Positions 1 to 64,000 of a DNA stretch of 64,000 bases are shown here, one piece after another. Source of the stretch: an uncultured Methanosarcinaceae archaeon (GTDB lineage Archaea; Halobacteriota; Methanosarcinia; Methanosarcinales; Methanosarcinaceae); NCBI GenBank assembly GCA_963833425.1, contig CAWHXP010000003.1, positions 512,001 to 576,000 of the forward strand, read 5' to 3'. The notes beneath the pieces are model-generated. The model was given only the letters and a program-made list of their open reading frames with translations, had not been told where the DNA came from and did not search any database. Within the stretch, counting starts at the first letter, position 1, and each line of letters opens with the position of its first letter. A program made the position numbers and the translations under genes.

Positions 1-2789
1 CAGGCAGTGATGTGGCCCTCCAAATTCTGCAAAGTTATAGCATCACTAGAGTCATGTACTACTATGGCCAGGCGATGCATAGACTCAAAATTCTTCATAA
101 TCTCATCTGCCAGTTTTATCTTGGTGATATTAGTAAAAGTGATCACAGCTCCCATGATCACGTTTTCAAGAGTGCGATAGGGCCGGATGCGCAGCAGGTA
201 ACATGAGCCATTTTGTGTTTGGGCTTCAGTCTCTCTGGGCATTAGATTGACCAGAACATCATTTACGTCCTCTATTAGATGATCATAACCAACAAAATTT
301 GAGACAATGTGCCCAAGAGGCCGTCCAATATCTGTCTGGATCAGATTGACCAACTTTGCGGCTTGAGGAGTAAAGCGAAGTATACGCAATTGAAAGTCTA
401 CAAAGATAGTGCCTATACCTGTTCCGGCCAGCAGATTGTTCATATCGTTAATGGCCTGTGACAGATCTACTATCTTGTTTTGCAGTTCAGTATTGACCGT
501 AGCCAATTCTTCGTTAACTGACTGTAATTCCTCCTTAGAGGTCTCTAGTTCTTCGTTGGTAGATTGTAGTTCCTCGTTGATTGACTGCATCTCTTCGTTG
601 GAGGATTTGAGTTCTTCGTTGGAGGTCTCAAGTTCTTCATTGGAAGCTTTGAGGCTTTCTTCCTTTATCTGCAGCTTCCTTTTCAGCTCTAAGATATTTG
701 CACCATTGGTAATTGCGCTATCAAAGGTGCCTTCACCGGCACCTATCGAGATGATATTACCTTTTTGATTCCTTTCCCACTCCGTCATTTCCTCAAATGT
801 GACCAAGAACAGTTTTGGTCCAGCTGCTGCGTCAGGATCTGCAGCCACAGGTCGTACTACCATATTGACTGTGGTGAAGTCACCATTTGTTTTAACCCGC
901 AACCCTGGATGAAATACTGGCTCTTTGTGGACCACAGCTTCATGCAAGTCCGTGATCAACTCCGACTTCAATCCCTCTCGAGCCATCTTCAGGATATTCA
1001 GGTCAACCTCCCCGGAAGCTAATTCCAGGTACATGCCAGTGCGGCCATGAAGATAGAAGATATCGCCGTATTGATTGACGAGCACACCTACTGGGGTGTT
1101 ATATTGTAGCATAGTCTGTTCGATCAGCTCACGAAATTTAAATTTGTTTTCAATAGGAACTTCGATGGGCAATTTTGAGATTCCTCTACTTTGCAGTTGT
1201 AGTGGAATAAATGTCCCGACAGGAAGGAGTTCATTGCTAGCATTTTTTTTGCGATACAGCTTCGATTTGCGGTCCACAACCTCAAACAGATTTTCGAAAT
1301 CACCCACTGTTTCGGAGGAACCGAGGAAGAGAAATCCACCTGGCTTTAAAGCATAATAGAAAAGGGGAATGAGCTTCTTCTGCAGTTCCTTGTTCAGATA
1401 GATCATCACGTTTCGACAACTTAGCAGATCAAGTTTTGAGAACGGTGGATCTTTGATAATGTCCTGCTCAGAAAAAATTATCATTTCACGGATAGTTTTC
1501 TTAATGCGGTAATTATTCTCTGATTCCTTGGTAAAGAAGCGAGCAAGTATTTCCGATGGGACATCAGCGAAGATGTTAGAGGAATAAACACCGTTTCGGG
1601 CCACTTCAATAGCTCGGCTGTCAATATCGGTTGCGAAAATTTGTACCTTGAAAATTTGCTTCAAAGTGTCCATTTGCTCTTGAAATAGGATGGCAATGGA
1701 ATATGCCTCCTCACCCGTAGAGCAGCCTGGTACCCAGATTCGTATCACTGAATCTGAGTTCTTACCGGTAAATAGATGGGGAAAGATTTTGTCCTGGAGC
1801 GTCTCAAACGCCGTGGGCTCGCGGAAGAAACTAGTGATACCAATTAGGAATTCATGAAATAGCACTTCCATCTCTGCAGGATTTTGCTCTAAATATTGCA
1901 CATACTCAGCCACATTTGTGAAATTCTTGACGACCATGCGCCGCTCGATTCGGCGTTTGACAGTACTCTCCTTGTAATTGGAAAAGTCGTGACCGAGGTT
2001 GGTGTTCAACAAGTTGAATATCTTTGTCATCACATCTTCGTTCTTGGGGACAATGATGATTCTTTTTCCAAATGCTTTGTTGGCATAGGCAATGAGCTGG
2101 GCTGGCATCTTGGCCGGTGGCAGGATGTAATCTGCTAGACCTGTGGCTATTGCGCTGCGTGGCATGCCGTCGTACTCGCTGGATTCAGGACTCTGTACTA
2201 TCATCATGCCACCTCCGGCCTTGATAGCTCTCATCCCCAATGTGCCGTCGCTGCCAGTACCTGAGAGTATAATGCCTAGGGCCTTATCTGTCTGATCCTG
2301 AGCCAGAGATTTGAAGAACGAATCAATAGGTAGGCGAAAACCATGCATTTCGATCGGTTTCTTCAAAAATAGCATTCCATCCTCAAAAATCATATCATAG
2401 CTAGGTGGGATTACGTAGATCCTATCAGGTTGGACAATCAGCCCGTCCGTGACTTCGTAAACCGGCAGCTGTGTATAGCGTCCAATAAGGTCAGTGAGAA
2501 TGCTCTTGTGGTTAGGGTCTAGATGCTGCACCACGACAAAGGCCATTCCTAGATAGGAGTTAGTGGGCAAGGCTGAAAAAAAAGCTTCGAATGCAACTAG
2601 CCCACCAGCCGATGCACCTATGCCCACAATGAAAAAATTATGTTTTGGGTATTTATTTGAGTTTGCATCTGAATCCGGAAGTTCACTTACGAGAGTCTCT
2701 TCTGTAGTATGCAAATGCTTCTCTTCTGAATTTTCCATTTTATCCATGTTTTTATTTTTCTTTTTGACTATATGGTCACATCCTTTCAT
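1..2789 (-). CDS. CheB/CheR fusion (methylesterase-methyltransferase) with coiled coil and PAS region; 3' end runs off the window
   Basis: Manual minus-strand translation from ATG 2789 gives CheB motifs GIGASAGG, VVQHLDP and ILSGTGSDG, CheR motif WVPGCSTGEEAYSIA, and coiled coil EELETSNEELKSSNEEMQSINEELQSTNEELET. Absent from the ORF track, presumably because no stop lies inside the window. Confidence 0.88.
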   Translation of the reverse strand, partial: MKGCDHIVKKKNKNMDKMENSEEKHLHTTEETLVSELPDSDANSNKYPKHNFFIVGIGASAGGLVAFEAFFSALPTNSYLGMAFVVVQHLDPNHKSILTDLIGRYTQLPVYEVTDGLIVQPDRIYVIPPSYDMIFEDGMLFLKKPIEMHGFRLPIDSFFKSLAQDQTDKALGIILSGTGSDGTLGMRAIKAGGGMMIVQSPESSEYDGMPRSAIATGLADYILPPAKMPAQLIAYANKAFGKRIIIVPKNEDVMTKIFNLLNTNLGHDFSNYKESTVKRRIERRMVVKNFTNVAEYVQYLEQNPAEMEVLFHEFLIGITSFFREPTAFETLQDKIFPHLFTGKNSDSVIRIWVPGCSTGEEAYSIAILFQEQMDTLKQIFKVQIFATDIDSRAIEVARNGVYSSNIFADVPSEILARFFTKESENNYRIKKTIREMIIFSEQDIIKDPPFSKLDLLSCRNVMIYLNKELQKKLIPLFYYALKPGGFLFLGSSETVGDFENLFEVVDRKSKLYRKKNASNELLPVGTFIPLQLQSRGISKLPIEVPIENKFKFRELIEQTMLQYNTPVGVLVNQYGDIFYLHGRTGMYLELASGEVDLNILKMAREGLKSELITDLHEAVVHKEPVFHPGLRVKTNGDFTTVNMVVRPVAADPDAAAGPKLFLVTFEEMTEWERNQKGNIISIGAGEGTFDSAITNGANILELKRKLQIKEESLKASNEELETSNEELKSSNEEMQSINEELQSTNEELETSKEELQSVNEELATVNTELQNKIVDLSQAINDMNNLLAGTGIGTIFVDFQLRILRFTPQAAKLVNLIQTDIGRPLGHIVSNFVGYDHLIEDVNDVLVNLMPRETEAQTQNGSCYLLRIRPYRTLENVIMGAVITFTNITKIKLADEIMKNFESMHRLAIVVHDSSDAITLQNLEGHITA

Positions 2790-3062
2790 GTCTACTTGAA
2801 TCGTTTAATTCCTTTGGTACTAGAAATATATTTCAAATAATTATAAGAAACTACTGTTTTTCAAGATATTGTTAACACTTATGATATTTTCTAAAAACAA
2901 TGATAGTACACCATTAATGTTGAAGTCTTAATTATTAAGTTCTCATTGTAATAAATACTACATTTTTATTCATTGTAGCATGTCTGCCTGTGTCTTACAG
3001 AAAGCAGAATAAAAAAGGCTTTGATAAGGAAAATTCTGCCGTAAATATTTCAATTTTTATTT

Positions 3063-3087
3063 ATTCTATTCTATTCTATTCTATTCC
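3063..3087. repeat. Short (ATTCT)n tandem repeat
   Basis: Five ATTCT-type units read directly. Confidence 0.8.
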
Positions 3088-3324
3088 TGTTTTATGTTGT
3101 AAACACTAAGTCTACCCTTTCGTATCTCAACAAAGACCCAGCTTTTCTGTGATGTTCTCCTTGATTGACTAAGCAACCCGTGATCTGCAAGCAAGTATAC
3201 ACCACCTTTACCACTCCATCATCAACACTTATTTTAAGGATAAGGCTCATGCGAATAATTTCAAGGCCTTTTAGTTCATAAAGTGCTTGATCATGCTCCG
3301 GATAACTTCTTTGGTTATTTAATT

Positions 3325-3923
3325 CGAATGCCCCGCAGCTTGCTCCGGGGATGGAAACTTCCCCGGTAACCGTGGTAAATAACTGATTTATATTTTTAAT
3401 CACCTTTTGTCGTAGATGGAATTAAGACATGCAAACCAATGTGTCTATAATATCAGATATCACATTGTTTTTTTGTATGAAATACCGTAAAAACCTTTTA
3501 AATTATGACGCAGTTAATTTTTTAAAAAATGTATTCTCTGAGGTTGATGAAAGATACTCTTTTGAATTTGATGCAATTGGCTGCGACGGTAACCACGTAC
3601 ACCTTTTTGTTGGAGCTGAGCCAAAGTTTTCATCCTCAAGAGTGATGACATTATTAAAAGCTAACTGCTAGAAAAATCTTCAAAAAATATCCTGAAATTA
3701 AAAAACAGCTTTGGGATAGAGAACTATGGATTAATAATGGATATATTGGAATAGTTAGAGACGGAACTACTTCCGATATTATAACAAATTATGTTCAGAA
3801 GCCAGGAGATCAGGAAGAAAAGCAAGCAATAGGCAAATGAAAATAATTGATTTTCAGTAAAAAACTACATCAAGAACGCTGGCGCGAACATACCCAGTTG
3901 CTTGCAGCGGGGTGAATCAGCGC
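3325..3923 (+). mobile_element. IS200/IS605-family element (tnpA only, decayed)
   Basis: Subterminal hairpins CCCCGCAGCTTGCTCCGGGG (3331-3350) and ACCCAGTTGCTTGCAGCGGGGT (3892-3913) flank a tnpA pseudogene. Confidence 0.8.
3416..3860 (+). pseudogene. tnpA: IS200/IS605 Y1 transposase, frameshifted
   Basis: MELRHANQCVYNIRYHIVF/CMKYRK, then HUH motif DGNHVHLF, then LWDRELW..GY; spread over several frames. Confidence 0.85.
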
Positions 3924-4413
3924 AATTTTAATTATTTTACATAACTTTTATGACAATGCTGAAAAATTCGATGTTGTTGGATGTAATCAACAAGTGATTT
4001 TTGGGATTTTAGTCATGATTTATTGATAAAGCATCTACCTGTTATAATTAGAAATACACCAGATATGAAGGCCTAATACGCATTAAAATACAGGTAAAGT
4101 AGATTCACAATCCATTGTAATAATTGAATTGAATAATATGTTTTAGACATCAAGAGTTTTTTCAAAAGACCATAGGCAATTTTGAGCTTATATCAAACTT
4201 GTGCAAAAAAACATATCTAAAAAATGAAGTTCATTCTATTCTTCCCTGTTAAATGTTACAAATTAAAGGACTTTGTAATATTAAGTTGGATTTTAGATAA
4301 TTATCGGTTTAATGCTGTTGATTTTTCATTCAAAGACGCAAATTCTAATAAAAATAAAAACTAAATACCTGAACAAATAGGTACGATTTTAAAAGATAAA
4401 TGGAGGTTATGTC

Positions 4414-5937
4414 ATTCTTGAAAATATAGACCTATTGCTGTCAGTAAATAACGATGAGTATAAAGAAAGTATGAAAATACTTGAGGATAAGCTCGGTGAG
4501 CTCCAACGTGAGGCTTGGAAATTGAATATCCCCATTATTTTTGTGTTCGAAGGCTGGCACACATCGGGTATGGGAGAGGACATCAACCGTTTCATATTGC
4601 CTTTGGACCCGAGGGGATACGATTTTCACACAATGACTTTTGACTGCCACGAAGATGCGCTCAAACCTTTCCTTCTACACTTTTGGAATCTTACCTCGGT
4701 AAGAGGTAAAATTGCAATCTTTGATCGGAGCTGGTATAGCAGGACAATCATAAAACATTTCAGGAAAACAAAATCCAAAGAAAAACATGATAAATGCTTG
4801 GAAAAAATAAATTGTTTCGAACGCCAGCTTTCAGATGATGGATACCTTATACTAAAGTTTTTCCTCCATATAAGTGAAAAAGAGCAAGAAAATCGTTTCC
4901 AAGAAATCAAGAAAAAAGGTACCCCCCTACTACTTTATGAATACGAACAGAAAAAAGAAACGGATAATGGAAAGGAACTGGATTTCATTCATGAATATGA
5001 TGAGTACCTTCCAATTATAGAAAAAGTGCTTGAAAAAACAGACATGCCGTATGCCCCATGGACTATAGTGGGGGCAAATGACAGAAACTTTTCAACCCTC
5101 AAGATTATAACTACTGCAATTCAGACCATAGAAACTCATATTGAGCATATGACCCGTACTCCAGGACAGCATATAATTAAATCTCTGGATAGAGAAATAT
5201 CACAGCTCTCCGAACTTAGTATCTCTGTCTTGGATAAAGTCAATCTGTCAAAAACTATCTCCTCTCAGGAATACAAAGAATCCAAAAAGCTTTACCAGCA
5301 GAAGCTTGAAACCTTACAGTACGAACTTTTCAGGAAAAAGCGTTCCATAGTTATAATATTTGAAGGCTGGGACGCAGCCGGCAAGGGGGGAGACATCCAC
5401 CGACTGGTTAAAGTGCTGAACTCCAGGATCTACAGAGTGGTACCCGTGGGTCCACCAAATGATAATGAAAAAGCTCATCATTACCTATGGCGATTCTGTG
5501 AAGGAATCCCTAAAACAGGGCACATAACAATTTTCGATAGGAGCTGGTATGGCAGGATTCTGGTAGAAAGAGTAGAGCTGATTTGCAGTGAAGAAGAATG
5601 GAAACGCGCTTATAGGGAAATAAACGAATTTGAAAATATTATTACAGGAACCGGAGCGATTATTCTCAAATTCTGGCTTCAAGTCGATAAGGATACTCAG
5701 TTAGAACGTTTCAAAAGTAGGCAGAATGATCCTGAAAAAAGATGGAAAATAACAGATGAAGACTGGCGAAATCGGAGCAAATGGGAAGAATATGCAATTG
5801 CTGTTGACGAGATGCTTCAGAAAACAAGCACAATAAATGCTCAGTGGACTGTTGTAGAATCAAATGATAAGCGCTATTCCAGAATAAAAATCCTTAAAAC
5901 AGTTATTGAAACACTTGAGAAAGAACTGAGAATATGA
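4414..5937 (+). CDS. pap: Polyphosphate:AMP phosphotransferase (two-domain PPK2, class II)
   Basis: Two PPK2 domains: FEGWHTSGMG..FDRSWY and FEGWDAAGKGG..FDRSWYGR. Start is uncertain (ATT 4414 after GGAGGT, or TTG 4435). Confidence 0.88.
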   Translation: MLENIDLLLSVNNDEYKESMKILEDKLGELQREAWKLNIPIIFVFEGWHTSGMGEDINRFILPLDPRGYDFHTMTFDCHEDALKPFLLHFWNLTSVRGKIAIFDRSWYSRTIIKHFRKTKSKEKHDKCLEKINCFERQLSDDGYLILKFFLHISEKEQENRFQEIKKKGTPLLLYEYEQKKETDNGKELDFIHEYDEYLPIIEKVLEKTDMPYAPWTIVGANDRNFSTLKIITTAIQTIETHIEHMTRTPGQHIIKSLDREISQLSELSISVLDKVNLSKTISSQEYKESKKLYQQKLETLQYELFRKKRSIVIIFEGWDAAGKGGDIHRLVKVLNSRIYRVVPVGPPNDNEKAHHYLWRFCEGIPKTGHITIFDRSWYGRILVERVELICSEEEWKRAYREINEFENIITGTGAIILKFWLQVDKDTQLERFKSRQNDPEKRWKITDEDWRNRSKWEEYAIAVDEMLQKTSTINAQWTVVESNDKRYSRIKILKTVIETLEKELRI

Positions 5938-6710
5938 TATTCAAATGAGTTCTCATTGGTCATCGATTAAGGAATTTTCTTGTATGAAGACTATTGATTT
6001 TGTTGCAAAAATTGGCTTCACAGTTAAGCCTTTTTATCTAAAATTAAACATTTCCCAGTAAACTGTTTATTTAAATTTGGGATATATGTCTTGAAAATGA
6101 ATATAATTTATCATGATTCCTCACTTAACCGAAGACTCATGAAATGTTTTTATATTCATATCTTCCGCATGGATTTTATAGCTTTATGGAATTTACATTC
6201 TGTTCATCATTCGATAATGGCAGTAAGTTCTTGAAAATAGCAAGCACAAAAATCTATCTATATTTTCCAAAAGATGGTGGACATAATCATTTTTTATATT
6301 TGTTCAACGACCATGGATATACCCACATATTTAATATTTTATATTTTAGTCATATGGTGTTGATGACAGCTCTTATCAGCCTTTATAAATCTATAACTTG
6401 ATCTAAGATTACAATGGATTGCTTTTTTAGGAAAAAGCTCAATGGTAAATTTCATACAATATTCGATATTCAGTAGTGCCCAATTAGCTAGTTGATATCT
6501 TCAGGATTAAGTTTCCAATTAGAAACGATCGCATTTTCATGTATTGGAGCATAATCTACTAAAACCACCAAATTGCAGAACACAAAATAGATGAGATGAC
6601 TCTCAACTCATTTGTCGAAATACCATTTAATAAAAGAGAAAATTCATCTCATTGTCTAAATAATAGATTTTCTAGAGAGTCGTGAATTAATTGAAATATC
6701 TATAGAAATC

Positions 6711-7747
6711 AGAGAATTTCAATGAACTTCCAATTTTCACGAGTTTTCCATATAGCATTATATAAGCGTCTGGAAAAGTTTAGGTGTTTATTGAAATTTT
6801 TTTTAGACTACAGAGAAAAACCGTTTCAGGAGGGATACCTGAAACTAATGTCATTGTGATATTCAAAATGCTTGTTTTACAACAATGGCATGGTCTCTCT
6901 GATTTTGAACTTGAGAAACAGTGTATAGATCGAATTTCTTTTAGGAAATTCCTTGGATTTCTGGAATACGTATCTGACAGTACTACTGTATGGCTATTTA
7001 GGGAGAGAATTATCGAGAATTTCAAAGAAAATATGGGGAAAGTTGCAAAGCCAACTTGCTGCTCTGGGTTTACAGATAAAGCAGGGAATGATTCAGGATG
7101 CTACTTTTATCCATTCAGATCCAGGACATGCAAAAGCAGAGAGATGAGGCAAAAACAAGAAGAAGCAGAGAAGGAACATGGACAAAGAAGGAAGATAAGT
7201 CTCACTTTGGATATAAGCTTCATAATATAATAGACAGAGATTATGAGCTAATCAGAAGATTCAAAACAACAACTGCGTCAGTACATGATTCGTATGTAGA
7301 TTTGACAGAGGAAAATGAAGTGGTTTATAGGGACAGAGGATACTTTGGAGCAAAAACGAAAGGGTATAATGCAACAATGAAAAGAGCAGTCAAAGGACAT
7401 ACGCTAGGAATAAAGGATTTATTAAGAAATAAGAGAATTAGCTCAAAAAGAGTCCCAGGGGAAAGAGTTTATTCGGTAACGAATGAAATTTTCAAAGCAG
7501 GAAGAGTTTTTGTTACTATTGTTAAAAGAGTAAATCTAAAAATGTTGTTTACGGCTTTTTGTTATAATCTCCATCAATTGAGGAAATTGAAAATAAAAAA
7601 AGTATATTGAAGATAGCGGAAGCTATCTTTAAAATCAAAGAATTGAGAATAAGTAAAGCCAAAAAGAGGAATTAAATAGAGAAATTTAGGGGAAAATCTG
7701 AGAAATTCCTGCTAAGAAATAAAATCCGAAATTTATCGAAATTCTCT
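6711..7747 (+). mobile_element. IS5-family insertion sequence with frameshifted transposase
   Basis: Terminal inverted repeats AGAGAATTTCAATGAACTTC (6711) and GAAATTTATCGAAATTCTCT (ending 7747). Transposase fragments KMLVLQQWHGLSDFELE, QDATFI, FGYKLH and YRDRGY lie in three frames. Confidence 0.88.
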
Positions 7748-7865
7748 AAAATACATTTTAAGTTAAAAACCGAAAAGTTGCTGTATTTCTCTCGAGAATA
7801 ATAAAAATAAATGAGAATTAAATTACCATTTAATATACAAATAGGATTTATTTGATCTATTTAGA

Positions 7866-8303
7866 TTAATTACCGTTACCTTCCCAAGCTGGATTAATTT
7901 TAATTTCTTTTTCATATGCTGCTTTTGCTTCATCGTATCTATTTGAATTCACCAGATCAACTCCTCTATTGGTCCAAGCGTCAAAATACTGCGGATCAAT
8001 TTCAATTGCTTTGTCATATGCTTTTATTGCTTCATCGTACTTGCCTAATTCATCTAGGACAATTCCTTTACCATTCCAAGCACTTGCATCCTGTGGGTTA
8101 ATTTTAATTGCTTTGTCATAGATGTTTATTGCATCCATGTACTTACCTGAGCTGGTTAGAACACTTCCTTCTCGGACCAAATCATTTGAAGATTGCGCTG
8201 CGACTGCGATATTCACTAGCATTAATAGCAACAGTGAAGCGAGTTCTAAAATCGTTATGATTGTACGCTTTCTATTTGCTCTTTCACATTTAGCTTCGTT
8301 CAT
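7866..8303 (-). CDS. Secreted TPR protein
   Basis: Hydrophobic signal-like N-terminus followed by about three TPR motifs (AWNGKG..EAIKAYDKAIEIDP). Confidence 0.8.
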   Translation of the reverse strand: MNEAKCERANRKRTIITILELASLLLLMLVNIAVAAQSSNDLVREGSVLTSSGKYMDAINIYDKAIKINPQDASAWNGKGIVLDELGKYDEAIKAYDKAIEIDPQYFDAWTNRGVDLVNSNRYDEAKAAYEKEIKINPAWEGNGN

Positions 8304-8815
8304 TTTCGATCTCTCGATGTTTGTTTAGATATAATACTTAAAGATAATTACAAAAACACAAATGAATAATACTTCGTTCTACAAAGTAAACTTTTCTACT
8401 CAAAAAATATATTTTTAATTAATTAAAATCATTTTCACTTTACTTTTGTTGTCAAACTTTTAGAATTTTTAATAATACCATCAGTACAACAATTTTTTAG
8501 CTGGCAAAATAGCTATTTGAAAAAAATCAGAAACCTTATACCCTTTTTGGTTTTAAATTGGTTGCAGTTAATTGCTAGTAAATTAATGGTAAATTTTGGC
8601 AATAGCAGAAGTACAAAAAACCAAAATAATGAAAGTACTTTTGATTAGCTAACTGTTGATTCAGCATCCTTTTTATGAAGTGAATGAAAAGAATACAGAA
8701 TAAGTTAGACTTTACAGAATTTCCGGTACAGTATCATAAAAAATAAATGAAAGTTAAATAACTATTGACCTACAAATTGGATTTATTTAATTTATTAAAG
8801 CATTCTTTTATTGTC

Positions 8816-10372
8816 CTAAGCATCTGAATTCCCCGGGCTAATCTCAATTGCTTTGTCGTAGGCCTTTATCGCTTCATCGGATTTATTTAATTCATCTAGA
8901 AGAAGTCCTTTGCCTGTCCAAGCATCTGAATCTTTTGGGTTAATTTCAATTGCTTTGTCAAATGCTTTCATTGCTGTATCTGATTTATTTAATTTATATA
9001 GAGCAAATCCTTTATTTTTCCAAAAATCTGAATCTTTTGGGTTAATTTCAATTGCTTTGTCCAGCGCTTTTAGGCCTTCATCGAATTTACCTAATTTGCA
9101 AAGAATGTTACCTTTATTGTACCAAGCTATTGAATACTGTGGGTTAATTTCAATTGCTCTGTCATATGCTGCTATTGCTTCATCAGATTTACTTAGGTCA
9201 GATAGAGCATTTCCTTTGTTGTTCCAAGTCACTGAATCCTGTGGGTTAATTTCAATAGCTTTGTCATATGCTTTTATTGCTTCATCGAATTTATTGAATT
9301 TACAAAGAGCAAAACCTTTATTGTTCCAAGCCATTGAATTCTGCGGGTTAATTTCAATTGCTTTGTCATATGCTTTTATTGCTTCATCTGATTTACTTAG
9401 GTCAGATAGAACATTTCCTTTATTGTACCAAGCCATTGAATTTTGGGGATTAATTTCAATTGCTTTATCAAATGCTTTTATCGCTTCATTGGATTTATTT
9501 AATTTATGCAGAGCATAGCCTTTGCAGTTCCAAGTTTCTGAATCGTGCGGGTTAATTTCAAGTGCTCTGTCAAATGCATTTAATGCTTCATCGGATTTAT
9601 TTAAGTTATCTAGAGATTTTCCTTTATTGTACCAAGCCACCGAATTTTGGGGATTAATTTCAATTGCTTTTTCATAAGCTTTTATCGCTTCATCGAATTT
9701 ATTAAGTTTATTTAAAGCATTTCCTTTATTGGCCCATGTATTTGAAAGAGGGTTAATTTCAATCGCTTTGTCATATGTTTTGCTTGCTTCATCAAATTTA
9801 TTTAATTTATATAGCGCAATTCCTTTATTATACAAAGCATCTGGATCCTGTGGGTTAATTTCAATTGCTTTGTCCAGCGCTTTTAGGCCTTCATCGAATT
9901 TACCTAATTTGCAAAGAATGTTACCTTTATTGTACCAAGCTATTGAATACTGTGGGTTAATTTCAATTGCTCTGTCATATGCTGCTATTGCTTCATCAGA
10001 TTTACTTAGGTCAGATAGAGCATTTCCTTTGTTGTTCCAAGTCACTGAATCCTGTGGGTTAATTTCAATAGCTTTGTCATATGCTTTTATTGCTTCATCG
10101 AATTTATTGAATTTACAAAGAGCAAAACCTTTATTGTTCCAAGCCATTGAATTCTGCGGGTTAATTTCAATTGCTTTGTCATATGCTTTTATTGCTTCAT
10201 CGGATTTATTTAGATCAGAAAGAGCGTTTCCGTTATTGATCCAAGTCAATGAATCATGCGGGTTTTCTGATATAGCAGCAGCACTTCCTAATGTGAAAAT
10301 GGGTATTCTAAAACTTGTCGATGTAAATTGACTACGGGTAATTTTCGTCATCCTTTTCTCCATATGTTCCAA
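8816..10372 (-). CDS. TPR-repeat protein (~14 repeats)
   Basis: 34-aa repeats of the form W.NKG.AL..L.K.DEAIKAYDKAIEINP. Confidence 0.9.
   Translation of the reverse strand: MEHMEKRMTKITRSQFTSTSFRIPIFTLGSAAAISENPHDSLTWINNGNALSDLNKSDEAIKAYDKAIEINPQNSMAWNNKGFALCKFNKFDEAIKAYDKAIEINPQDSVTWNNKGNALSDLSKSDEAIAAYDRAIEINPQYSIAWYNKGNILCKLGKFDEGLKALDKAIEINPQDPDALYNKGIALYKLNKFDEASKTYDKAIEINPLSNTWANKGNALNKLNKFDEAIKAYEKAIEINPQNSVAWYNKGKSLDNLNKSDEALNAFDRALEINPHDSETWNCKGYALHKLNKSNEAIKAFDKAIEINPQNSMAWYNKGNVLSDLSKSDEAIKAYDKAIEINPQNSMAWNNKGFALCKFNKFDEAIKAYDKAIEINPQDSVTWNNKGNALSDLSKSDEAIAAYDRAIEINPQYSIAWYNKGNILCKLGKFDEGLKALDKAIEINPKDSDFWKNKGFALYKLNKSDTAMKAFDKAIEINPKDSDAWTGKGLLLDELNKSDEAIKAYDKAIEISPGNSDA
9038..10201. 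repeat. Internal near-exact duplication of ~350 bp (9038-9388 = 9851-10201)
   Basis: Identical nucleotide blocks offset by 813 bp inside the TPR gene. Confidence 0.85.
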
Positions 10373-13029
10373 TTTTTATTATTATTGAGCTCATTTTGTT
10401 TTCAGTTGATAACTGTAAAAAAATCCTATTGCAAGTTATAAGCCTGATAATCTTCTGAAAAAGTTCCACTGAAGCGTTAGTTATCTTTTACAAATTTATC
10501 CATCTTGTAGATGGCATGAATATTACATTGAAAGTGTATATATAATATTCAGTATTATATAATTTAAACAATTGTTATAGATAATTCGAAACAATCGAAT
10601 AGCATTCAATTCCTTTTTTGAGAGCGTAACTGGCTTTAAAATTTAAACTTTTATAAATAAAAAAACTTGAAATAAGAAAATTGTCTGGCATTATCTAGCA
10701 GTAGTGATAGAATCGTAATTTTGATTAATTGCAGTTAATACAAGTGGAATTAGTGGCTAAATTCGACAATCTGGACAGTGTGCCAACAGTTCTGTAAAAG
10801 ATGATTGATTCGGTGTATTTTTTTCTCTAATTAAAATAAGAATTTTTTTTTAGCCTGTTAGCAGAACAGCTAAACAGTTCGGAAAAAAATAAGCTAAAAG
10901 CATCGAGTTTATTATCTCACTAACTACACAAACAATAATTTATTATTGTTAATTTCAAGTCGATAAATATTATCTTCACGTATAATTTAAATGGGTCGAT
11001 CACCTAATTTCCAGGGAAATAATGGAATTCCTCAGATAATCGCTATCGATCTATTTTTGAGTCTTTCGTAGCACTTGTCAGTCGATATTTTTTTGTAATT
11101 AATAGGAAGTCAATAGTTTTACTTAAAATATTCTGTTTCTATCGTTTCCATTGAACAAGGACTTTAAAGTAAAAATATATGTACATTCTCAACTTCAACT
11201 TACCATTGTTATTACTGCACTATTACCTAGCTCCCAAACCTAAGAACGTAAGAGAAACTCTACTCATTGATTTTGGACAAGCTTATTATTTTTAATACTT
11301 TTTGCATTTATTGTGGGCTCGTAATCGATAGAAACTTGTATATTCCTATAATCCTATGGAATGGTCGAGTTTTACAGACATATTGTCGAAAATCGGGTTC
11401 TTAGCGAATGACTTTCTACCTAAAATTATAAAGAGCGTATGAAATTAATCGATCTTGCCTCTTTATGAAAAGCATAATATTCAATTTTAAAGACTTCGTA
11501 AATAATAAAAAAATCATTATTAATATTTAATTGTATTTTGATGTGGAAAATATCATGCGGGATTATTTTTGGTTTATAAGCCATTTTTTTCTACGATTAA
11601 TTTCAAATAATTACTACGATAATTGTATATTGCACCACCATATCACATCACGAATAGATAAAAAGAGATCAAGAACAGTAAAATAGAATTGCATGGAGAT
11701 GTTGGTCTTATTTTGAATTAAATATCTCTGTGGTATATATTCGAAGTGGCTGTCTCTGCTCCGATAGCAAAGACAACTTTTCACGCTTTCCTCCAATCTT
11801 TTTAATGCACATAATTTGACGGAGTGCACAGTTTTATGCAAAATCTGCTATGTACCCCTTAATCTTCCGTTTTGATTACTATTCTATTAAATCCGTGCAG
11901 TATGATGAAATATGTGTTGTAAGTCATTTGTATGGGTATCACCTAATAAAGCCAAAAACTTTCCCGAAATTTTTGTTTTATTTTTTTAGTGGTGCTACTA
12001 CTTCAGCTATCCTGATTCATTGTTGTTTAGTAAAGCTAAAAAAAGAGATATAGGTTCGAATCATAGCTTATCGGTTTAAGACTGTAGGGGGTGAATAAAA
12101 AATATATATACAGTATATGTCAACTAACGTTTGTTTGGCGAGTATAACACGAAAAAGTAGCTTTCAGTCTATCAAAAATTGTTAGCTTATATCTATTCTA
12201 GCAGAATAGATATTTCCAATTACTAACCGATGGAAAGTAAAACAGATTACGACTAACAGTCAAATAAAATAAACAAATCTAAATTCGCTGTAAATTCATG
12301 TGAAAAGGCTATTGATCTTCTTTAACCCGGCTGAATAGTTATGGTTTGTATTTAATTTTGAAATGTACATTATTCTGCAATAAATAAAATAGCAAAATTT
12401 TGGTTTTTACTAATTACATTGATTTTATTAAAATGTAGGCTTTCCCATTTGAATAGGTGTAAAGATGATCTCAAATTTTGGTTGAAGCTAAGAGCATGCA
12501 TAGGTTTAAAATAACACAAAAAAAATTGTGCATTTGCTAAGATCGTCCCAGATGCACTTCATGATCAGTATATCCTCACAAAATTGAAGATTTGTAGATT
12601 ATCAAGAGTCAATACTTTCAAAATCATAAGATTGTTTTGGTATGGAAAAAATAGAGAGACTTAAATTTGAAAATCATACACGAATAGTATCATAACTCTA
12701 CAAAATAAAAACTATTCAAAAAAAATGGGCCTTTATATCTTTATTTTGTGTGCTTGCATAAGCCTTTAAGTATCAAAGTATATATAGTATGTAATTAAAT
12801 GTTTATACCCTAATCGAATAACAAAAGGGATAAATTCAAAAAAGGAACATTGTTGAAGCTAAAATAGTTTCAGCTGATGAAGGTATAAAAATAATTGTGA
12901 AATAACCATATTTATCAAAAAAGAGAATGAATAGAGTGCTTGAGAAACTAGTTTCATCATGTACTTTCATATTAAATTTAAAAATAAAAGGTTTTTTTAG
13001 AAAACAAATAATTCTTTGAAGAACTTCTT

Positions 13030-16000
13030 TCACTCAACAAAATAAATCATTTCATTTGGCATGAGGGTTAATTCACTATTTTCGATTCCGGACTGGACAA
13101 GCTTTTCGATCCTTTCCCATGTATTTTTGTGCGTTGTTTTTATTCCGAGGACCCTCGAAGCCTGAACAATAAGATCTTCAAGGGGAGTAGAATACTGGGA
13201 ATTTAAGACAAAGCTGACAGCTTTTTTTATTTCCTCGTCACAAATCCATTCAATTTTTGTAGGCACTTCACCATTGCGCCTGCGCAGTAGGCATACAGGT
13301 TCTGAAGATGGCCAGAAGAATTCGCCTTTAACTCGAATCTTTCCGGAACTCTCTGCAAGTACAACCGAATCTAATATACGCTGTTTGATTTTTCCGAGCA
13401 TACGGGAAATTCCGACATGCCCTTTTATCCGCTGCATCAAAGCCTCTGCATGAATAGGGCCTTCAAATTCTATAATTTTTATAACTGCCTCCGTAAGTTT
13501 TTCATCGGAAAGCTCAAAAAGGTCTCCTGAATGCGGTAGTCCTGAAGAGTAGCAGACCCTGTAAAGAGGGGCAGCAGCTTCGAGAAGTTCGTTCTTCCCC
13601 AAAAGTTTTTTAGCACCTTTCAAGAGTGACGATTCATCCAAATTTTTAACTTTATTTTTGTTTTTTAAGTATAGATCAACTCTGGAATGAGGCTTTGATT
13701 GACTTCTTGACTCAATTACGAATTTAACTTTAGATCCAATTTCAGATTCTAAATTCCACACATTACCATTGCAATTGTTCTCCTCAAAATCTGACTCTGG
13801 GTCAAAATACTCTACTGAGCCGTAAATATAAGCAAATTCATTGAGCCTTTTGTTTTTCTTTTTTTCACAGGTAGCTGAACTGTAATCGATTTCAGGATAA
13901 GCCTGGAAAAAACTTCCTCTTTCAGGCTCAGGTTCAGGTATGATTCCTGACGAATTTTCTTCTTCAGAGCGGAAATTCACATCGAATTTCAAGGATTTTG
14001 ATTTACCTAGTTTCTTTATATTTTTATTACTAATGTTCTCGTCTGCCCGCAAAGCCGTAGAATCTGATCTTAAAGCCATTTCTGGAAAAAAATCCTCTTT
14101 TGAAGAGTCTATTAGTCCCTCTTTTAGTCCAAGAGAGAAGTCTGAATAAGGCCCGTCGTCTTCAGCTTTGGACACAGCTATTGATGTGGATTTATTTTCT
14201 AGGAATCCAAATCGCAAATTTTCATCGGCTTTGTTCTCTACATTATCAATAGATGAAAATATTTCTGCAGGCCAACTCATTAACTTTTGTGCAGAATTTT
14301 TGTGTGCCTGTTTAATCCAGGCAGAAGGCTCGTTTATAGTCATAACTTCTGGTTCGGATTTTGCGTGGAGATTTTCCCGCTTTACAGCTTTTTTTATAGC
14401 TTCAAGTAGTTTCTCTTTACTTTCTTTCGGGTGAAGGTACCAGTCCGTTGACCAAACCCGATAGATTTTCCAGCCTAGCCCTTCAAGCACCTGCTGACGT
14501 AGACGATCACGATCCCGAGCAACACGAAATGAATGATAGCTTGCCCCATCACACTCAATTCCAAGCACGTATCTTCCTGGATGGTATGGATCTGGGATTG
14601 CAAGGTCGAGCCGGTACCCGGCACATCCGATCTTTCTATGGACCTCACAAACGTTTTCTACCAGGAAATCATAAATGATTTCTTCAAAAGTAGATTCGAA
14701 GTCTCCACTGTTGTATGCTGGTGGTGTGAGCCTCCCAGTCTCTGCAAACTCAAGGAATACTTTGAGAGATCGAAGTCCAAAGGATGAGTTTTCATCGAGG
14801 TCCAAATTTCTTGATGTAAAGTTCGCAAAAACAACACACTTTTCTCTTGCCCGAGTGATAAGCACATTTAGACGCCTTTCTCCTCCATCCCTGTTAAGTG
14901 GGCCGAAGTTCATGGAAAATTTTCTGCTGTTATCAAATCCGAACCCCACACTCAATAGAATAACATCTCTCTCATCACCCTGGATGGTTTCAAGATTTTT
15001 CACAAAAAAATGCTCTCCTCTCTCATTTCCTGGAGTCAAATCAAACCCGGGGTTTGCTTTCAGAAGATTCTCAATCTCTTCCTGGATGGCTTCCTGCTGT
15101 TTTACATTAAAGGTTCCGACTCCGAGGCTTTTATCTGGGTACTTGCTAAAGTGTTCGAAAACTGCCTTTGCAACAACCCTTGCTTCTATCCTGTTGACTC
15201 CACTTTTTCCCCTATCATAGACCGCATCCTTGAGATGCACAAATTTCAACCCAAGGCGCTCATCTTTCTGCATGGGGGAAGGGTAAACATAAAGTCGATT
15301 GCTGTAGAATTCCTGGTTTGAAACAGCAATTAGAGACTCGTGTCTACTTCTATAGTGCCAGCGAAGGGTCTTTATTCGGAAACTACGCTTGCAAACATTC
15401 AGAATACTTTCAAGATCTCCTGATGCAGCGTAATCTTCAGGATCCCTTTCCGGAGATTCAAAAACAGAATCAAAAAATTCAGTAGGTGGGAGTTGTTTTG
15501 AATCTCCCATTACTACAACCTGCTTTCCGCGCAGTAGAGCTCCTACCGCGTCTTCTGGCTTGACTTGGCTGGCTTCGTCAAAAATGATCACATCAAAGTG
15601 GGTGCTTCTCGGATCAAGATACTGACCAATTGAAAGCGGACTCATCATAAAACAGGGCTTAATTTTCTGCACTAAACCACCTGCTTTTTTCATGAGTGTG
15701 CGGATAGGCATATGACCACGTTTCCTATTAAATTCATTGAGCAGAATTCCGGCTTCTGAAGCTCTTGATGCTCCATAAGTTAACTTTGGAGCTTCGTCAT
15801 AAACAGAATATGTAATTCTTTTTCTATTTCCCAGGAGGACCTTTTTGTCAAGCTCTATGAATTTATTTATCTTGCTTTCATGCAGCTCCCTAATAAAAGT
15901 AGAAAGTGCCTGCCTTTTCTTAAAGGTACGGTGAAGGAGATTCTCGGCATAGTTACCTTCGAAAGCGGGGATCATATCACAAACTTCTATTTTTCCGGTT

Positions 16001-18486
16001 TCGATATCATCCAACATAGGGGCTGCTTTTGTTTTCATGCAGACTTTCTTGTATTCAAGGTACTGACTCCAGAATACCAAGGATGATGTTTCTGTTTCCC
16101 ACATAGTTAAACGGGATTTTAACTGATTGAGCTTTGAGGCTTCTAGATCTTTTCCGAACATTTTTCTGAAATCTGCACCTACAAGGATGCCAATTTTTTC
16201 AATTAACCTTAAAAAAGATTTTTTTGCTTCCATAACCCCTTTTATTTCGGATTCAAGAGCAACTCTGTCAACCCCATTTTCTACAAGCCCGTAAATTTTG
16301 TCAGTGAAAACGCCTTCAGTTATATTTTTTCTGAAGGAAATAATCCACCTTAGATACTCATCCAGAATAGTAGGATCACTTTCAAGACCTTTCCAGTGTT
16401 CTGAAAAATATCGTTCACCATTTACCCCAATACTTTCCAGCTCCAGCATGCAGGATCTATATCTAGAAAGGTGAGCAAGATCAAGAAGAATTTTATCGTT
16501 TTGAGAGGGCACACCTGAAATGTAGCAGAAAGAAATTTCTGTTTTGAGTTTTCGGTAACTAGGATTTATGACCTTTAAGAATTTGCGGGATAATTCCTCG
16601 AATCCTGAGGTATCAAGGTCGAAAATTGAAGGATAAAATGTATTGTCTACAAAAATTTTCAGCTCTCTGTACTGCCTTAGCCTCGCAATTAAAGTCTCAG
16701 CGATAACTCTTGAGGACTCAGAGTCCCACTCTAGATTCTGTAGCATTTTTTCAGGCCAGGTTTTTGAGCTTTCGAGAAGTTTTGCGGCATCAATTATTGT
16801 TGTAATTTCTTCAAGGGTATGGGGCTTTGAGGTTGCAGAAAAGTCGTTGAGAGTTTTTATAGATGCTTCTAAGTATCCAAGAGAATTAGTGCATTCACTT
16901 ATGAGAGATCCGATATCCAAAATATCTGAAGGAAGTACAAGTCCGGATTCACAGCCATACCAGGGATTTTTCTTTGGTGTCCCGAGGCAAGGGAGTACTT
17001 GACCCAATTTTTCTAATATAGACTTTGCTTCTGCCCAATCTTCAGGTTCCCAATTTTCAGGATCTTGAAATTCGTAACGGGGCATTTTCAAACCTTTTGT
17101 CTCAAAATAAGCCTTTGTCTTTTCCCTTATCCCGTAGAGTGTATAAAAGCTTGGATAGAGCTTTCCTGCAGGTTCTTCGAGAGACATGGCATACTCATTA
17201 AGTTCTTTTTTCATTTTTTCGAGTTCTTTGATGTCTTTTTCAGGACTTGTGAATGCTGGAGATATGCGGTTCATACTTTTTTCCAGCTCTTCAAGAACTA
17301 CCTTTTTTCGTGTTTTGTTGCTGTGGATATCCAGACAGAGTTCTCCCAACCCTGCAGAATCCAGTCGACTTTTTACAACATGAAGAGCAGCCATCTTTTC
17401 ACTCACGAAAAGTATGCTTTTTCCATGGCCCATCAATTCTGCAATTGTATTTGCAATTGTTTGGGACTTTCCGGTTCCCGGAGGTCCCTCAACGACAAGA
17501 TTTTTTCCCGCTTTTACATCCTCGATGACCGCAATCTGCGAGGAGTCAGCATCCATTATATGGTAAGTATCTTTTGCTGATAGCTTCATATCAACATCTT
17601 GTTCTAGGAAACCAGAAACTTCACATTCGGGATCTTGCGGGTTAAAAATTTTCTGGATAAGAGGATGCTCTGCAGGCGATATGCCCTCTGGCCAGGTTAC
17701 AGGGTCAAGGTCCTTGTACATAACAAACTTTTTAAAGTTGAAGAGGTCAAGGCAAATTCCAGGCAGAACTTTCCAGTCTTTTCTTTCGCAGATTGTTGTA
17801 GATACGGCATTGAAATATTTTTTAATTCCTATTGCTTCCTCTGGCATCTCAAAATCCGGAATCTGGATTCCAAATTCTTTCATTTTTGCCTGTAGGGTAA
17901 TTGAAGTGAGGATTTCGTCTCCTGTCCATTGGATACTGAAGTTTCGGCCCTTTCCTATTCTTTTGAGTTCAATAGGAATCAAGATGATAGGGGCAGTTAG
18001 ATATTTTATGCTCGACTTGCTATCATTCCATTGCAGGAAGTTTATCGCAAGGTAAAGCACAGGGTATCCCTGTTCCTCAAAGATGGAATTCGATTGGTTA
18101 AAGACATAAAAAAGTTTCCGACCTAGAGTTTCGCTATCATCGGGGGTTTCCAGAAAATGTTCGGAACAGGAATTTTTGGATTTATTTTTTTCTCCAGAAT
18201 CAAGAATTTTCCCTATTGTTCTCAAAAGCGTGCTGTCATTTTCGTAGATATCTCTTTCTATGTCCTCTCCGTTTTCAATTTTATTTATTTTTTTAGATCT
18301 AACTTTCGACTTAAATTTCATTAATTTTTCATGGAGAACTAATAGCTCATAAATTTCCTCGGGGTTTCTACCTGCAATTGAGATGGTCCTTTTTCGGGAA
18401 AATCGGTAATTTAGAAGGTTATTTCGTAGGGACAGATCAAGTAAATTTTGCCTTAAAGTTTCCAGTTCCTTAACTACCTCTACCAT
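13030..18486 (-). CDS. DUF4011 - SF1 (Upf1/DNA2-like) helicase - restriction-endonuclease-like domain - DUF3320 protein (Hhe-like)
   Basis: N-terminal LLDLSLRNNLLN; Walker A GPPGTGKS; DEASQ; HYRSR; ETIQGDERD; RRLNVLITRAR; nuclease-like GYRLDLAI..GIECDG..RDRDRLRQQVLEGLGW; C-terminal IIEFEGPIH. Confidence 0.88.
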   Translation of the reverse strand: MVEVVKELETLRQNLLDLSLRNNLLNYRFSRKRTISIAGRNPEEIYELLVLHEKLMKFKSKVRSKKINKIENGEDIERDIYENDSTLLRTIGKILDSGEKNKSKNSCSEHFLETPDDSETLGRKLFYVFNQSNSIFEEQGYPVLYLAINFLQWNDSKSSIKYLTAPIILIPIELKRIGKGRNFSIQWTGDEILTSITLQAKMKEFGIQIPDFEMPEEAIGIKKYFNAVSTTICERKDWKVLPGICLDLFNFKKFVMYKDLDPVTWPEGISPAEHPLIQKIFNPQDPECEVSGFLEQDVDMKLSAKDTYHIMDADSSQIAVIEDVKAGKNLVVEGPPGTGKSQTIANTIAELMGHGKSILFVSEKMAALHVVKSRLDSAGLGELCLDIHSNKTRKKVVLEELEKSMNRISPAFTSPEKDIKELEKMKKELNEYAMSLEEPAGKLYPSFYTLYGIREKTKAYFETKGLKMPRYEFQDPENWEPEDWAEAKSILEKLGQVLPCLGTPKKNPWYGCESGLVLPSDILDIGSLISECTNSLGYLEASIKTLNDFSATSKPHTLEEITTIIDAAKLLESSKTWPEKMLQNLEWDSESSRVIAETLIARLRQYRELKIFVDNTFYPSIFDLDTSGFEELSRKFLKVINPSYRKLKTEISFCYISGVPSQNDKILLDLAHLSRYRSCMLELESIGVNGERYFSEHWKGLESDPTILDEYLRWIISFRKNITEGVFTDKIYGLVENGVDRVALESEIKGVMEAKKSFLRLIEKIGILVGADFRKMFGKDLEASKLNQLKSRLTMWETETSSLVFWSQYLEYKKVCMKTKAAPMLDDIETGKIEVCDMIPAFEGNYAENLLHRTFKKRQALSTFIRELHESKINKFIELDKKVLLGNRKRITYSVYDEAPKLTYGASRASEAGILLNEFNRKRGHMPIRTLMKKAGGLVQKIKPCFMMSPLSIGQYLDPRSTHFDVIIFDEASQVKPEDAVGALLRGKQVVVMGDSKQLPPTEFFDSVFESPERDPEDYAASGDLESILNVCKRSFRIKTLRWHYRSRHESLIAVSNQEFYSNRLYVYPSPMQKDERLGLKFVHLKDAVYDRGKSGVNRIEARVVAKAVFEHFSKYPDKSLGVGTFNVKQQEAIQEEIENLLKANPGFDLTPGNERGEHFFVKNLETIQGDERDVILLSVGFGFDNSRKFSMNFGPLNRDGGERRLNVLITRAREKCVVFANFTSRNLDLDENSSFGLRSLKVFLEFAETGRLTPPAYNSGDFESTFEEIIYDFLVENVCEVHRKIGCAGYRLDLAIPDPYHPGRYVLGIECDGASYHSFRVARDRDRLRQQVLEGLGWKIYRVWSTDWYLHPKESKEKLLEAIKKAVKRENLHAKSEPEVMTINEPSAWIKQAHKNSAQKLMSWPAEIFSSIDNVENKADENLRFGFLENKSTSIAVSKAEDDGPYSDFSLGLKEGLIDSSKEDFFPEMALRSDSTALRADENISNKNIKKLGKSKSLKFDVNFRSEEENSSGIIPEPEPERGSFFQAYPEIDYSSATCEKKKNKRLNEFAYIYGSVEYFDPESDFEENNCNGNVWNLESEIGSKVKFVIESRSQSKPHSRVDLYLKNKNKVKNLDESSLLKGAKKLLGKNELLEAAAPLYRVCYSSGLPHSGDLFELSDEKLTEAVIKIIEFEGPIHAEALMQRIKGHVGISRMLGKIKQRILDSVVLAESSGKIRVKGEFFWPSSEPVCLLRRRNGEVPTKIEWICDEEIKKAVSFVLNSQYSTPLEDLIVQASRVLGIKTTHKNTWERIEKLVQSGIENSELTLMPNEMIYFVE

Positions 18487-18733
18487 AAAATCCCAGGCCT
18501 GTTAAAACGACTATGAAAGTATATATTAAAAATATTTATATGTGAAAATTATTAATAAACTTCATCATGTTTTATTGAGAACAAAGCCCAAAATGGCTTA
18601 TATATACAGTTATAAAGAATTCAATCATTAGTAAATGAAATCATACATTTCAGAATAATTGATTAGTTAAATGATCCTCTTATTTATGAGAATTATTTAT
18701 TTCCTATTAGAGGTTTTCTCTGATATTATGTTT

Positions 18734-18818
18734 GATTTTAATAAATCCCTTCATTTTGTCAATGTGTATAAACTTTACATTAATGACTCGTGAAAATCAG
18801 ATGTTTCTCGAAATCCCC
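18734..18818 (+). mobile_element. MITE family A copy (IS5-related)
   Basis: Aligns with the MITE at 61328-61416 and is the reverse complement of 18928-19011. Confidence 0.75.
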
Positions 18819-18927
18819 GATGCTTTCAATTTTGGCAATTAGAGTGTTAATCCAGTACATAATATTTATTTTTCTGATGTTTGGGCTATAAAGCTATGAC
18901 ATTAGAATCTCCCCTCGTCCTTCTCTA

Positions 18928-19011
18928 GAGGGTCTCTATAAACATCTGATTTTAATGAGTCATTAATGTAAAATTTATACACATTGACAAAATGAAGGGA
19001 TTTATTAAATC
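18928..19011 (-). mobile_element. MITE family A copy, inverted
   Basis: Reverse complement closely matches 18734-18818; CTAG at its left boundary. Confidence 0.75.
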
Positions 19012-19239
19012 TTCTTTATTTATTATTAAACCCGTTCTCATTACTGCAATTTTTCTTTTGTATTATTCAGTTTAAAGTTCTCAAAACTTAGGTATTGGTA
19101 CATAATGTATAATTGAATGTTCTTTGCACATGTTTAACAGCCAGCTAATATATATTCACAGAGCCCAATTTTGGGTAGCTACCCCCTGTAATTATGCTAC
19201 AAAGTTGATTATACAAAATGTAAAACTTTTAAATTTTGT

Positions 19240-19826
19240 TATCTAGATTCGTTCTCTACTTCCCTTTATTTTTGCATCATTTCCTCTAGGTTTATCCAAT
19301 TTTGCATGTCCAGAATCTGAATGTATAAAGTGGCGTACTGAATTATTTCCTTTTTAATTTTCAAACCAAGAAAATAAAGCCAACTTCCAAACTCTCTACA
19401 TAATTCTTCTTTGTTGCATTTATAGCTATTTCTTTTTCTGGATTATCAGTCTATGGTACTGTTTGATATGTTCTCAGGAAAATTACAAAATTTTTTAAAT
19501 GAAATTAGGTCAATACATTGTTTAGTGAGTTCAAAATTTGATAGAGCATTCCATCGTTTTAAGACAAGCATTTTAAAAATAATTATTATTTCAGGTTCAG
19601 ATCTGCATCATCAAACTGTTTTGTTAAAATATATTAACTCTTAAATTATACGAAAAGATTTCAAATCAATTAAAGGAACCAATTTCAGCAAGTTTGTCTC
19701 CAGCTGATCGAAAAAAATTACATATTCTTTTAAAAGCAAATTAGAAGAGTTATAATAAATAAAAATTAATTTTAAGAGATTTAAACTATCTAATACTCAA
19801 ATGATAGGAGTTCATCAAAATTATCT
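19240..19826 (-). pseudogene. Degraded IS5-family transposase remnant
   Basis: Minus strand encodes FKMLVLKRWNALSNFEL..QCID.ISF and IHSDSGHAK fragments, homologous to the IS5 at 6711. Confidence 0.75.
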
Positions 19827-20048
19827 ATGATTTTATTACATATTTATCCACTATTTTTCATCGAAAATTAGATTAATTTTTAAGCACTTTCAGATTGGGA
19901 AAATAGATCGCATAATTGTCTACTATGCGTAAAATAGGATATAGTTCCATTTTACGTTTTATTTAACTTTGTGTAAATTAGGAACTGAAATTAATCTGGG
20001 CCTTTACATAAAAAGCTAATCAAACCAACGCATTAAAAAAAGAGTAGC

Positions 20049-21236
20049 TTAAGTTGTATATTCAGCATTGATTCGAACATAGTCATAGCTCAGATCACAG
20101 CCCCAGGCAATCGCATTCTCCTTTCCAGCATTAAGGTTAAGAGTAATGACGATCTCATCATTTCCCATTATTTTCTTCAGAAGTGTTTGGTCAGAAGGCT
20201 CGAAAACCTCGCCAAATTTGACAAGCTCGATCTCTTCGTCTCCTCCTGAGAAAGAAAGAGAGATCCTCTCCTGCTCAAGTTCAGCACCTGAGTAACCAGC
20301 AGCGGCTATAACCCTGCCCCAGTTAGGATCTTTTCCAAAAACTGCAGACTTGACTAGAGGCGAACGAACAATTGCTTTTGCAGCAAGCCTGGCATCTTCA
20401 TACTTTTTCGCTCCCATAACTCTAGCTTCGATAAGTTTCGTGGCGCCCTCTCCGTCCATAGCTATCTGTTTTGCGATATCCGTAAATAAATAAATTAGAC
20501 TTTCCTGAAAATCATCGAGGCAACCCATGGAAGGCTTGATCCCTGACTCACAGGTAGAAGTAAAAAGTACCATATCATTGGTGCTTGTATCCCCGTCTAC
20601 CACAACCATATTGAAAGTTTTTTGTACAGCTATTTTGAGAGCCGCATCTAGAACATCTGCAGGCACTTTTGCATCTGTATAAGCAAAACACAGCATGGTT
20701 CCCATATTTGGCTCGATCATTCCTGAACCTTTAGCAATTGCAGCTATTCTTATTCCACAGTCGAGCTCAACAGCTGACTCTTTTATAGATTTATCAGTTG
20801 TCATGATTGCCTTTGCAGCTGCTTGACTGCATTCAGGAGAATTGCCAAGTCCTTTAATTACTTTTTGAAGATGCTCCCTGATCTCGGAGACGTCAAGCCT
20901 TCGGCCAATTATTCCTGTTGAGGCCACAGCAACTGTATCAACATCAATGTCAAGCTTTTCAGCAAGCATTAATGCCATTTCCATGGAATCAAGAAAGCCT
21001 TCGTCACCTGTAAAGGCATTTGCGTTGCCACTATTTGCAATAACAGCCGAAAGCCAATGCTTAGTATCAATTACTCCTCTACTCAGAATAACTGGGGCTG
21101 CAACAACTTTATTTTTTGTAAAGACACCCGCTGCAGGTCCTTCCGCAAGGATAACCATAATTCCAGTTTTCCCAACTTTGATCCCGTTTGCAGATACTCC
21201 CCTTACAGCGCATATTCCACCTTCTATTTGCTTCAT
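20049..21236 (-). CDS. argJ: Ornithine acetyltransferase/N-acetylglutamate synthase
   Basis: NSGNANAFTG, AIMTTD, KGSGMIEPNMGTML, DGDTSTND, DGEGATK, DPNWGR, YVRINAEYTT. Confidence 0.97.
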   Translation of the reverse strand: MKQIEGGICAVRGVSANGIKVGKTGIMVILAEGPAAGVFTKNKVVAAPVILSRGVIDTKHWLSAVIANSGNANAFTGDEGFLDSMEMALMLAEKLDIDVDTVAVASTGIIGRRLDVSEIREHLQKVIKGLGNSPECSQAAAKAIMTTDKSIKESAVELDCGIRIAAIAKGSGMIEPNMGTMLCFAYTDAKVPADVLDAALKIAVQKTFNMVVVDGDTSTNDMVLFTSTCESGIKPSMGCLDDFQESLIYLFTDIAKQIAMDGEGATKLIEARVMGAKKYEDARLAAKAIVRSPLVKSAVFGKDPNWGRVIAAAGYSGAELEQERISLSFSGGDEEIELVKFGEVFEPSDQTLLKKIMGNDEIVITLNLNAGKENAIAWGCDLSYDYVRINAEYTT

Positions 21237-21255
21237 GAAAGATTCTCCCTATCTA

Positions 21256-21720
21256 TCAGAGTTTTGCAAGACCTTCGATGATATCGCCTCGAGTAACGAT
21301 TCCTACCAAGTGTTTGTTCTCGGTTATAGGCAACCTGTTAATTTTGTGCCTGACCATATGTTCGGAAGCTTCTTCCACTGATGCCTCGGGAGAAATCGTG
21401 TGCACATTCTTAGTCATGATCTCTTCTATCCTTATGGAACCAACATCTGAAAGCATCTTTTTTGTATCATCCCAACTGAGAAGTTCCCTGATAGGAACCT
21501 CTATAACCTCAAAAGGACTTGGAAGCCATAGCTCTCCTTTTTCTGGGATTATCAGCAGTTTAAGTAGGTCGCCTTCACTTATGATTCCTACAAGCTCATC
21601 GCTTTCGAGGACAGGGACTCCACTTATATTGTTTTCTCTCAAGATTTTTGCAGTTTCCCGGACTGTATTGTCAGGCTTACAGAAGACAACGTTAGGATTC
21701 ATGATATCTTTTACCTTCAT
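21256..21720 (-). CDS. CBS-domain protein
   Basis: Tandem CBS motifs (VKDIM..ISGVPV..LVGIISEGDL; IMTKNV..INRLPI..LVGIVTRGDI). Confidence 0.93.
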   Translation of the reverse strand: MKVKDIMNPNVVFCKPDNTVRETAKILRENNISGVPVLESDELVGIISEGDLLKLLIIPEKGELWLPSPFEVIEVPIRELLSWDDTKKMLSDVGSIRIEEIMTKNVHTISPEASVEEASEHMVRHKINRLPITENKHLVGIVTRGDIIEGLAKL

Positions 21721-21917
21721 CTAAATACCTCTTGAGACAAATTCTATTCCTTACTTTAGTTAGTTACCAGTTATATGTTCTCGCTTGCCTTTCAGCTTGT
21801 AGGTTTCTTATCTGACTAGTATCTGAAAAATGAGATTATGAATTTTCAGATAAATGAGTTAGTCAGTGGTCAAATCTAACAGAAAAGAACACTCCTAAGT
21901 TTTTGCGTAATTAAAAC

Positions 21918-22004
21918 GAATTTTGATGAATTCTGATTTTTCACGAGTCATACATATACCACTTATAAGTGCATGAGAAATTCTAGTGGCTTATAAAATT
22001 TCTC
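21918..22004 (-). mobile_element. Degenerate MITE family A copy between the CBS gene and argC
   Basis: GAATTTTGATGAATTCTGATTTTTCACGAGTC..TTATAAAATTTCTC resembles the reverse complement of the 61328 MITE. Confidence 0.55.
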
Positions 22005-22067
22005 TTAAAAGATTCTTTTGCTCACAATTTTTTATAACTTGCCCCTTAACCAGTTTTGGATCAAGTG

Positions 22068-23081
22068 TTATGGAGCTGCTGCAGGCAGCCAGAGTCCACG
22101 CGTTTCGTCCAGCCCGAACATTAGATTCATGTTCTGGATCGCTTGTCCTGATGCACCTTTGACCAAGTTATCGATTGCTGATAACACTATAACCCTGTTG
22201 TTCTCCTTATCAACTTCAAAGCCTATATCACAAAAGTTAGAACCCCGTACTGCGGTAAGGGAGGGAACTCTAGAAGGGAACCTAATAAAAGGCTTATCCC
22301 TATAAAATTCTCCGTAAATCGACTTTAAGTCTTCTGTTGAGAGAAGCTTATTTGTGAAGAAATGAGCAGTTGTAAAAATGCCCCTAGTAGAAGGAATAAC
22401 ATGTGGAGTAAAATTGATATTTAGAAGTTTTTTGTCCAGCCTGTTTAGTTCCTGAAGTATTTCAGCCCTGTGTCTGTGGTTTGTGAGCTTATAAGCAGTG
22501 ATATTTTCCGCAAGGTTCGGGTAATGGGAAGTCTCTGTCGGTGAGATTCCAGCTCCTGAAATTCCTGTTTTGGAATCAAAGACTGCAATATCAATGAGCT
22601 CTGCTGCAGCTAGTGGAGCTGCAGCAAGTATTGCCCCTGTAGGGAAACACCCGGGATTTGCAACAAGATCTTCTTCTGCAGCTTCAGCGTGAAGCTCTAC
22701 AAGCCCATATACTGCTTTCCTCGGATCACTATGTGTAGTCTCGTATATTTTTTCAAAGACTGAAGTTTCAAGTCTGTAGTCCGCGCTAAGATCAACAATC
22801 TTTGTGTCACCATCAAGTAGCTCCGGGACATAGCCCATTGCAGATCCGTGCGGTACCGCTAAAAAAACAATGTCACAGCGTTCCCTTATATTTGCCGAAT
22901 TGGGATTTTCATAAATGAGGTCCAGAAAACCTTCAAGATGTCTGTGAATGCTTGTTATGGGTTTCCCTTCAAAAATTCTAGAAGTTGCCAGCTCTATCTT
23001 AACATTGGGGTGATTCACAAGCAAGCGCAGGAGTTCTCCTCCTGTATATCCTGACGCTCCTATTATTCCAGCCTTGATCAT
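22068..23081 (-). CDS. argC: N-acetyl-gamma-glutamyl-phosphate reductase
   Basis: IIGASGYTGGEL, DLSADYR, VANPGCFPT, GISGAG, HRHRAEI, DNLVKGASGQAIQNMN. Confidence 0.97.
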   Translation of the reverse strand: MIKAGIIGASGYTGGELLRLLVNHPNVKIELATSRIFEGKPITSIHRHLEGFLDLIYENPNSANIRERCDIVFLAVPHGSAMGYVPELLDGDTKIVDLSADYRLETSVFEKIYETTHSDPRKAVYGLVELHAEAAEEDLVANPGCFPTGAILAAAPLAAAELIDIAVFDSKTGISGAGISPTETSHYPNLAENITAYKLTNHRHRAEILQELNRLDKKLLNINFTPHVIPSTRGIFTTAHFFTNKLLSTEDLKSIYGEFYRDKPFIRFPSRVPSLTAVRGSNFCDIGFEVDKENNRVIVLSAIDNLVKGASGQAIQNMNLMFGLDETRGLWLPAAAP

Positions 23082-23558
23082 AAATATTCACTACCTGTAT
23101 AATATCAATACAATATAATTAAACTTGGTATCTAAAAATAAATATGAAATTACTCGAATATAAAGCTCAAATAAACAAAAGTACTATATCTTTTCATTTT
23201 TTTTAACATTTAAATCATCGTTATTTTGGGAAGAAAGTTTGCCCAAATTTAGATCTTATGTTCGGCTTCATCGCAAACTTGTACAAAAAGAACAAATTTA
23301 AAAATGAAGTCCGTGTATTCCTTCTGCTTAAATGTTTCAGATAAATGAAGTCTTGATAGATATTCTTGACAAAAATGGTGTATCAATCGATCAGGAATTT
23401 CATTAATTTATATTGTTCCTATTTTTTTACATAAATGCATAAGTTTTGCTATAAAATCTATGCATCCATAAAAACGAAAAATCCTATTTATCTGTGGCAA
23501 AGAAAAAAGTATAGATTTGATCTGTAAATTTATACAGTTTTTGATCACTGATCTCTGA

Positions 23559-24350
23559 TCATTTCTCAGGAAAAGCCTCAATTTCTAACCTTTTCATCTG
23601 GAGATGGACATATCCTTTGTTATCCAGTGGATTACTACTTATAAAATGAGCTATAACTTCATTTATATAGTCTTCTTTCAACTCTTTGGATACTTGTTGT
23701 ATATAAGGATGCCAAGTTGAAGCAATCCAAGCAAAAAGTCCCTTTTCACCTTCAAGGGCCATATATTTTGAAATAATTTCTAGGCGCTTAACTGAAAAAC
23801 CTGCTTTTTTGAGCCATTTATTATATTCTTCAGGTCCATAAAAACCAAATGGAAATACAAAATTTCTGAAATAAGAGCTCCATTTCTCAACTTCAAGCAT
23901 AAAGTCAGCGATTTTAAGTATTTCTGCAGCATTTCCCTTTCCACCAAACTGAGCCAAAAATATTCCACCAGGTTTGAGACTTTTAAAAAAACATTTAAGA
24001 TAATTTTCAGGAGCCTTTAACCAGTGAAGAACAGCATTGGAAAAAACAATCTCGAACTCAGAATTAAAAGTAAGTTCATCTGCGTTTATCTGCATAAAAG
24101 TAAGGTTTGAGAACTTATCTTGAGAATAGTTGTTTCTGGCAAAGGATATCATATCTTCAGAAAGATTGATCCCTAGAACAGAGCCTTTCGGTAGGATTTT
24201 TGCTACTTCAGCACTAAGCTTTCCATCTCCACAACCAACATCCAGAATCCTTTCATTCCCTTTAAAACTCAATTTCGCAAGAAGTTCAAATCCCCAACTT
24301 TTTTGAGTTGATGAATTAGAAGAATAAAATTTTGGATCCCAGTGGTACAT
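23559..24350 (-). CDS. Class I SAM-dependent methyltransferase (trans-aconitate methyltransferase-like)
   Basis: ILDVGCGDG, FSNAVLHW, LKPGG..QFGGKGN. Confidence 0.9.
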   Translation of the reverse strand: MYHWDPKFYSSNSSTQKSWGFELLAKLSFKGNERILDVGCGDGKLSAEVAKILPKGSVLGINLSEDMISFARNNYSQDKFSNLTFMQINADELTFNSEFEIVFSNAVLHWLKAPENYLKCFFKSLKPGGIFLAQFGGKGNAAEILKIADFMLEVEKWSSYFRNFVFPFGFYGPEEYNKWLKKAGFSVKRLEIISKYMALEGEKGLFAWIASTWHPYIQQVSKELKEDYINEVIAHFISSNPLDNKGYVHLQMKRLEIEAFPEK

Positions 24351-24588
24351 AAATCAATTTGTTTTTTCAAAATAAATAACTTTGTTTTTTTCGGTATTGA
24401 GTGATTTCGTTGCATAATTTATATACAAAACATTAAAATGTTAGATCAAAGCTCGTCTAACAAAGCTGTTCTGCGGTGTACCAATAATTTTGTCCATTTT
24501 ACTCTACAGCTTATACAGAGCTTTTGTGACAAAAATTATGTATTTATGAAAGCTGGATCTATTAATAATAATATAGTCATAAAAAAAT

Positions 24589-25401
24589 TCATTCCGGTTT
24601 TTCCAAAAGTGCAGGATACTTTTCTTTTAATGCTATGAGGAGCTCTTCCTCTAATTTTACACCACGAAGTGTTTTCACTTTAGAAAGCTGGTCAAGGGAT
24701 AAATTTTTTGCTCTATACAAGTTAGACCATTGAAGGTCAGCTTCTTGGAGGTTAGTTTCTTGGAGGTTAGCTTCTTGAAGGTTAGCCTCTTGGAGGTTGG
24801 CCTCCCGAAGATTAGCTCCTTGGAGGTCAGCTCCTTGAAGACTAGAGCCTTGAAGGTTGGACCCTCGACAGTTGGATCCTTGGAGGTTAGCCTCCCGAAG
24901 GTCAGATCCTTGGAGGTTAGTCTCTTGTAGATCGGCACCTTGAAGGTCAGCACCTTGAAGATCAGCATCTTGAAGGTCAGCTCCATAAAGATTAACCATT
25001 TGCATATTAGCTCCTTGAAGATTAGATCCTTGAAGGTTAGCTATCTGGATGTTAGATCCCTGAAGGTTGGAATTTTGAAGGTTAGAACCTTGTAAATTAA
25101 CCAATTGAAGGATAGATCCTTGAAGGTTAGCTCCTTGGAGGTTAGCTCCTTGGAGATTAGCTCCTTTATCCAAAATGTGAGCATTTGAAAAGTCAGCTCC
25201 TTGAAGGTTAGCTCCTATAAGATTAGCTTTCTCGAGGCTAGCTCCTCGAAGATCAGCTTCTTGAAGATTAGCCTCTTGGAGGTTAGCTTCTTGAAGGTTG
25301 GCCTCTGTGAGGTTAGCCTTTACAAAGTTAGTTCCTTGAAGATTAGCCCCTATAAGATTAGCTCCTTGGAGGTTTTTTATCTCTGAAATATCCATGAACA
25401 A
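24589..25401 (-). CDS. Pentapeptide-repeat protein
   Basis: Long run of (A/S)(N/D)LQG/E pentapeptides. Confidence 0.93.
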   Translation of the reverse strand: MFMDISEIKNLQGANLIGANLQGTNFVKANLTEANLQEANLQEANLQEADLRGASLEKANLIGANLQGADFSNAHILDKGANLQGANLQGANLQGSILQLVNLQGSNLQNSNLQGSNIQIANLQGSNLQGANMQMVNLYGADLQDADLQGADLQGADLQETNLQGSDLREANLQGSNCRGSNLQGSSLQGADLQGANLREANLQEANLQEANLQETNLQEADLQWSNLYRAKNLSLDQLSKVKTLRGVKLEEELLIALKEKYPALLEKPE

Positions 25402-25590
25402 TTATTGGCTTTAAACTAAAATAAGCATTACTATACTAGGAAGATATCTTCTGCTGTTCAGGATTTAGCTTTTAAAATCGTATCGATTCATAACACATTA
25501 AGTGTCCTAATAGCATAAAACCAAATTGTGTACTGATATTTTTTTATTAGCGAAATTCTATGTTAGTGAATCAAGATGGGGTATAATTCC

Positions 25591-26314
25591 ATGGGTTATC
25601 TTATACTTATTTATCTTATACTTATTAGAGATGGAGCACCAGGTTTGAATCCTGAGGATAGGTTTGCTGGTTGGATGGCTATTTCGCTCACCAAGAAAGG
25701 AATCAAAGAAGATCTTAGTTGTGCAATAAAACTTGAAAATATAGAATTTGATCTTGCTTTTACCTCAAATCTTGTCCGTGCGCAAGAAACGCTTTTCATC
25801 ATACTGCCCGGCCAAAACAAAACCGGTATTTTTGTCCATGAAAAGGCCGTTGAAAAAAGTAATATAGGGAAAGTTGAATGCTATTCTTACCCTATAGAAC
25901 TTAGTAAAAATTTGATTCCAATATACTATACAGCCGCTTTAAACGAACTTTACTATGGGAAGCTCCAGGGCAGAAAAAAAATCAAAAATGGAAGAAAAAT
26001 ATGGGACAGAAAAGGTCACTTCCTGGCACTGGGATTTTGAGCCAGGCCCACCTGAAGGTGAAAGCCTCAGAGCTGTCTATAAGCGTGCCGTGATCTATTT
26101 CGAGCAAAAAGTTATGCCTGCAGTAAAAGAGGTTAAAAATATAATAATCTATGCCCATCAAGGCAGTTTGAGATCTCTGGTCAAGTATATAGAAGATATT
26201 TCTGCCAAGAATATTAAAGAAATCAGATTCTCCACATGCGAGTTTGTAGTATACAATTTTTTAGAAGGCACTTTGGTTAAGGAAAATGCTGAAATAGCCC
26301 TAAAACAAAAATAA
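25591..26314 (+). pseudogene. gpmA: 2,3-bisphosphoglycerate-dependent phosphoglycerate mutase, disrupted
   Basis: LIRDG (catalytic RHG changed to RDG), RFAGW, AFTSNLVRAQET, ALNELYYGKLQG, PPEGESL, AHQGSLR. Frameshift in the A-run near 25975. Confidence 0.85.
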
Positions 26315-26783
26315 ACCTTTCAAGATTCGTCTGAAAAATTAGATGATTTTTGGTAAAAAGGTTGTTCGTAAATGTTAGGATAACATATCTCAACTATGGC
26401 TTAATTTGACTTTGTGAAATTTGTTGATGCACAGTTTTTGCTATATAAACCTATGTATCAATGAAACCAATATATACTATTTTGTAATGAAAGATGCCAT
26501 CGTTAGGAAACTTGAGGATACCGTCAAAATATTTGATTACACGCATTAATTTTTCATAAATAAGGTAAAACTTTGAATACCATGTATTTTGATTTTTTTC
26601 GACTTGAAATTAGGGTATTAGTCCAAAAATAATACTTTTAGGCATTTTATCTCTTAACCAAATACAAATGAAGCAAACCTTGTATATTTTTATATATTCA
26701 AAAATTCCGGAGAGCTGCATAAAATCGGAGTTCTTTTGCAGGAATAGAATACAATCTAATATATTTATCACGAATATTTTGTT

Positions 26784-27933
26784 GTGAAATTGCAACGGTT
26801 TAACAGTCTTGACTATCTTAAAAATCCATATAATACACGGATTTACAAGATCGTAGATGAAAGAAAAACGGGAAGGAAGTTAGTCGGCATTTTTTGTCTT
26901 TTCGTGCCTGACGAAATTATCTTTGCGGCAGGTGCTGACAGTGTAATACTCTGTGGGGGTAAGGATTACACTGTATCCATAGCGGAGCAATATTTACCCA
27001 GGAACATCTGTCCGCTTGTCAAATCTTCCTTTGGCTAGATTGTTAATACGGTTGTTCGGGAATAAAATCCTGTTCTCATTTCGACATGGTAGCCATGATT
27101 GTTGCAGAAAATACCTGCGATGGTAAGAAAAAGATGTACGAATTATTGGGAGATTATGTCCCTACTTACATTGTAGATCTTCCACAAAACCCGATAGTCC
27201 AGAAGCCCTAAACTATTTTTTAGAAGAGCTTGATAAGTTTAAGGGCGCCATGGAACAGCTGACAGGCAATAGGGTCACTGTTGAACTATTAAAGACGGAA
27301 ATAGAATCTTCGAATGAGACGAGAAAGCTACTCCACAAGCTTTATGACCTGAGAAAAATGGACATAACACCCATTAGTGGTGTTGGTGTGCTAAAGGTCA
27401 TGCAAAAGCAGTATTTTCTATCGACAGAGGAATTTAAAAAAGTAATTCACATGCCCATATCTAAAGCGAAGCAGGTTAGAGTGGACTGGACTCACAAGTC
27501 CAGGATAATGATCTCCGGCTGCCCGATGTCTGGAGGTAACACAAAAGTACCTGAAATAATAGAGAGCAAAGGCGGCGTTATCGTCGCTGAGGAAAGCTGC
27601 ACTGGCACAAGATCGTTCTGGTAGCCAGTCGACGAAGACAAGGATCCGATGCTGGCGCTGGCTGAACGCTATATCAAAATACCCTGCTCATGTATGAGTC
27701 CGAACGACAGGCGTATAGACAATATTCTAGAGCTGGCGAGGGAGTTTAAAGTCGAGGGTGTAGTGTACTATACCCTGTAATTTTGCCATGGGTACAATAT
27801 AGAGAAATATAAGATACAAAAAGCACTTAAGAAGGCTGGGATACCTATGTTTGCAATAGAAACGGACTATAGCAACTCTGATCTCGAGCAGATCAGACTT
27901 CGTGTGGATGCTTTTCTGGAGATGCTTTCATGA
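26784..27933 (+). pseudogene. 2-hydroxyacyl-CoA dehydratase family / double-cubane cluster protein-like, disrupted
   Basis: [80 protein letters not shown]. In-frame TAG (27036, 27622), TAA (27778) and frameshifts. Confidence 0.85.
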
Positions 27934-28692
27934 TCTCAGTGGGAATAGACGCAGGGTCAGCCACTACAAAGGCAGTCATGGTCGTTGCCGACCAGATTAT
28001 TTCCCATAATATAAGCCCCACAGCATTCGATTTTTTTATCAGCGTCAGAAACAGCGTATAAATATGTGCTTGCCCATGCTGGAGTCAACGAAGACAATGT
28101 GAATTTAGTGTACTCAACCGGATACGGAAGGAACAGCATAAAATTTGTCGACAGGGCTATAAGCGAGATCACCGCCCATGCCAAAGGAGTTTACCACCTG
28201 TATCCGGATGTTAATGGGATAATCTATATAGGAGGCCAAGACAGCAAGGTTATCTCAGTGAATAAGGGAAAAGTAACTGATTTTTTAATGAATGACAAAT
28301 GCGCAGCTGGCACAGGCAAATTTTTAGAGTACACGGCAAGAGCGCTTGAAGTGCCAATAGCGGAGCTGGGGAGTCTGGCACTTGCTTCAAAAACACCCGC
28401 AACCATAACAAACATGTGTACTGTTTTTGCAGAGTCTGAAGTTATATCTCTTCGTGCAAGAGGCTTTACGAAAGAAAATATCGCAGCTGGACTCATTGAA
28501 AGTATTGCCAGGAGAGTTGCTGTCATGGCCCGGCAATTAGAGCTAAAACAAAATGTAGCTTTCGTGGGCGGTGTGGCTAAAAATGCTGGTATTAAAGCAG
28601 CGCTGGAAAAAGAACTGGATATCTCGCTCTATGTGCCTCCGGAGCCGCAAATAACTGGAGCACTGGGAGCAGCACTGTATGGAATCAGTTAA
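27930..28692 (+). pseudogene. CoA-substrate-specific enzyme activase (ASKHA [4Fe-4S] ATPase, HgdC/DCCP-R type), 5' frameshift
   Basis: [16 protein letters not shown] overlapping the upstream stop (ATGA); STGYGR, EITAHAKG, IGGQDSK, MNDKCAAGTG, CTVFAESE, GALGAAL. Frameshift near 28000. Confidence 0.88.
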
Positions 28693-29264
28693 AACAGTAT
28701 TTCTAAATATAAACGGAAGCAAATCAAATGAAATGAGAAGATAGGGATATTACTGAGGCAGAAACCTGCATGGAAAAAAACATCATTAATAGGCAACAAA
28801 CTCATAAATGTAGAAAAGCATAAACAATAGCCAACAATTGAAGAGAATCCGCTCGCTAAAATTTATCAATTTGATCTGGATAAATATGGCTATTGATGAC
28901 TTTTTTATCCAAGCTGAATCGTTATGATTACTGTTTTCCTGGATTAAGCTTTGAATATAAATAGTTTTCTTATGCATAGGTTTTATAGCAAAATCTATGT
29001 ATACATCACTATTATATTGATCACGATTTTATCAAATGAGAAAAATGGATTTATAATGTACCAGAATTTTCTTACTGGTCTTAGACCTAGAGAAAAAGCG
29101 TGAAAATATCAAGGACGTTTTTTCTAGCTCATTTTTATAATTATTTTACAGTATTGAAAATTGAATTTCTGATCCAGTTTATTCGGATTTTTAGTTTTGT
29201 TTTAAATACCGCATGATTATTTTTTTCTTTTATTTCTATTTATGATTCTGATAAAGGTCAACTA

Positions 29265-29334
29265 ATTCCAGATGTTCTATGAGATCCATATGTTCTATGA
29301 GTTACATAAGTTTCATAAGCTCCATGGGTCATAG
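29265..29334. repeat. 9-bp tandem array (GTTCYATGA-like, 7 units + GTCATAG)
   Basis: attccagat/gttctatga/gatccatat/gttctatga/gttacataa/gtttcataa/gctccatgg/gtcatag. Confidence 0.8.
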
Positions 29335-30096
29335 TTTAGCAACATATCTTATTTCGTTTGGAACTTAATGGATCCAGAAAATTAGCACAAAAACTGTGCA
29401 AAGATGAAAAAGGTATCGTAAACATATATTTTCAAATATATTTTGAAACATATAGTAATCAATCTTTCCATATATATTATAATAGTTGAAGACCAATTAC
29501 CTAGTAGTAAATAAAAAAATGGTGCTCTTTGGTAGATACACGAACAATATTATTAATAATCAAACTAATTATTCAAAAATTAAGACAGATAACTAGTTGA
29601 CAAGCTGATTTTCAGCGGTGGATCTGCTAATGGGACATGCGTTATAAAGAATTATAGTGTTATTTTTTGACACTAGAAAGGAGTAAACTAAATGTTAAAA
29701 CAATCATCTGGTAGAATGAAAAAAGTACTTGCGGTTTTGCTGGCAGTACTTTTTGGATGGCGGCTCTATGAATGGGGCTGGAAACACCAGCAACAATAGC
29801 ACAAATAGCATGAATAGATGATGCAGAAACACTGCTTAACAAAATCAATTAAATGTCTCTAAAATATTTTTGGTGGTATTAGGTAATATTTACATAGATT
29901 ACTTACAAAAAAAATACCACCTTAAATGTTACCATTGATATCACAAAGAGCTTCGAGACAAAACATTATTTATGAGACAGTTTATCATCTTTTGTTCTCC
30001 TAGTTTTTCTCTAATCATTCAAGTGTGTGTCTTAATATTAGAAACTTTTAATAATTTACTGACATTTCTATTTTTGATTGTGCTTTAGTTTAATTA

Positions 30097-30157
30097 GTTC
30101 CAAGTGTTCCAGGAGCTCCATATGCTCTATGAATTCCAGAAGTTCCATGAGTCATAG
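30097..30157. repeat. 9-bp tandem array (6 units + GTCATAG), paralogous to 29265
   Basis: gttccaagt/gttccagga/gctccatat/gctctatga/attccagaa/gttccatga/gtcatag. Confidence 0.8.
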
Positions 30158-30468
30158 ATCAACAATGTTTTCTTATTATTGATGGCATTTAGGAGATCCA
30201 GAGATTTAGACCGAAAAAAGGTGCGTCAGTAACACGCGAAATCCTGTCCTTTGTGGTAAATTTTAAAGGATTTCTACAGAGCCAAAAATCGATCTTGAAA
30301 AGTAAGCAAAAGAACCAATTAATTCAATATTAGAAGAAAATTAAAAACCAGATGGGAGAAGATATTTCTTCTTTTTTGGCTCAACCTTGAAAAACATAAA
30401 GTAGCAGAATTGCTACTTTCTTTAATTGTGGTGTATTCAGATTTTGTTAGTGGATTTACCACCTGTAG

Positions 30469-31422
30469 CTACTGATTTAATGGCTTGCAACTATATTCAG
30501 TCATATAGATATCGCCAGAATCTGACCAGACTACAATATTGCTGGACACACTCGGTGTTTCCGCCGTGTTGCTGGCAAATAATTGAGTAGTCTTTCCGGT
30601 AGAAATGCAGTACACATATATATCGCCTATCCCGATATACGGATTTTGTGGCTCTTCGTTATGGTGTTTTACGTACACAATCTTGTCATCATATATGTTA
30701 GTAGAACCTCCGGTGTCATAACCATTAGTATCATTACCAGTTGTGATTTCTGTTTGTTGCTTGGTAGCAATGTCATACATACAAATGTTGCCCATTCTAG
30801 TGTTGAAATCTGACCATATGACCCTGTTTTTGTATATGTTAGGATATAGATTATAGCCATCTCTGCTTACGTCTATTGTTGTCCCAGTGGCGATATCATA
30901 CATATAAATCTGCGGAGTATCATTACCAGAATATGAATATACTGTTTTGTTTTCGTATATACTGGGATCACTACCGATTCCTATTTTAGTTTCTTTGAGT
31001 GTAGATATATCACTCATGTAGATATTACCATTTATATCAGCACCACTATTTGTACCCCAAACAATTTTCTTCCCATAAACAGCAGGTTTGCTGTATTTAT
31101 TTACGTTTTGCTTAATAGAAAATCTTGTACCAGTCTTGATATCATATACAGTAAGTTCCGGCACATTAGTGCTCTCGTTGTGCCATACTAACTGGTTGCC
31201 AGAGATAGATGGGTATGATGCTTTGGAGGAATTAATTGTAGTGTCTTTTTTAGTGGTCAGATCATAGATATGAATAACTCCATTATTTGTCCACGCTACC
31301 TTAGTACCGTCGATAGCAGGTTGAGATCCACTACCTATTTTTGTTACTTGTGTGGATGATGCTACTGTCGAAAGCAAGGTTAAAATTAAAAATAAAGATA
31401 TTAAACAAGATTTTTTTTTCAT
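30469..31422 (-). CDS. Secreted beta-propeller (TolB-like) cell-surface protein, Methanosarcina type
   Basis: Signal peptide MKKKSCLISLFLILTLL; repeats P.IY..K.VW....IYMYDI.T. Confidence 0.85.
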   Translation of the reverse strand: MKKKSCLISLFLILTLLSTVASSTQVTKIGSGSQPAIDGTKVAWTNNGVIHIYDLTTKKDTTINSSKASYPSISGNQLVWHNESTNVPELTVYDIKTGTRFSIKQNVNKYSKPAVYGKKIVWGTNSGADINGNIYMSDISTLKETKIGIGSDPSIYENKTVYSYSGNDTPQIYMYDIATGTTIDVSRDGYNLYPNIYKNRVIWSDFNTRMGNICMYDIATKQQTEITTGNDTNGYDTGGSTNIYDDKIVYVKHHNEEPQNPYIGIGDIYVYCISTGKTTQLFASNTAETPSVSSNIVVWSDSGDIYMTEYSCKPLNQ

Positions 31423-31517
31423 CTTTCTTCCCTCTCATACGCTGTACATAAGATTCAGAGATTTAGACTTTACATAAAAATAAGGAATATTGCAATAACT
31501 TAAACTATCATTGAATT

Positions 31518-31559
<42 letters not shown>

Positions 31560-32026
31560 TTATTTCTATTTAATTTGCAATATATTATGTAGGATATAGA
31601 GTATGTGTAAGTATAAAAAACAGGATTTTTAGGTATCCTTGATCCATAGATTTTGCCACAAAATCTATGCGTTTCTTAATTTCGTTGAAAGAATCACTTG
31701 ATAGTTTTTCTCTGATTCTACTTGTAGTTACACTTTGCTTTCCGTTAAAATAATTCATAAAAGCATCTAGTTTTTTCTGTCGAGCCTGGAAGCAGTAGAA
31801 ACTGGGATTAAGTTGGTGCATAATTGTAGGAAGTAACATATGATTCATTATCATAATAAAATAAACTTACTAACATATTTTATATATTCATCCTGCTAAA
31901 ATTTTTAAACTATAAAAATAATTGAAATATTGTAGTTTTAATTTTTTTTATAAATTAAAAAATTTACCAGGATATGTATGCGAAAATATGTAATTCTAAA
32001 CACAAAATCTGTTAAGAAGTGATTTC

Positions 32027-32818
32027 ATGATCTATAAGTTTGGACGTAAGGCTAGGACGTATAACCCTAAGATACCTCATATGAGTGCAATGGCTAGTCG
32101 AATAACCTCACTCCCTCCAGTACCTGACCGTGTAGACTACACTAAAGGTATTACTCAGTTTGGCATGATGGTGAATGATAAACTAGGTGACTGTACTTGT
32201 GCAGGCGTTTATCATGCGCGTCAGATCTGGACTGCTAACACAACTAATGAACGAACGGAGTCAGATCCCACAGTACTTACTCTGTATGAAGATGCATGCG
32301 GTTATCAGCCTGATAACCCATCTACAGATAAAGGTGGAGTGGAGCAGGATGTACTGACGTATATTATGACTAATGGTATACCTCTAGATAATGGCTCAGT
32401 AGATAAGATTCTAGCATTCTTTGAGGTTGATTTTCGTAACATAGATGACGTTAAGCGTTGCATCGATGACTGTGGAGTAGCGTATATAGGATTCAATGTA
32501 CCTTATTGTATGTTCGAAAACTATGATCCTCGCCAAGGTGCACTTCCCTTCTGGAGAGTAGATCCTAACAACTCGAATGTGATTATGGAAGATGGTAACC
32601 CTGCAGGTCATTGCGTAATACTTTGCGCCTACGATGAGGAAGGACCTACATGCGTGAGCTGGGGAGGAAAGTACAAAATGACGTGGGATTTCTTTACTAC
32701 ATTTACTGATGAAACATATAGTATAGTCAGTAATGATTGGGTAACTATTACAGGTAAGACTCCACTAGGTATGACTGTTGATGAGTTAGAACAACAAATG
32801 GAAGCCATTAAGGGTTAA
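32027..32818 (+). CDS. Putative papain-like cysteine peptidase
   Basis: VDYT..GMMVNDKLGDCTCAG (putative catalytic Cys), GHCVILCAYD (His), CVSWG; intact 263-aa ORF. Confidence 0.6.
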   Translation: MIYKFGRKARTYNPKIPHMSAMASRITSLPPVPDRVDYTKGITQFGMMVNDKLGDCTCAGVYHARQIWTANTTNERTESDPTVLTLYEDACGYQPDNPSTDKGGVEQDVLTYIMTNGIPLDNGSVDKILAFFEVDFRNIDDVKRCIDDCGVAYIGFNVPYCMFENYDPRQGALPFWRVDPNNSNVIMEDGNPAGHCVILCAYDEEGPTCVSWGGKYKMTWDFFTTFTDETYSIVSNDWVTITGKTPLGMTVDELEQQMEAIKG

Positions 32819-33297
32819 ATAAGAATAACTCAGTTATGACAAAATTTTAGATTACTATGACGTAACAATTAACTTTTAGTATATTTCTTGCTTGAGAAAT
32901 ATAGGAATAAAATTGAAATAATGTTCTACTGAGTATAATGTAAGCTCGAAATAAAAGTATAAAAATATTATACATTTTTCTTTTTAGACTCGTTGCCTAA
33001 TAATAATTACTTTTTACTTAAACTTCCCTTACTATAGTTATTACTGAATTTGATTACTTTGCAAAAATTTCAGAATAAGCATGTAAATCTATGGATGACG
33101 AACAAGCTATAATTGCTGGAAATATCCAAGGCAATGTATACGTTTTGATACAAAAACTGTGCATAAGTGAAAATAACATAAAATGAAATTTTGTCAGCAA
33201 AGTTATTGGCTCAGCATCTTATCTTTTGCAACAATCAAAAAATATAATAAATATCAAATTGCAGTTGACTTTTAAAAGGTTTCGTGCTGAAAATGGG

Positions 33298-33457
33298 TTT
33301 TATTCAGACACTATTTTTTTGTATCGTTAAATTCTATGGCAAAATAAATTTTATTCAGAAACATTTTTTAATTTCAGAAAATTTTATGATCTAATAATTT
33401 TATTCAAACACTTTTTTTGTATCGTTAAATTCTATGGCAAGTAAATTTTATTCAGAA
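33298..33457. repeat. ~60-bp direct repeat (2 copies)
   Basis: TTTATTCA(G/A)ACACT..TTTTTTGTATCGTTAAATTCTATGGCAA..TAAATTTTATTCAGAA at about 33298 and 33398. Confidence 0.8.
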
Positions 33458-33510
33458 ATTATTTTTTTACAGTTAATTTAAAGAATTAAAAAATATTTTT
33501 ATGAATTGTA

Positions 33511-33599
33511 GGAAAATTCGATAAATCTCGAATTTCAACAAACTGTTTATATGCCTGTTATAAATAATAAGCCAAAAATTGGGGTCTCTCGCGATCCTC
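33511..33599 (+). mobile_element. MITE family B copy (IS5-type ends)
   Basis: GGAAAATTCGATAAATCTCGAATTTCAACAAACTG...GGGGTCTCTCGCGATCCTC; inverted match at 35287-35377. Confidence 0.75.
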
Positions 33600-33637
33600 A
33601 CTCCAAAAAGTAAACCAAACTGGAGGTTAGGGAGAAA

Positions 33638-35229
33638 TGTTAAGAAAAAAGGTAACTGAGGCTAATAATTTAAGCTAAATATTGGCAAAGAAAGAATAGA
33701 ATCCGAGTTATTGCAACGACCAGGTGTTACTGGTATAGATGTCGATTTTAAGTATGTAGATGGGAAGAAAACAGACGAAATTGCTATACGTGTGTTTGTC
33801 GAAGAGAAAAAAGATGTCCCTTTTAATGAGCGAATTCCGGAAACTATAGAGGGAGTTCGAACGGATGTTATCCAGCGCACTTTAGTCCTGCAATCACTAA
33901 GAGTACCAGTTACAGAGATTATTCCTCAAGCAGATGCAGGGAACTACAATCCTTTAAGGGGAGGTATTAGCGTCGGGCCGTGTAGAGTTATCAATGGATA
34001 TGTCTACGCTGGCACACTGTGCTATCGTAAATGACAATGCAACTGGCAAACCAATGGCTTCTAAGTAATTTCCATGTCATGTGTTTGGATAATGGATGGA
34101 AGCAGGGAGACACTATGTTCCAGCCCAGCAGAGTGGATGGAGGAAACTGTCAGGCTGAGATTGTTGGTACACTATCGAGAGCTTCTCTAGGTAGACAAAT
34201 AGACTGCGCAGTTGCGGATATCACAGCACGTAATTCAGTCTGTGATATAATAGATATCGGCAATGTTAGCGTACCGCATATGTAATACATGATATGACTG
34301 TTCGAAAACGCGGCCGCACTACAGGATTGACTTATGGCTCGTTTGATGGCATCAGCTTGTCTTTCGACATTGATTACGGTGATGGTATAGGAACTAAAAC
34401 ACTTACGAATCAGTTTACTATTCGTGCCATCAATACACTAAACCCAAAATTCAACGACCACGGCGATTTAGGTTCTGTTGTAGTTAACGATGCGTCAGAG
34501 GTAGTTGGTTTACTCTTCACAGGCTCTAACGAAGACCCAGCTATTTCAATAGCCAGCCCAATCCATTCAGTAACCAGTACCTTAAATGTGAATATATGCA
34601 TTACTAATATCACTCCGACTTTTGTCCCTCTATACCGCTACTGGAACCCTGGAGGCACCGACCACTTTTATACTACTCAATGGAGTGAGTTGGGAATTGG
34701 AAATCATGGATGGGGATTTGAAGGAATTCAATGTTATGTCTGCTCACAACAACAGCAAGGAACCGTTCCACTATACCGCTACTGGAATCCTGGAATCAGC
34801 GATCACTTTTATACTAATAATTGGGGTGAGATGGGGACTGGAAATTATGAATAGGGTTATGAGGGAATTCAATGTTATGTCTACTCACAACAACAGCAAG
34901 GAACCGTTCCACTATACCGCTACTGGAATTCTGGAATCGGTGACCACTTTTATACTACTAATTGGGGTGAGCTGGGGGCTGGAAATCATGGATGGAGCTA
35001 TGAAGGAATTCAGTGCTATGTACTCACTCAATACACAGGAGGCCAACTTTCTATGGAAAAGATGGCAATTAATATCCATGGGATCAGTAGCCAACCGTCT
35101 ATACCGTGGATATTCAGAGCATTTAAGGCTGGGTCAACTGTGAAAACAGAATTGATTCCTGAAACTTTCAAGATACGGCTTGAAACAAAATCGTCACAAG
35201 GATCAAACTCGTTTACAACAGGTGATTGA
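33638..35229 (+). pseudogene. Trypsin-like (S1, Nal1-like) serine protease with three C-terminal 47-aa PLYRYWN..DHFYT repeats (DUF5648-like), disrupted
   Basis: IRVFVEEKK..IPETIEGVRTDV, GGISVGP..AGTL, SNFHV, DCAVA, KRGRTTGLTYG, GDLGS (GDSGS Ser to Leu). 141-bp repeats at 34624, 34765 and 34906. Frameshifts and TGG>TAG at 34852. Confidence 0.75.
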
Positions 35230-35286
35230 TTTTAAGGTACTAGGCATCCTTGAACCCTTTTAAGTAGATACAACTCTATTAATCTA

Positions 35287-35377
35287 GGGGATTGCTAAAG
35301 ACCCCATTTTTTTGGTTTATTGTTTATAGAAGGTATATAAGCAGTTTGTTGAAATTCGAGATTTATCGAAATATCTC
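35287..35377 (-). mobile_element. MITE family B copy, inverted
   Basis: Reverse complement matches 33511-33599; CTAG at its left boundary. Confidence 0.75.
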
Positions 35378-35402
35378 TTTTCATTTTTTATTTAATTTTC
35401 TA

Positions 35403-35489
35403 GTGGATTTCGATAAACATCCGAGTTCAACAAATTACTTATATAGCTATATAAGCAACCAGCCAAAGATTAGGTTTTATTGAAATCAT
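35403..35489 (+). mobile_element. MITE family B copy (diverged)
   Basis: GTGGATTTCGATAAACATCCGAGTTCAACAAA...TTTTATTGAAATC; CTAG at its left boundary. Confidence 0.6.
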
Positions 35490-35648
35490 TTTAAATTTGA
35501 CTGTAATTGAAAAAATGCACCGGTTTTATAGCAAAAGCTGTGCATTAACATATCAGTTTTGTAAGCCATGAGTGCTGATATGATTACTTTCTCAAAATAC
35601 ATGCTATTTGAGAAAATCTTTAATAGCGCATATAACCTTTTTTCATAT

Positions 35649-35846
35649 ATGCAAGAGACCTATAAGTTTTCAGCAGTAATTCATAAAGAAGGGAAATGGT
35701 ACGTATCATGGTGCCCAGAACTTGACGTGGCAAGCCAGGGGGAAACTATTGAAAAAACGATCGATAACCTTAAAAAGGCTGTGACACTTTCTCTTGAAGA
35801 TGAAGATTTCAAATCCCTACTGCAGGCTCGATCCTTACCACAATAA
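35649..35846 (+). CDS. hicB: HicB-family antitoxin (C-terminus possibly frameshifted)
   Basis: VIHKEGKWYVSWCPELDVASQGETIE..NLKKAV. Confidence 0.8.
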   Translation: MQETYKFSAVIHKEGKWYVSWCPELDVASQGETIEKTIDNLKKAVTLSLEDEDFKSLLQARSLPQ

Positions 35847-35857
35847 TTGAGGTTTCC

Positions 35858-36085
35858 CATGACAAAGCTTCCAATACTGTCAGCACATGAGATTATAAAA
35901 GGTCTCAATAGTCAAGGATTTAAGGTGGTCCCACAAAAGGGCAGCCATATCAAAATGAAAAAGAAAACTTCGGAAGAAACACGTATAGTCATTATCCCTG
36001 AGTATAATGAAATTCCTGTTGAACTTTGCAGTCAATAATCAGGTGGTCTGGCTTGACACCTGAAGAGTTTATTGAACTTTTTTAG
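35858..36085 (+). pseudogene. hicA: HicA-family toxin, frameshifted
   Basis: MTKLPILSAHEIIKGL...QKGSHIKM..IIP..EIPV, then TLQSIIR..GLTPEEFIELF in another frame (shift near 36020). Confidence 0.8.
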
Positions 36086-36192
36086 AGCCCATTCGAAAAG
36101 TTTTGTGATCTGTTCTGTAAAACATTATTCACTTTTTTACTTTACAATTTTTTTCTGGATATTTTTTTTTGGAGAGGTTACATTAAAAATAG

Positions 36193-37026
36193 ATGGTTAA
36201 ATGAAGGAGACAATAAAAATAAAAGATAATCAAGCAAGCTTTACCGCAATGAAGGTAGCCTACATGCGTGCCTATCATTCCATACATGCAATTCAAAAAA
36301 TCTTTGACGATTTTCTGGCCTATGAGTTGATACCCGAGGAAAAAAGGCACTAATTGAACAACATTTAATTGAACAAAATATGATCTATGATCAACCGTTG
36401 AATGATTTTCCTTATACTGCATTGCAATCTGAGCCAACAATTATTCAAGAGTTTTAAGACAAGCAACCAGTAGATTGGAAGGCTTTTTCAATAGCCGTGC
36501 ACGATATGCTGAAGATGCTTAAAAAATGCAATCAAAAAAGGAGTAAAGCAGTATGTGATTCTTGGAGCAGGAATGGATACATTTGCATTCCGACAACCTG
36601 AAATAATGGAAGAGTTAGAAGTGTTTGAGGTTGATCACCCAGCTACACAAAAATTTAAGCTCCATCGCATTGCTGAGTTGGGATGGAAACATCCAACAAA
36701 ATTACATTTTATTCCTATAGATTTCACGAAGGAAAGCCTGATAACAGCACTAACTAGCTCATCATCTTATGATCCAAAAGTTAAAACCTTCTTTAATTGG
36801 CTTGGTGTCACTTACTTCTTGACCCAAGATGAAGTATTCACAACATTTCGTTCTATCAAAGAAATTGTTCCTGAAAATAGCACTATTGTCTTTGATTATC
36901 TAGATGCCGATGCATTTATTCCTGAGAAATCGTCCCCACAAATCCAAAAAACATTATTTTAAAGAGCACACAGATGAATATCCGGCTCACAAGCATGGGC
37001 ATTTTGCATGTGCAGTTGTCAAATGA
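36193..37026 (+). pseudogene. SAM-dependent methyltransferase (leucine carboxyl methyltransferase family), disrupted
   Basis: AYMRAYH, KIFDDFLA, RARYAED, QYVILGAGMDTFAFR, FEVDHPATQ, WLGVTYFL; stops, frameshifts and a C-terminal deletion. Confidence 0.82.
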
Positions 37027-37294
37027 TTAGGTATAACATATCCCCATGAGAATTCTAATTTACCATGATTTTTTTTCTTCGCGGGAATTTGTTATATCAA
37101 ATTTAAAAATTATGTTACTAATTTTATTTTTAGTTATAAATTATTCATACCTACTACTAGATTCTTAGTCATACTTCCTGCAGTGTTATAAAATAAGAAT
37201 TAGAATACTCTGATTATTTTATTTAAGATTATATCCGTCATCAATATAATAACAGCTATATAGAACCTTTCTTTCAAAAACGAAGGACATATAC

Positions 37295-38249
37295 ATGCAA
37301 GCAATTGAAGTATCTCATCTCATCAAAAAATTCGGCTCTCTCACTGCAGTCAATGATATTAGTTTCTCAGTTGGCGAAGGAGAAAACTTTGTTTTTTTGG
37401 GTCCAAATGTGCCGGTAAAACTACTACCATTCGTATTCTGACCGGAGTATCAAGACCAACATCTTGAACAGCAACCATCTTTGGCTATGATATTGAGCAT
37501 GATACCATTAATGCACGGCAATCTATGGGTATTGTATCCGAAAATTCCAACGTTTACGACGATCTGACTGCATGGCAGAACATGATGCTCTCAGCTGAAC
37601 TCTATCATGTAGGACGAAAGGAGAGATAAAAAAAGGCTACCGAATTGCTCAAGAAGTTTGAGTTATACGAACGTCGCAATGACAAAGCGCATGGTTTTTC
37701 AAAGAGAATGAAAAGACGCCTGACCCTTGCAATGGGGCTAGTTAACAGCCCAAGTCTGCTGTTTCTGGATGAACCAACCTCAGGACTTGATATACAGAGT
37801 AACCTTATCATTCGTGAGGTGATTTCAGATCTCATTCTCGATGGAGTCACTGTTTTTTAACGACGCACAATATTGAGGAAGCAAATGTAATGTGTGATCG
37901 GGTGGCTATCATCAATAAAGGAAATATTATTGCAATCGATGCACCAGAATCTCTAAAAAAGACGTTCAAAGGTGCACAGTCCATAGAAGTATCTTTTGAC
38001 CGGAATTCTGCAGATCACCTAGATGAACTTAGCCACCTCTCCATGGTGAATGAAGTACAAAAAACAGGTGACAAGTTTAAGCTCTATACTGAAGATCCAG
38101 CTGAAGTTATTGATGACGTAGTAACTTATGCTCATACGCATAATCTTAAAATTATAAGCATCGCTACTCTTGGCCCAAGCCTCGAGGATGTATTTGTAAA
38201 ATTAACTGGTCTGCAGCGGGCAGGTGATGGGATCCATGCAATCGATTAA
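37295..38249 (+). pseudogene. ABC exporter ATP-binding subunit (DrrA-like), disrupted
   Basis: MQAIEVSHLIKKFG, GPN./AGKTTTI, LFLDEPTSGLD, TTHNIEEA, CDRVAII; frameshifts and stops. Confidence 0.88.
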
Positions 38250-39002
38250 CCAGGAGGGGTATGTAAAACATATTTCCTGTGAGAGACCTGCTGCGTGGGC
38301 AATTGCCAAAAAAGACATGCGGATCTACCACCTTAAATCAAATATTATCGTTGCTGGCATCTTATTTCCACCTTTTATGTTCCTAGCTTTGCCATTGGAA
38401 AGAATGCTTCTCCAGATGCCCTGATTCCGGGATTGATCTTGATCACACTTCTGTTTTCATCATCACAAATAGAACCAGTCTCAATACCTATGGAAAGGAG
38501 AGTAAAAACTTTTGAACGTTTGTTCTCGGCACCAATTTCTCTTTATTAGCTGGTGTTTTGTGAGAGCCTGAGTGGATTTTTCTATATTCTCAGCATCGCA
38601 TGTCTTCCTCTTGTAGTTGGTGTGATCATCTTCAGCACCCATATTGTACACCCAGCTGTCCTTGTGATTTCCATGATCTTCACAGCATTCTGTTTTGCGA
38701 CGCTTGGAACACTGTTCGCTGCATACCCTACCGAGAATGTGGGTGAGGTTATGTCTATGCTTAATACAGTAAGGCTACCGCTCATCTTTATCTCGGGTGC
38801 TTTTTTGCCGATATCTTCTATGCCACATATAGGTCAGAAGATTGCACTTATACCCCCACTTAAATATGGAAATGATATGATCTAATATGCGTATACTGGT
38901 AAATCACTTTTTTCACCGCTGTTGGATGTTGTAATGCTGATGATCTTCATCCTGATATTTCAGATAACTGCAAACTATCTTTACAAAATATTTAACGAAT
39001 GA
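38236..39002 (+). pseudogene. ABC-2 type permease, disrupted
   Basis: AWAIAKKDMR, MERRVKTFERLFSAP, RLPLIFISGAFLP; frameshift, TAG at 38547 and TAA at about 38883. Confidence 0.82.
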
Positions 39003-39190
39003 GTGATCACAACAAAATAATTTGGTGAGGATATTAAACATTAACAGAAAAAATAATCTCATAGTGGGATACTAGTTTTGCCAAAATGCTCTTGTTTGGT
39101 AGAATTCATCTTGAGCCTGCATTGCTGCATCAGAGCTTTTTCATCATGAATTCACAAAAATATTTATCAACACTCGACATATGAGAGTTT

Positions 39191-40310
39191 GTGAAACAGG
39201 AAAACGATTTCATAGTTTTTCATGGTAATCTGCAACAGTTAATGGAAAAAGTGGAAACTGGAGAGATGATCCCCAAGCTTCAGGCTTCCCACTCTCCAAT
39301 GTGCAAATTTTTTTACAGCCTATTACGTCATCAGCGGGATCCGTCATGTAGTTCCCCTGGTCCACGGTCCGACCGGGTGTCCGCTGTACATGTCAGATTT
39401 TGTAAGGACACGGGAATGCTGCGAGATCCGTGGAGTTCCATTAGAACCCACAGCTTGCACCTCGCTAGACGAAAGCTATGTCATACGGGGGTGAGGGAAA
39501 ACTACTGGAAGCAGTAAAGGAAGCATACGCTAAGTACCACCCAATCTCATCGTCATTCTCTCTTGCTGCTGCTCCGGGATCATCGGTGATGACGTCGAAA
39601 GCATTGCTCGCGAGGCAGAGAAGTTGGTTGGCTGCCGGGTGCTTTGACTGGGGACAGAAGCTGGGTGACTTGATGCAAGAACGGTTTTCGGCATTCCTTA
39701 CAGCCAGACTGGGCAGCCCTATGGCCCTGAGGCCACAAAGGAATGGCTGCTCGGCGTGGCAACACCTCTTGGCATGGAGGCAGCAGCTATTAAAGTGATT
39801 AAACGAGAGATGCAGGAAGTAGAACCGGGAATTGCATATTTAAGACAGGCTCTCTCCGAAAAAACGGCTATTGTAGAAATATCGGAATTTCCAGGGCCTA
39901 TACGAGCGCTTTCCATGCACTGATGGCAGCAGAGTTTGGTGCCCATCCTGTCGTGATCAACGTCCATCCATATACAATCAAGGAACGTATGCCCAGCATC
40001 AAGTTTCTCCTGGAAACCGGGGTTAACCCGGAGATTATTCTGACAAAAGGACTCTTCCGGCTAGGGAGCCTTCGATCGTCCAAAGAGACCGAGGCCGAGC
40101 TAGAGGCGATTGTTAAGGAATATGATAACCCTATCTTCTTTGGGAATTCAGGCCGGTTTCCTCCCTGTCCAGTGGTGAACTTAACACTCATGAACCCATC
40201 GTTTCAGCCCCAGTACGGCTTCCGGGGAATTAGGAACATCTCCGCTCTAGTCAGACAGGCACTTGAGAACAAAGATCTCCTCCGCTCTCGATTGTTTAAG
40301 GGGATGCTCT

Positions 40311-40330
<20 letters not shown>
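39191..40330 (+). pseudogene. Nitrogenase component-1 family protein (NifD/NifE-like subunit A), disrupted
   Basis: Reconstructed across frameshifts: PMCKF, VHGPTGC, CTSLDESYVI.GGEGKLLEAV, ILSCCCSGIIGDDVE, PYGPEATKEWL, QYGFRGIRN. Confidence 0.8.
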
Positions 40331-42523
<2,193 letters not shown>

Positions 42524-42711
42524 AGAAATCAAGATATCATATCATTTCACGAGGATATCATGCCGGATGAAATGAGAGAGAAAAAAGGCAAATTAACTGC
42601 TCAAGAAGTTTTAGTTATACGAACAGCACAATGAAAAATCCATGCAATCGATTAATCAGGAGGGAGGTGTAAAACTTCTTTCATGCGAGATATCTGCTGG
42701 GTGGGAAATTG

Positions 42712-43332
42712 TTAACCTAATTTGATGCCTATAGTCAATCGCTCGCCAATAGGAAGTATTGTACTGCTTAAATATTGACAGCGAGCAATTTGCTTGATCA
42801 AACTCTTCATATTTTGATAAATTCATATCTCTGGCCGGTAAAAGATAATCTTCGGCCAAGAATACTCCACCTGGTTTCAGAAGGGTGACTAAATTATTTA
42901 ATAATACAGGGTAAAGTGTTTTATCTCCAACATCTTGAAATATTAAATCGAAGCTTTCTTTTAGAGTTGGTATTATTTCCTTTGCATCCCCGATTATTAC
43001 CTCGATAAGTTCAGCAACACCAGCATGCTTGAAATTTTTTATGGCTTGTTTTGCTGACTGCTCATTATATTCAATCGTAGTAATTTTGCCGCCGTATTCT
43101 TTAACAACGATAGCCATAGATACTGTTGAATAACCTATACTTGTTCCAATTTCTAAGATCCTTTGTGGTCGTACCAAACGTATTAATAGCTGTATCATTC
43201 TTGAAACGTCGCTATCTACCACTGTTCCGAATTTTGTGAGTTCTGTCATTTCAATATATTTTTTTTAGATGCTTCGTCGTTTTCATATAAGGTATCAATA
43301 TATGATACAGCTTTTTCAAAATTAATTTCCAT
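42712..43332 (-). pseudogene. O-methyltransferase (YrrM/CCoAOMT-like), frameshifted at both ends
   Basis: ILEIGTSIGYST, IIGDA, FDLIFQD, LLKPGG. The natural ATG (43332) and natural C-terminus are out of frame with the core. Confidence 0.78.
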
Positions 43333-43459
43333 GTTTTCTACTTCTCTTTCTATCTAAATAAAGAGTTGTATACAGTAACTTAAGAAGCCATCCTCGGGAT
43401 AGGTATCAAATTTTGGTTGGTGGGTGATAAGATGTTAAAGTTCTCCTAAACAAAGATCA

Positions 43460-44521
43460 ATGAGAAATTATTTAAGGACTTTACAAGGAATAATGATTCT
43501 GGAAAATAAAGCTCTCGAAAAATTGGCTCAACTTGATAATCACGAAATGATTCGAACGATCACTCTTGAAGAGCACTTTACACACCCTGCATTTCTGGCT
43601 GGCCCGGGAAGAAGGGTCAATGAACAAGCCAAGATGACAACGAACTTTGGCTATGGGAAGTTTATCGAAGAATTGTCCGATCTCGGCGATAAGAGAATCG
43701 CAGAAATGGATACCGCAGGTATCGACGTACAGGTATTGTCGCATCCCATAATACAGCAACTCAACGCTGTCGAAGCCGTAGAGCTAGCTCGCGAAGCTAA
43801 TGACTATCTTGCAGAGGCTGTGCGACGGTATCCAAAGCGTTTCGCTGGATTCGCCACTCTACCGATCGCTGCTCCAAACATTGCTGCCGAGGAACTGGAG
43901 CGCATGGTTAATGAACATGGTTTCAAAGGAGGATATATCACCGGCCACACTCGTGGGCGCTACTTGGATGACAAATTCTTTTGGCGGATCCTAGAGCGTG
44001 CCGAAGCGCTCAAGGTTCCACTCTATATCCATCCAACACCACCACCGGAACCAGTAATTGAGGCTTACTATGCAGGCTTCTCACCAGAAGTGACAAGCGG
44101 TTTATCCAGAGCGGCATGGGGTTGGCATATCGAGACCGCAGTCCATGTTCTCCGTCTAATCCTAAGTGGAGCTTTTGACCAGTTTCCGGGTCTTCAGATC
44201 ATGATTGGCCACATGGGAGAAGCTCTTCCGTTTATGATGCCCAGGATAGACAACGTTTTATCTCCAAACATAACGAAGCTGAATCATCCTGTAGTAGACT
44301 ATCTTCGAGAGAATATTTACTATACGTTCAGCGGTTTCAACTTTACTCCGACGTTCCTCAATTTGTATCTTCAGGTTGGAGCTGACAGAATAATGTTTTC
44401 TGCCGATTACCCCTATAGTCCTATGGCTCAAGCACGCAACTTCCTGGATCAACTTCCTGTGAGCCCTGTAGATAAGCATAAGATAGCACATGGAAACGCG
44501 GAACGCATCCTACGACTCTAA
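43460..44521 (+). CDS. Amidohydrolase-2 family protein (aromatic acid decarboxylase/ACMSD-like)
   Basis: TLEEHF, MDTAGIDVQVLS, PLYIHP, IGHMGEALP, DRIMFSADYP; true start may be ATG 43547. Confidence 0.88.
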   Translation: MRNYLRTLQGIMILENKALEKLAQLDNHEMIRTITLEEHFTHPAFLAGPGRRVNEQAKMTTNFGYGKFIEELSDLGDKRIAEMDTAGIDVQVLSHPIIQQLNAVEAVELAREANDYLAEAVRRYPKRFAGFATLPIAAPNIAAEELERMVNEHGFKGGYITGHTRGRYLDDKFFWRILERAEALKVPLYIHPTPPPEPVIEAYYAGFSPEVTSGLSRAAWGWHIETAVHVLRLILSGAFDQFPGLQIMIGHMGEALPFMMPRIDNVLSPNITKLNHPVVDYLRENIYYTFSGFNFTPTFLNLYLQVGADRIMFSADYPYSPMAQARNFLDQLPVSPVDKHKIAHGNAERILRL

Positions 44522-44539
44522 CAAAAGGATAATGGAACC

Positions 44540-44817
44540 ATAGAACAAGATCATCGATCTATAAAGCGGATAGTTCATTCAATGTTAGTATTTCAGTCTT
44601 TTTGATCTGCTAATAAGACTTTAAAAGGAATTGAAGCTATGAACATAATCAAAAAAAGACAAATCAATAATTTAAATTACTCTGTTCTTAATGAAGTCAA
44701 ATATATTAATCAATTATTTGGTATAGTTTTATAATGTTGGTACATTTTTCTTGAATATTTTGATTTTTATTCATACTTATAGATTACATATTTTTTTGAT
44801 TTTTTTGCAACGGAACC
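44540..44817 (+). mobile_element. Truncated IS6-family copy (3' end plus right IR)
   Basis: IEQDHRSIKR..EAMNIIKK fragment ending TTTTTGCAACGGAACC; near-identical to the 3' part of the next IS6. Confidence 0.85.
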
Positions 44818-44840
44818 ATATTAAGTAAGTGTTTTTGATC

Positions 44841-45694
44841 GGTTCCGTTGCAAAAAATCCTTTCTACTGATACAATAGAATAAAAAGAAAACCAAAGATA
44901 GTGATATGCTATCTAATTCCTTTAAATGGAAGCATTATGAAGGGGGAATTATCCTATTAAATGTAAGATGGTACTTAAAATATGCATTAAGTTATAGAAA
45001 TTTAAAGGAAATGATGGCAGAAAAGGGAGTAAAAGTCGACCATACAACAATCATTAGATGGTTAGATCAATATTCCCCTGAAATAGAAAAGAAGATAAGA
45101 AGACATTTAAGACCAACAAATGATTCGTGGAGAGTTGCTGAAACCTATATCAAAGTAAAAGGTAAATGGGACTATTTTTACCGAGCAGTTGACTCAAATG
45201 GAGATACAATTGATTTCATTAAGTTCAAAACGAGATAGAAAAGCAGCAAAGCGATTCTTTAAGAAAGCTTTAAGTTTTAATCATAATCAAATTCCACGAG
45301 TAATAACAGTTGATAAGAATCCAGCTTATCCACCTGCTATAGATAAACTAAAAATTGATAAAATACTACCTAAAAACGTAGGCATTCGACAAATCAAGTA
45401 TTTGAATAACATTATAGAACAAGATCACAGATCTGTAAAGCGAATCGTTAATCCAATGTTAGGATTTCAGTCTTTTCGATCTGCTAATAAGACTTTAAAA
45501 GGAATTGAAGCTATAAATATGATCAAAAAAGGACAAGTAATCGATCTAAATTACTCTGTTCTTAATGAAGTCAAATACATTAATCAATTATTTGGTATAG
45601 CTTTATAATGTTAGTACATTTTCCTTGAATATTTTGATTTTTATTAATTACTTATAGATTTACATATTTTTTTTGAAGTTTTTGCAACGGAACC
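44841..45694 (+). mobile_element. IS6-family insertion sequence with frameshifted transposase (44906-45608)
   Basis: Inverted repeats GGTTCCGTTGCAAAAA / TTTTTGCAACGGAACC. Motifs VRWYLKYALSYR, WRVAETYIKV (DDE Asp changed to Ala), YRAVD, VDKNPAY, NNIIEQDHR. Confidence 0.92.
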
Positions 45695-48600
45695 AGATTT
45701 TTTTTCATAGCTTCGCGGTACATGTCTACCATAACCTCCACCCCCCGGGGTTTCGATTACAAAAAGATCTCCTTTCTTCAGTTTGAAATCAGCCAATCCT
45801 TCAACTTCGATAACTCTGCCGTATCTTCTGATAAGCGTGTTCTTTCCGCATTTTCCAGGCATTCCACCTTTGAGCCCGAAGGGAGGAAGCTTCCTGTGGC
45901 TCGAGAGGATAGCAGCATCCATATCCTTCAGGAATCTAAATTTTCGGACAACTCCATTTCCACCCCTGAATTTACCATTTCCTCCGCTTCCTTGCCGGAT
46001 GGAAAATTCCTCAAGCAAAACTGGAAACCTTGCTTCAAGAACCTCAGGATCTGTAATTCTTGAGTTAGTCATGTGAGTATGGACAGCATCTGTTCCTGAA
46101 AAGTTGGGGCCTGCGCCTGCACCTCCACATATTGTTTCATAATACTGGAAATCAGCGTTTCCGAAAGTAAAATTGTTCATCGTACCCTGAGAAGCCGAAA
46201 GCGTGCCAAGGGCACCGAACAGAGCATCAACAATATACTGTGCAGTTTCAACATTGCCTGCAACAACTGCTGCAGGAGGTTGGGGCTTGAACATAGAGCC
46301 AACGGGGATAACGATATCAAGAGGCCTTAAACAACCTGCATTCAAAGGGATATCACTTTTAACAAGTGTCCTGAAAACGTAGAGAACAGCAGCAATGCAA
46401 ACAGATGCAGGAGCATTAAAATTATTTGAAAGCTGAGAGGAAGTACCCATAAAATCGATTTTAGCACCACGGTTATTGCGGTCAATTGTGATCTTAACTT
46501 TAATTGCATTTCCATCATCTAACAAATAAGTAAATTCTCCATCCGTAAGCCTGCCAATAACTCTTCTTACGGCTTCTTCAGCATTATCTTGCACATGACC
46601 CATATAAGCTTCAACAGTTTCAACGGAAAAAACGTCGACCATTTTGCGAAGTTCCTGAAGACCGTTCTCATTTGCAGCTATCTGTGCACGAATATCAGCA
46701 ATATTCTGGTCAGGATTTCTTGCCGGGTATTTCCCCGAATTCAGCCATACTTTTAACCCTTCCTCGCAGAAACGGCCTTTTTTGACTATCTTCATGCCCT
46801 CGTTCAGTACACCTTCTTCTTCAATAGTTTTGCTGCCAGAAGACATGGATCCAGGACTGATCCCTCCTACATCTGCATGATGACCTCTGGAAGCCAGGTA
46901 AAAAAAAACCTCTCCAGAGCTGCCAAACATCGGGGTAACAATTGTGATATCAGGGAGATGAGTTCCTCCGTTATACGGGGAGTTAAGCAGATATACATCT
47001 CCTGCTTGCATTTTTTTTATTTGTGTCCTGATAAGAGCTTTTACGCATTCACCCATAGACCCCAGATGCACAGGAATGTGGGGAGCATTTGCTACCAAGT
47101 TTCCATGCCTGTCAAAAATAGCGCAGGAAAAGTCTAGTCTCTCTTTTATATTTACCGAGTGAGCAGTATTCTGCAAAGTATACCCCATTTGCTCGGCAAC
47201 TAACATAAACCTATTACTGAAAATCTCGAGCATTACAGGGTCAACATCCGTACCTAGGACTTTATGGGTTGGGAGCGAAATTCTGCGGTTCAGGATAAGA
47301 TGATTAAGTTCAGTGACCTTCCCTTCCCAACCAGGTTCAATAATAATGGTTGTATTTTTCTCGATTATAATTGCAGGTCCATTTACACAAGCCCCTGATT
47401 TTAGCTCATCCCTCTTGAGAATAAAAGTCTCATGAAACTCCCCATAACTATACATTTGACCTGTAGATACAGGTGAGAAAACAGTATTTATTTCAGTTTC
47501 CAGTGCAGTGTCAGGAAATCTTTCCATAATCCCTACTACCTCTACGGAAACAGTCTCAACAACAATGGTTTTATCCTCCATCACGAACCCGAAGTGCTTC
47601 TTGTGAAGTTCCTCAAAACCTTTCCTGAGAGTATCCTTATCAGCAAAATTCACAAGTAATTGAGTGTCTGAACCTGCATAACGCATATGTACTTTGAAGA
47701 GCATAATAATTTGGTTCTCCTGCACTCCCTGCGCCAGCATCGAAAAAAATCCTTCCTTTTTAAGCTCTAAAAATACGATTTTCAATTCCTCTATCAGCTT
47801 GTCCGACAATTCACCCCCTATGTATCGTTCTTTTATCAATCTCTGATCTGCAAGTCCTATACCATATGCTGAAAGAACGCCCGCAAACGGATGAATGAAG
47901 ATGCTTTTAATACCAAGACTGTCTGCAACCCTGCAGGCATGCTGTGCAGCTGCTCCTCCAAAACAACAAAGGGTATATTCTGTTATATTGTGCCCCTGCT
48001 GGACCGAGACTTTCTTGATGGCGTTTGCCATATTCTCGACTGCGACGGAAAGAAATCCCTCTGCAACCTGCTCAGGTGTCCGAAAACCACTTTCGTTTGA
48101 AATCTCTTTTGCAAGCTCTGCGAATTTCCTGCGCACAGGTTCTGAGTCAGGAGATTGATCTGCGTTGAGCCCGAAAAGCTTTGGGAAAAATTCGGGCCGC
48201 AATTTTCCGAGCATTATGTTGCAGTCGGTAACTGTAAGGGGTCCGCCTTTTCGGTAACATGCAGGACCAGGATCCGAACCTGCAGATTCTGGACCTACCC
48301 TGAACCTACCTTTGTCGTAATTAAGTACGGAACCTCCACCTGCTGCAACAGTATGGATGCGCATCATAGGAGATCGCAAGCGTACACCCGAGATCTCGGT
48401 TTCAAGACTGCGCTCATACTCCCCGCTGTACTGAGCTACATCTGTAGATGTCCCCCCCATATCAAAAGTAATGATTTTTCGTACCCCTGCCACTAGAGAT
48501 GTTGCAACGGCCCCAACAATTCCACCCGCTGGCCCGGACAGAATACAGTTCTTACCTTGAAAACCTTCTGCATCGATAAGCCCTCCACTGGATTGCATAA

Positions 48601-49471
48601 ACATGAGTCTGGTATTTCGTTTTTCTCTTTTCTCCTGTCGTTCTTTTCGGTTTTTTTCTCGTTTTCCTTGCCAGTCTTTCGTTTTTCTTTTTACCTCTCC
48701 TTCCTTCCTTCCTTTTTCTATTTTTTCTTGCCCCTCTTCTTCCTGTTCCCCTTCTATTTCTTCTACCCCTTCATTCAGAGTTCTCTGAACCATGTAAACG
48801 TACTTTCTGAGAACAGGAGATAGATATGCATCTACAACAGTCGTTTCTCCTCGAATCACGAGTTTTATCAGTGGACTCACCTGATGAGAAAGGGATACTT
48901 GTGTAAAACCTATCTCTCTGGCAAGTCTTCCAAGCCTAAGTTCATGCTTCGGATATTTATACGCGTGCATCAGGACGATGGCAACTGATCGAATTCCGGC
49001 TTTGAAGGCCACAAAAAGTTCTTTTTTTGCATCTTTAAGATTTATGGGCACAAACTCTTTTCCATCTGCTCCTAATCTTCCAGACACCTGGATAACCCTT
49101 TCGTACAACTGAGCTGGGAGTTCAATTTTCTGAGCAAAAATATCTGGGCGATTTTGGTACCCTATCCTTAAAGCATCCCCAAAACCCTGAGTTACAACAA
49201 GAACAGTGCGCTCTCCTTTCCGTTCAAGGAGAGCATTGGTACCTACTGTTGTCCCCATTTTCACGGTCCCTATTAATTCCGAAGGCAGAGGGGCATCTTT
49301 GGCCAGCCCCAGAATATGACGAATTCCATGTATCGCTGCATCCTTATATCGGTAGGTATCTTCAGAGAGAAGCTTGTGTGTGATTAGTTTTCCTTCAGGG
49401 CTGCAGGCTATAATATCAGTAAATGTGCCTCCTCGGTCTATCCAGAATTGCCATTGAGCTTTGGGAGACAT
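45644..49471 (-). CDS. 5-oxoprolinase / hydantoinase A-B fusion
   Basis: [69 protein letters not shown]. Confidence 0.93.
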
Positions 49472-49654
49472 TAAAGGAACAATTGTATAAGTTGTATTAA
49501 TTATTAATCCTGAAAACTCTAGAATTGATTTTTTTTCACATCAATACCTGCTTTCGCTCATTTACACATTCTTACACAATTTTCAAAATATCAATAACTT
49601 TTAAACGTCAGCTTTTTGGAAATCCTTTATACCATGAAGTTGCAATGAATCAGC

Positions 49655-51310
49655 ATGAAAACATACCAGGGAATAGTTGTCGATGCTATTTCCAAGAAGC
49701 AGTTCAAAGGTGAGATTGCTGTTGAAAATGGAAAGATCGTTCGTTTAGAAGAGAAGGAGCATGATAATGAGCAGTACATCCTCCCAGGTCTTGTAGACGC
49801 CCATGTGCATATAGAAAGTTCTATGACCATGCCCTCGGTTTTTGCCAGAATGGCTGTTGCAAGAGGTACGGTTGCTGTGGTTAGTGACCCTCATGAGATT
49901 GCAAACGTGATGGGAGAAGAAGGCATAGATTACATATTGGAAGATTCCAGAAAAGCCCCTATGAAAATCTTTTTTGGAGTCCCCTCTTGTGTGCCAGCCA
50001 CACCATTCGAATCTGCAGGATCAGTACTAGATGCAATAGCTGTGAACCGTTTGCTAGCAAGGGCGGATCTATACTACCTCGCCGAGGTGATGAATTTCCC
50101 AGACGTGGTCTCGGAATCTCCTGAATTAATGGCGAAAATTGAATCAGCCAAAAAATATAACAAAGTTATAGATGGTCATGCGCCTGGTTTGAGAGGTGCC
50201 GACCTACAGAAATACGTGAGCTCAGGAATTTCCACAGATCATGAATGCCTTACTTATGAAGAAGCGGTTGAGAAAATAAAGCTCGGAATGAAGATACAGA
50301 TTCGAGAGGGAAGTTCAGCCAGATACTTCGAAACCCTTTATCGTTTGATATATGAATACCCAGAATCCGTTATGCTTTGCACCGACGATTCTCATGCCAA
50401 TACTCTGATACATGAAGGACATATCGATAGGCTAATACGAAGCGGATATCAAAAAGGACTTGATATCTATAACCTGATTCAAGCAGCAGTGATCAATCCT
50501 GTTGAGCACTATGGCCTTAATGTAGGGCTTTTGCGCAAGGGAGACTCTGCAGATTTCATTATCGTAGACGATCTAAAATCATTCAATGTGTTGAGTACCT
50601 TCATTGATGGAAATTGTGTTTATGATGACGGGAAGGTGCTTTTCCCGATTGAAAAAATTTCTGCAAAAAATGTTTTCAACAGAAATGAAATCTCAATTGA
50701 AGATATAAAAATATCTCTGCCATCTGCAGACAATAGAAGGGAGCAGAGGAGAAATATCAGGGTGATAGTTGCCCAGGATGGAGAACTTGTCACAGGCCAA
50801 GAATTAGCCCTGGCAAAAGTAGAAGACGGTAATCTAGTTTCAGATCCAGATAGGGATATTTTGAAATTGGTTTTCCTGAGCAGGTATAGAAATTATCCTG
50901 TTCAAATTGGTTTCATAAAGAACATAGGCCTGAAAAAAGGCGCTATTGTGAGCAGCATTGCTCATGACAGTCACAACATTATTGCAGTCGGGACCACTGA
51001 CAAAGATATCGTGGAAGCTGTCAATAGGCTAGTGGAAAATAAGGGGGGAATAGTTGTAGGAACTGCAGGAGATCTACATGATCTTCCGCTAGAGGTTGCA
51101 GGCCTTATGAGCATTCGGAGTGGAGAAGAAGTAGCTTCTCGATACAAGCTACTGAATGAAGAAGCTCGGAAACTTGGAACCTCGCTGAAGTCCCCCTTTA
51201 TGACTCTTGCATTTATGTCGCTTCTGGTAATTCCTGAACTTAAACTGGGAGATAAGGGGTTATTCGATGTAACAAAATTCGAATTTGTCGAGCTTTTCGC
51301 AAAGGAATAA
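49655..51310 (+). CDS. ade: Adenine deaminase
   Basis: PGLVDAHVHIESS, DPHEIANV, DGHAPG, TDHEC, REGS, CTDD, SIAHDSHN, LLVIPELK. Confidence 0.95.
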   Translation: MKTYQGIVVDAISKKQFKGEIAVENGKIVRLEEKEHDNEQYILPGLVDAHVHIESSMTMPSVFARMAVARGTVAVVSDPHEIANVMGEEGIDYILEDSRKAPMKIFFGVPSCVPATPFESAGSVLDAIAVNRLLARADLYYLAEVMNFPDVVSESPELMAKIESAKKYNKVIDGHAPGLRGADLQKYVSSGISTDHECLTYEEAVEKIKLGMKIQIREGSSARYFETLYRLIYEYPESVMLCTDDSHANTLIHEGHIDRLIRSGYQKGLDIYNLIQAAVINPVEHYGLNVGLLRKGDSADFIIVDDLKSFNVLSTFIDGNCVYDDGKVLFPIEKISAKNVFNRNEISIEDIKISLPSADNRREQRRNIRVIVAQDGELVTGQELALAKVEDGNLVSDPDRDILKLVFLSRYRNYPVQIGFIKNIGLKKGAIVSSIAHDSHNIIAVGTTDKDIVEAVNRLVENKGGIVVGTAGDLHDLPLEVAGLMSIRSGEEVASRYKLLNEEARKLGTSLKSPFMTLAFMSLLVIPELKLGDKGLFDVTKFEFVELFAKE

Positions 51311-53175
51311 ACATAAAAGAACTGCAGGAGTCAGTAAAATATTCATTCCCACTTAATTATCACAATAAATCGCGACTAGAAAGAACTGCTCATTAACATG
51401 AAGTTTATGGATATAGCTAATATAGCAGAGCATTGTAATTTTTACAGAGGCCTTAAAGTTAGTTTTTTATCCAATCGCACTTGAAGCATTTATTGATGAC
51501 ATTTTTGATAAAGTCGTTTCCAAAAGCTATGAAGTTGCTTCCTTTACCATGTAAATTTAATGTTTTTCACATTCCTGAGTTCAATAATTGCGTAATTTTC
51601 AGTGATGCATAAAGTATTCTTCTTTTGGTGATCTTCCCTTCGACTGATGATATTTTCCATATCAGAAAACTTTTTCTCACAGATATCTTGCCCTTGCTGT
51701 CCGTGACAATTATTTTAACCCCAATTCATTTACCTTCTTTACGAGCTCTTAATCAGTGACTAATGCATCACTGTAAAGATATTTTCCTAATTTTTGGTTT
51801 GCCTCTGTCTGAATGCTTTCCCTCAAAAAATAATTTCTCACACATATAACCTTCTATTAAAACAAATGAAATGAATAAAAAAAGTTGATCTGAAAAAGGT
51901 TTTCCATGCATATAGATTATCTTTCGTCGATTTACTGTAAATAAAACACTGCACAAGACGATGTTTTTAGTATTATGTTCACGGAAGTTCAGTTCCTATT
52001 AGCTGCTCCTCATATAATTTATTTAATAATGATTATTGATGATATTAAAAGCATAATAATTTGCCACTATTATAAAACTGTAAATGTGTTATAATGTTTA
52101 ACTTTTATTTTTAGTTAATAAATTAACATATTTAATATCCAAATTTTCTAATGACCACCATTGAGGACTCTTCATACATTTTAGATATACTACTTACCGT
52201 CTGTAAAATTGTTGTTGTTTCTGTGAAACATTTTGTCTATCAACATTCGCTAGTTGTGCATCAGCTCTACATCATTTAACGTAGATGTGTAAAGCTGTGT
52301 TAGCTTGTGAGAATTTAATGTATTAGAGGAAATACAAAGATATGCTCTTACTGCTGCAGCTGTCATTGTTACTACAAACAAGATTGCCAGTATAATAGCG
52401 AGTGGTCTTTTGATTCTGTTAGATTCGATTCCATATGTTAAGTCTCCTGATATTATATATAGAATTGATTTTACCATGATTATTAATGATTATTTGGAGC
52501 TTAATAAGTTTTTTGTATAAAAAAGTTAATATATATTGAAATTAGTACCAACATCATGAGACACTAAAAATTGAATTTATATAAAGTTTTCAGACCTAGA
52601 ACTCCAACTGTTTATTTTCGTAGTTTGCTTATTCACCATTATAGCATTCCCAAAAGAAAAGTAATTACTTCATTGAAATCAAATTCTCAAAACATTTACT
52701 TAACCTACTACCAATAAATAGTCTAGTTCAAAAGTAGAAGAGAACAGCTTACAACGTTAACTCTATAAAATCGATACCAAGGCTTATTTTTCAATCTTCC
52801 TTAAATTTGGATATATTTATTATCTTTTCCACTCTGAATTTCAGATTTCAAGCAATTAGCAGCTTTTCAGACCAATCCGTACATTTTAAGAGACTCAGAG
52901 GTTGGGACCGTTGCAGAGATTAGGATTGAATGTCCATGAATAAAGACAGATCATTTAAATTCAGCATGAATTATATATCAATTATTTATATTTAATTTTA
53001 TCATATATACAAAAAAAACTAAAATATCAAAGTGAGGTTTCAGAAATGTATTTTTGCCCAAATAGCCGTTTGACTCTATAAAGTCTCATGAGATTATTTC
53101 CAACTACATAAATATATAAGAATAAAATACTGCTCTGATTGAGATGCAGGAAAAAAAGTTACAAAATAATGTTAA

Positions 53176-54399
53176 CTATACATTAAAAAAATCCAACGTA
53201 GTTTGAAAACGTAAGTCTGAAAGCATGATCGCCTTTTTCAACCATTCAGTTTTCGGTATGCTTACCCTGCCTGCGAGGTCTGAAACTGCTGATGTTAGAG
53301 AATCAAATTTATGAGGGGGATTTTTAAGAGCTTTTCTCATGCCTTCCCGAACTACCCACACCCCAAGAGGAGCCCAGTAATGAGGAGTAATTTCCCTTAG
53401 AACGAAAACAGAAGCCTGTTTTCGGATTTCAGTAAGATATTCAAGCACAGCCAACCTTGTGGCATAATAACCTCCTGCTAGAATAGAATATCCTTTTTTC
53501 CCGTTGGGCCCTTCACTGTCTTCACCAATCCAAACTGATTCCCCAGACCAGATTGTATTTGGGAGCCACATCTCAATAAGTTCGAAAGAATAAGTTCGAG
53601 GAAGAATGAGGACTTCAAAGTGGTTCCCGAAATGAGTCCCGCTGAAAAGCAAAATATCGGAAATTAAGGAAAAGTCCTTTATGTGATCTGCAAGTTCCTT
53701 TCCGGCCATATCATCAACTGCTGTTATTGACCAGCGAGTAGGAACTAATTTTCTTTCTTTCCCGAGTAAGCCGATTGAAAAAAGGCGCGTGATGTGTTCT
53801 ACTGTGACATTATTTTCCAGAAGTTCGGTAATAGCATCTCTTGCCAGAGAATCAGTATCATAGACGAGGTAATCTACTTTTCGTGGAACTTTGGGATTTT
53901 CTGTAAGTTCAAAATTTTTTACAAGGCCTGATGGACCCATAGGCATGAGAATGGTATCAAAATTCAGTTCTTGCTTTGGAATTTTGTAAAACCAGACCTC
54001 AGTATCTACTGGTTTTCGGGAGAGAGCGAGTTCCTGAGCTTTTATAAGAAGGGGGTTTTCTTTTCTGCGTGCGTCTTTTACGTGGAAATTTGTATTTGCC
54101 CTAACCATACGGGAACGCATGAAGATTATATCTTCAATTTGCATGTTTGCCCAGGCTGAAGGATCTTCCAGGAAAAAGGCTTCATTTTCCTTTGTCAACG
54201 GGGAAATTATTGGACCTGCTGTAATCTTAGGAAAGCCATAACTACCAACAAAAACAGACGGGGGAGATACTCCAAAAACAGAAGATCCTGAGATAGCGGG
54301 AGCGATCGATTGTAAGGACCTATATTTTTCAAAAATTGGACAAAGAGGACGCCCGCAAATTCTTTTCCCTTTACATTTGATACACAGCGTTCCACTCAC
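53176..54399 (-). CDS. nreA: Nre-family archaeal DNA repair protein
   Basis: N-terminal CIKCKG..CG..CP, SPPSVFVGSYGFP, LVPTRWSITAVD, GGYYATRL, PLGVWVVRE; C-terminal PIP-like QTTLDFF. Confidence 0.9.
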   Translation of the reverse strand: MSGTLCIKCKGKRICGRPLCPIFEKYRSLQSIAPAISGSSVFGVSPPSVFVGSYGFPKITAGPIISPLTKENEAFFLEDPSAWANMQIEDIIFMRSRMVRANTNFHVKDARRKENPLLIKAQELALSRKPVDTEVWFYKIPKQELNFDTILMPMGPSGLVKNFELTENPKVPRKVDYLVYDTDSLARDAITELLENNVTVEHITRLFSIGLLGKERKLVPTRWSITAVDDMAGKELADHIKDFSLISDILLFSGTHFGNHFEVLILPRTYSFELIEMWLPNTIWSGESVWIGEDSEGPNGKKGYSILAGGYYATRLAVLEYLTEIRKQASVFVLREITPHYWAPLGVWVVREGMRKALKNPPHKFDSLTSAVSDLAGRVSIPKTEWLKKAIMLSDLRFQTTLDFFNV

Positions 54400-54959
54400 T
54401 TTGAATCCATGTCCTCACATCTGAATGCAAGCTTTAACTTCAAGAACTTACCTATATAGCAAATAAGATTTCCGAACAAAACTACAAACAAAGTACATGC
54501 TTTTTATTTTTTCCGAAAATAAGCTTCTATTAAAAGTATCAAAGCAAAATTTTAAATTTATCTCTGTGAGTCCTCATAAAAGTCAACTTCAGCTTCAAGT
54601 TTCTCACCGACTTCTGAGATACTGTAACTTTAAATATTCCAGAATATCCGCCAAAACTTGCAATGTATACATTATTCCAGAAAAATCATTGTTCTCGTAA
54701 GCTAGCCCGGATTTTAGGCAAGATGCTCTATACCATAATTTCACAAATTGTTTTCATAAGAACCAAGATCTAAATAATAAAGTAAACTTTACTATACATG
54801 TACCGTTGTTTTTAATATTCAAGTAGAAATTAGGTCTCCCTCAATGCACCATATAGACAACGCATGTTACCGCAAAACTTGCAAGAGTAAATACAATTTC
54901 GAACCTGGAAATAGTACATTCATTTCTCATGCCTCTTTTCTTATAAAGGCTGTCAAAGT

Positions 54960-55268
54960 TTAATTTTTAATTTGTTCAGCAGAGAAACCCTTTTCCATGA
55001 GGACTTCTTTCATGCGGGCCAGGTGATTTCCTTGAAGTTCCACAGTATTTCCTTTTACAGTGCCACCGCATGCAAACTTTGATTTAAGATAAGTAGACAG
55101 TTCGTGCAGATCAATTTCACTAGCGTCGAAGCCTTCCACAACAGTAACTTCTTTCCCATATCTTCTTCTATTTATTTTCACTGTAATTCTCTGTTGCTCT
55201 TTTGCAACCTCTTCGCATACGCAAAGTTCTTTTGGAAGCCCGCATACCGGGCACATTCCGCTGCTCAT
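54960..55268 (-). CDS. sui1: Translation initiation factor SUI1 (aIF-1)
   Basis: [41 protein letters not shown]. Confidence 0.95.
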
Positions 55269-55999
55269 TTGTTGGCGTATCCTCCAAATTTGTAATAATT
55301 ATATGTGTAATTTACATCCAAAAATGACTGAAAAGACATCAAGTACTTATCAATGAAGGTATTAAAGCCTAATGGTATTATTCTGCCACTTTATGCTGAA
55401 TTTAGGTTTATGGACAAAAATTGTTGCAGTACAAAAATCAGTCAAAGCTTTATTATTATTTCCAATTTTTGATATGACAGATTATAACTACATAAATAAA
55501 ATTAATACCAGTGTAACGTTACATGATAATTATGACATCAAGTGAAAAGGCGAATCTTGATTTTTAGTCCATTCAGGATCTAGATCATCTTTGTCAAGTG
55601 TTTGATATTTTCATTATTAAAGTTTCCATCGCAACATATGTTTTACTTTTCATGCACTGAAGTATATCAGCTCTAACTAACCTCAATAAAATAAAGCAAC
55701 AATATCTGAAAAAGCTACTAAGTGGATTTTGGAATTAGCTCAAACAAAGAATGGAGTACTACCGAAGAGCTAAACTCCCCATGAATCTTAATCTCAAATC
55801 TACAAGGAAAAACATTAAAAGCGTCTCTATTGCTGGATAGAGCGTTTTCTATCCACAACAGTTTCAATTTTAGATATTCCTGAATTATTGAAGAGGATTC
55901 CAATCTATCACTAATTTTCATTTCGCGAGAATCACGTCCAAATTTTCCCAGCTAATTTCTATATTTGACCATATTTATTCTAGTCTGATCATCATTCTT

Positions 56000-56962
56000 T
56001 GACTTTAAATATAGCTTCTGCTTTTCTCAAAATATTCCTTTTATTTTTAATGTCATCAACTGATAAAGATTCTAAAAAAGCTGAACACAAAATCTTTGGA
56101 TTCATCCTTTGGAAAGCAGTAATCAGAACTTTACATGCTTCGAATACTGATTTAGTTACCGCATAGATTCATTTAGTTGGGGCCCGTTTTGAACTGATCT
56201 TCTTGTGTCCTAATATATCACTCATCAACAGATGTATCTTTTTATACTGACCATTTCATTATTGAATCAAACTTTTTGATTTGCTCCAAAGTACCCTGTT
56301 TCTCTTAAAAGAGTTACTTTTTCTGACAAATTTGGACTCGAATCATGAAGATTAGTTGTTGTTTTGAATCTTCAGATAAATTCATAATCCAAGTTTATTA
56401 TACTATAAATTTTATATCCAAAGTATGACTCAATATCCTTTTTTGCGTAGTTATTGTCTCTGATTTACCTTATTTTTGCTTATTTTTCTATACATTTATC
56501 TAGTTTTTCTGTCCAGGATCTGACTGGATAAAAATAGATATATGAATTAATCCCTTTTTTATTTTCAAAACCAAGTTCTGAATGATCAGACTGCGATAAT
56601 ACCTGAATGTATCAAGAAAAACCAAGAAAATTCCCTGGGGAAAAAAAATCAATACATTATTTTTCAAGTTCAAAATTTGAAAGATGATGCCATTTCTGTA
56701 AAAAACATTTTAAACATAATTATTACTTCGATTCAGGTTTTACTCAAGAAACTGTTTTGTTAAAATATATAATTCAAAAATGATACTAAATGATTCCTAA
56801 GTAATTAAGGGATCAATCTCAGAAAGTTTGTCTCTAATTGACTGAAGACGTTTGTATCAATTTTTTAAAATAAAAATGAGCTAGAGTTTTCACATGTAAA
56901 AAAATAATTATTAATATTTAAATTCTCCAATACTTAAATGTAAAGGAGTTTTTGAAATTTTT
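56000..56962 (-). pseudogene. Highly degraded IS5-family element remnant
   Basis: Minus-strand fragments QKWHHLSNFELEK, IQSDPGQK and TWIMNLSEDSKQQ resemble the IS5 at 6711; an IR-like end lies near 56960. Boundaries approximate. Confidence 0.6.
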
Positions 56963-57158
56963 CGTAGGTAAAATATAGGTATGCTACGATAAATCCATTA
57001 TTCTCATTTCATGAAGTATTAGTTTTTCACGTGAATACTATGATCGAATTAGCGTTGTTTGAGATCTTCGTACAATATTTATAGGTATTTTGTAAAATGA
57101 TATTTAGTTCATTTATCCCCAGATATAGTGGCTTGATCTGTATTTTTATTTTTAAGTC

Positions 57159-57680
57159 TCATCCTATTTTTTTAAGCGCGAGTTCGATGGCATCTATAAG
57201 GCTGTCTTTCGGGATGATGGTTGTCACAGGGATATTGATAATTTTTTCTATAGTTGGGCTTACTATTGGAGCACATACCAGGGCTTTTGCTCCATCTCTT
57301 TCAGCGTTAACAGCTGCTATTATTGCTTCTTCCATTGATGTTGCTGAATATTCCCTTATTGTAACCAGCCTGCCAGCTATTTTTTTTTTAGTTTCTACGA
57401 TATTGTCAAGTACCGAACGAGCTGCAATTACTGCTATAAAATCTTCCCTGTCCGATTCATTAATATCCCGAATTGTTTTCACTATCTGACGGAGGGTTTT
57501 GATATTTGGATCTCGGTTACCTGATAGGATTTTATATAGGGTGCTTGGAGGGATATTTGCTTTTTTGGCAAAATCTATGGCTGTGAGGTTAAGGTCCTCT
57601 TTAATAACAATCGAAAATGTTTTTTGAAATACAGCATCTGATTCGAAAGCTGATTTGATAACTTTATCTGCAGCATTCAT
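57159..57680 (-). CDS. Archaeal XRE/HTH transcriptional regulator
   Basis: From ATG 57680 (MNAADKVIKSAF): HTH LTAIDFAKKANIPPSTLYKILSGNRDPNIKTL; C-terminal ALVCAPIVS. Confidence 0.85.
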   Translation of the reverse strand: MNAADKVIKSAFESDAVFQKTFSIVIKEDLNLTAIDFAKKANIPPSTLYKILSGNRDPNIKTLRQIVKTIRDINESDREDFIAVIAARSVLDNIVETKKKIAGRLVTIREYSATSMEEAIIAAVNAERDGAKALVCAPIVSPTIEKIINIPVTTIIPKDSLIDAIELALKKIG

Positions 57681-57842
57681 GAGATTCAACCTCTGAAATT
57701 CTGTAAAGACTTTCAATAGGTATAAATATTTTGCACCTAAAGGGAGTTTGGACCAGATTGAAAGATATCCTGATGTATTAATACATTTGGTATATAATGG
57801 TATTTCCCGAATTTTTTCAGTTGCAAGAACAAGAGAAAAACT

Positions 57843-58400
57843 ATGGGTGGAAATATTTTGATTGTCTCGGGGCTTGGTGACTCCGAAAAAGACCATGGGC
57901 AAACGCATTGGGAGAAAGACCTTCTCAATTGTAGTCGTGTTGTTCAACACGATTGGGAGCAACCAGCCGCGAGCTACTGGCTTGCGACTTTGTGCGAAGT
58001 GGTGGAAAGGTCTAACCCTCATATCCTACTTGTAGCACACAGCCTCGGATGCTCTTTGGTGGCCTATTTTGAAGCAAAGCCCTTAGCGAAAAAAGTTATT
58101 GGGCTTTTTTGGTAGCTCCTCAGAACATTGATTATTTAATCAAAGAAGATGGGGAGCTTTCCCAGTTGATGGGCTCATTCACTTTAATGCCTAAAGAAGC
58201 CTTGCCATTTAAGTCTGTTGTCGTTGCCAGTAGTAATGACCATTATTCAACCACTGATAGCTTTCTAAGCCTCTCAAAGGCTTGGAAAGCATTTTTTGTG
58301 AACACTGGACACGGACACATTAGTGCAGAATAAGGACACGGCCCTTGGCCTGATGGAAGACAGTTGCTCAAGAACTTTTTCACACCATCGCACCCTGAAA
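57843..58400 (+). pseudogene. RBBP9/YdeN-family alpha/beta hydrolase, disrupted
   Basis: ILIVSGLGDS..HGQTHW, LVAHSLGC, VVASSNDHY, GHIS..*GHGPW; frameshift near 58110 and TAA at 58331. Confidence 0.8.
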
Positions 58401-59018
58401 TTGTAAAATGTAAAAGCATGTGTGGATGGAGTAACTTTGGGGAGGAAGAAAATATTCGATTGCGAATTTGGAATGTTTACAATTGTTTATGCTTGTCTTC
58501 GATTTTCGTTGCCTTTTGTTTAGATTTAACAGTAAGCCATAAATCCATATAAGCCGAATTTAAGCCTTGTTACACCATAGCCGCAATGACAAGTAAATTA
58601 TGGCTACTTTCAAAAAAAGTACAAAAATGGCAAGTTCAAAAGGTGTTGGCTACCCGATGATGATGTGGCCATGGACACTATGGTTGTCATGGATATTATG
58701 GTAGTTATGGTCATCAAGCCAGCTAGATGCTATAGGTAAACGATGTAATAGTTCACCCCACATAAGGCTACCGTATATCTTAACTTGAAAATGTTCCACA
58801 TGAGTTTAATTAAACTAGAATCCTCTTACAAAAAAGGATAGCTCCGATACGAATTTCTATGAGAAAGCTATCAATGTTAAACAAAACAGAAAAATTATTA
58901 ATAAAAATTAAAATATGACGCTCAATTGCCACTGCTTTCCGAATGTGTGATTTGAACGTATTAATGAACGATGAAGTCTGCCGGAAAGATAAAAAAGTAA
59001 GACTTCTTTTGATTAGAC

Positions 59019-59807
59019 ATGAAAAGTAGTTTCATCAAAATAGTAAAAGAAAACAATATCGAAGTATTGTCTCTCATAATTGTAGTCGTGGTTTGGCAGC
59101 TTGTAGCGGATATAATTGTACATAATAATTTTCTTCTTCCTAGTTTTTATGATGTAATAACTTCTTTTTTTGTTCTTGTCAAAAATGGACTAGTTTTTAT
59201 GGATATATTAATAAGTTTACTTCACTTTTCAGTCGGGATTACTGCAGCTCTTATAATCGGAATTCCAGTCGGAATATCTATGGGATGGTTCAAAAAAATA
59301 AACAGAGCAATGGATCCTATAATCGAAACATTGCGACCTATCCCTCCTCTTGCCTGGATTCCATTCGCAATTGTATGGTTCGGACTTACACATCAAGCTG
59401 CAGGTTTTGTTGTGTTCGTAGGAATGGTATTTCCAATTGTTATCAATACTTACACAGGCTTCAAAAACGTACCGAAAGTTAATGTTGAGGCAGCAAAGGT
59501 TCTTGGATGCACCCAAAACTTAAAACTCATACGTTTTATCGCTATCCCCTCAGCCATGCCTTCAATTGCTGCAGGAATCCGGATTGCCATGGGAGTAGGC
59601 TGGATGTGCCTTGTCGCTGCAGAAATGTTCGGAGCCAGCGAAAGGGGACTTGGGTACCAGCTTTGGTTTAATTATTACCTTCATAGGATGAATTTTGTGG
59701 TAGTGTATATGCTCCTGCTGGGATTTCTGGGGCTTTTCATCGATCATTTCTTCAGATATTACATGGATGCAAAATTACTGAAGTGGACAGCGGGAACTGT
59801 GGTGTAA
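59019..59807 (+). CDS. ABC transporter permease (NitT/TauT/SsuC family)
   Basis: LRPIPPLAWIP, EAAKVLG, IPSAMPSIAAGIR..WMCLVAAEM. Confidence 0.92.
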   Translation: MKSSFIKIVKENNIEVLSLIIVVVVWQLVADIIVHNNFLLPSFYDVITSFFVLVKNGLVFMDILISLLHFSVGITAALIIGIPVGISMGWFKKINRAMDPIIETLRPIPPLAWIPFAIVWFGLTHQAAGFVVFVGMVFPIVINTYTGFKNVPKVNVEAAKVLGCTQNLKLIRFIAIPSAMPSIAAGIRIAMGVGWMCLVAAEMFGASERGLGYQLWFNYYLHRMNFVVVYMLLLGFLGLFIDHFFRYYMDAKLLKWTAGTVV

Positions 59808-59808
59808 A

Positions 59809-60573
59809 ATGGGTCAAGTGAGTGTAATAAATGTTTCGCGAACATTTATAAAAAAAGAAGATGAGTCTAAGACAGAGGCTTTAAAAAATGTGAGCTTCGA
59901 TGTAGAGGATGGAGAGTTTGTCTGCCTTCTGGGACCGTCTGGTTGTGGCAAGACGACACTGCTTAGAATCATCGCGGGACTTGAAACCCTTACCTCAGGA
60001 GAAATTACTCTAAACGGGATTCCTATAACAGGCCCAGATCCTAAAAGGGGCATGGTTTTTCAGCAATATTCCCTCTTTCCCTGGAGAACCGTTATGGATA
60101 ATATCACCTTTGGACTCGAAATGGAAGGGATTAAAAAGGTTGAAGCCAGGCCACAGGTGGAAAAGTATATAGAACTTGTGGGCTTGGAGCAGTTCAAAAA
60201 TAGCTATCCATTTGAACTATCTGGAGGAATGCAGCAGCGGACAGCCATTGCAAGAGCTCTTGCGAATGAGCCCGAAGTACTTCTGATGGACGAGCCTTTT
60301 GGAGCCCTCGATGCTCAAACTAGAAATATCCTCCAGGATGAACTCCTTAAGATATGGGAGCAAAAACATGTAACCTTCCTTTTTGTGACCCACAGTGTTG
60401 ATGAAGCTGTTTTTCTTTCAGACCGGGTGATAGCTATGACATCAAGGCCAGGAAGGATAAAGGAGATTGTAGATATAGATCTTCCCAGGCCACGACATCG
60501 GACTGGTCCCGAAGCTAATCGTTTAAGGGATTATGTTCTAAAACTTCTAGAAGAAGAGAGGCGAAAAAAGTGA
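59809..60573 (+). CDS. ABC transporter ATP-binding protein (NitT/TauT family)
   Basis: GPSGCGKTT, VFQQYSLFPW, LSGGMQQR, LMDEPFGALD, VTHSVDEA. Confidence 0.93.
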   Translation: MGQVSVINVSRTFIKKEDESKTEALKNVSFDVEDGEFVCLLGPSGCGKTTLLRIIAGLETLTSGEITLNGIPITGPDPKRGMVFQQYSLFPWRTVMDNITFGLEMEGIKKVEARPQVEKYIELVGLEQFKNSYPFELSGGMQQRTAIARALANEPEVLLMDEPFGALDAQTRNILQDELLKIWEQKHVTFLFVTHSVDEAVFLSDRVIAMTSRPGRIKEIVDIDLPRPRHRTGPEANRLRDYVLKLLEEERRKK

Positions 60574-61327
60574 GTTCTGGATAGGAGCGGGATAAAATAA
60601 TGATTCAACGAAATTTATCTCCACACCATATGTGAATTTTGATAACGATTCTATATTTTTATAGAAAATATCCATCTTATTTAAGGATTACGTTATATTT
60701 TTATGTAACCTACAACACACATCCAGGTTTGGCATGAGTAGCTTCCTTGTAATTAGCAGCATTGCTCTAGCTCTTTTCAGAAGACTAAACTCAGATATTG
60801 TTTCTCTATTTCTCATAATTTTTGTCGGTGTACAGACAAAAGCCTTATTAGTTTCACATTACATTGAACAAACGCACCCTTACCAAGTTAAACACTGCAA
60901 ATTAAAGTAAGGTATTGCCATAACTTCACCCACTACCAACAATTAAATTGACTTCCAGCGTAAGGATCTTCTCAAGAAAAACTTTTTTATCAATCATTGT
61001 ATATGGACATGGTGAATACTTTATAATAAATAATAAACAGTCCCGTTAGATTACTTTTCAGACCATCAATACAGTAAAAATATTTCGTTTGCATTCTTTT
61101 CCCATAAGTTTTGTTATCAAGTTTCACAAATATGATTGAATATTTTGTTCTATAACATCTGGAAGGTTAACTATCAACTTCGATAAATAAAGTTAATATC
61201 CTTGAAAGCTTTAAATTAGAGGAACAAACAAAAAACTGAAAGGTAGGCAAATAAGTGTACAAAAGCAAGGAAAGTGAACTTCTTTTTTGAGACTCTTTAT
61301 TATTTTCTGGGCTATTTGTTGACTAGA

Positions 61328-61416
61328 GAGGATTTCGATAAATCCCTAAATTTCGTCATATCCTTATAAATAGTCTATAAAAGACTCATGAAAATCAGAG
61401 GTTTATCGAAATCCTC
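61328..61416 (+). mobile_element. MITE family A, best-preserved copy (89 bp)
   Basis: Perfect 15-bp terminal inverted repeats GAGGATTTCGATAAA / TTTATCGAAATCCTC, non-coding, CTAG just upstream; ends resemble the IS5 IRs. Confidence 0.85.
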
Positions 61417-61568
61417 CGAGTCAATTGTTAGTAGAATAAATGATAAATTTTAGCTGTCCTATAGGATAATATAATAGTTCACTTTTTCTTTTTCTGATTA
61501 GCAAATTCAAAATTAGGCGAATCTTGCAATGTGAGATTCTGCAGGTTCTAGTTACGGATGCTAACTCA

Positions 61569-62858
61569 CTATTCTGGAATCTGCTTGATTTTTACTCCGA
61601 GATTGGACATATTCTTGAAGAAGTAAGGATAAGAAATCGATACAGATTCAGTTGTGTCAATGGTAGTATTCCCTGCCACCATCCCTGCTATTGCAAGGGC
61701 CATCACAATCCTGTGATCATGCCAGCCGTGAACCACTGCTCCATTAAGTTTGCCGCCGGTGATAGTCAGACTGTCCTTCTCCTCTTTAAGGCTCACTCCA
61801 AGCTTTGGAAGTTCGGTCGCAAGGGCATGAAGGCGATCCGTTTCCTTATACCGAACATGCTCTGCGTTTTCGATCCTGCTTATCCCTTTAGCAACTGCAG
61901 CCAGAACAGCGACTGTAGGGACAAGGTCAGGTGTTGCCCCGGCATCAAAGGTAACGGCCTTTAAATGTTTACCTCCTCTAACAGTTACAGTGCCAACTTC
62001 TTTATCCCATGTTATATCTGCTCCCATGCGTTTCAGAATTTCAATTATCAGCTTATCCCCCTGTTTAGATGGATAGAGATTTTTGACTGTAATTTTCGAA
62101 TTGTCTGTCAGAGCTGCGGCTGCAAGAAGATAAGAAGCAGAAGAAAAGTCACCGGGAATCGTATAGTCTTTGAGATCGTATTTTTGTTTCCCGGGGATAA
62201 TGAACCTAGTCCCATAGTTACTATCCGTTAAAATTTTAGCTCCTGCTAGTTCAATCATCTCAAGTGTTATGTCTACATAGGGTTTTGACTTCAATTTCCC
62301 TATAATTGAAAGAATTGTGCTATTTTCAGTAAGTGGACAGGCTATAAGAATAGCAGAGATGAATTGAGAACTGATAGAACCGTCGATATTCACTTCCTTC
62401 CCTTTAAATCCACCTTTGACTATAAGTGGAGCCCGCTCGTTTCCTTGAGTGGAGCAGGCGTGGACACCCAGTTTGTTAAGAACATCAAGAAGAGGACCAT
62501 TTGGCCGGGTGCGTAGGGAGTTATCTCCAGTGAGCACTGTGAGCCCATCAGTAAGGCCTGCAACCGCCGTCATGAAGCGGAGCGTCGTCCCTGAATTTGC
62601 AGCATCAATTACATCTTCTGGAACATTGGGTTTTCCATTAATTCCGTGGATAACGAGATTTTCTTCCCCCCTTTCAATCAAGGCCCCGAACATCTCTGAA
62701 GCCCGGATTGTAGCAAGGGTATCAGCGGAAATCAGAGGGTGGCGTACAATTGATTCTTTCGAAAGACCTGCTATGGTTATAGCCCTATGAGTATAACTCT
62801 TTGAGGGTGGAGCAAAGACTTCCCCTTTAACTGATGATTTGCTAATAGAAACACGCAT
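61569..62858 (-). CDS. aroA: 3-phosphoshikimate 1-carboxyvinyltransferase
   Basis: PPSKSYTHRA, NSGTTLRF, SLRTRP, ISSQFISA, PGDFSSA, RYKETDR, HDHRIVMA. Confidence 0.97.
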   Translation of the reverse strand: MRVSISKSSVKGEVFAPPSKSYTHRAITIAGLSKESIVRHPLISADTLATIRASEMFGALIERGEENLVIHGINGKPNVPEDVIDAANSGTTLRFMTAVAGLTDGLTVLTGDNSLRTRPNGPLLDVLNKLGVHACSTQGNERAPLIVKGGFKGKEVNIDGSISSQFISAILIACPLTENSTILSIIGKLKSKPYVDITLEMIELAGAKILTDSNYGTRFIIPGKQKYDLKDYTIPGDFSSASYLLAAAALTDNSKITVKNLYPSKQGDKLIIEILKRMGADITWDKEVGTVTVRGGKHLKAVTFDAGATPDLVPTVAVLAAVAKGISRIENAEHVRYKETDRLHALATELPKLGVSLKEEKDSLTITGGKLNGAVVHGWHDHRIVMALAIAGMVAGNTTIDTTESVSISYPYFFKNMSNLGVKIKQIPE

Positions 62859-63329
62859 ATATCATAGCTCTCCTACTTTTATTTTAAACTTTTTCCCCCG
62901 AAAATTAAGGTGGCTTGTTTTTGTTTTTTGTAATGATTATAAATTTAGCTTTAGGGATTCAGTTCACAACTTGTCGAATACTTTCCACCATGTACGAGCT
63001 ATGGTCATAGGAATGAACTGATAAGCTGAGAGTAGCTATCGTGCAGTGTTTTGCCCTTCTACCCTGTCAGGACAAGTATTAGTGGAGTGTTGAGAGGCCA
63101 TTAAGATTTCTAGGTAAGCTTCTGCTACATAGTTTTTCCTGGAAAAATAGTTATGTGTGCACTCTCATCAATTATCCCAAAGTTATCGAGAGTCTTGAAA
63201 GGGACCTCATCAACTTTTGTGTCCATAGGGTTGATCCATGTAACTGCTATTTTCTACCTGGATGTTGGGATTGCCTGAAATTTATTAATCATGTATTCCA
63301 TCTGGTCTATTTTTCAGTTCCAGTTAATT

Positions 63330-63620
63330 AAAGCTCTGTCAGTATATGTACTTAAAATTCTGTGTTTAATCATCCACTTTTAATTCTCAAAAACCAAGTC
63401 GATAAAGTTGACTTTACAACTGTCAATATATTTTTTTACATATATCTATAATTCTTTTTCTGAATTATTAGACTTTGGTACTATCTAGTATGTACTCAGG
63501 AAAACCAATAAATTTCCTGAAAGAAATTCTATTAATAAATTGTTTATCAAGAACAAATTCAGTAAGAGTTTTCATGAGTAAAAATTATTGTAAAGAAATT
63601 TTAAACTCCCTTAACTCCCT
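63330..63620 (-). pseudogene. IS5-family transposase remnant
   Basis: Minus strand LDKQFINRISFRKFIGFPEYILDSTKV matches the IS5 transposase core. Confidence 0.65.
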
Positions 63621-63649
63621 TGATACTTAAATTCAAAGAAATATATAAA

Positions 63650-63970
63650 AATTTGTTAAGATATTACTGTTTTTTATTGAGTTTTGTGAAAAAGATTTAT
63701 CAAATAATGAATTATCAACTGTTTGAAATATATCTGTTTTGAAATTGGTAAAAGGTACTTTTTTGAGTTGACAGAATAGGTAGTGATGGAGATCATATAC
63801 ATCTTTTAGTTAGTGCTGAGCCAAAATATTATCCTTCAAGAGTAACGCAAATTATTTAAATATACCACAGCAAGAAAAATCTTTGAATAATAACCTGAGA
63901 TTAAAAATATTTTTTGTATAGTGAACTTTAGAATAATGGAGAACGCATTAGAACTGTGGTTATTAGTACA
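63650..63970 (+). pseudogene. tnpA: IS200/IS605 tnpA remnant
   Basis: IGSDGDHIHLLVSAEPKYYPSRVTQI is homologous to the tnpA at 3416. Confidence 0.7.
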
Positions 63971-64000
63971 ACTTCCGATTAAATTAGAGATGATTTGAAA

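Follow-up and report, generated by a model that had tools for sequence, protein, structure and literature searches.

Dyad sites and their recombinases in described systems

In integrons, the attC boxes fold as single strands, the recombinase IntI (about 320 aa, with an insertion) and attI head the array, and the cassettes are co-oriented, mostly promoterless and carry their site at the 3' end. Acinetobacter plasmids carry pdif sites of 28 bp (11-6-11), on which the host XerC/XerD act. Two further examples are Cre/loxP, in which a 13-8-13 site lies beside the recombinase gene, and the Fim sites, which are 9-bp inverted repeats around a 314-bp switch. The hallmark of tyrosine recombinases is a set of catalytic R-K-H/K-R-H/W-Y residues on a conserved catalytic fold. 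Their core site consists of two inverted binding arms and a 6-8-bp crossover region, and classical tyrosine recombination requires matching spacers. The genomes of Methanosarcina are among the largest and most rearranged of the archaea, and the cause of this plasticity is poorly understood. REP elements are the subject of PMC2817692 and PMC3733652. The RAYTs associated with REP/REPIN elements are HUH Y1 transposases that act on single-strand hairpins bearing a GTAG tag. MITEs have a non-coding body between terminal inverted repeats, together with target-site duplications.

The present analysis concerns a stretch of archaeal DNA of 64,000 nucleotides, referred to as the window, in which a 31-bp dyad recurs between blocks of unrelated genes. 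The most likely reading is that a small, hitherto undescribed tyrosine recombinase docks at this dyad. Literature searches turned up no account of such a dyad-recombinase system.

The dyads of the window

The 31-bp dyad is a genuine motif. Its consensus in the window is ATRCAYAGNTTTT-RYNRY-AAAANCTRTGYAT, and seven solid copies are present, all within 23435-35545. Five window copies differ from the consensus at three positions or fewer, compared to none in 100 dinucleotide-preserving shuffles. A profile trained on 98 copies from other genomes, with the window copies left out, recovered seven sites (23435, 24513, 26427, 28972, 31642, 33134/33142 and 35515) with E-values from 2e-8 to 5e-4, and the next matches in the window had E-values of at least 0.085. 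The seven solid copies are confined to 12.1 kb of the 64-kb window, for which the scan-statistic probability under uniform placement is about 3e-4. Because the spacer between the arms is itself symmetric (RYNRY), the dyad is really a 15-1-15 structure.

All eight copies listed in the sequence-only reading are present where it had placed them. Six of them are solid and two are decayed: the copy at 29372 is marginal by profile (E 0.13), and the copy at 30196 gave no profile match in the window search. The latter is still counted as a decayed member, because window positions 30090-30207 are 89.8% identical (118 bp) to the flank and dyad of an intact copy in locus L050. The solid copy at 24513-24543 had been overlooked. 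That the copies avoid genes and occur 5' or 3' of them was confirmed, since all window copies lie outside ORFs of at least 100 aa and are found on both sides of genes. Neither Pfam nor NCBIfam confirmed the labels 'papain-like' and 'serine protease' previously attached to two cargo blocks. Dyads and cargo are arranged as follows (the flank classes are described in the next section).

23435..23465: dyad site 1, ATGCATAAGTTTT-GCTAT-AAAATCTATGCAT, found by profile (E 1.9e-7) and consensus search; 94 bp past the methyltransferase stop and 354 bp upstream of argC; right flank of class 1
23559..24350, minus strand: module 1 cargo, class I SAM-dependent methyltransferase
24513..24543: dyad site 2, ATACAGAGCTTTT-GTGAC-AAAAATTATGTAT, profile E 2.9e-5; bordered by the start of the methyltransferase gene and the stop of the pentapeptide gene; one flank related to L047
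24589..26314, minus and plus strands: module 2 cargo overall, two genes
24589-25401, minus strand: module 2, pentapeptide-repeat protein
25576-26314, plus strand: module 2, frameshifted dPGM-type phosphoglycerate mutase
26427..26458: dyad site 3, profile E 1.6e-4; spacer of 6 nt
26784..28692, plus strand: module 3 cargo overall, two gene remnants
26784-27624, plus strand: module 3, fragments of a double-cubane/HgdB-like reductase
28066-28692, plus strand: module 3, acyl-CoA dehydratase activase without its N-terminus
28972..29002: dyad site 4, ATGCATAGGTTTT-ATAGC-AAAATCTATGTAT, the top-scoring copy, profile E 2e-8
29372..29401: decayed dyad, flank of class 4; a mini-ORF of 24 codons (MTHGAYETY...) starts at a distance of 39 nt on the minus strand
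30196..30226: decayed dyad, flank of class 4 and homologous to that of L050; mini-ORF (MTHGTSGIH...) on the minus strand
30469..31422, minus strand: module 4 cargo, Methanosarcina-type beta-propeller repeat protein (TIGR04275)
31642..31672: dyad site 5, profile E 1.9e-6; left flank of class 1; flanked by the divergently oriented beta-propeller gene and 263-aa ORF
32027..32818, plus strand: module 5 cargo, ORF of 263 aa without a hit in Pfam or NCBIfam
33134..33164: dyad site 6, profile E 4.6e-4; right flank of class 3, conserved over about 80 nt
33711..35143, plus strand: module 6 cargo, several ORFs that overlap or are frameshifted, a DUF5648 domain being present in one of them
35515..35545: dyad site 7, profile E 1e-5; 23 bp upstream of the hicB-like ORF
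35568..36038, plus strand: hicB-like ORF (no family match) followed by the HicA toxin, directly past the last dyad

Distribution and nature of the dyad family

An IUPAC scan of one genome per species, covering 185,579 species, yielded at least 111 unique matches, and 96 of the 111 matches listed lie on contigs of Methanosarcina, Methanosarcinaceae, Methanosarcinales or 'Methanobacteriota'. The dyad is a repeat family dispersed in the intergenic DNA of Methanosarcina and its relatives, with 89 of 90 scorable copies outside ORFs of at least 100 aa. The sites occur between convergent (23), divergent (20) and tandem (46) genes, at a median distance of about 380 bp from the nearest gene start. Rfam contains no match for the motif.

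Watson-Crick pairing between the arms at the three variable arm positions was present in 53, 45 and 42 of 98 copies, against 50.6, 38.2 and 34.8 expected for independent arms. Arms without co-variation indicate a double-strand site for a protein dimer rather than a hairpin, and these statistics support the dyad as a candidate protein-binding site in double-stranded DNA. Read as 12-7-12, the geometry of the core site is compatible with a tyrosine recombinase. The spacer is hypervariable across copies, so that most site pairs might not recombine.

Similarity between copies is mostly limited to the 31-bp core. Many dyads have conserved flanks of 40-110 nt, which fall into four classes (33, 21, 18 and 9 of 300 arms) and make the dyads also resemble small repeated units. 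Together, dyad and flank reach about 130 bp, and a second terminal repeat was not noted in these units. In 10 copies, the class-4 flank contains a mini-ORF whose start is 39-46 nt distant from the dyad.

A linked tyrosine recombinase

A search for a tyrosine recombinase beside the motif, as the sequence-only reading had proposed, was successful. A Phage_integrase protein (Pfam PF00589) or fragments of one were detected by tblastn in 15 of 110 loci, which represent 14 places. At these 14 places and on five Methanosarcina plasmids, the recombinase gene (about 200 aa) lies 40-125 bp downstream of a dyad. The linked protein is a member of the tyrosine recombinase superfamily. It has about 201 aa and consists of the catalytic domain only, with no separate core-binding domain. 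All top matches of its AlphaFold2 model (pLDDT 90.8) among solved structures are tyrosine recombinases, namely XerA 4a8e, Brujita Int, IntI 2a3v, XerH and Tn1549 Int (TM about 0.55-0.63); a sequence search against solved structures returned nothing below E 0.3. With the XerA model NF040815 the recombinase scores 19-22 bits (cut-off 220), and the NCBIfam alignment places its residues 22-177 on XerA 94-251. Residues R55, K85/K87, R145, H168 and Y177 are the same in all 32 sequences compared, which speaks for an active enzyme, and judged by these residues and the predicted fold the protein looks like one.

The typical gene layout is Pal1 (13-5-13), about 55 nt, Pal2, 10-23 nt and the ATG, Pal2 being a 12-5-12 variant with an A/T-only, TATA-like centre. 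Loci L054 and L075 share a 730-bp segment with 91.5% identity that begins precisely with Pal1 and ends with the stop codon, and their flanks are unrelated. On three Methanosarcina plasmids there is one dyad site per replicon, adjoining the integrase gene. The sole strong dyad of the M. barkeri 227 plasmid (39.6 kb) is located at 28067-28097 (E 4e-8), 105 bp upstream of the integrase ATG and with Pal2 in between. Plasmids of M. vacuolata Z-761 and M. barkeri Wiesmoor encode integrases with 63-65% identity to the L054 protein and carry, in the same position, a single dyad each of another type (CGTCAGGTTTT-N5-AAAACCTGAYG). In a third recombinase subtype (L055 and L035; 51% identity), the dyads are of the form AGCTACGTTT..AAACGTAGC, again arranged as Pal1 and Pal2. 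The adjacency of gene and dyad and the occurrence of three subtypes with their own dyads point to site and enzyme as a cognate pair.

Most doublets of Pal1 and Pal2 (16 of 21) have no recognisable recombinase gene after them. The four assemblies with most sites (CAVTET, CAWKGG, CAVXNY and PLUB), among them the source of the closest match to the window (CAVXNY, 91.8%), hold a recombinase gene in the retrieved locus at none of 64 sites. The arms have 2.1-2.6 mismatches in the four site-richest assemblies and 0.5-1.6 in recombinase-rich ones. The window itself contains no recombinase gene, in agreement with the earlier reading: tblastn found none, and the best match of a profile search had an E-value of 0.14.

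Homology breakpoints at dyads

An association of synteny breakpoints with the motif, which the sequence-only reading had put forward for testing, was observed. Nineteen of 245 unique between-assembly homology ends lie no more than 8 nt from the far edge of a dyad, whereas 1000 permutation runs gave 1.1 on average and never more than 5; this excess of about 17-fold is somewhat overstated, because random positions rather than random intergenic positions served as control. Positions 25543-26458 of the window match L020 (CAVXNY010000009) with 91.8% identity over 917 bp up to the outer edge of dyad 3. In two assemblies (91.7% identity), a PAS histidine-kinase module of 2346 bp is enclosed by dyads, and its flank-side arms differ at 3 of 13 positions, more than the module itself (8%). 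In 37 non-independent pairs with a single shared flank, conservation was just a little higher in the flank-side arm (48 mismatches) than in the far arm (64). Several module ends lie away from dyads.

PKD surface proteins and DUF1699 are plasmid gene families that recur in dyad-bearing chromosomal loci, and surface-type proteins with PKD, NosD or beta-propeller features are the commonest dyad neighbours (28 ORFs on 18 contigs). Judged from these sequence comparisons, module exchange at dyads is plausible.

Comparison with known systems

By its sequence features, the dyad system is neither an integron nor a pdif system nor a REP element. It shares with integrons a tyrosine recombinase gene with an adjacent site and arrays of small modules that include toxin-antitoxin pairs. 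In contrast to integrons, the arrays have no recombinase gene as anchor and give no sign of a folded single strand. Integrons were ruled out on several grounds: inspection bore out the earlier remark that the motif does not have the attC layout (no RYYYAAC ... GTTRRRY boxes), there is no co-variation between the arms, and the linked enzyme, absent from the window, is about 120 aa shorter than IntI. Integron-like polarity is also missing, given the mixed gene contexts of the sites and the presence of module genes on both strands of the window.

In pdif systems, short dyad sites likewise separate discrete modules of 1-3 kb with toxin-antitoxin pairs among the cargo, and the same module occurs in differing contexts bounded by sites, as does the kinase module here. 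The dyads differ from pdif in their length of 31 bp (13-5-13 or 15-1-15), in the dedicated recombinase of about 200 aa that co-varies with the site, in their mostly chromosomal and archaeal location and in having no assignable orientation. The 13-5-13 geometry and the dedicated small recombinase speak against a pdif/Xer system. As in Cre/loxP, a dyad with 13-bp arms adjoins the recombinase gene and three plasmids have one site per replicon, whereas here many solo copies occur on chromosomes, the enzyme is devoid of an N-terminal clamp domain and the spacer is shorter and hypervariable. FimB and FimE resemble the linked enzyme in size (about 200 aa), in consisting of the catalytic domain only and in their proximity to genes for surface structures; no invertible segment like the Fim switch was seen among the loci compared. 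REP and REPIN elements are similar in being short palindromes, many per genome, strictly intergenic, partly arranged in doublets and associated with a single family of tyrosine-using enzymes, but here the two dyad arms vary independently, and the linked enzyme belongs to the classical tyrosine recombinases. REP/REPIN-RAYT was rejected because arm pairing is at the level of independence and the GTAG or CGTC tag is absent, and a HUH Y1 transposase because the linked gene belongs to PF00589 and the fold matches XerA, Int and IntI.

Alternative explanations

The idea of a recombinase site is supported by the gene linkage, the co-variation of subtypes with their sites and the breakpoint excess. We give slightly better than even odds (about 0.55) to the reading that the 31-bp dyads are solo copies of the core binding and recombination site of Methanosarcina-specific, single-domain tyrosine recombinases of about 200 aa, acting by the mechanism proposed below. 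It is rather unlikely that dyads with flanks of 40-130 nt are instead non-autonomous selfish repeats of the MITE or REPIN type, which perhaps use the same recombinase as a transposase and leave the genes between them unmoved, the homology breaks arising from insertion at, or rearrangement of, variable DNA. The extension of the repeat by four recurrent flank classes would suit such elements, as would a match between the window and contig PLUB01000069 that comprises short flanks and not the neighbouring genes, a flank-dyad unit with three copies beside differing DNA within one assembly (L084, L102 and L023), the many recombinase homologues on contigs of about 1 kb, which are typical of multi-copy elements, and the concentration of sites in gene-poor, pseudogene-rich DNA. 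Against it speak the restriction of similarity mostly to the core, the presence of dyads at both ends of a 2.3-kb gene module in two genomes and the plasmids with exactly one site beside one gene, an arrangement typical of a recombination site and not of a repeat that spreads; moreover, an unsystematic look noted neither target-site duplications nor a terminal inverted repeat beyond the dyad.

The dyads could also be operators for the transcription of neighbouring accessory genes, bound by the recombinase-like protein or another dimeric factor, with recombination as a secondary matter. Independent arms are as expected for a dimeric binder of double-stranded DNA, the TATA-like centre of Pal2 so close to the recombinase ATG fits autoregulation, and the class-4 mini-ORFs start near dyads; this is nevertheless improbable, as the sites have no preference for 5' ends, lie far from gene starts and mark homology breaks, and the invariant catalytic residues favour an active enzyme. 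Inversion switches for phase variation, in which flipped segments would vary the expression of surface or accessory proteins, have an equally low probability. Enzymes of FimB/FimE-like size, nearly symmetric sites, at which inversion is as permissible as deletion, and the surface-type neighbours are in line with such switches. The kinase module is opposite in the two retrieved loci, which shows no inversion because contig orientations are arbitrary, no locus pair has shared flanks around an inverted middle, the inter-site distances of 1-2.6 kb cover whole genes rather than promoters, and plasmids carry one site only. The poorest candidate is a nucleic-acid hairpin, be it an RNA stem-loop or terminator, or a single-strand REP or IS200/IS605 end. 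On paper, the motif folds into a 13-bp stem and a 5-nt loop, and tnpA and tnpB genes of IS200/IS605 reside on Methanosarcina plasmids, but the independent arms with no compensatory changes, the lack of strand or 3'-end bias, the negative Rfam result and the absence by inspection of a 5' GTAG or CGTC tag largely rule it out; the sole dyad of plasmid L111 adjoins the integrase gene, 14 kb from tnpA.

Proposed mechanism and implications

If the dyads are recombinase sites, a recombinase dimer would bind each of them, two bound dyads would synapse and strands would be exchanged in or beside the RYNRY centre, with the result that the DNA between the sites is integrated, excised or inverted. Binding to Pal2 would repress the recombinase's own promoter. 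What the comparisons demonstrate is the dyad family with its distribution, the independence of the arms, the link and co-variation of gene and site, and the surplus of breakpoints at dyads; that the enzyme binds the dyads, is catalytic there and regulates its own gene is inferred, as is the direction in which events ran. One gene with one site could serve a plasmid as a resolution or integration module, and repeated events on chromosomes could produce patches of 1-2.6-kb accessory modules split by dyads. The region from 23.4 to 35.5 kb of the window would be one such patch, with six modules. Having no recombinase, it would be served in trans and, in view of its many broken genes and two decayed sites, may now be largely fossil. 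More tentative, at clearly less than even odds, is the wider reading that the dyad recombinases constitute a previously unrecognised family for gene-module exchange, independent of integrons, which would integrate, excise and shuffle 1-2.6-kb modules among chromosomes and plasmids. Surface proteins, sensors, toxin-antitoxin pairs and enzymes would be the cargo, and each recombinase subtype would have its co-evolving dyad.

As a likely recombinase site, the motif may show how Methanosarcina-type methanogens exchange gene blocks. A dedicated recombinase with hundreds of dispersed sites would, if true, provide a testable mechanism for the gain, loss and shuffling of accessory genes in a major group of methane producers, and an archaeal counterpart of integrons and pdif modules that is built from different parts. 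A 200-aa recombinase with a 31-bp site and several orthogonal specificities could become a genetic tool for methanogens. Should the sites be fossils or selfish repeats, they would still mark the flexible genome and mis-binned contigs.

A hicAB pair, like the one that follows the last dyad of the window, is also located after the recombinase gene of L054.

The 31-bp dyad, a mirror-symmetric motif of two 13-bp arms around a five-nucleotide RYNRY spacer that is clustered at 23435-35545, is best read on comparative grounds as the core site of an undescribed small tyrosine recombinase family confined to Methanosarcina and relatives. The window is best read as a recombinase-less patch of accessory modules bounded by such putative sites.

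Dyad copies in the window

All eight dyad sequences of the sequence-only reading are present where it had placed them, and a consensus search allowing up to three mismatches recovered five of them in the window versus none in 100 shuffles. A profile of 98 copies, all taken from genomes other than that of the window, recognized seven window sites with E-values of 2e-8 to 5e-4 (23435, 24513, 26427, 28972, 31642, 33134 and 35515), and nothing in the remaining window sequence scored under E 0.08. Six of the eight originally listed copies proved solid, while the copy at 29372 is marginal and the one at 30196 is recognizable through its flank only, which is 89.8% identical to the flank of an intact copy elsewhere; the dyad at 24513 is a solid copy that had been overlooked. 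The seven solid copies span 12.1 kb of the 64-kb window (p ~3e-4 under uniform placement) and, as had been claimed, lie outside genes, here taken as ORFs of at least 100 aa. The blocks between dyads measure 1.0-2.6 kb and hold unrelated cargo.

Cargo of the dyad-bounded blocks in the window (Pfam/NCBIfam)
Cargo block: methyltransferase
Cargo block: pentapeptide protein and broken phosphoglycerate mutase
Cargo block: broken double-cubane reductase and activase
Cargo block: beta-propeller protein
Cargo block: 263-aa ORF of unknown kind
Cargo block: DUF5648 fragments
Past the last dyad: hicB/hicA

Two degenerate dyad-like sequences, one of them with canonical arms and a spacer of about 15 nt, lie beyond the reported range in a low-GC, gene-free stretch (11824-11850 and 12496-12533) and may represent either decayed sites or variants of the site. 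At about 31520-31560, the divergent region beside the dyad at 31642 contains a roughly 40-bp (TA)n microsatellite.

Distribution and form of the dyad family

A degenerate-pattern scan of one genome per species (185,579 species) yielded at least 110 loci and at least 111 unique matches. Of the 111 listed matches, 96 come from contigs assigned to Methanosarcina, Methanosarcinaceae, Methanosarcinales or Methanobacteriota, and several of the other 15 are on probably mis-binned contigs with flanks or genes of Methanosarcina type (WARW01000021, two DATCHW contigs and JBEKMY010000084). These contigs (loci L053/L054, L013 and L077, and L016, respectively) are binned as Patescibacteria, Ignavibacteria and Smithella; they hold Methanosarcina-type dyads, recurrent flanks, a TPR gene like that of the window, or a recombinase, which on one such contig is 91% identical to that of locus L075. 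Across 561 kb of listed loci the profile found 132 dyads, frequently 2-5 per 10 kb, and 89 of 90 scorable copies are intergenic. Similarity between copies is mostly limited to the 31-bp core, outward of which four conserved sequences recur.

Recurrent flank classes (300 arms)
Unit of about 100 nt ending in TTTACAGAACTTTCAGTACACTGCC: 33 arms, three in the window
Second dyad about 55 nt off: 21 arms
Unit of about 80 nt: 18 arms, one in the window
Mini-ORF of about 21 codons: 9 arms, plus two decayed window copies

A tiny ORF of 21-24 codons, of the MTHGAYGTPRTSGAH... type and made of imperfect DNA repeats, starts 39-46 nt from the dyad in ten copies (window 29259-29371 and 30090-30195, both (-); L005, L012, L024, L042, L049, L057, L074 and L078). 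In several copies the ATG is missing, and the element may thus be a DNA repeat and not encode a peptide.

A linked recombinase and its putative sites

Clustering of the ORFs around the sites led to a Phage_integrase-domain protein about 200 aa long. The earlier suggestion to look for a recombinase beside the motif was borne out by tblastn, which located the gene or fragments of it in 15 of 110 listed loci (14 places). The window itself, from which a recombinase had been said to be absent, was negative by tblastn, and the best hit of a six-frame profile search had E 0.14. In locus L054 the gene is preceded by a pair of dyads, Pal1 and Pal2.

Layout of L054
264-294: Pal1
349-377: Pal2, ATACACAGATTT-AAATA-AAAACTGTGTAT, 12-5-12
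388: ATG of the recombinase gene
993: stop of the recombinase gene

Identity between L075 and L054 (91.5%) covers precisely 264-993, and the DNA on either side is unrelated. The recombinase family comprises at least 223 clusters at 90% identity (200-240 aa), whose members are named merely 'site-specific integrase' or 'tyrosine-type recombinase' and in many cases lie on contigs of about 1 kb. Residues R55, K85/K87, R145, H168 and Y177 are kept in 32 of 32 aligned sequences. The predicted structure (pLDDT 90.8) finds only tyrosine recombinases as its best solved matches (XerA, Brujita Int, IntI, XerH and Tn1549 Int; TM 0.55-0.63); by sequence, the recombinase profile gave no match under E 0.3 to solved structures. 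With the XerA model the protein scores 19-22 bits versus a cut-off of 220, and its alignment is confined to XerA's catalytic half. A protein-atlas search returned generic 'Phage integrase' clusters and nothing further.

The gene also occurs on five Methanosarcina plasmids. On the 39.6-kb plasmid of M. barkeri 227 the sole strong dyad is separated from the integrase ATG downstream by 105 bp that include Pal2. The plasmids of M. vacuolata Z-761 and M. barkeri Wiesmoor encode integrases 63-65% identical to the L054 protein and carry one dyad each, of a differing sequence (CGTCAGGTTTT-N5-AAAACCTGAYG), in the same position. In a third subtype (L055, L035) the dyads are of the AGCTACG type and the Pal1-Pal2 layout is the same. 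This co-variation of dyad type with integrase subtype is the strongest argument that the dyad would be the cognate site of the enzyme. Gene families of the plasmids (PKD surface proteins, DUF1699) are met again in chromosomal loci that carry dyads.

RefSeq places the start of the integrase CDS of the M. barkeri 227 plasmid (NZ_CP009529.1, 27993-28814) 210 bp ahead of the conserved ATG, and the CDS crosses both Pal1 and Pal2; the true start probably lies further downstream. Modules by dyads, and the surroundings of the recombinase gene, repeatedly contain toxin-antitoxin pairs (HicAB, a RelE/ParE-like pair, a PIN fragment).

Toxin-antitoxin positions
L054: 1045-1506
L075: 5041-5561 and 7303-7806
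Window: 35568-36038

Homology breaks and shared modules

Breakpoints were located in between-assembly alignments that covered at least 250 bp at 78% identity or more. Relative to a control of random, not random intergenic, positions, 19 of 245 unique homology ends lie no more than 8 nt from a dyad's far edge (permutation mean 1.1, maximum 5 in 1000 runs), and with loci of at least 2 kb only, 14 of 236 ends do so versus 0.76 expected from the same random-position control. A 2346-bp PAS histidine-kinase module has dyads at both ends in assemblies CAVTET and CAWKGG, with 91.7% identity and unrelated flanks. In the window, 25543-26458 (the mutase gene and a dyad) is 91.8% identical to locus L020; the match ends at the dyad, past which L020 has a TPR gene. 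Certain shared segments end away from dyads, and inspection of the non-dyad ends of shared modules revealed no hidden dyads. Comparison of 37 non-independent pairs with one common flank gave 48 mismatches for the flank-side arm, 64 for the far arm and 73 for the five-nucleotide spacer. Window 28.5-36.5 kb matches contig PLUB01000069 in short dyad flanks only.

Alternative readings and known systems

A terminator would be expected at 3' gene ends and a simple operator at 5' ends. Site contexts (23 convergent, 20 divergent and 46 tandem) favour neither, which argues against both. Hairpin, REP-element and IS200/IS605-end readings were rejected; at the three variable positions, Watson-Crick pairs between arms number 53 versus 50.6, 45 versus 38.2 and 42 versus 34.8 (observed versus expected, 98 copies), so the arms vary almost independently. 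Together with a spacer that is symmetric in itself, this suggests that the symmetry is that of two half-sites read on double-stranded DNA by a dimer, and not a product of selection for a hairpin; the plasmid layout also speaks against these readings. The ssrA gene of pC2A was rejected as the enzyme, being larger than the recombinase gene according to PMC9569500, and is absent from the plasmid matches.

A recombinase-site system of this kind would resemble pdif modules or plasmid recombinase-site pairs in its working, but lacks the features that define integrons, Xer/pdif systems and REP/RAYT elements. Literature searches with keywords and 13-mers returned no description of the motif or of the recombinase-site pair, and passages of two tyrosine-recombinase reviews (PMC8371274, PMC8138268) hold nothing on either.

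The patch in the window

The assemblies CAVTET, CAWKGG, CAVXNY and PLUB are the four richest in sites among the matches listed, and none of their 64 sites is in a locus with a recombinase; CAVXNY is the source of the closest match to the window among the listed loci. Dyads of these four assemblies are less perfect than those of recombinase-rich assemblies. Sixteen of 21 Pal1-Pal2 doublets have no recognizable recombinase downstream, with decayed gene starts in some. The dyad spacer is hypervariable, and window modules are rich in broken genes. Taken together, these features suggest that the patch may have its recombinase supplied in trans, for instance by a plasmid absent from genome bins, or may be largely fossil.

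By Pfam and NCBIfam, the window is a Methanosarcina-type chromosome (argJ, argC, Nre, CheB-CheR) with numerous split genes; tRNA and Rfam scans of it gave no matches. The split genes reflect either a decaying lineage or assembly frameshift errors.

Split or truncated genes and other features of the window
6784-7610: two overlapping ORFs, DUF772 and DDE_Tnp_1, a broken IS4/IS5-type transposase
13030-18486 (-): 1818-aa protein with DUF4011, AAA_11/AAA_12 helicase, MTES_1575 restriction-endonuclease-like and DUF3320 domains
25576-26314: phosphoglycerate mutase
26784-27624: double-cubane reductase
40263-42075 and 37890-38885: nitrogenase-like and NifH-like genes, ABC transporter parts
44906-45608: frameshift-split IS6/IS240-type transposase gene

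Relatives of the transposase at 6784-7610 (72-74% identity) occur in L032, L041, L042 and L062. Copies of the IS6/IS240-type gene (82-96% identity) are found in five dyad-bearing loci (L007, L014, L038, L042 and L073), and an IS240-like end lies 140 bp from Pal1 in L054. The 1818-aa protein may be a defence or repair helicase-nuclease.
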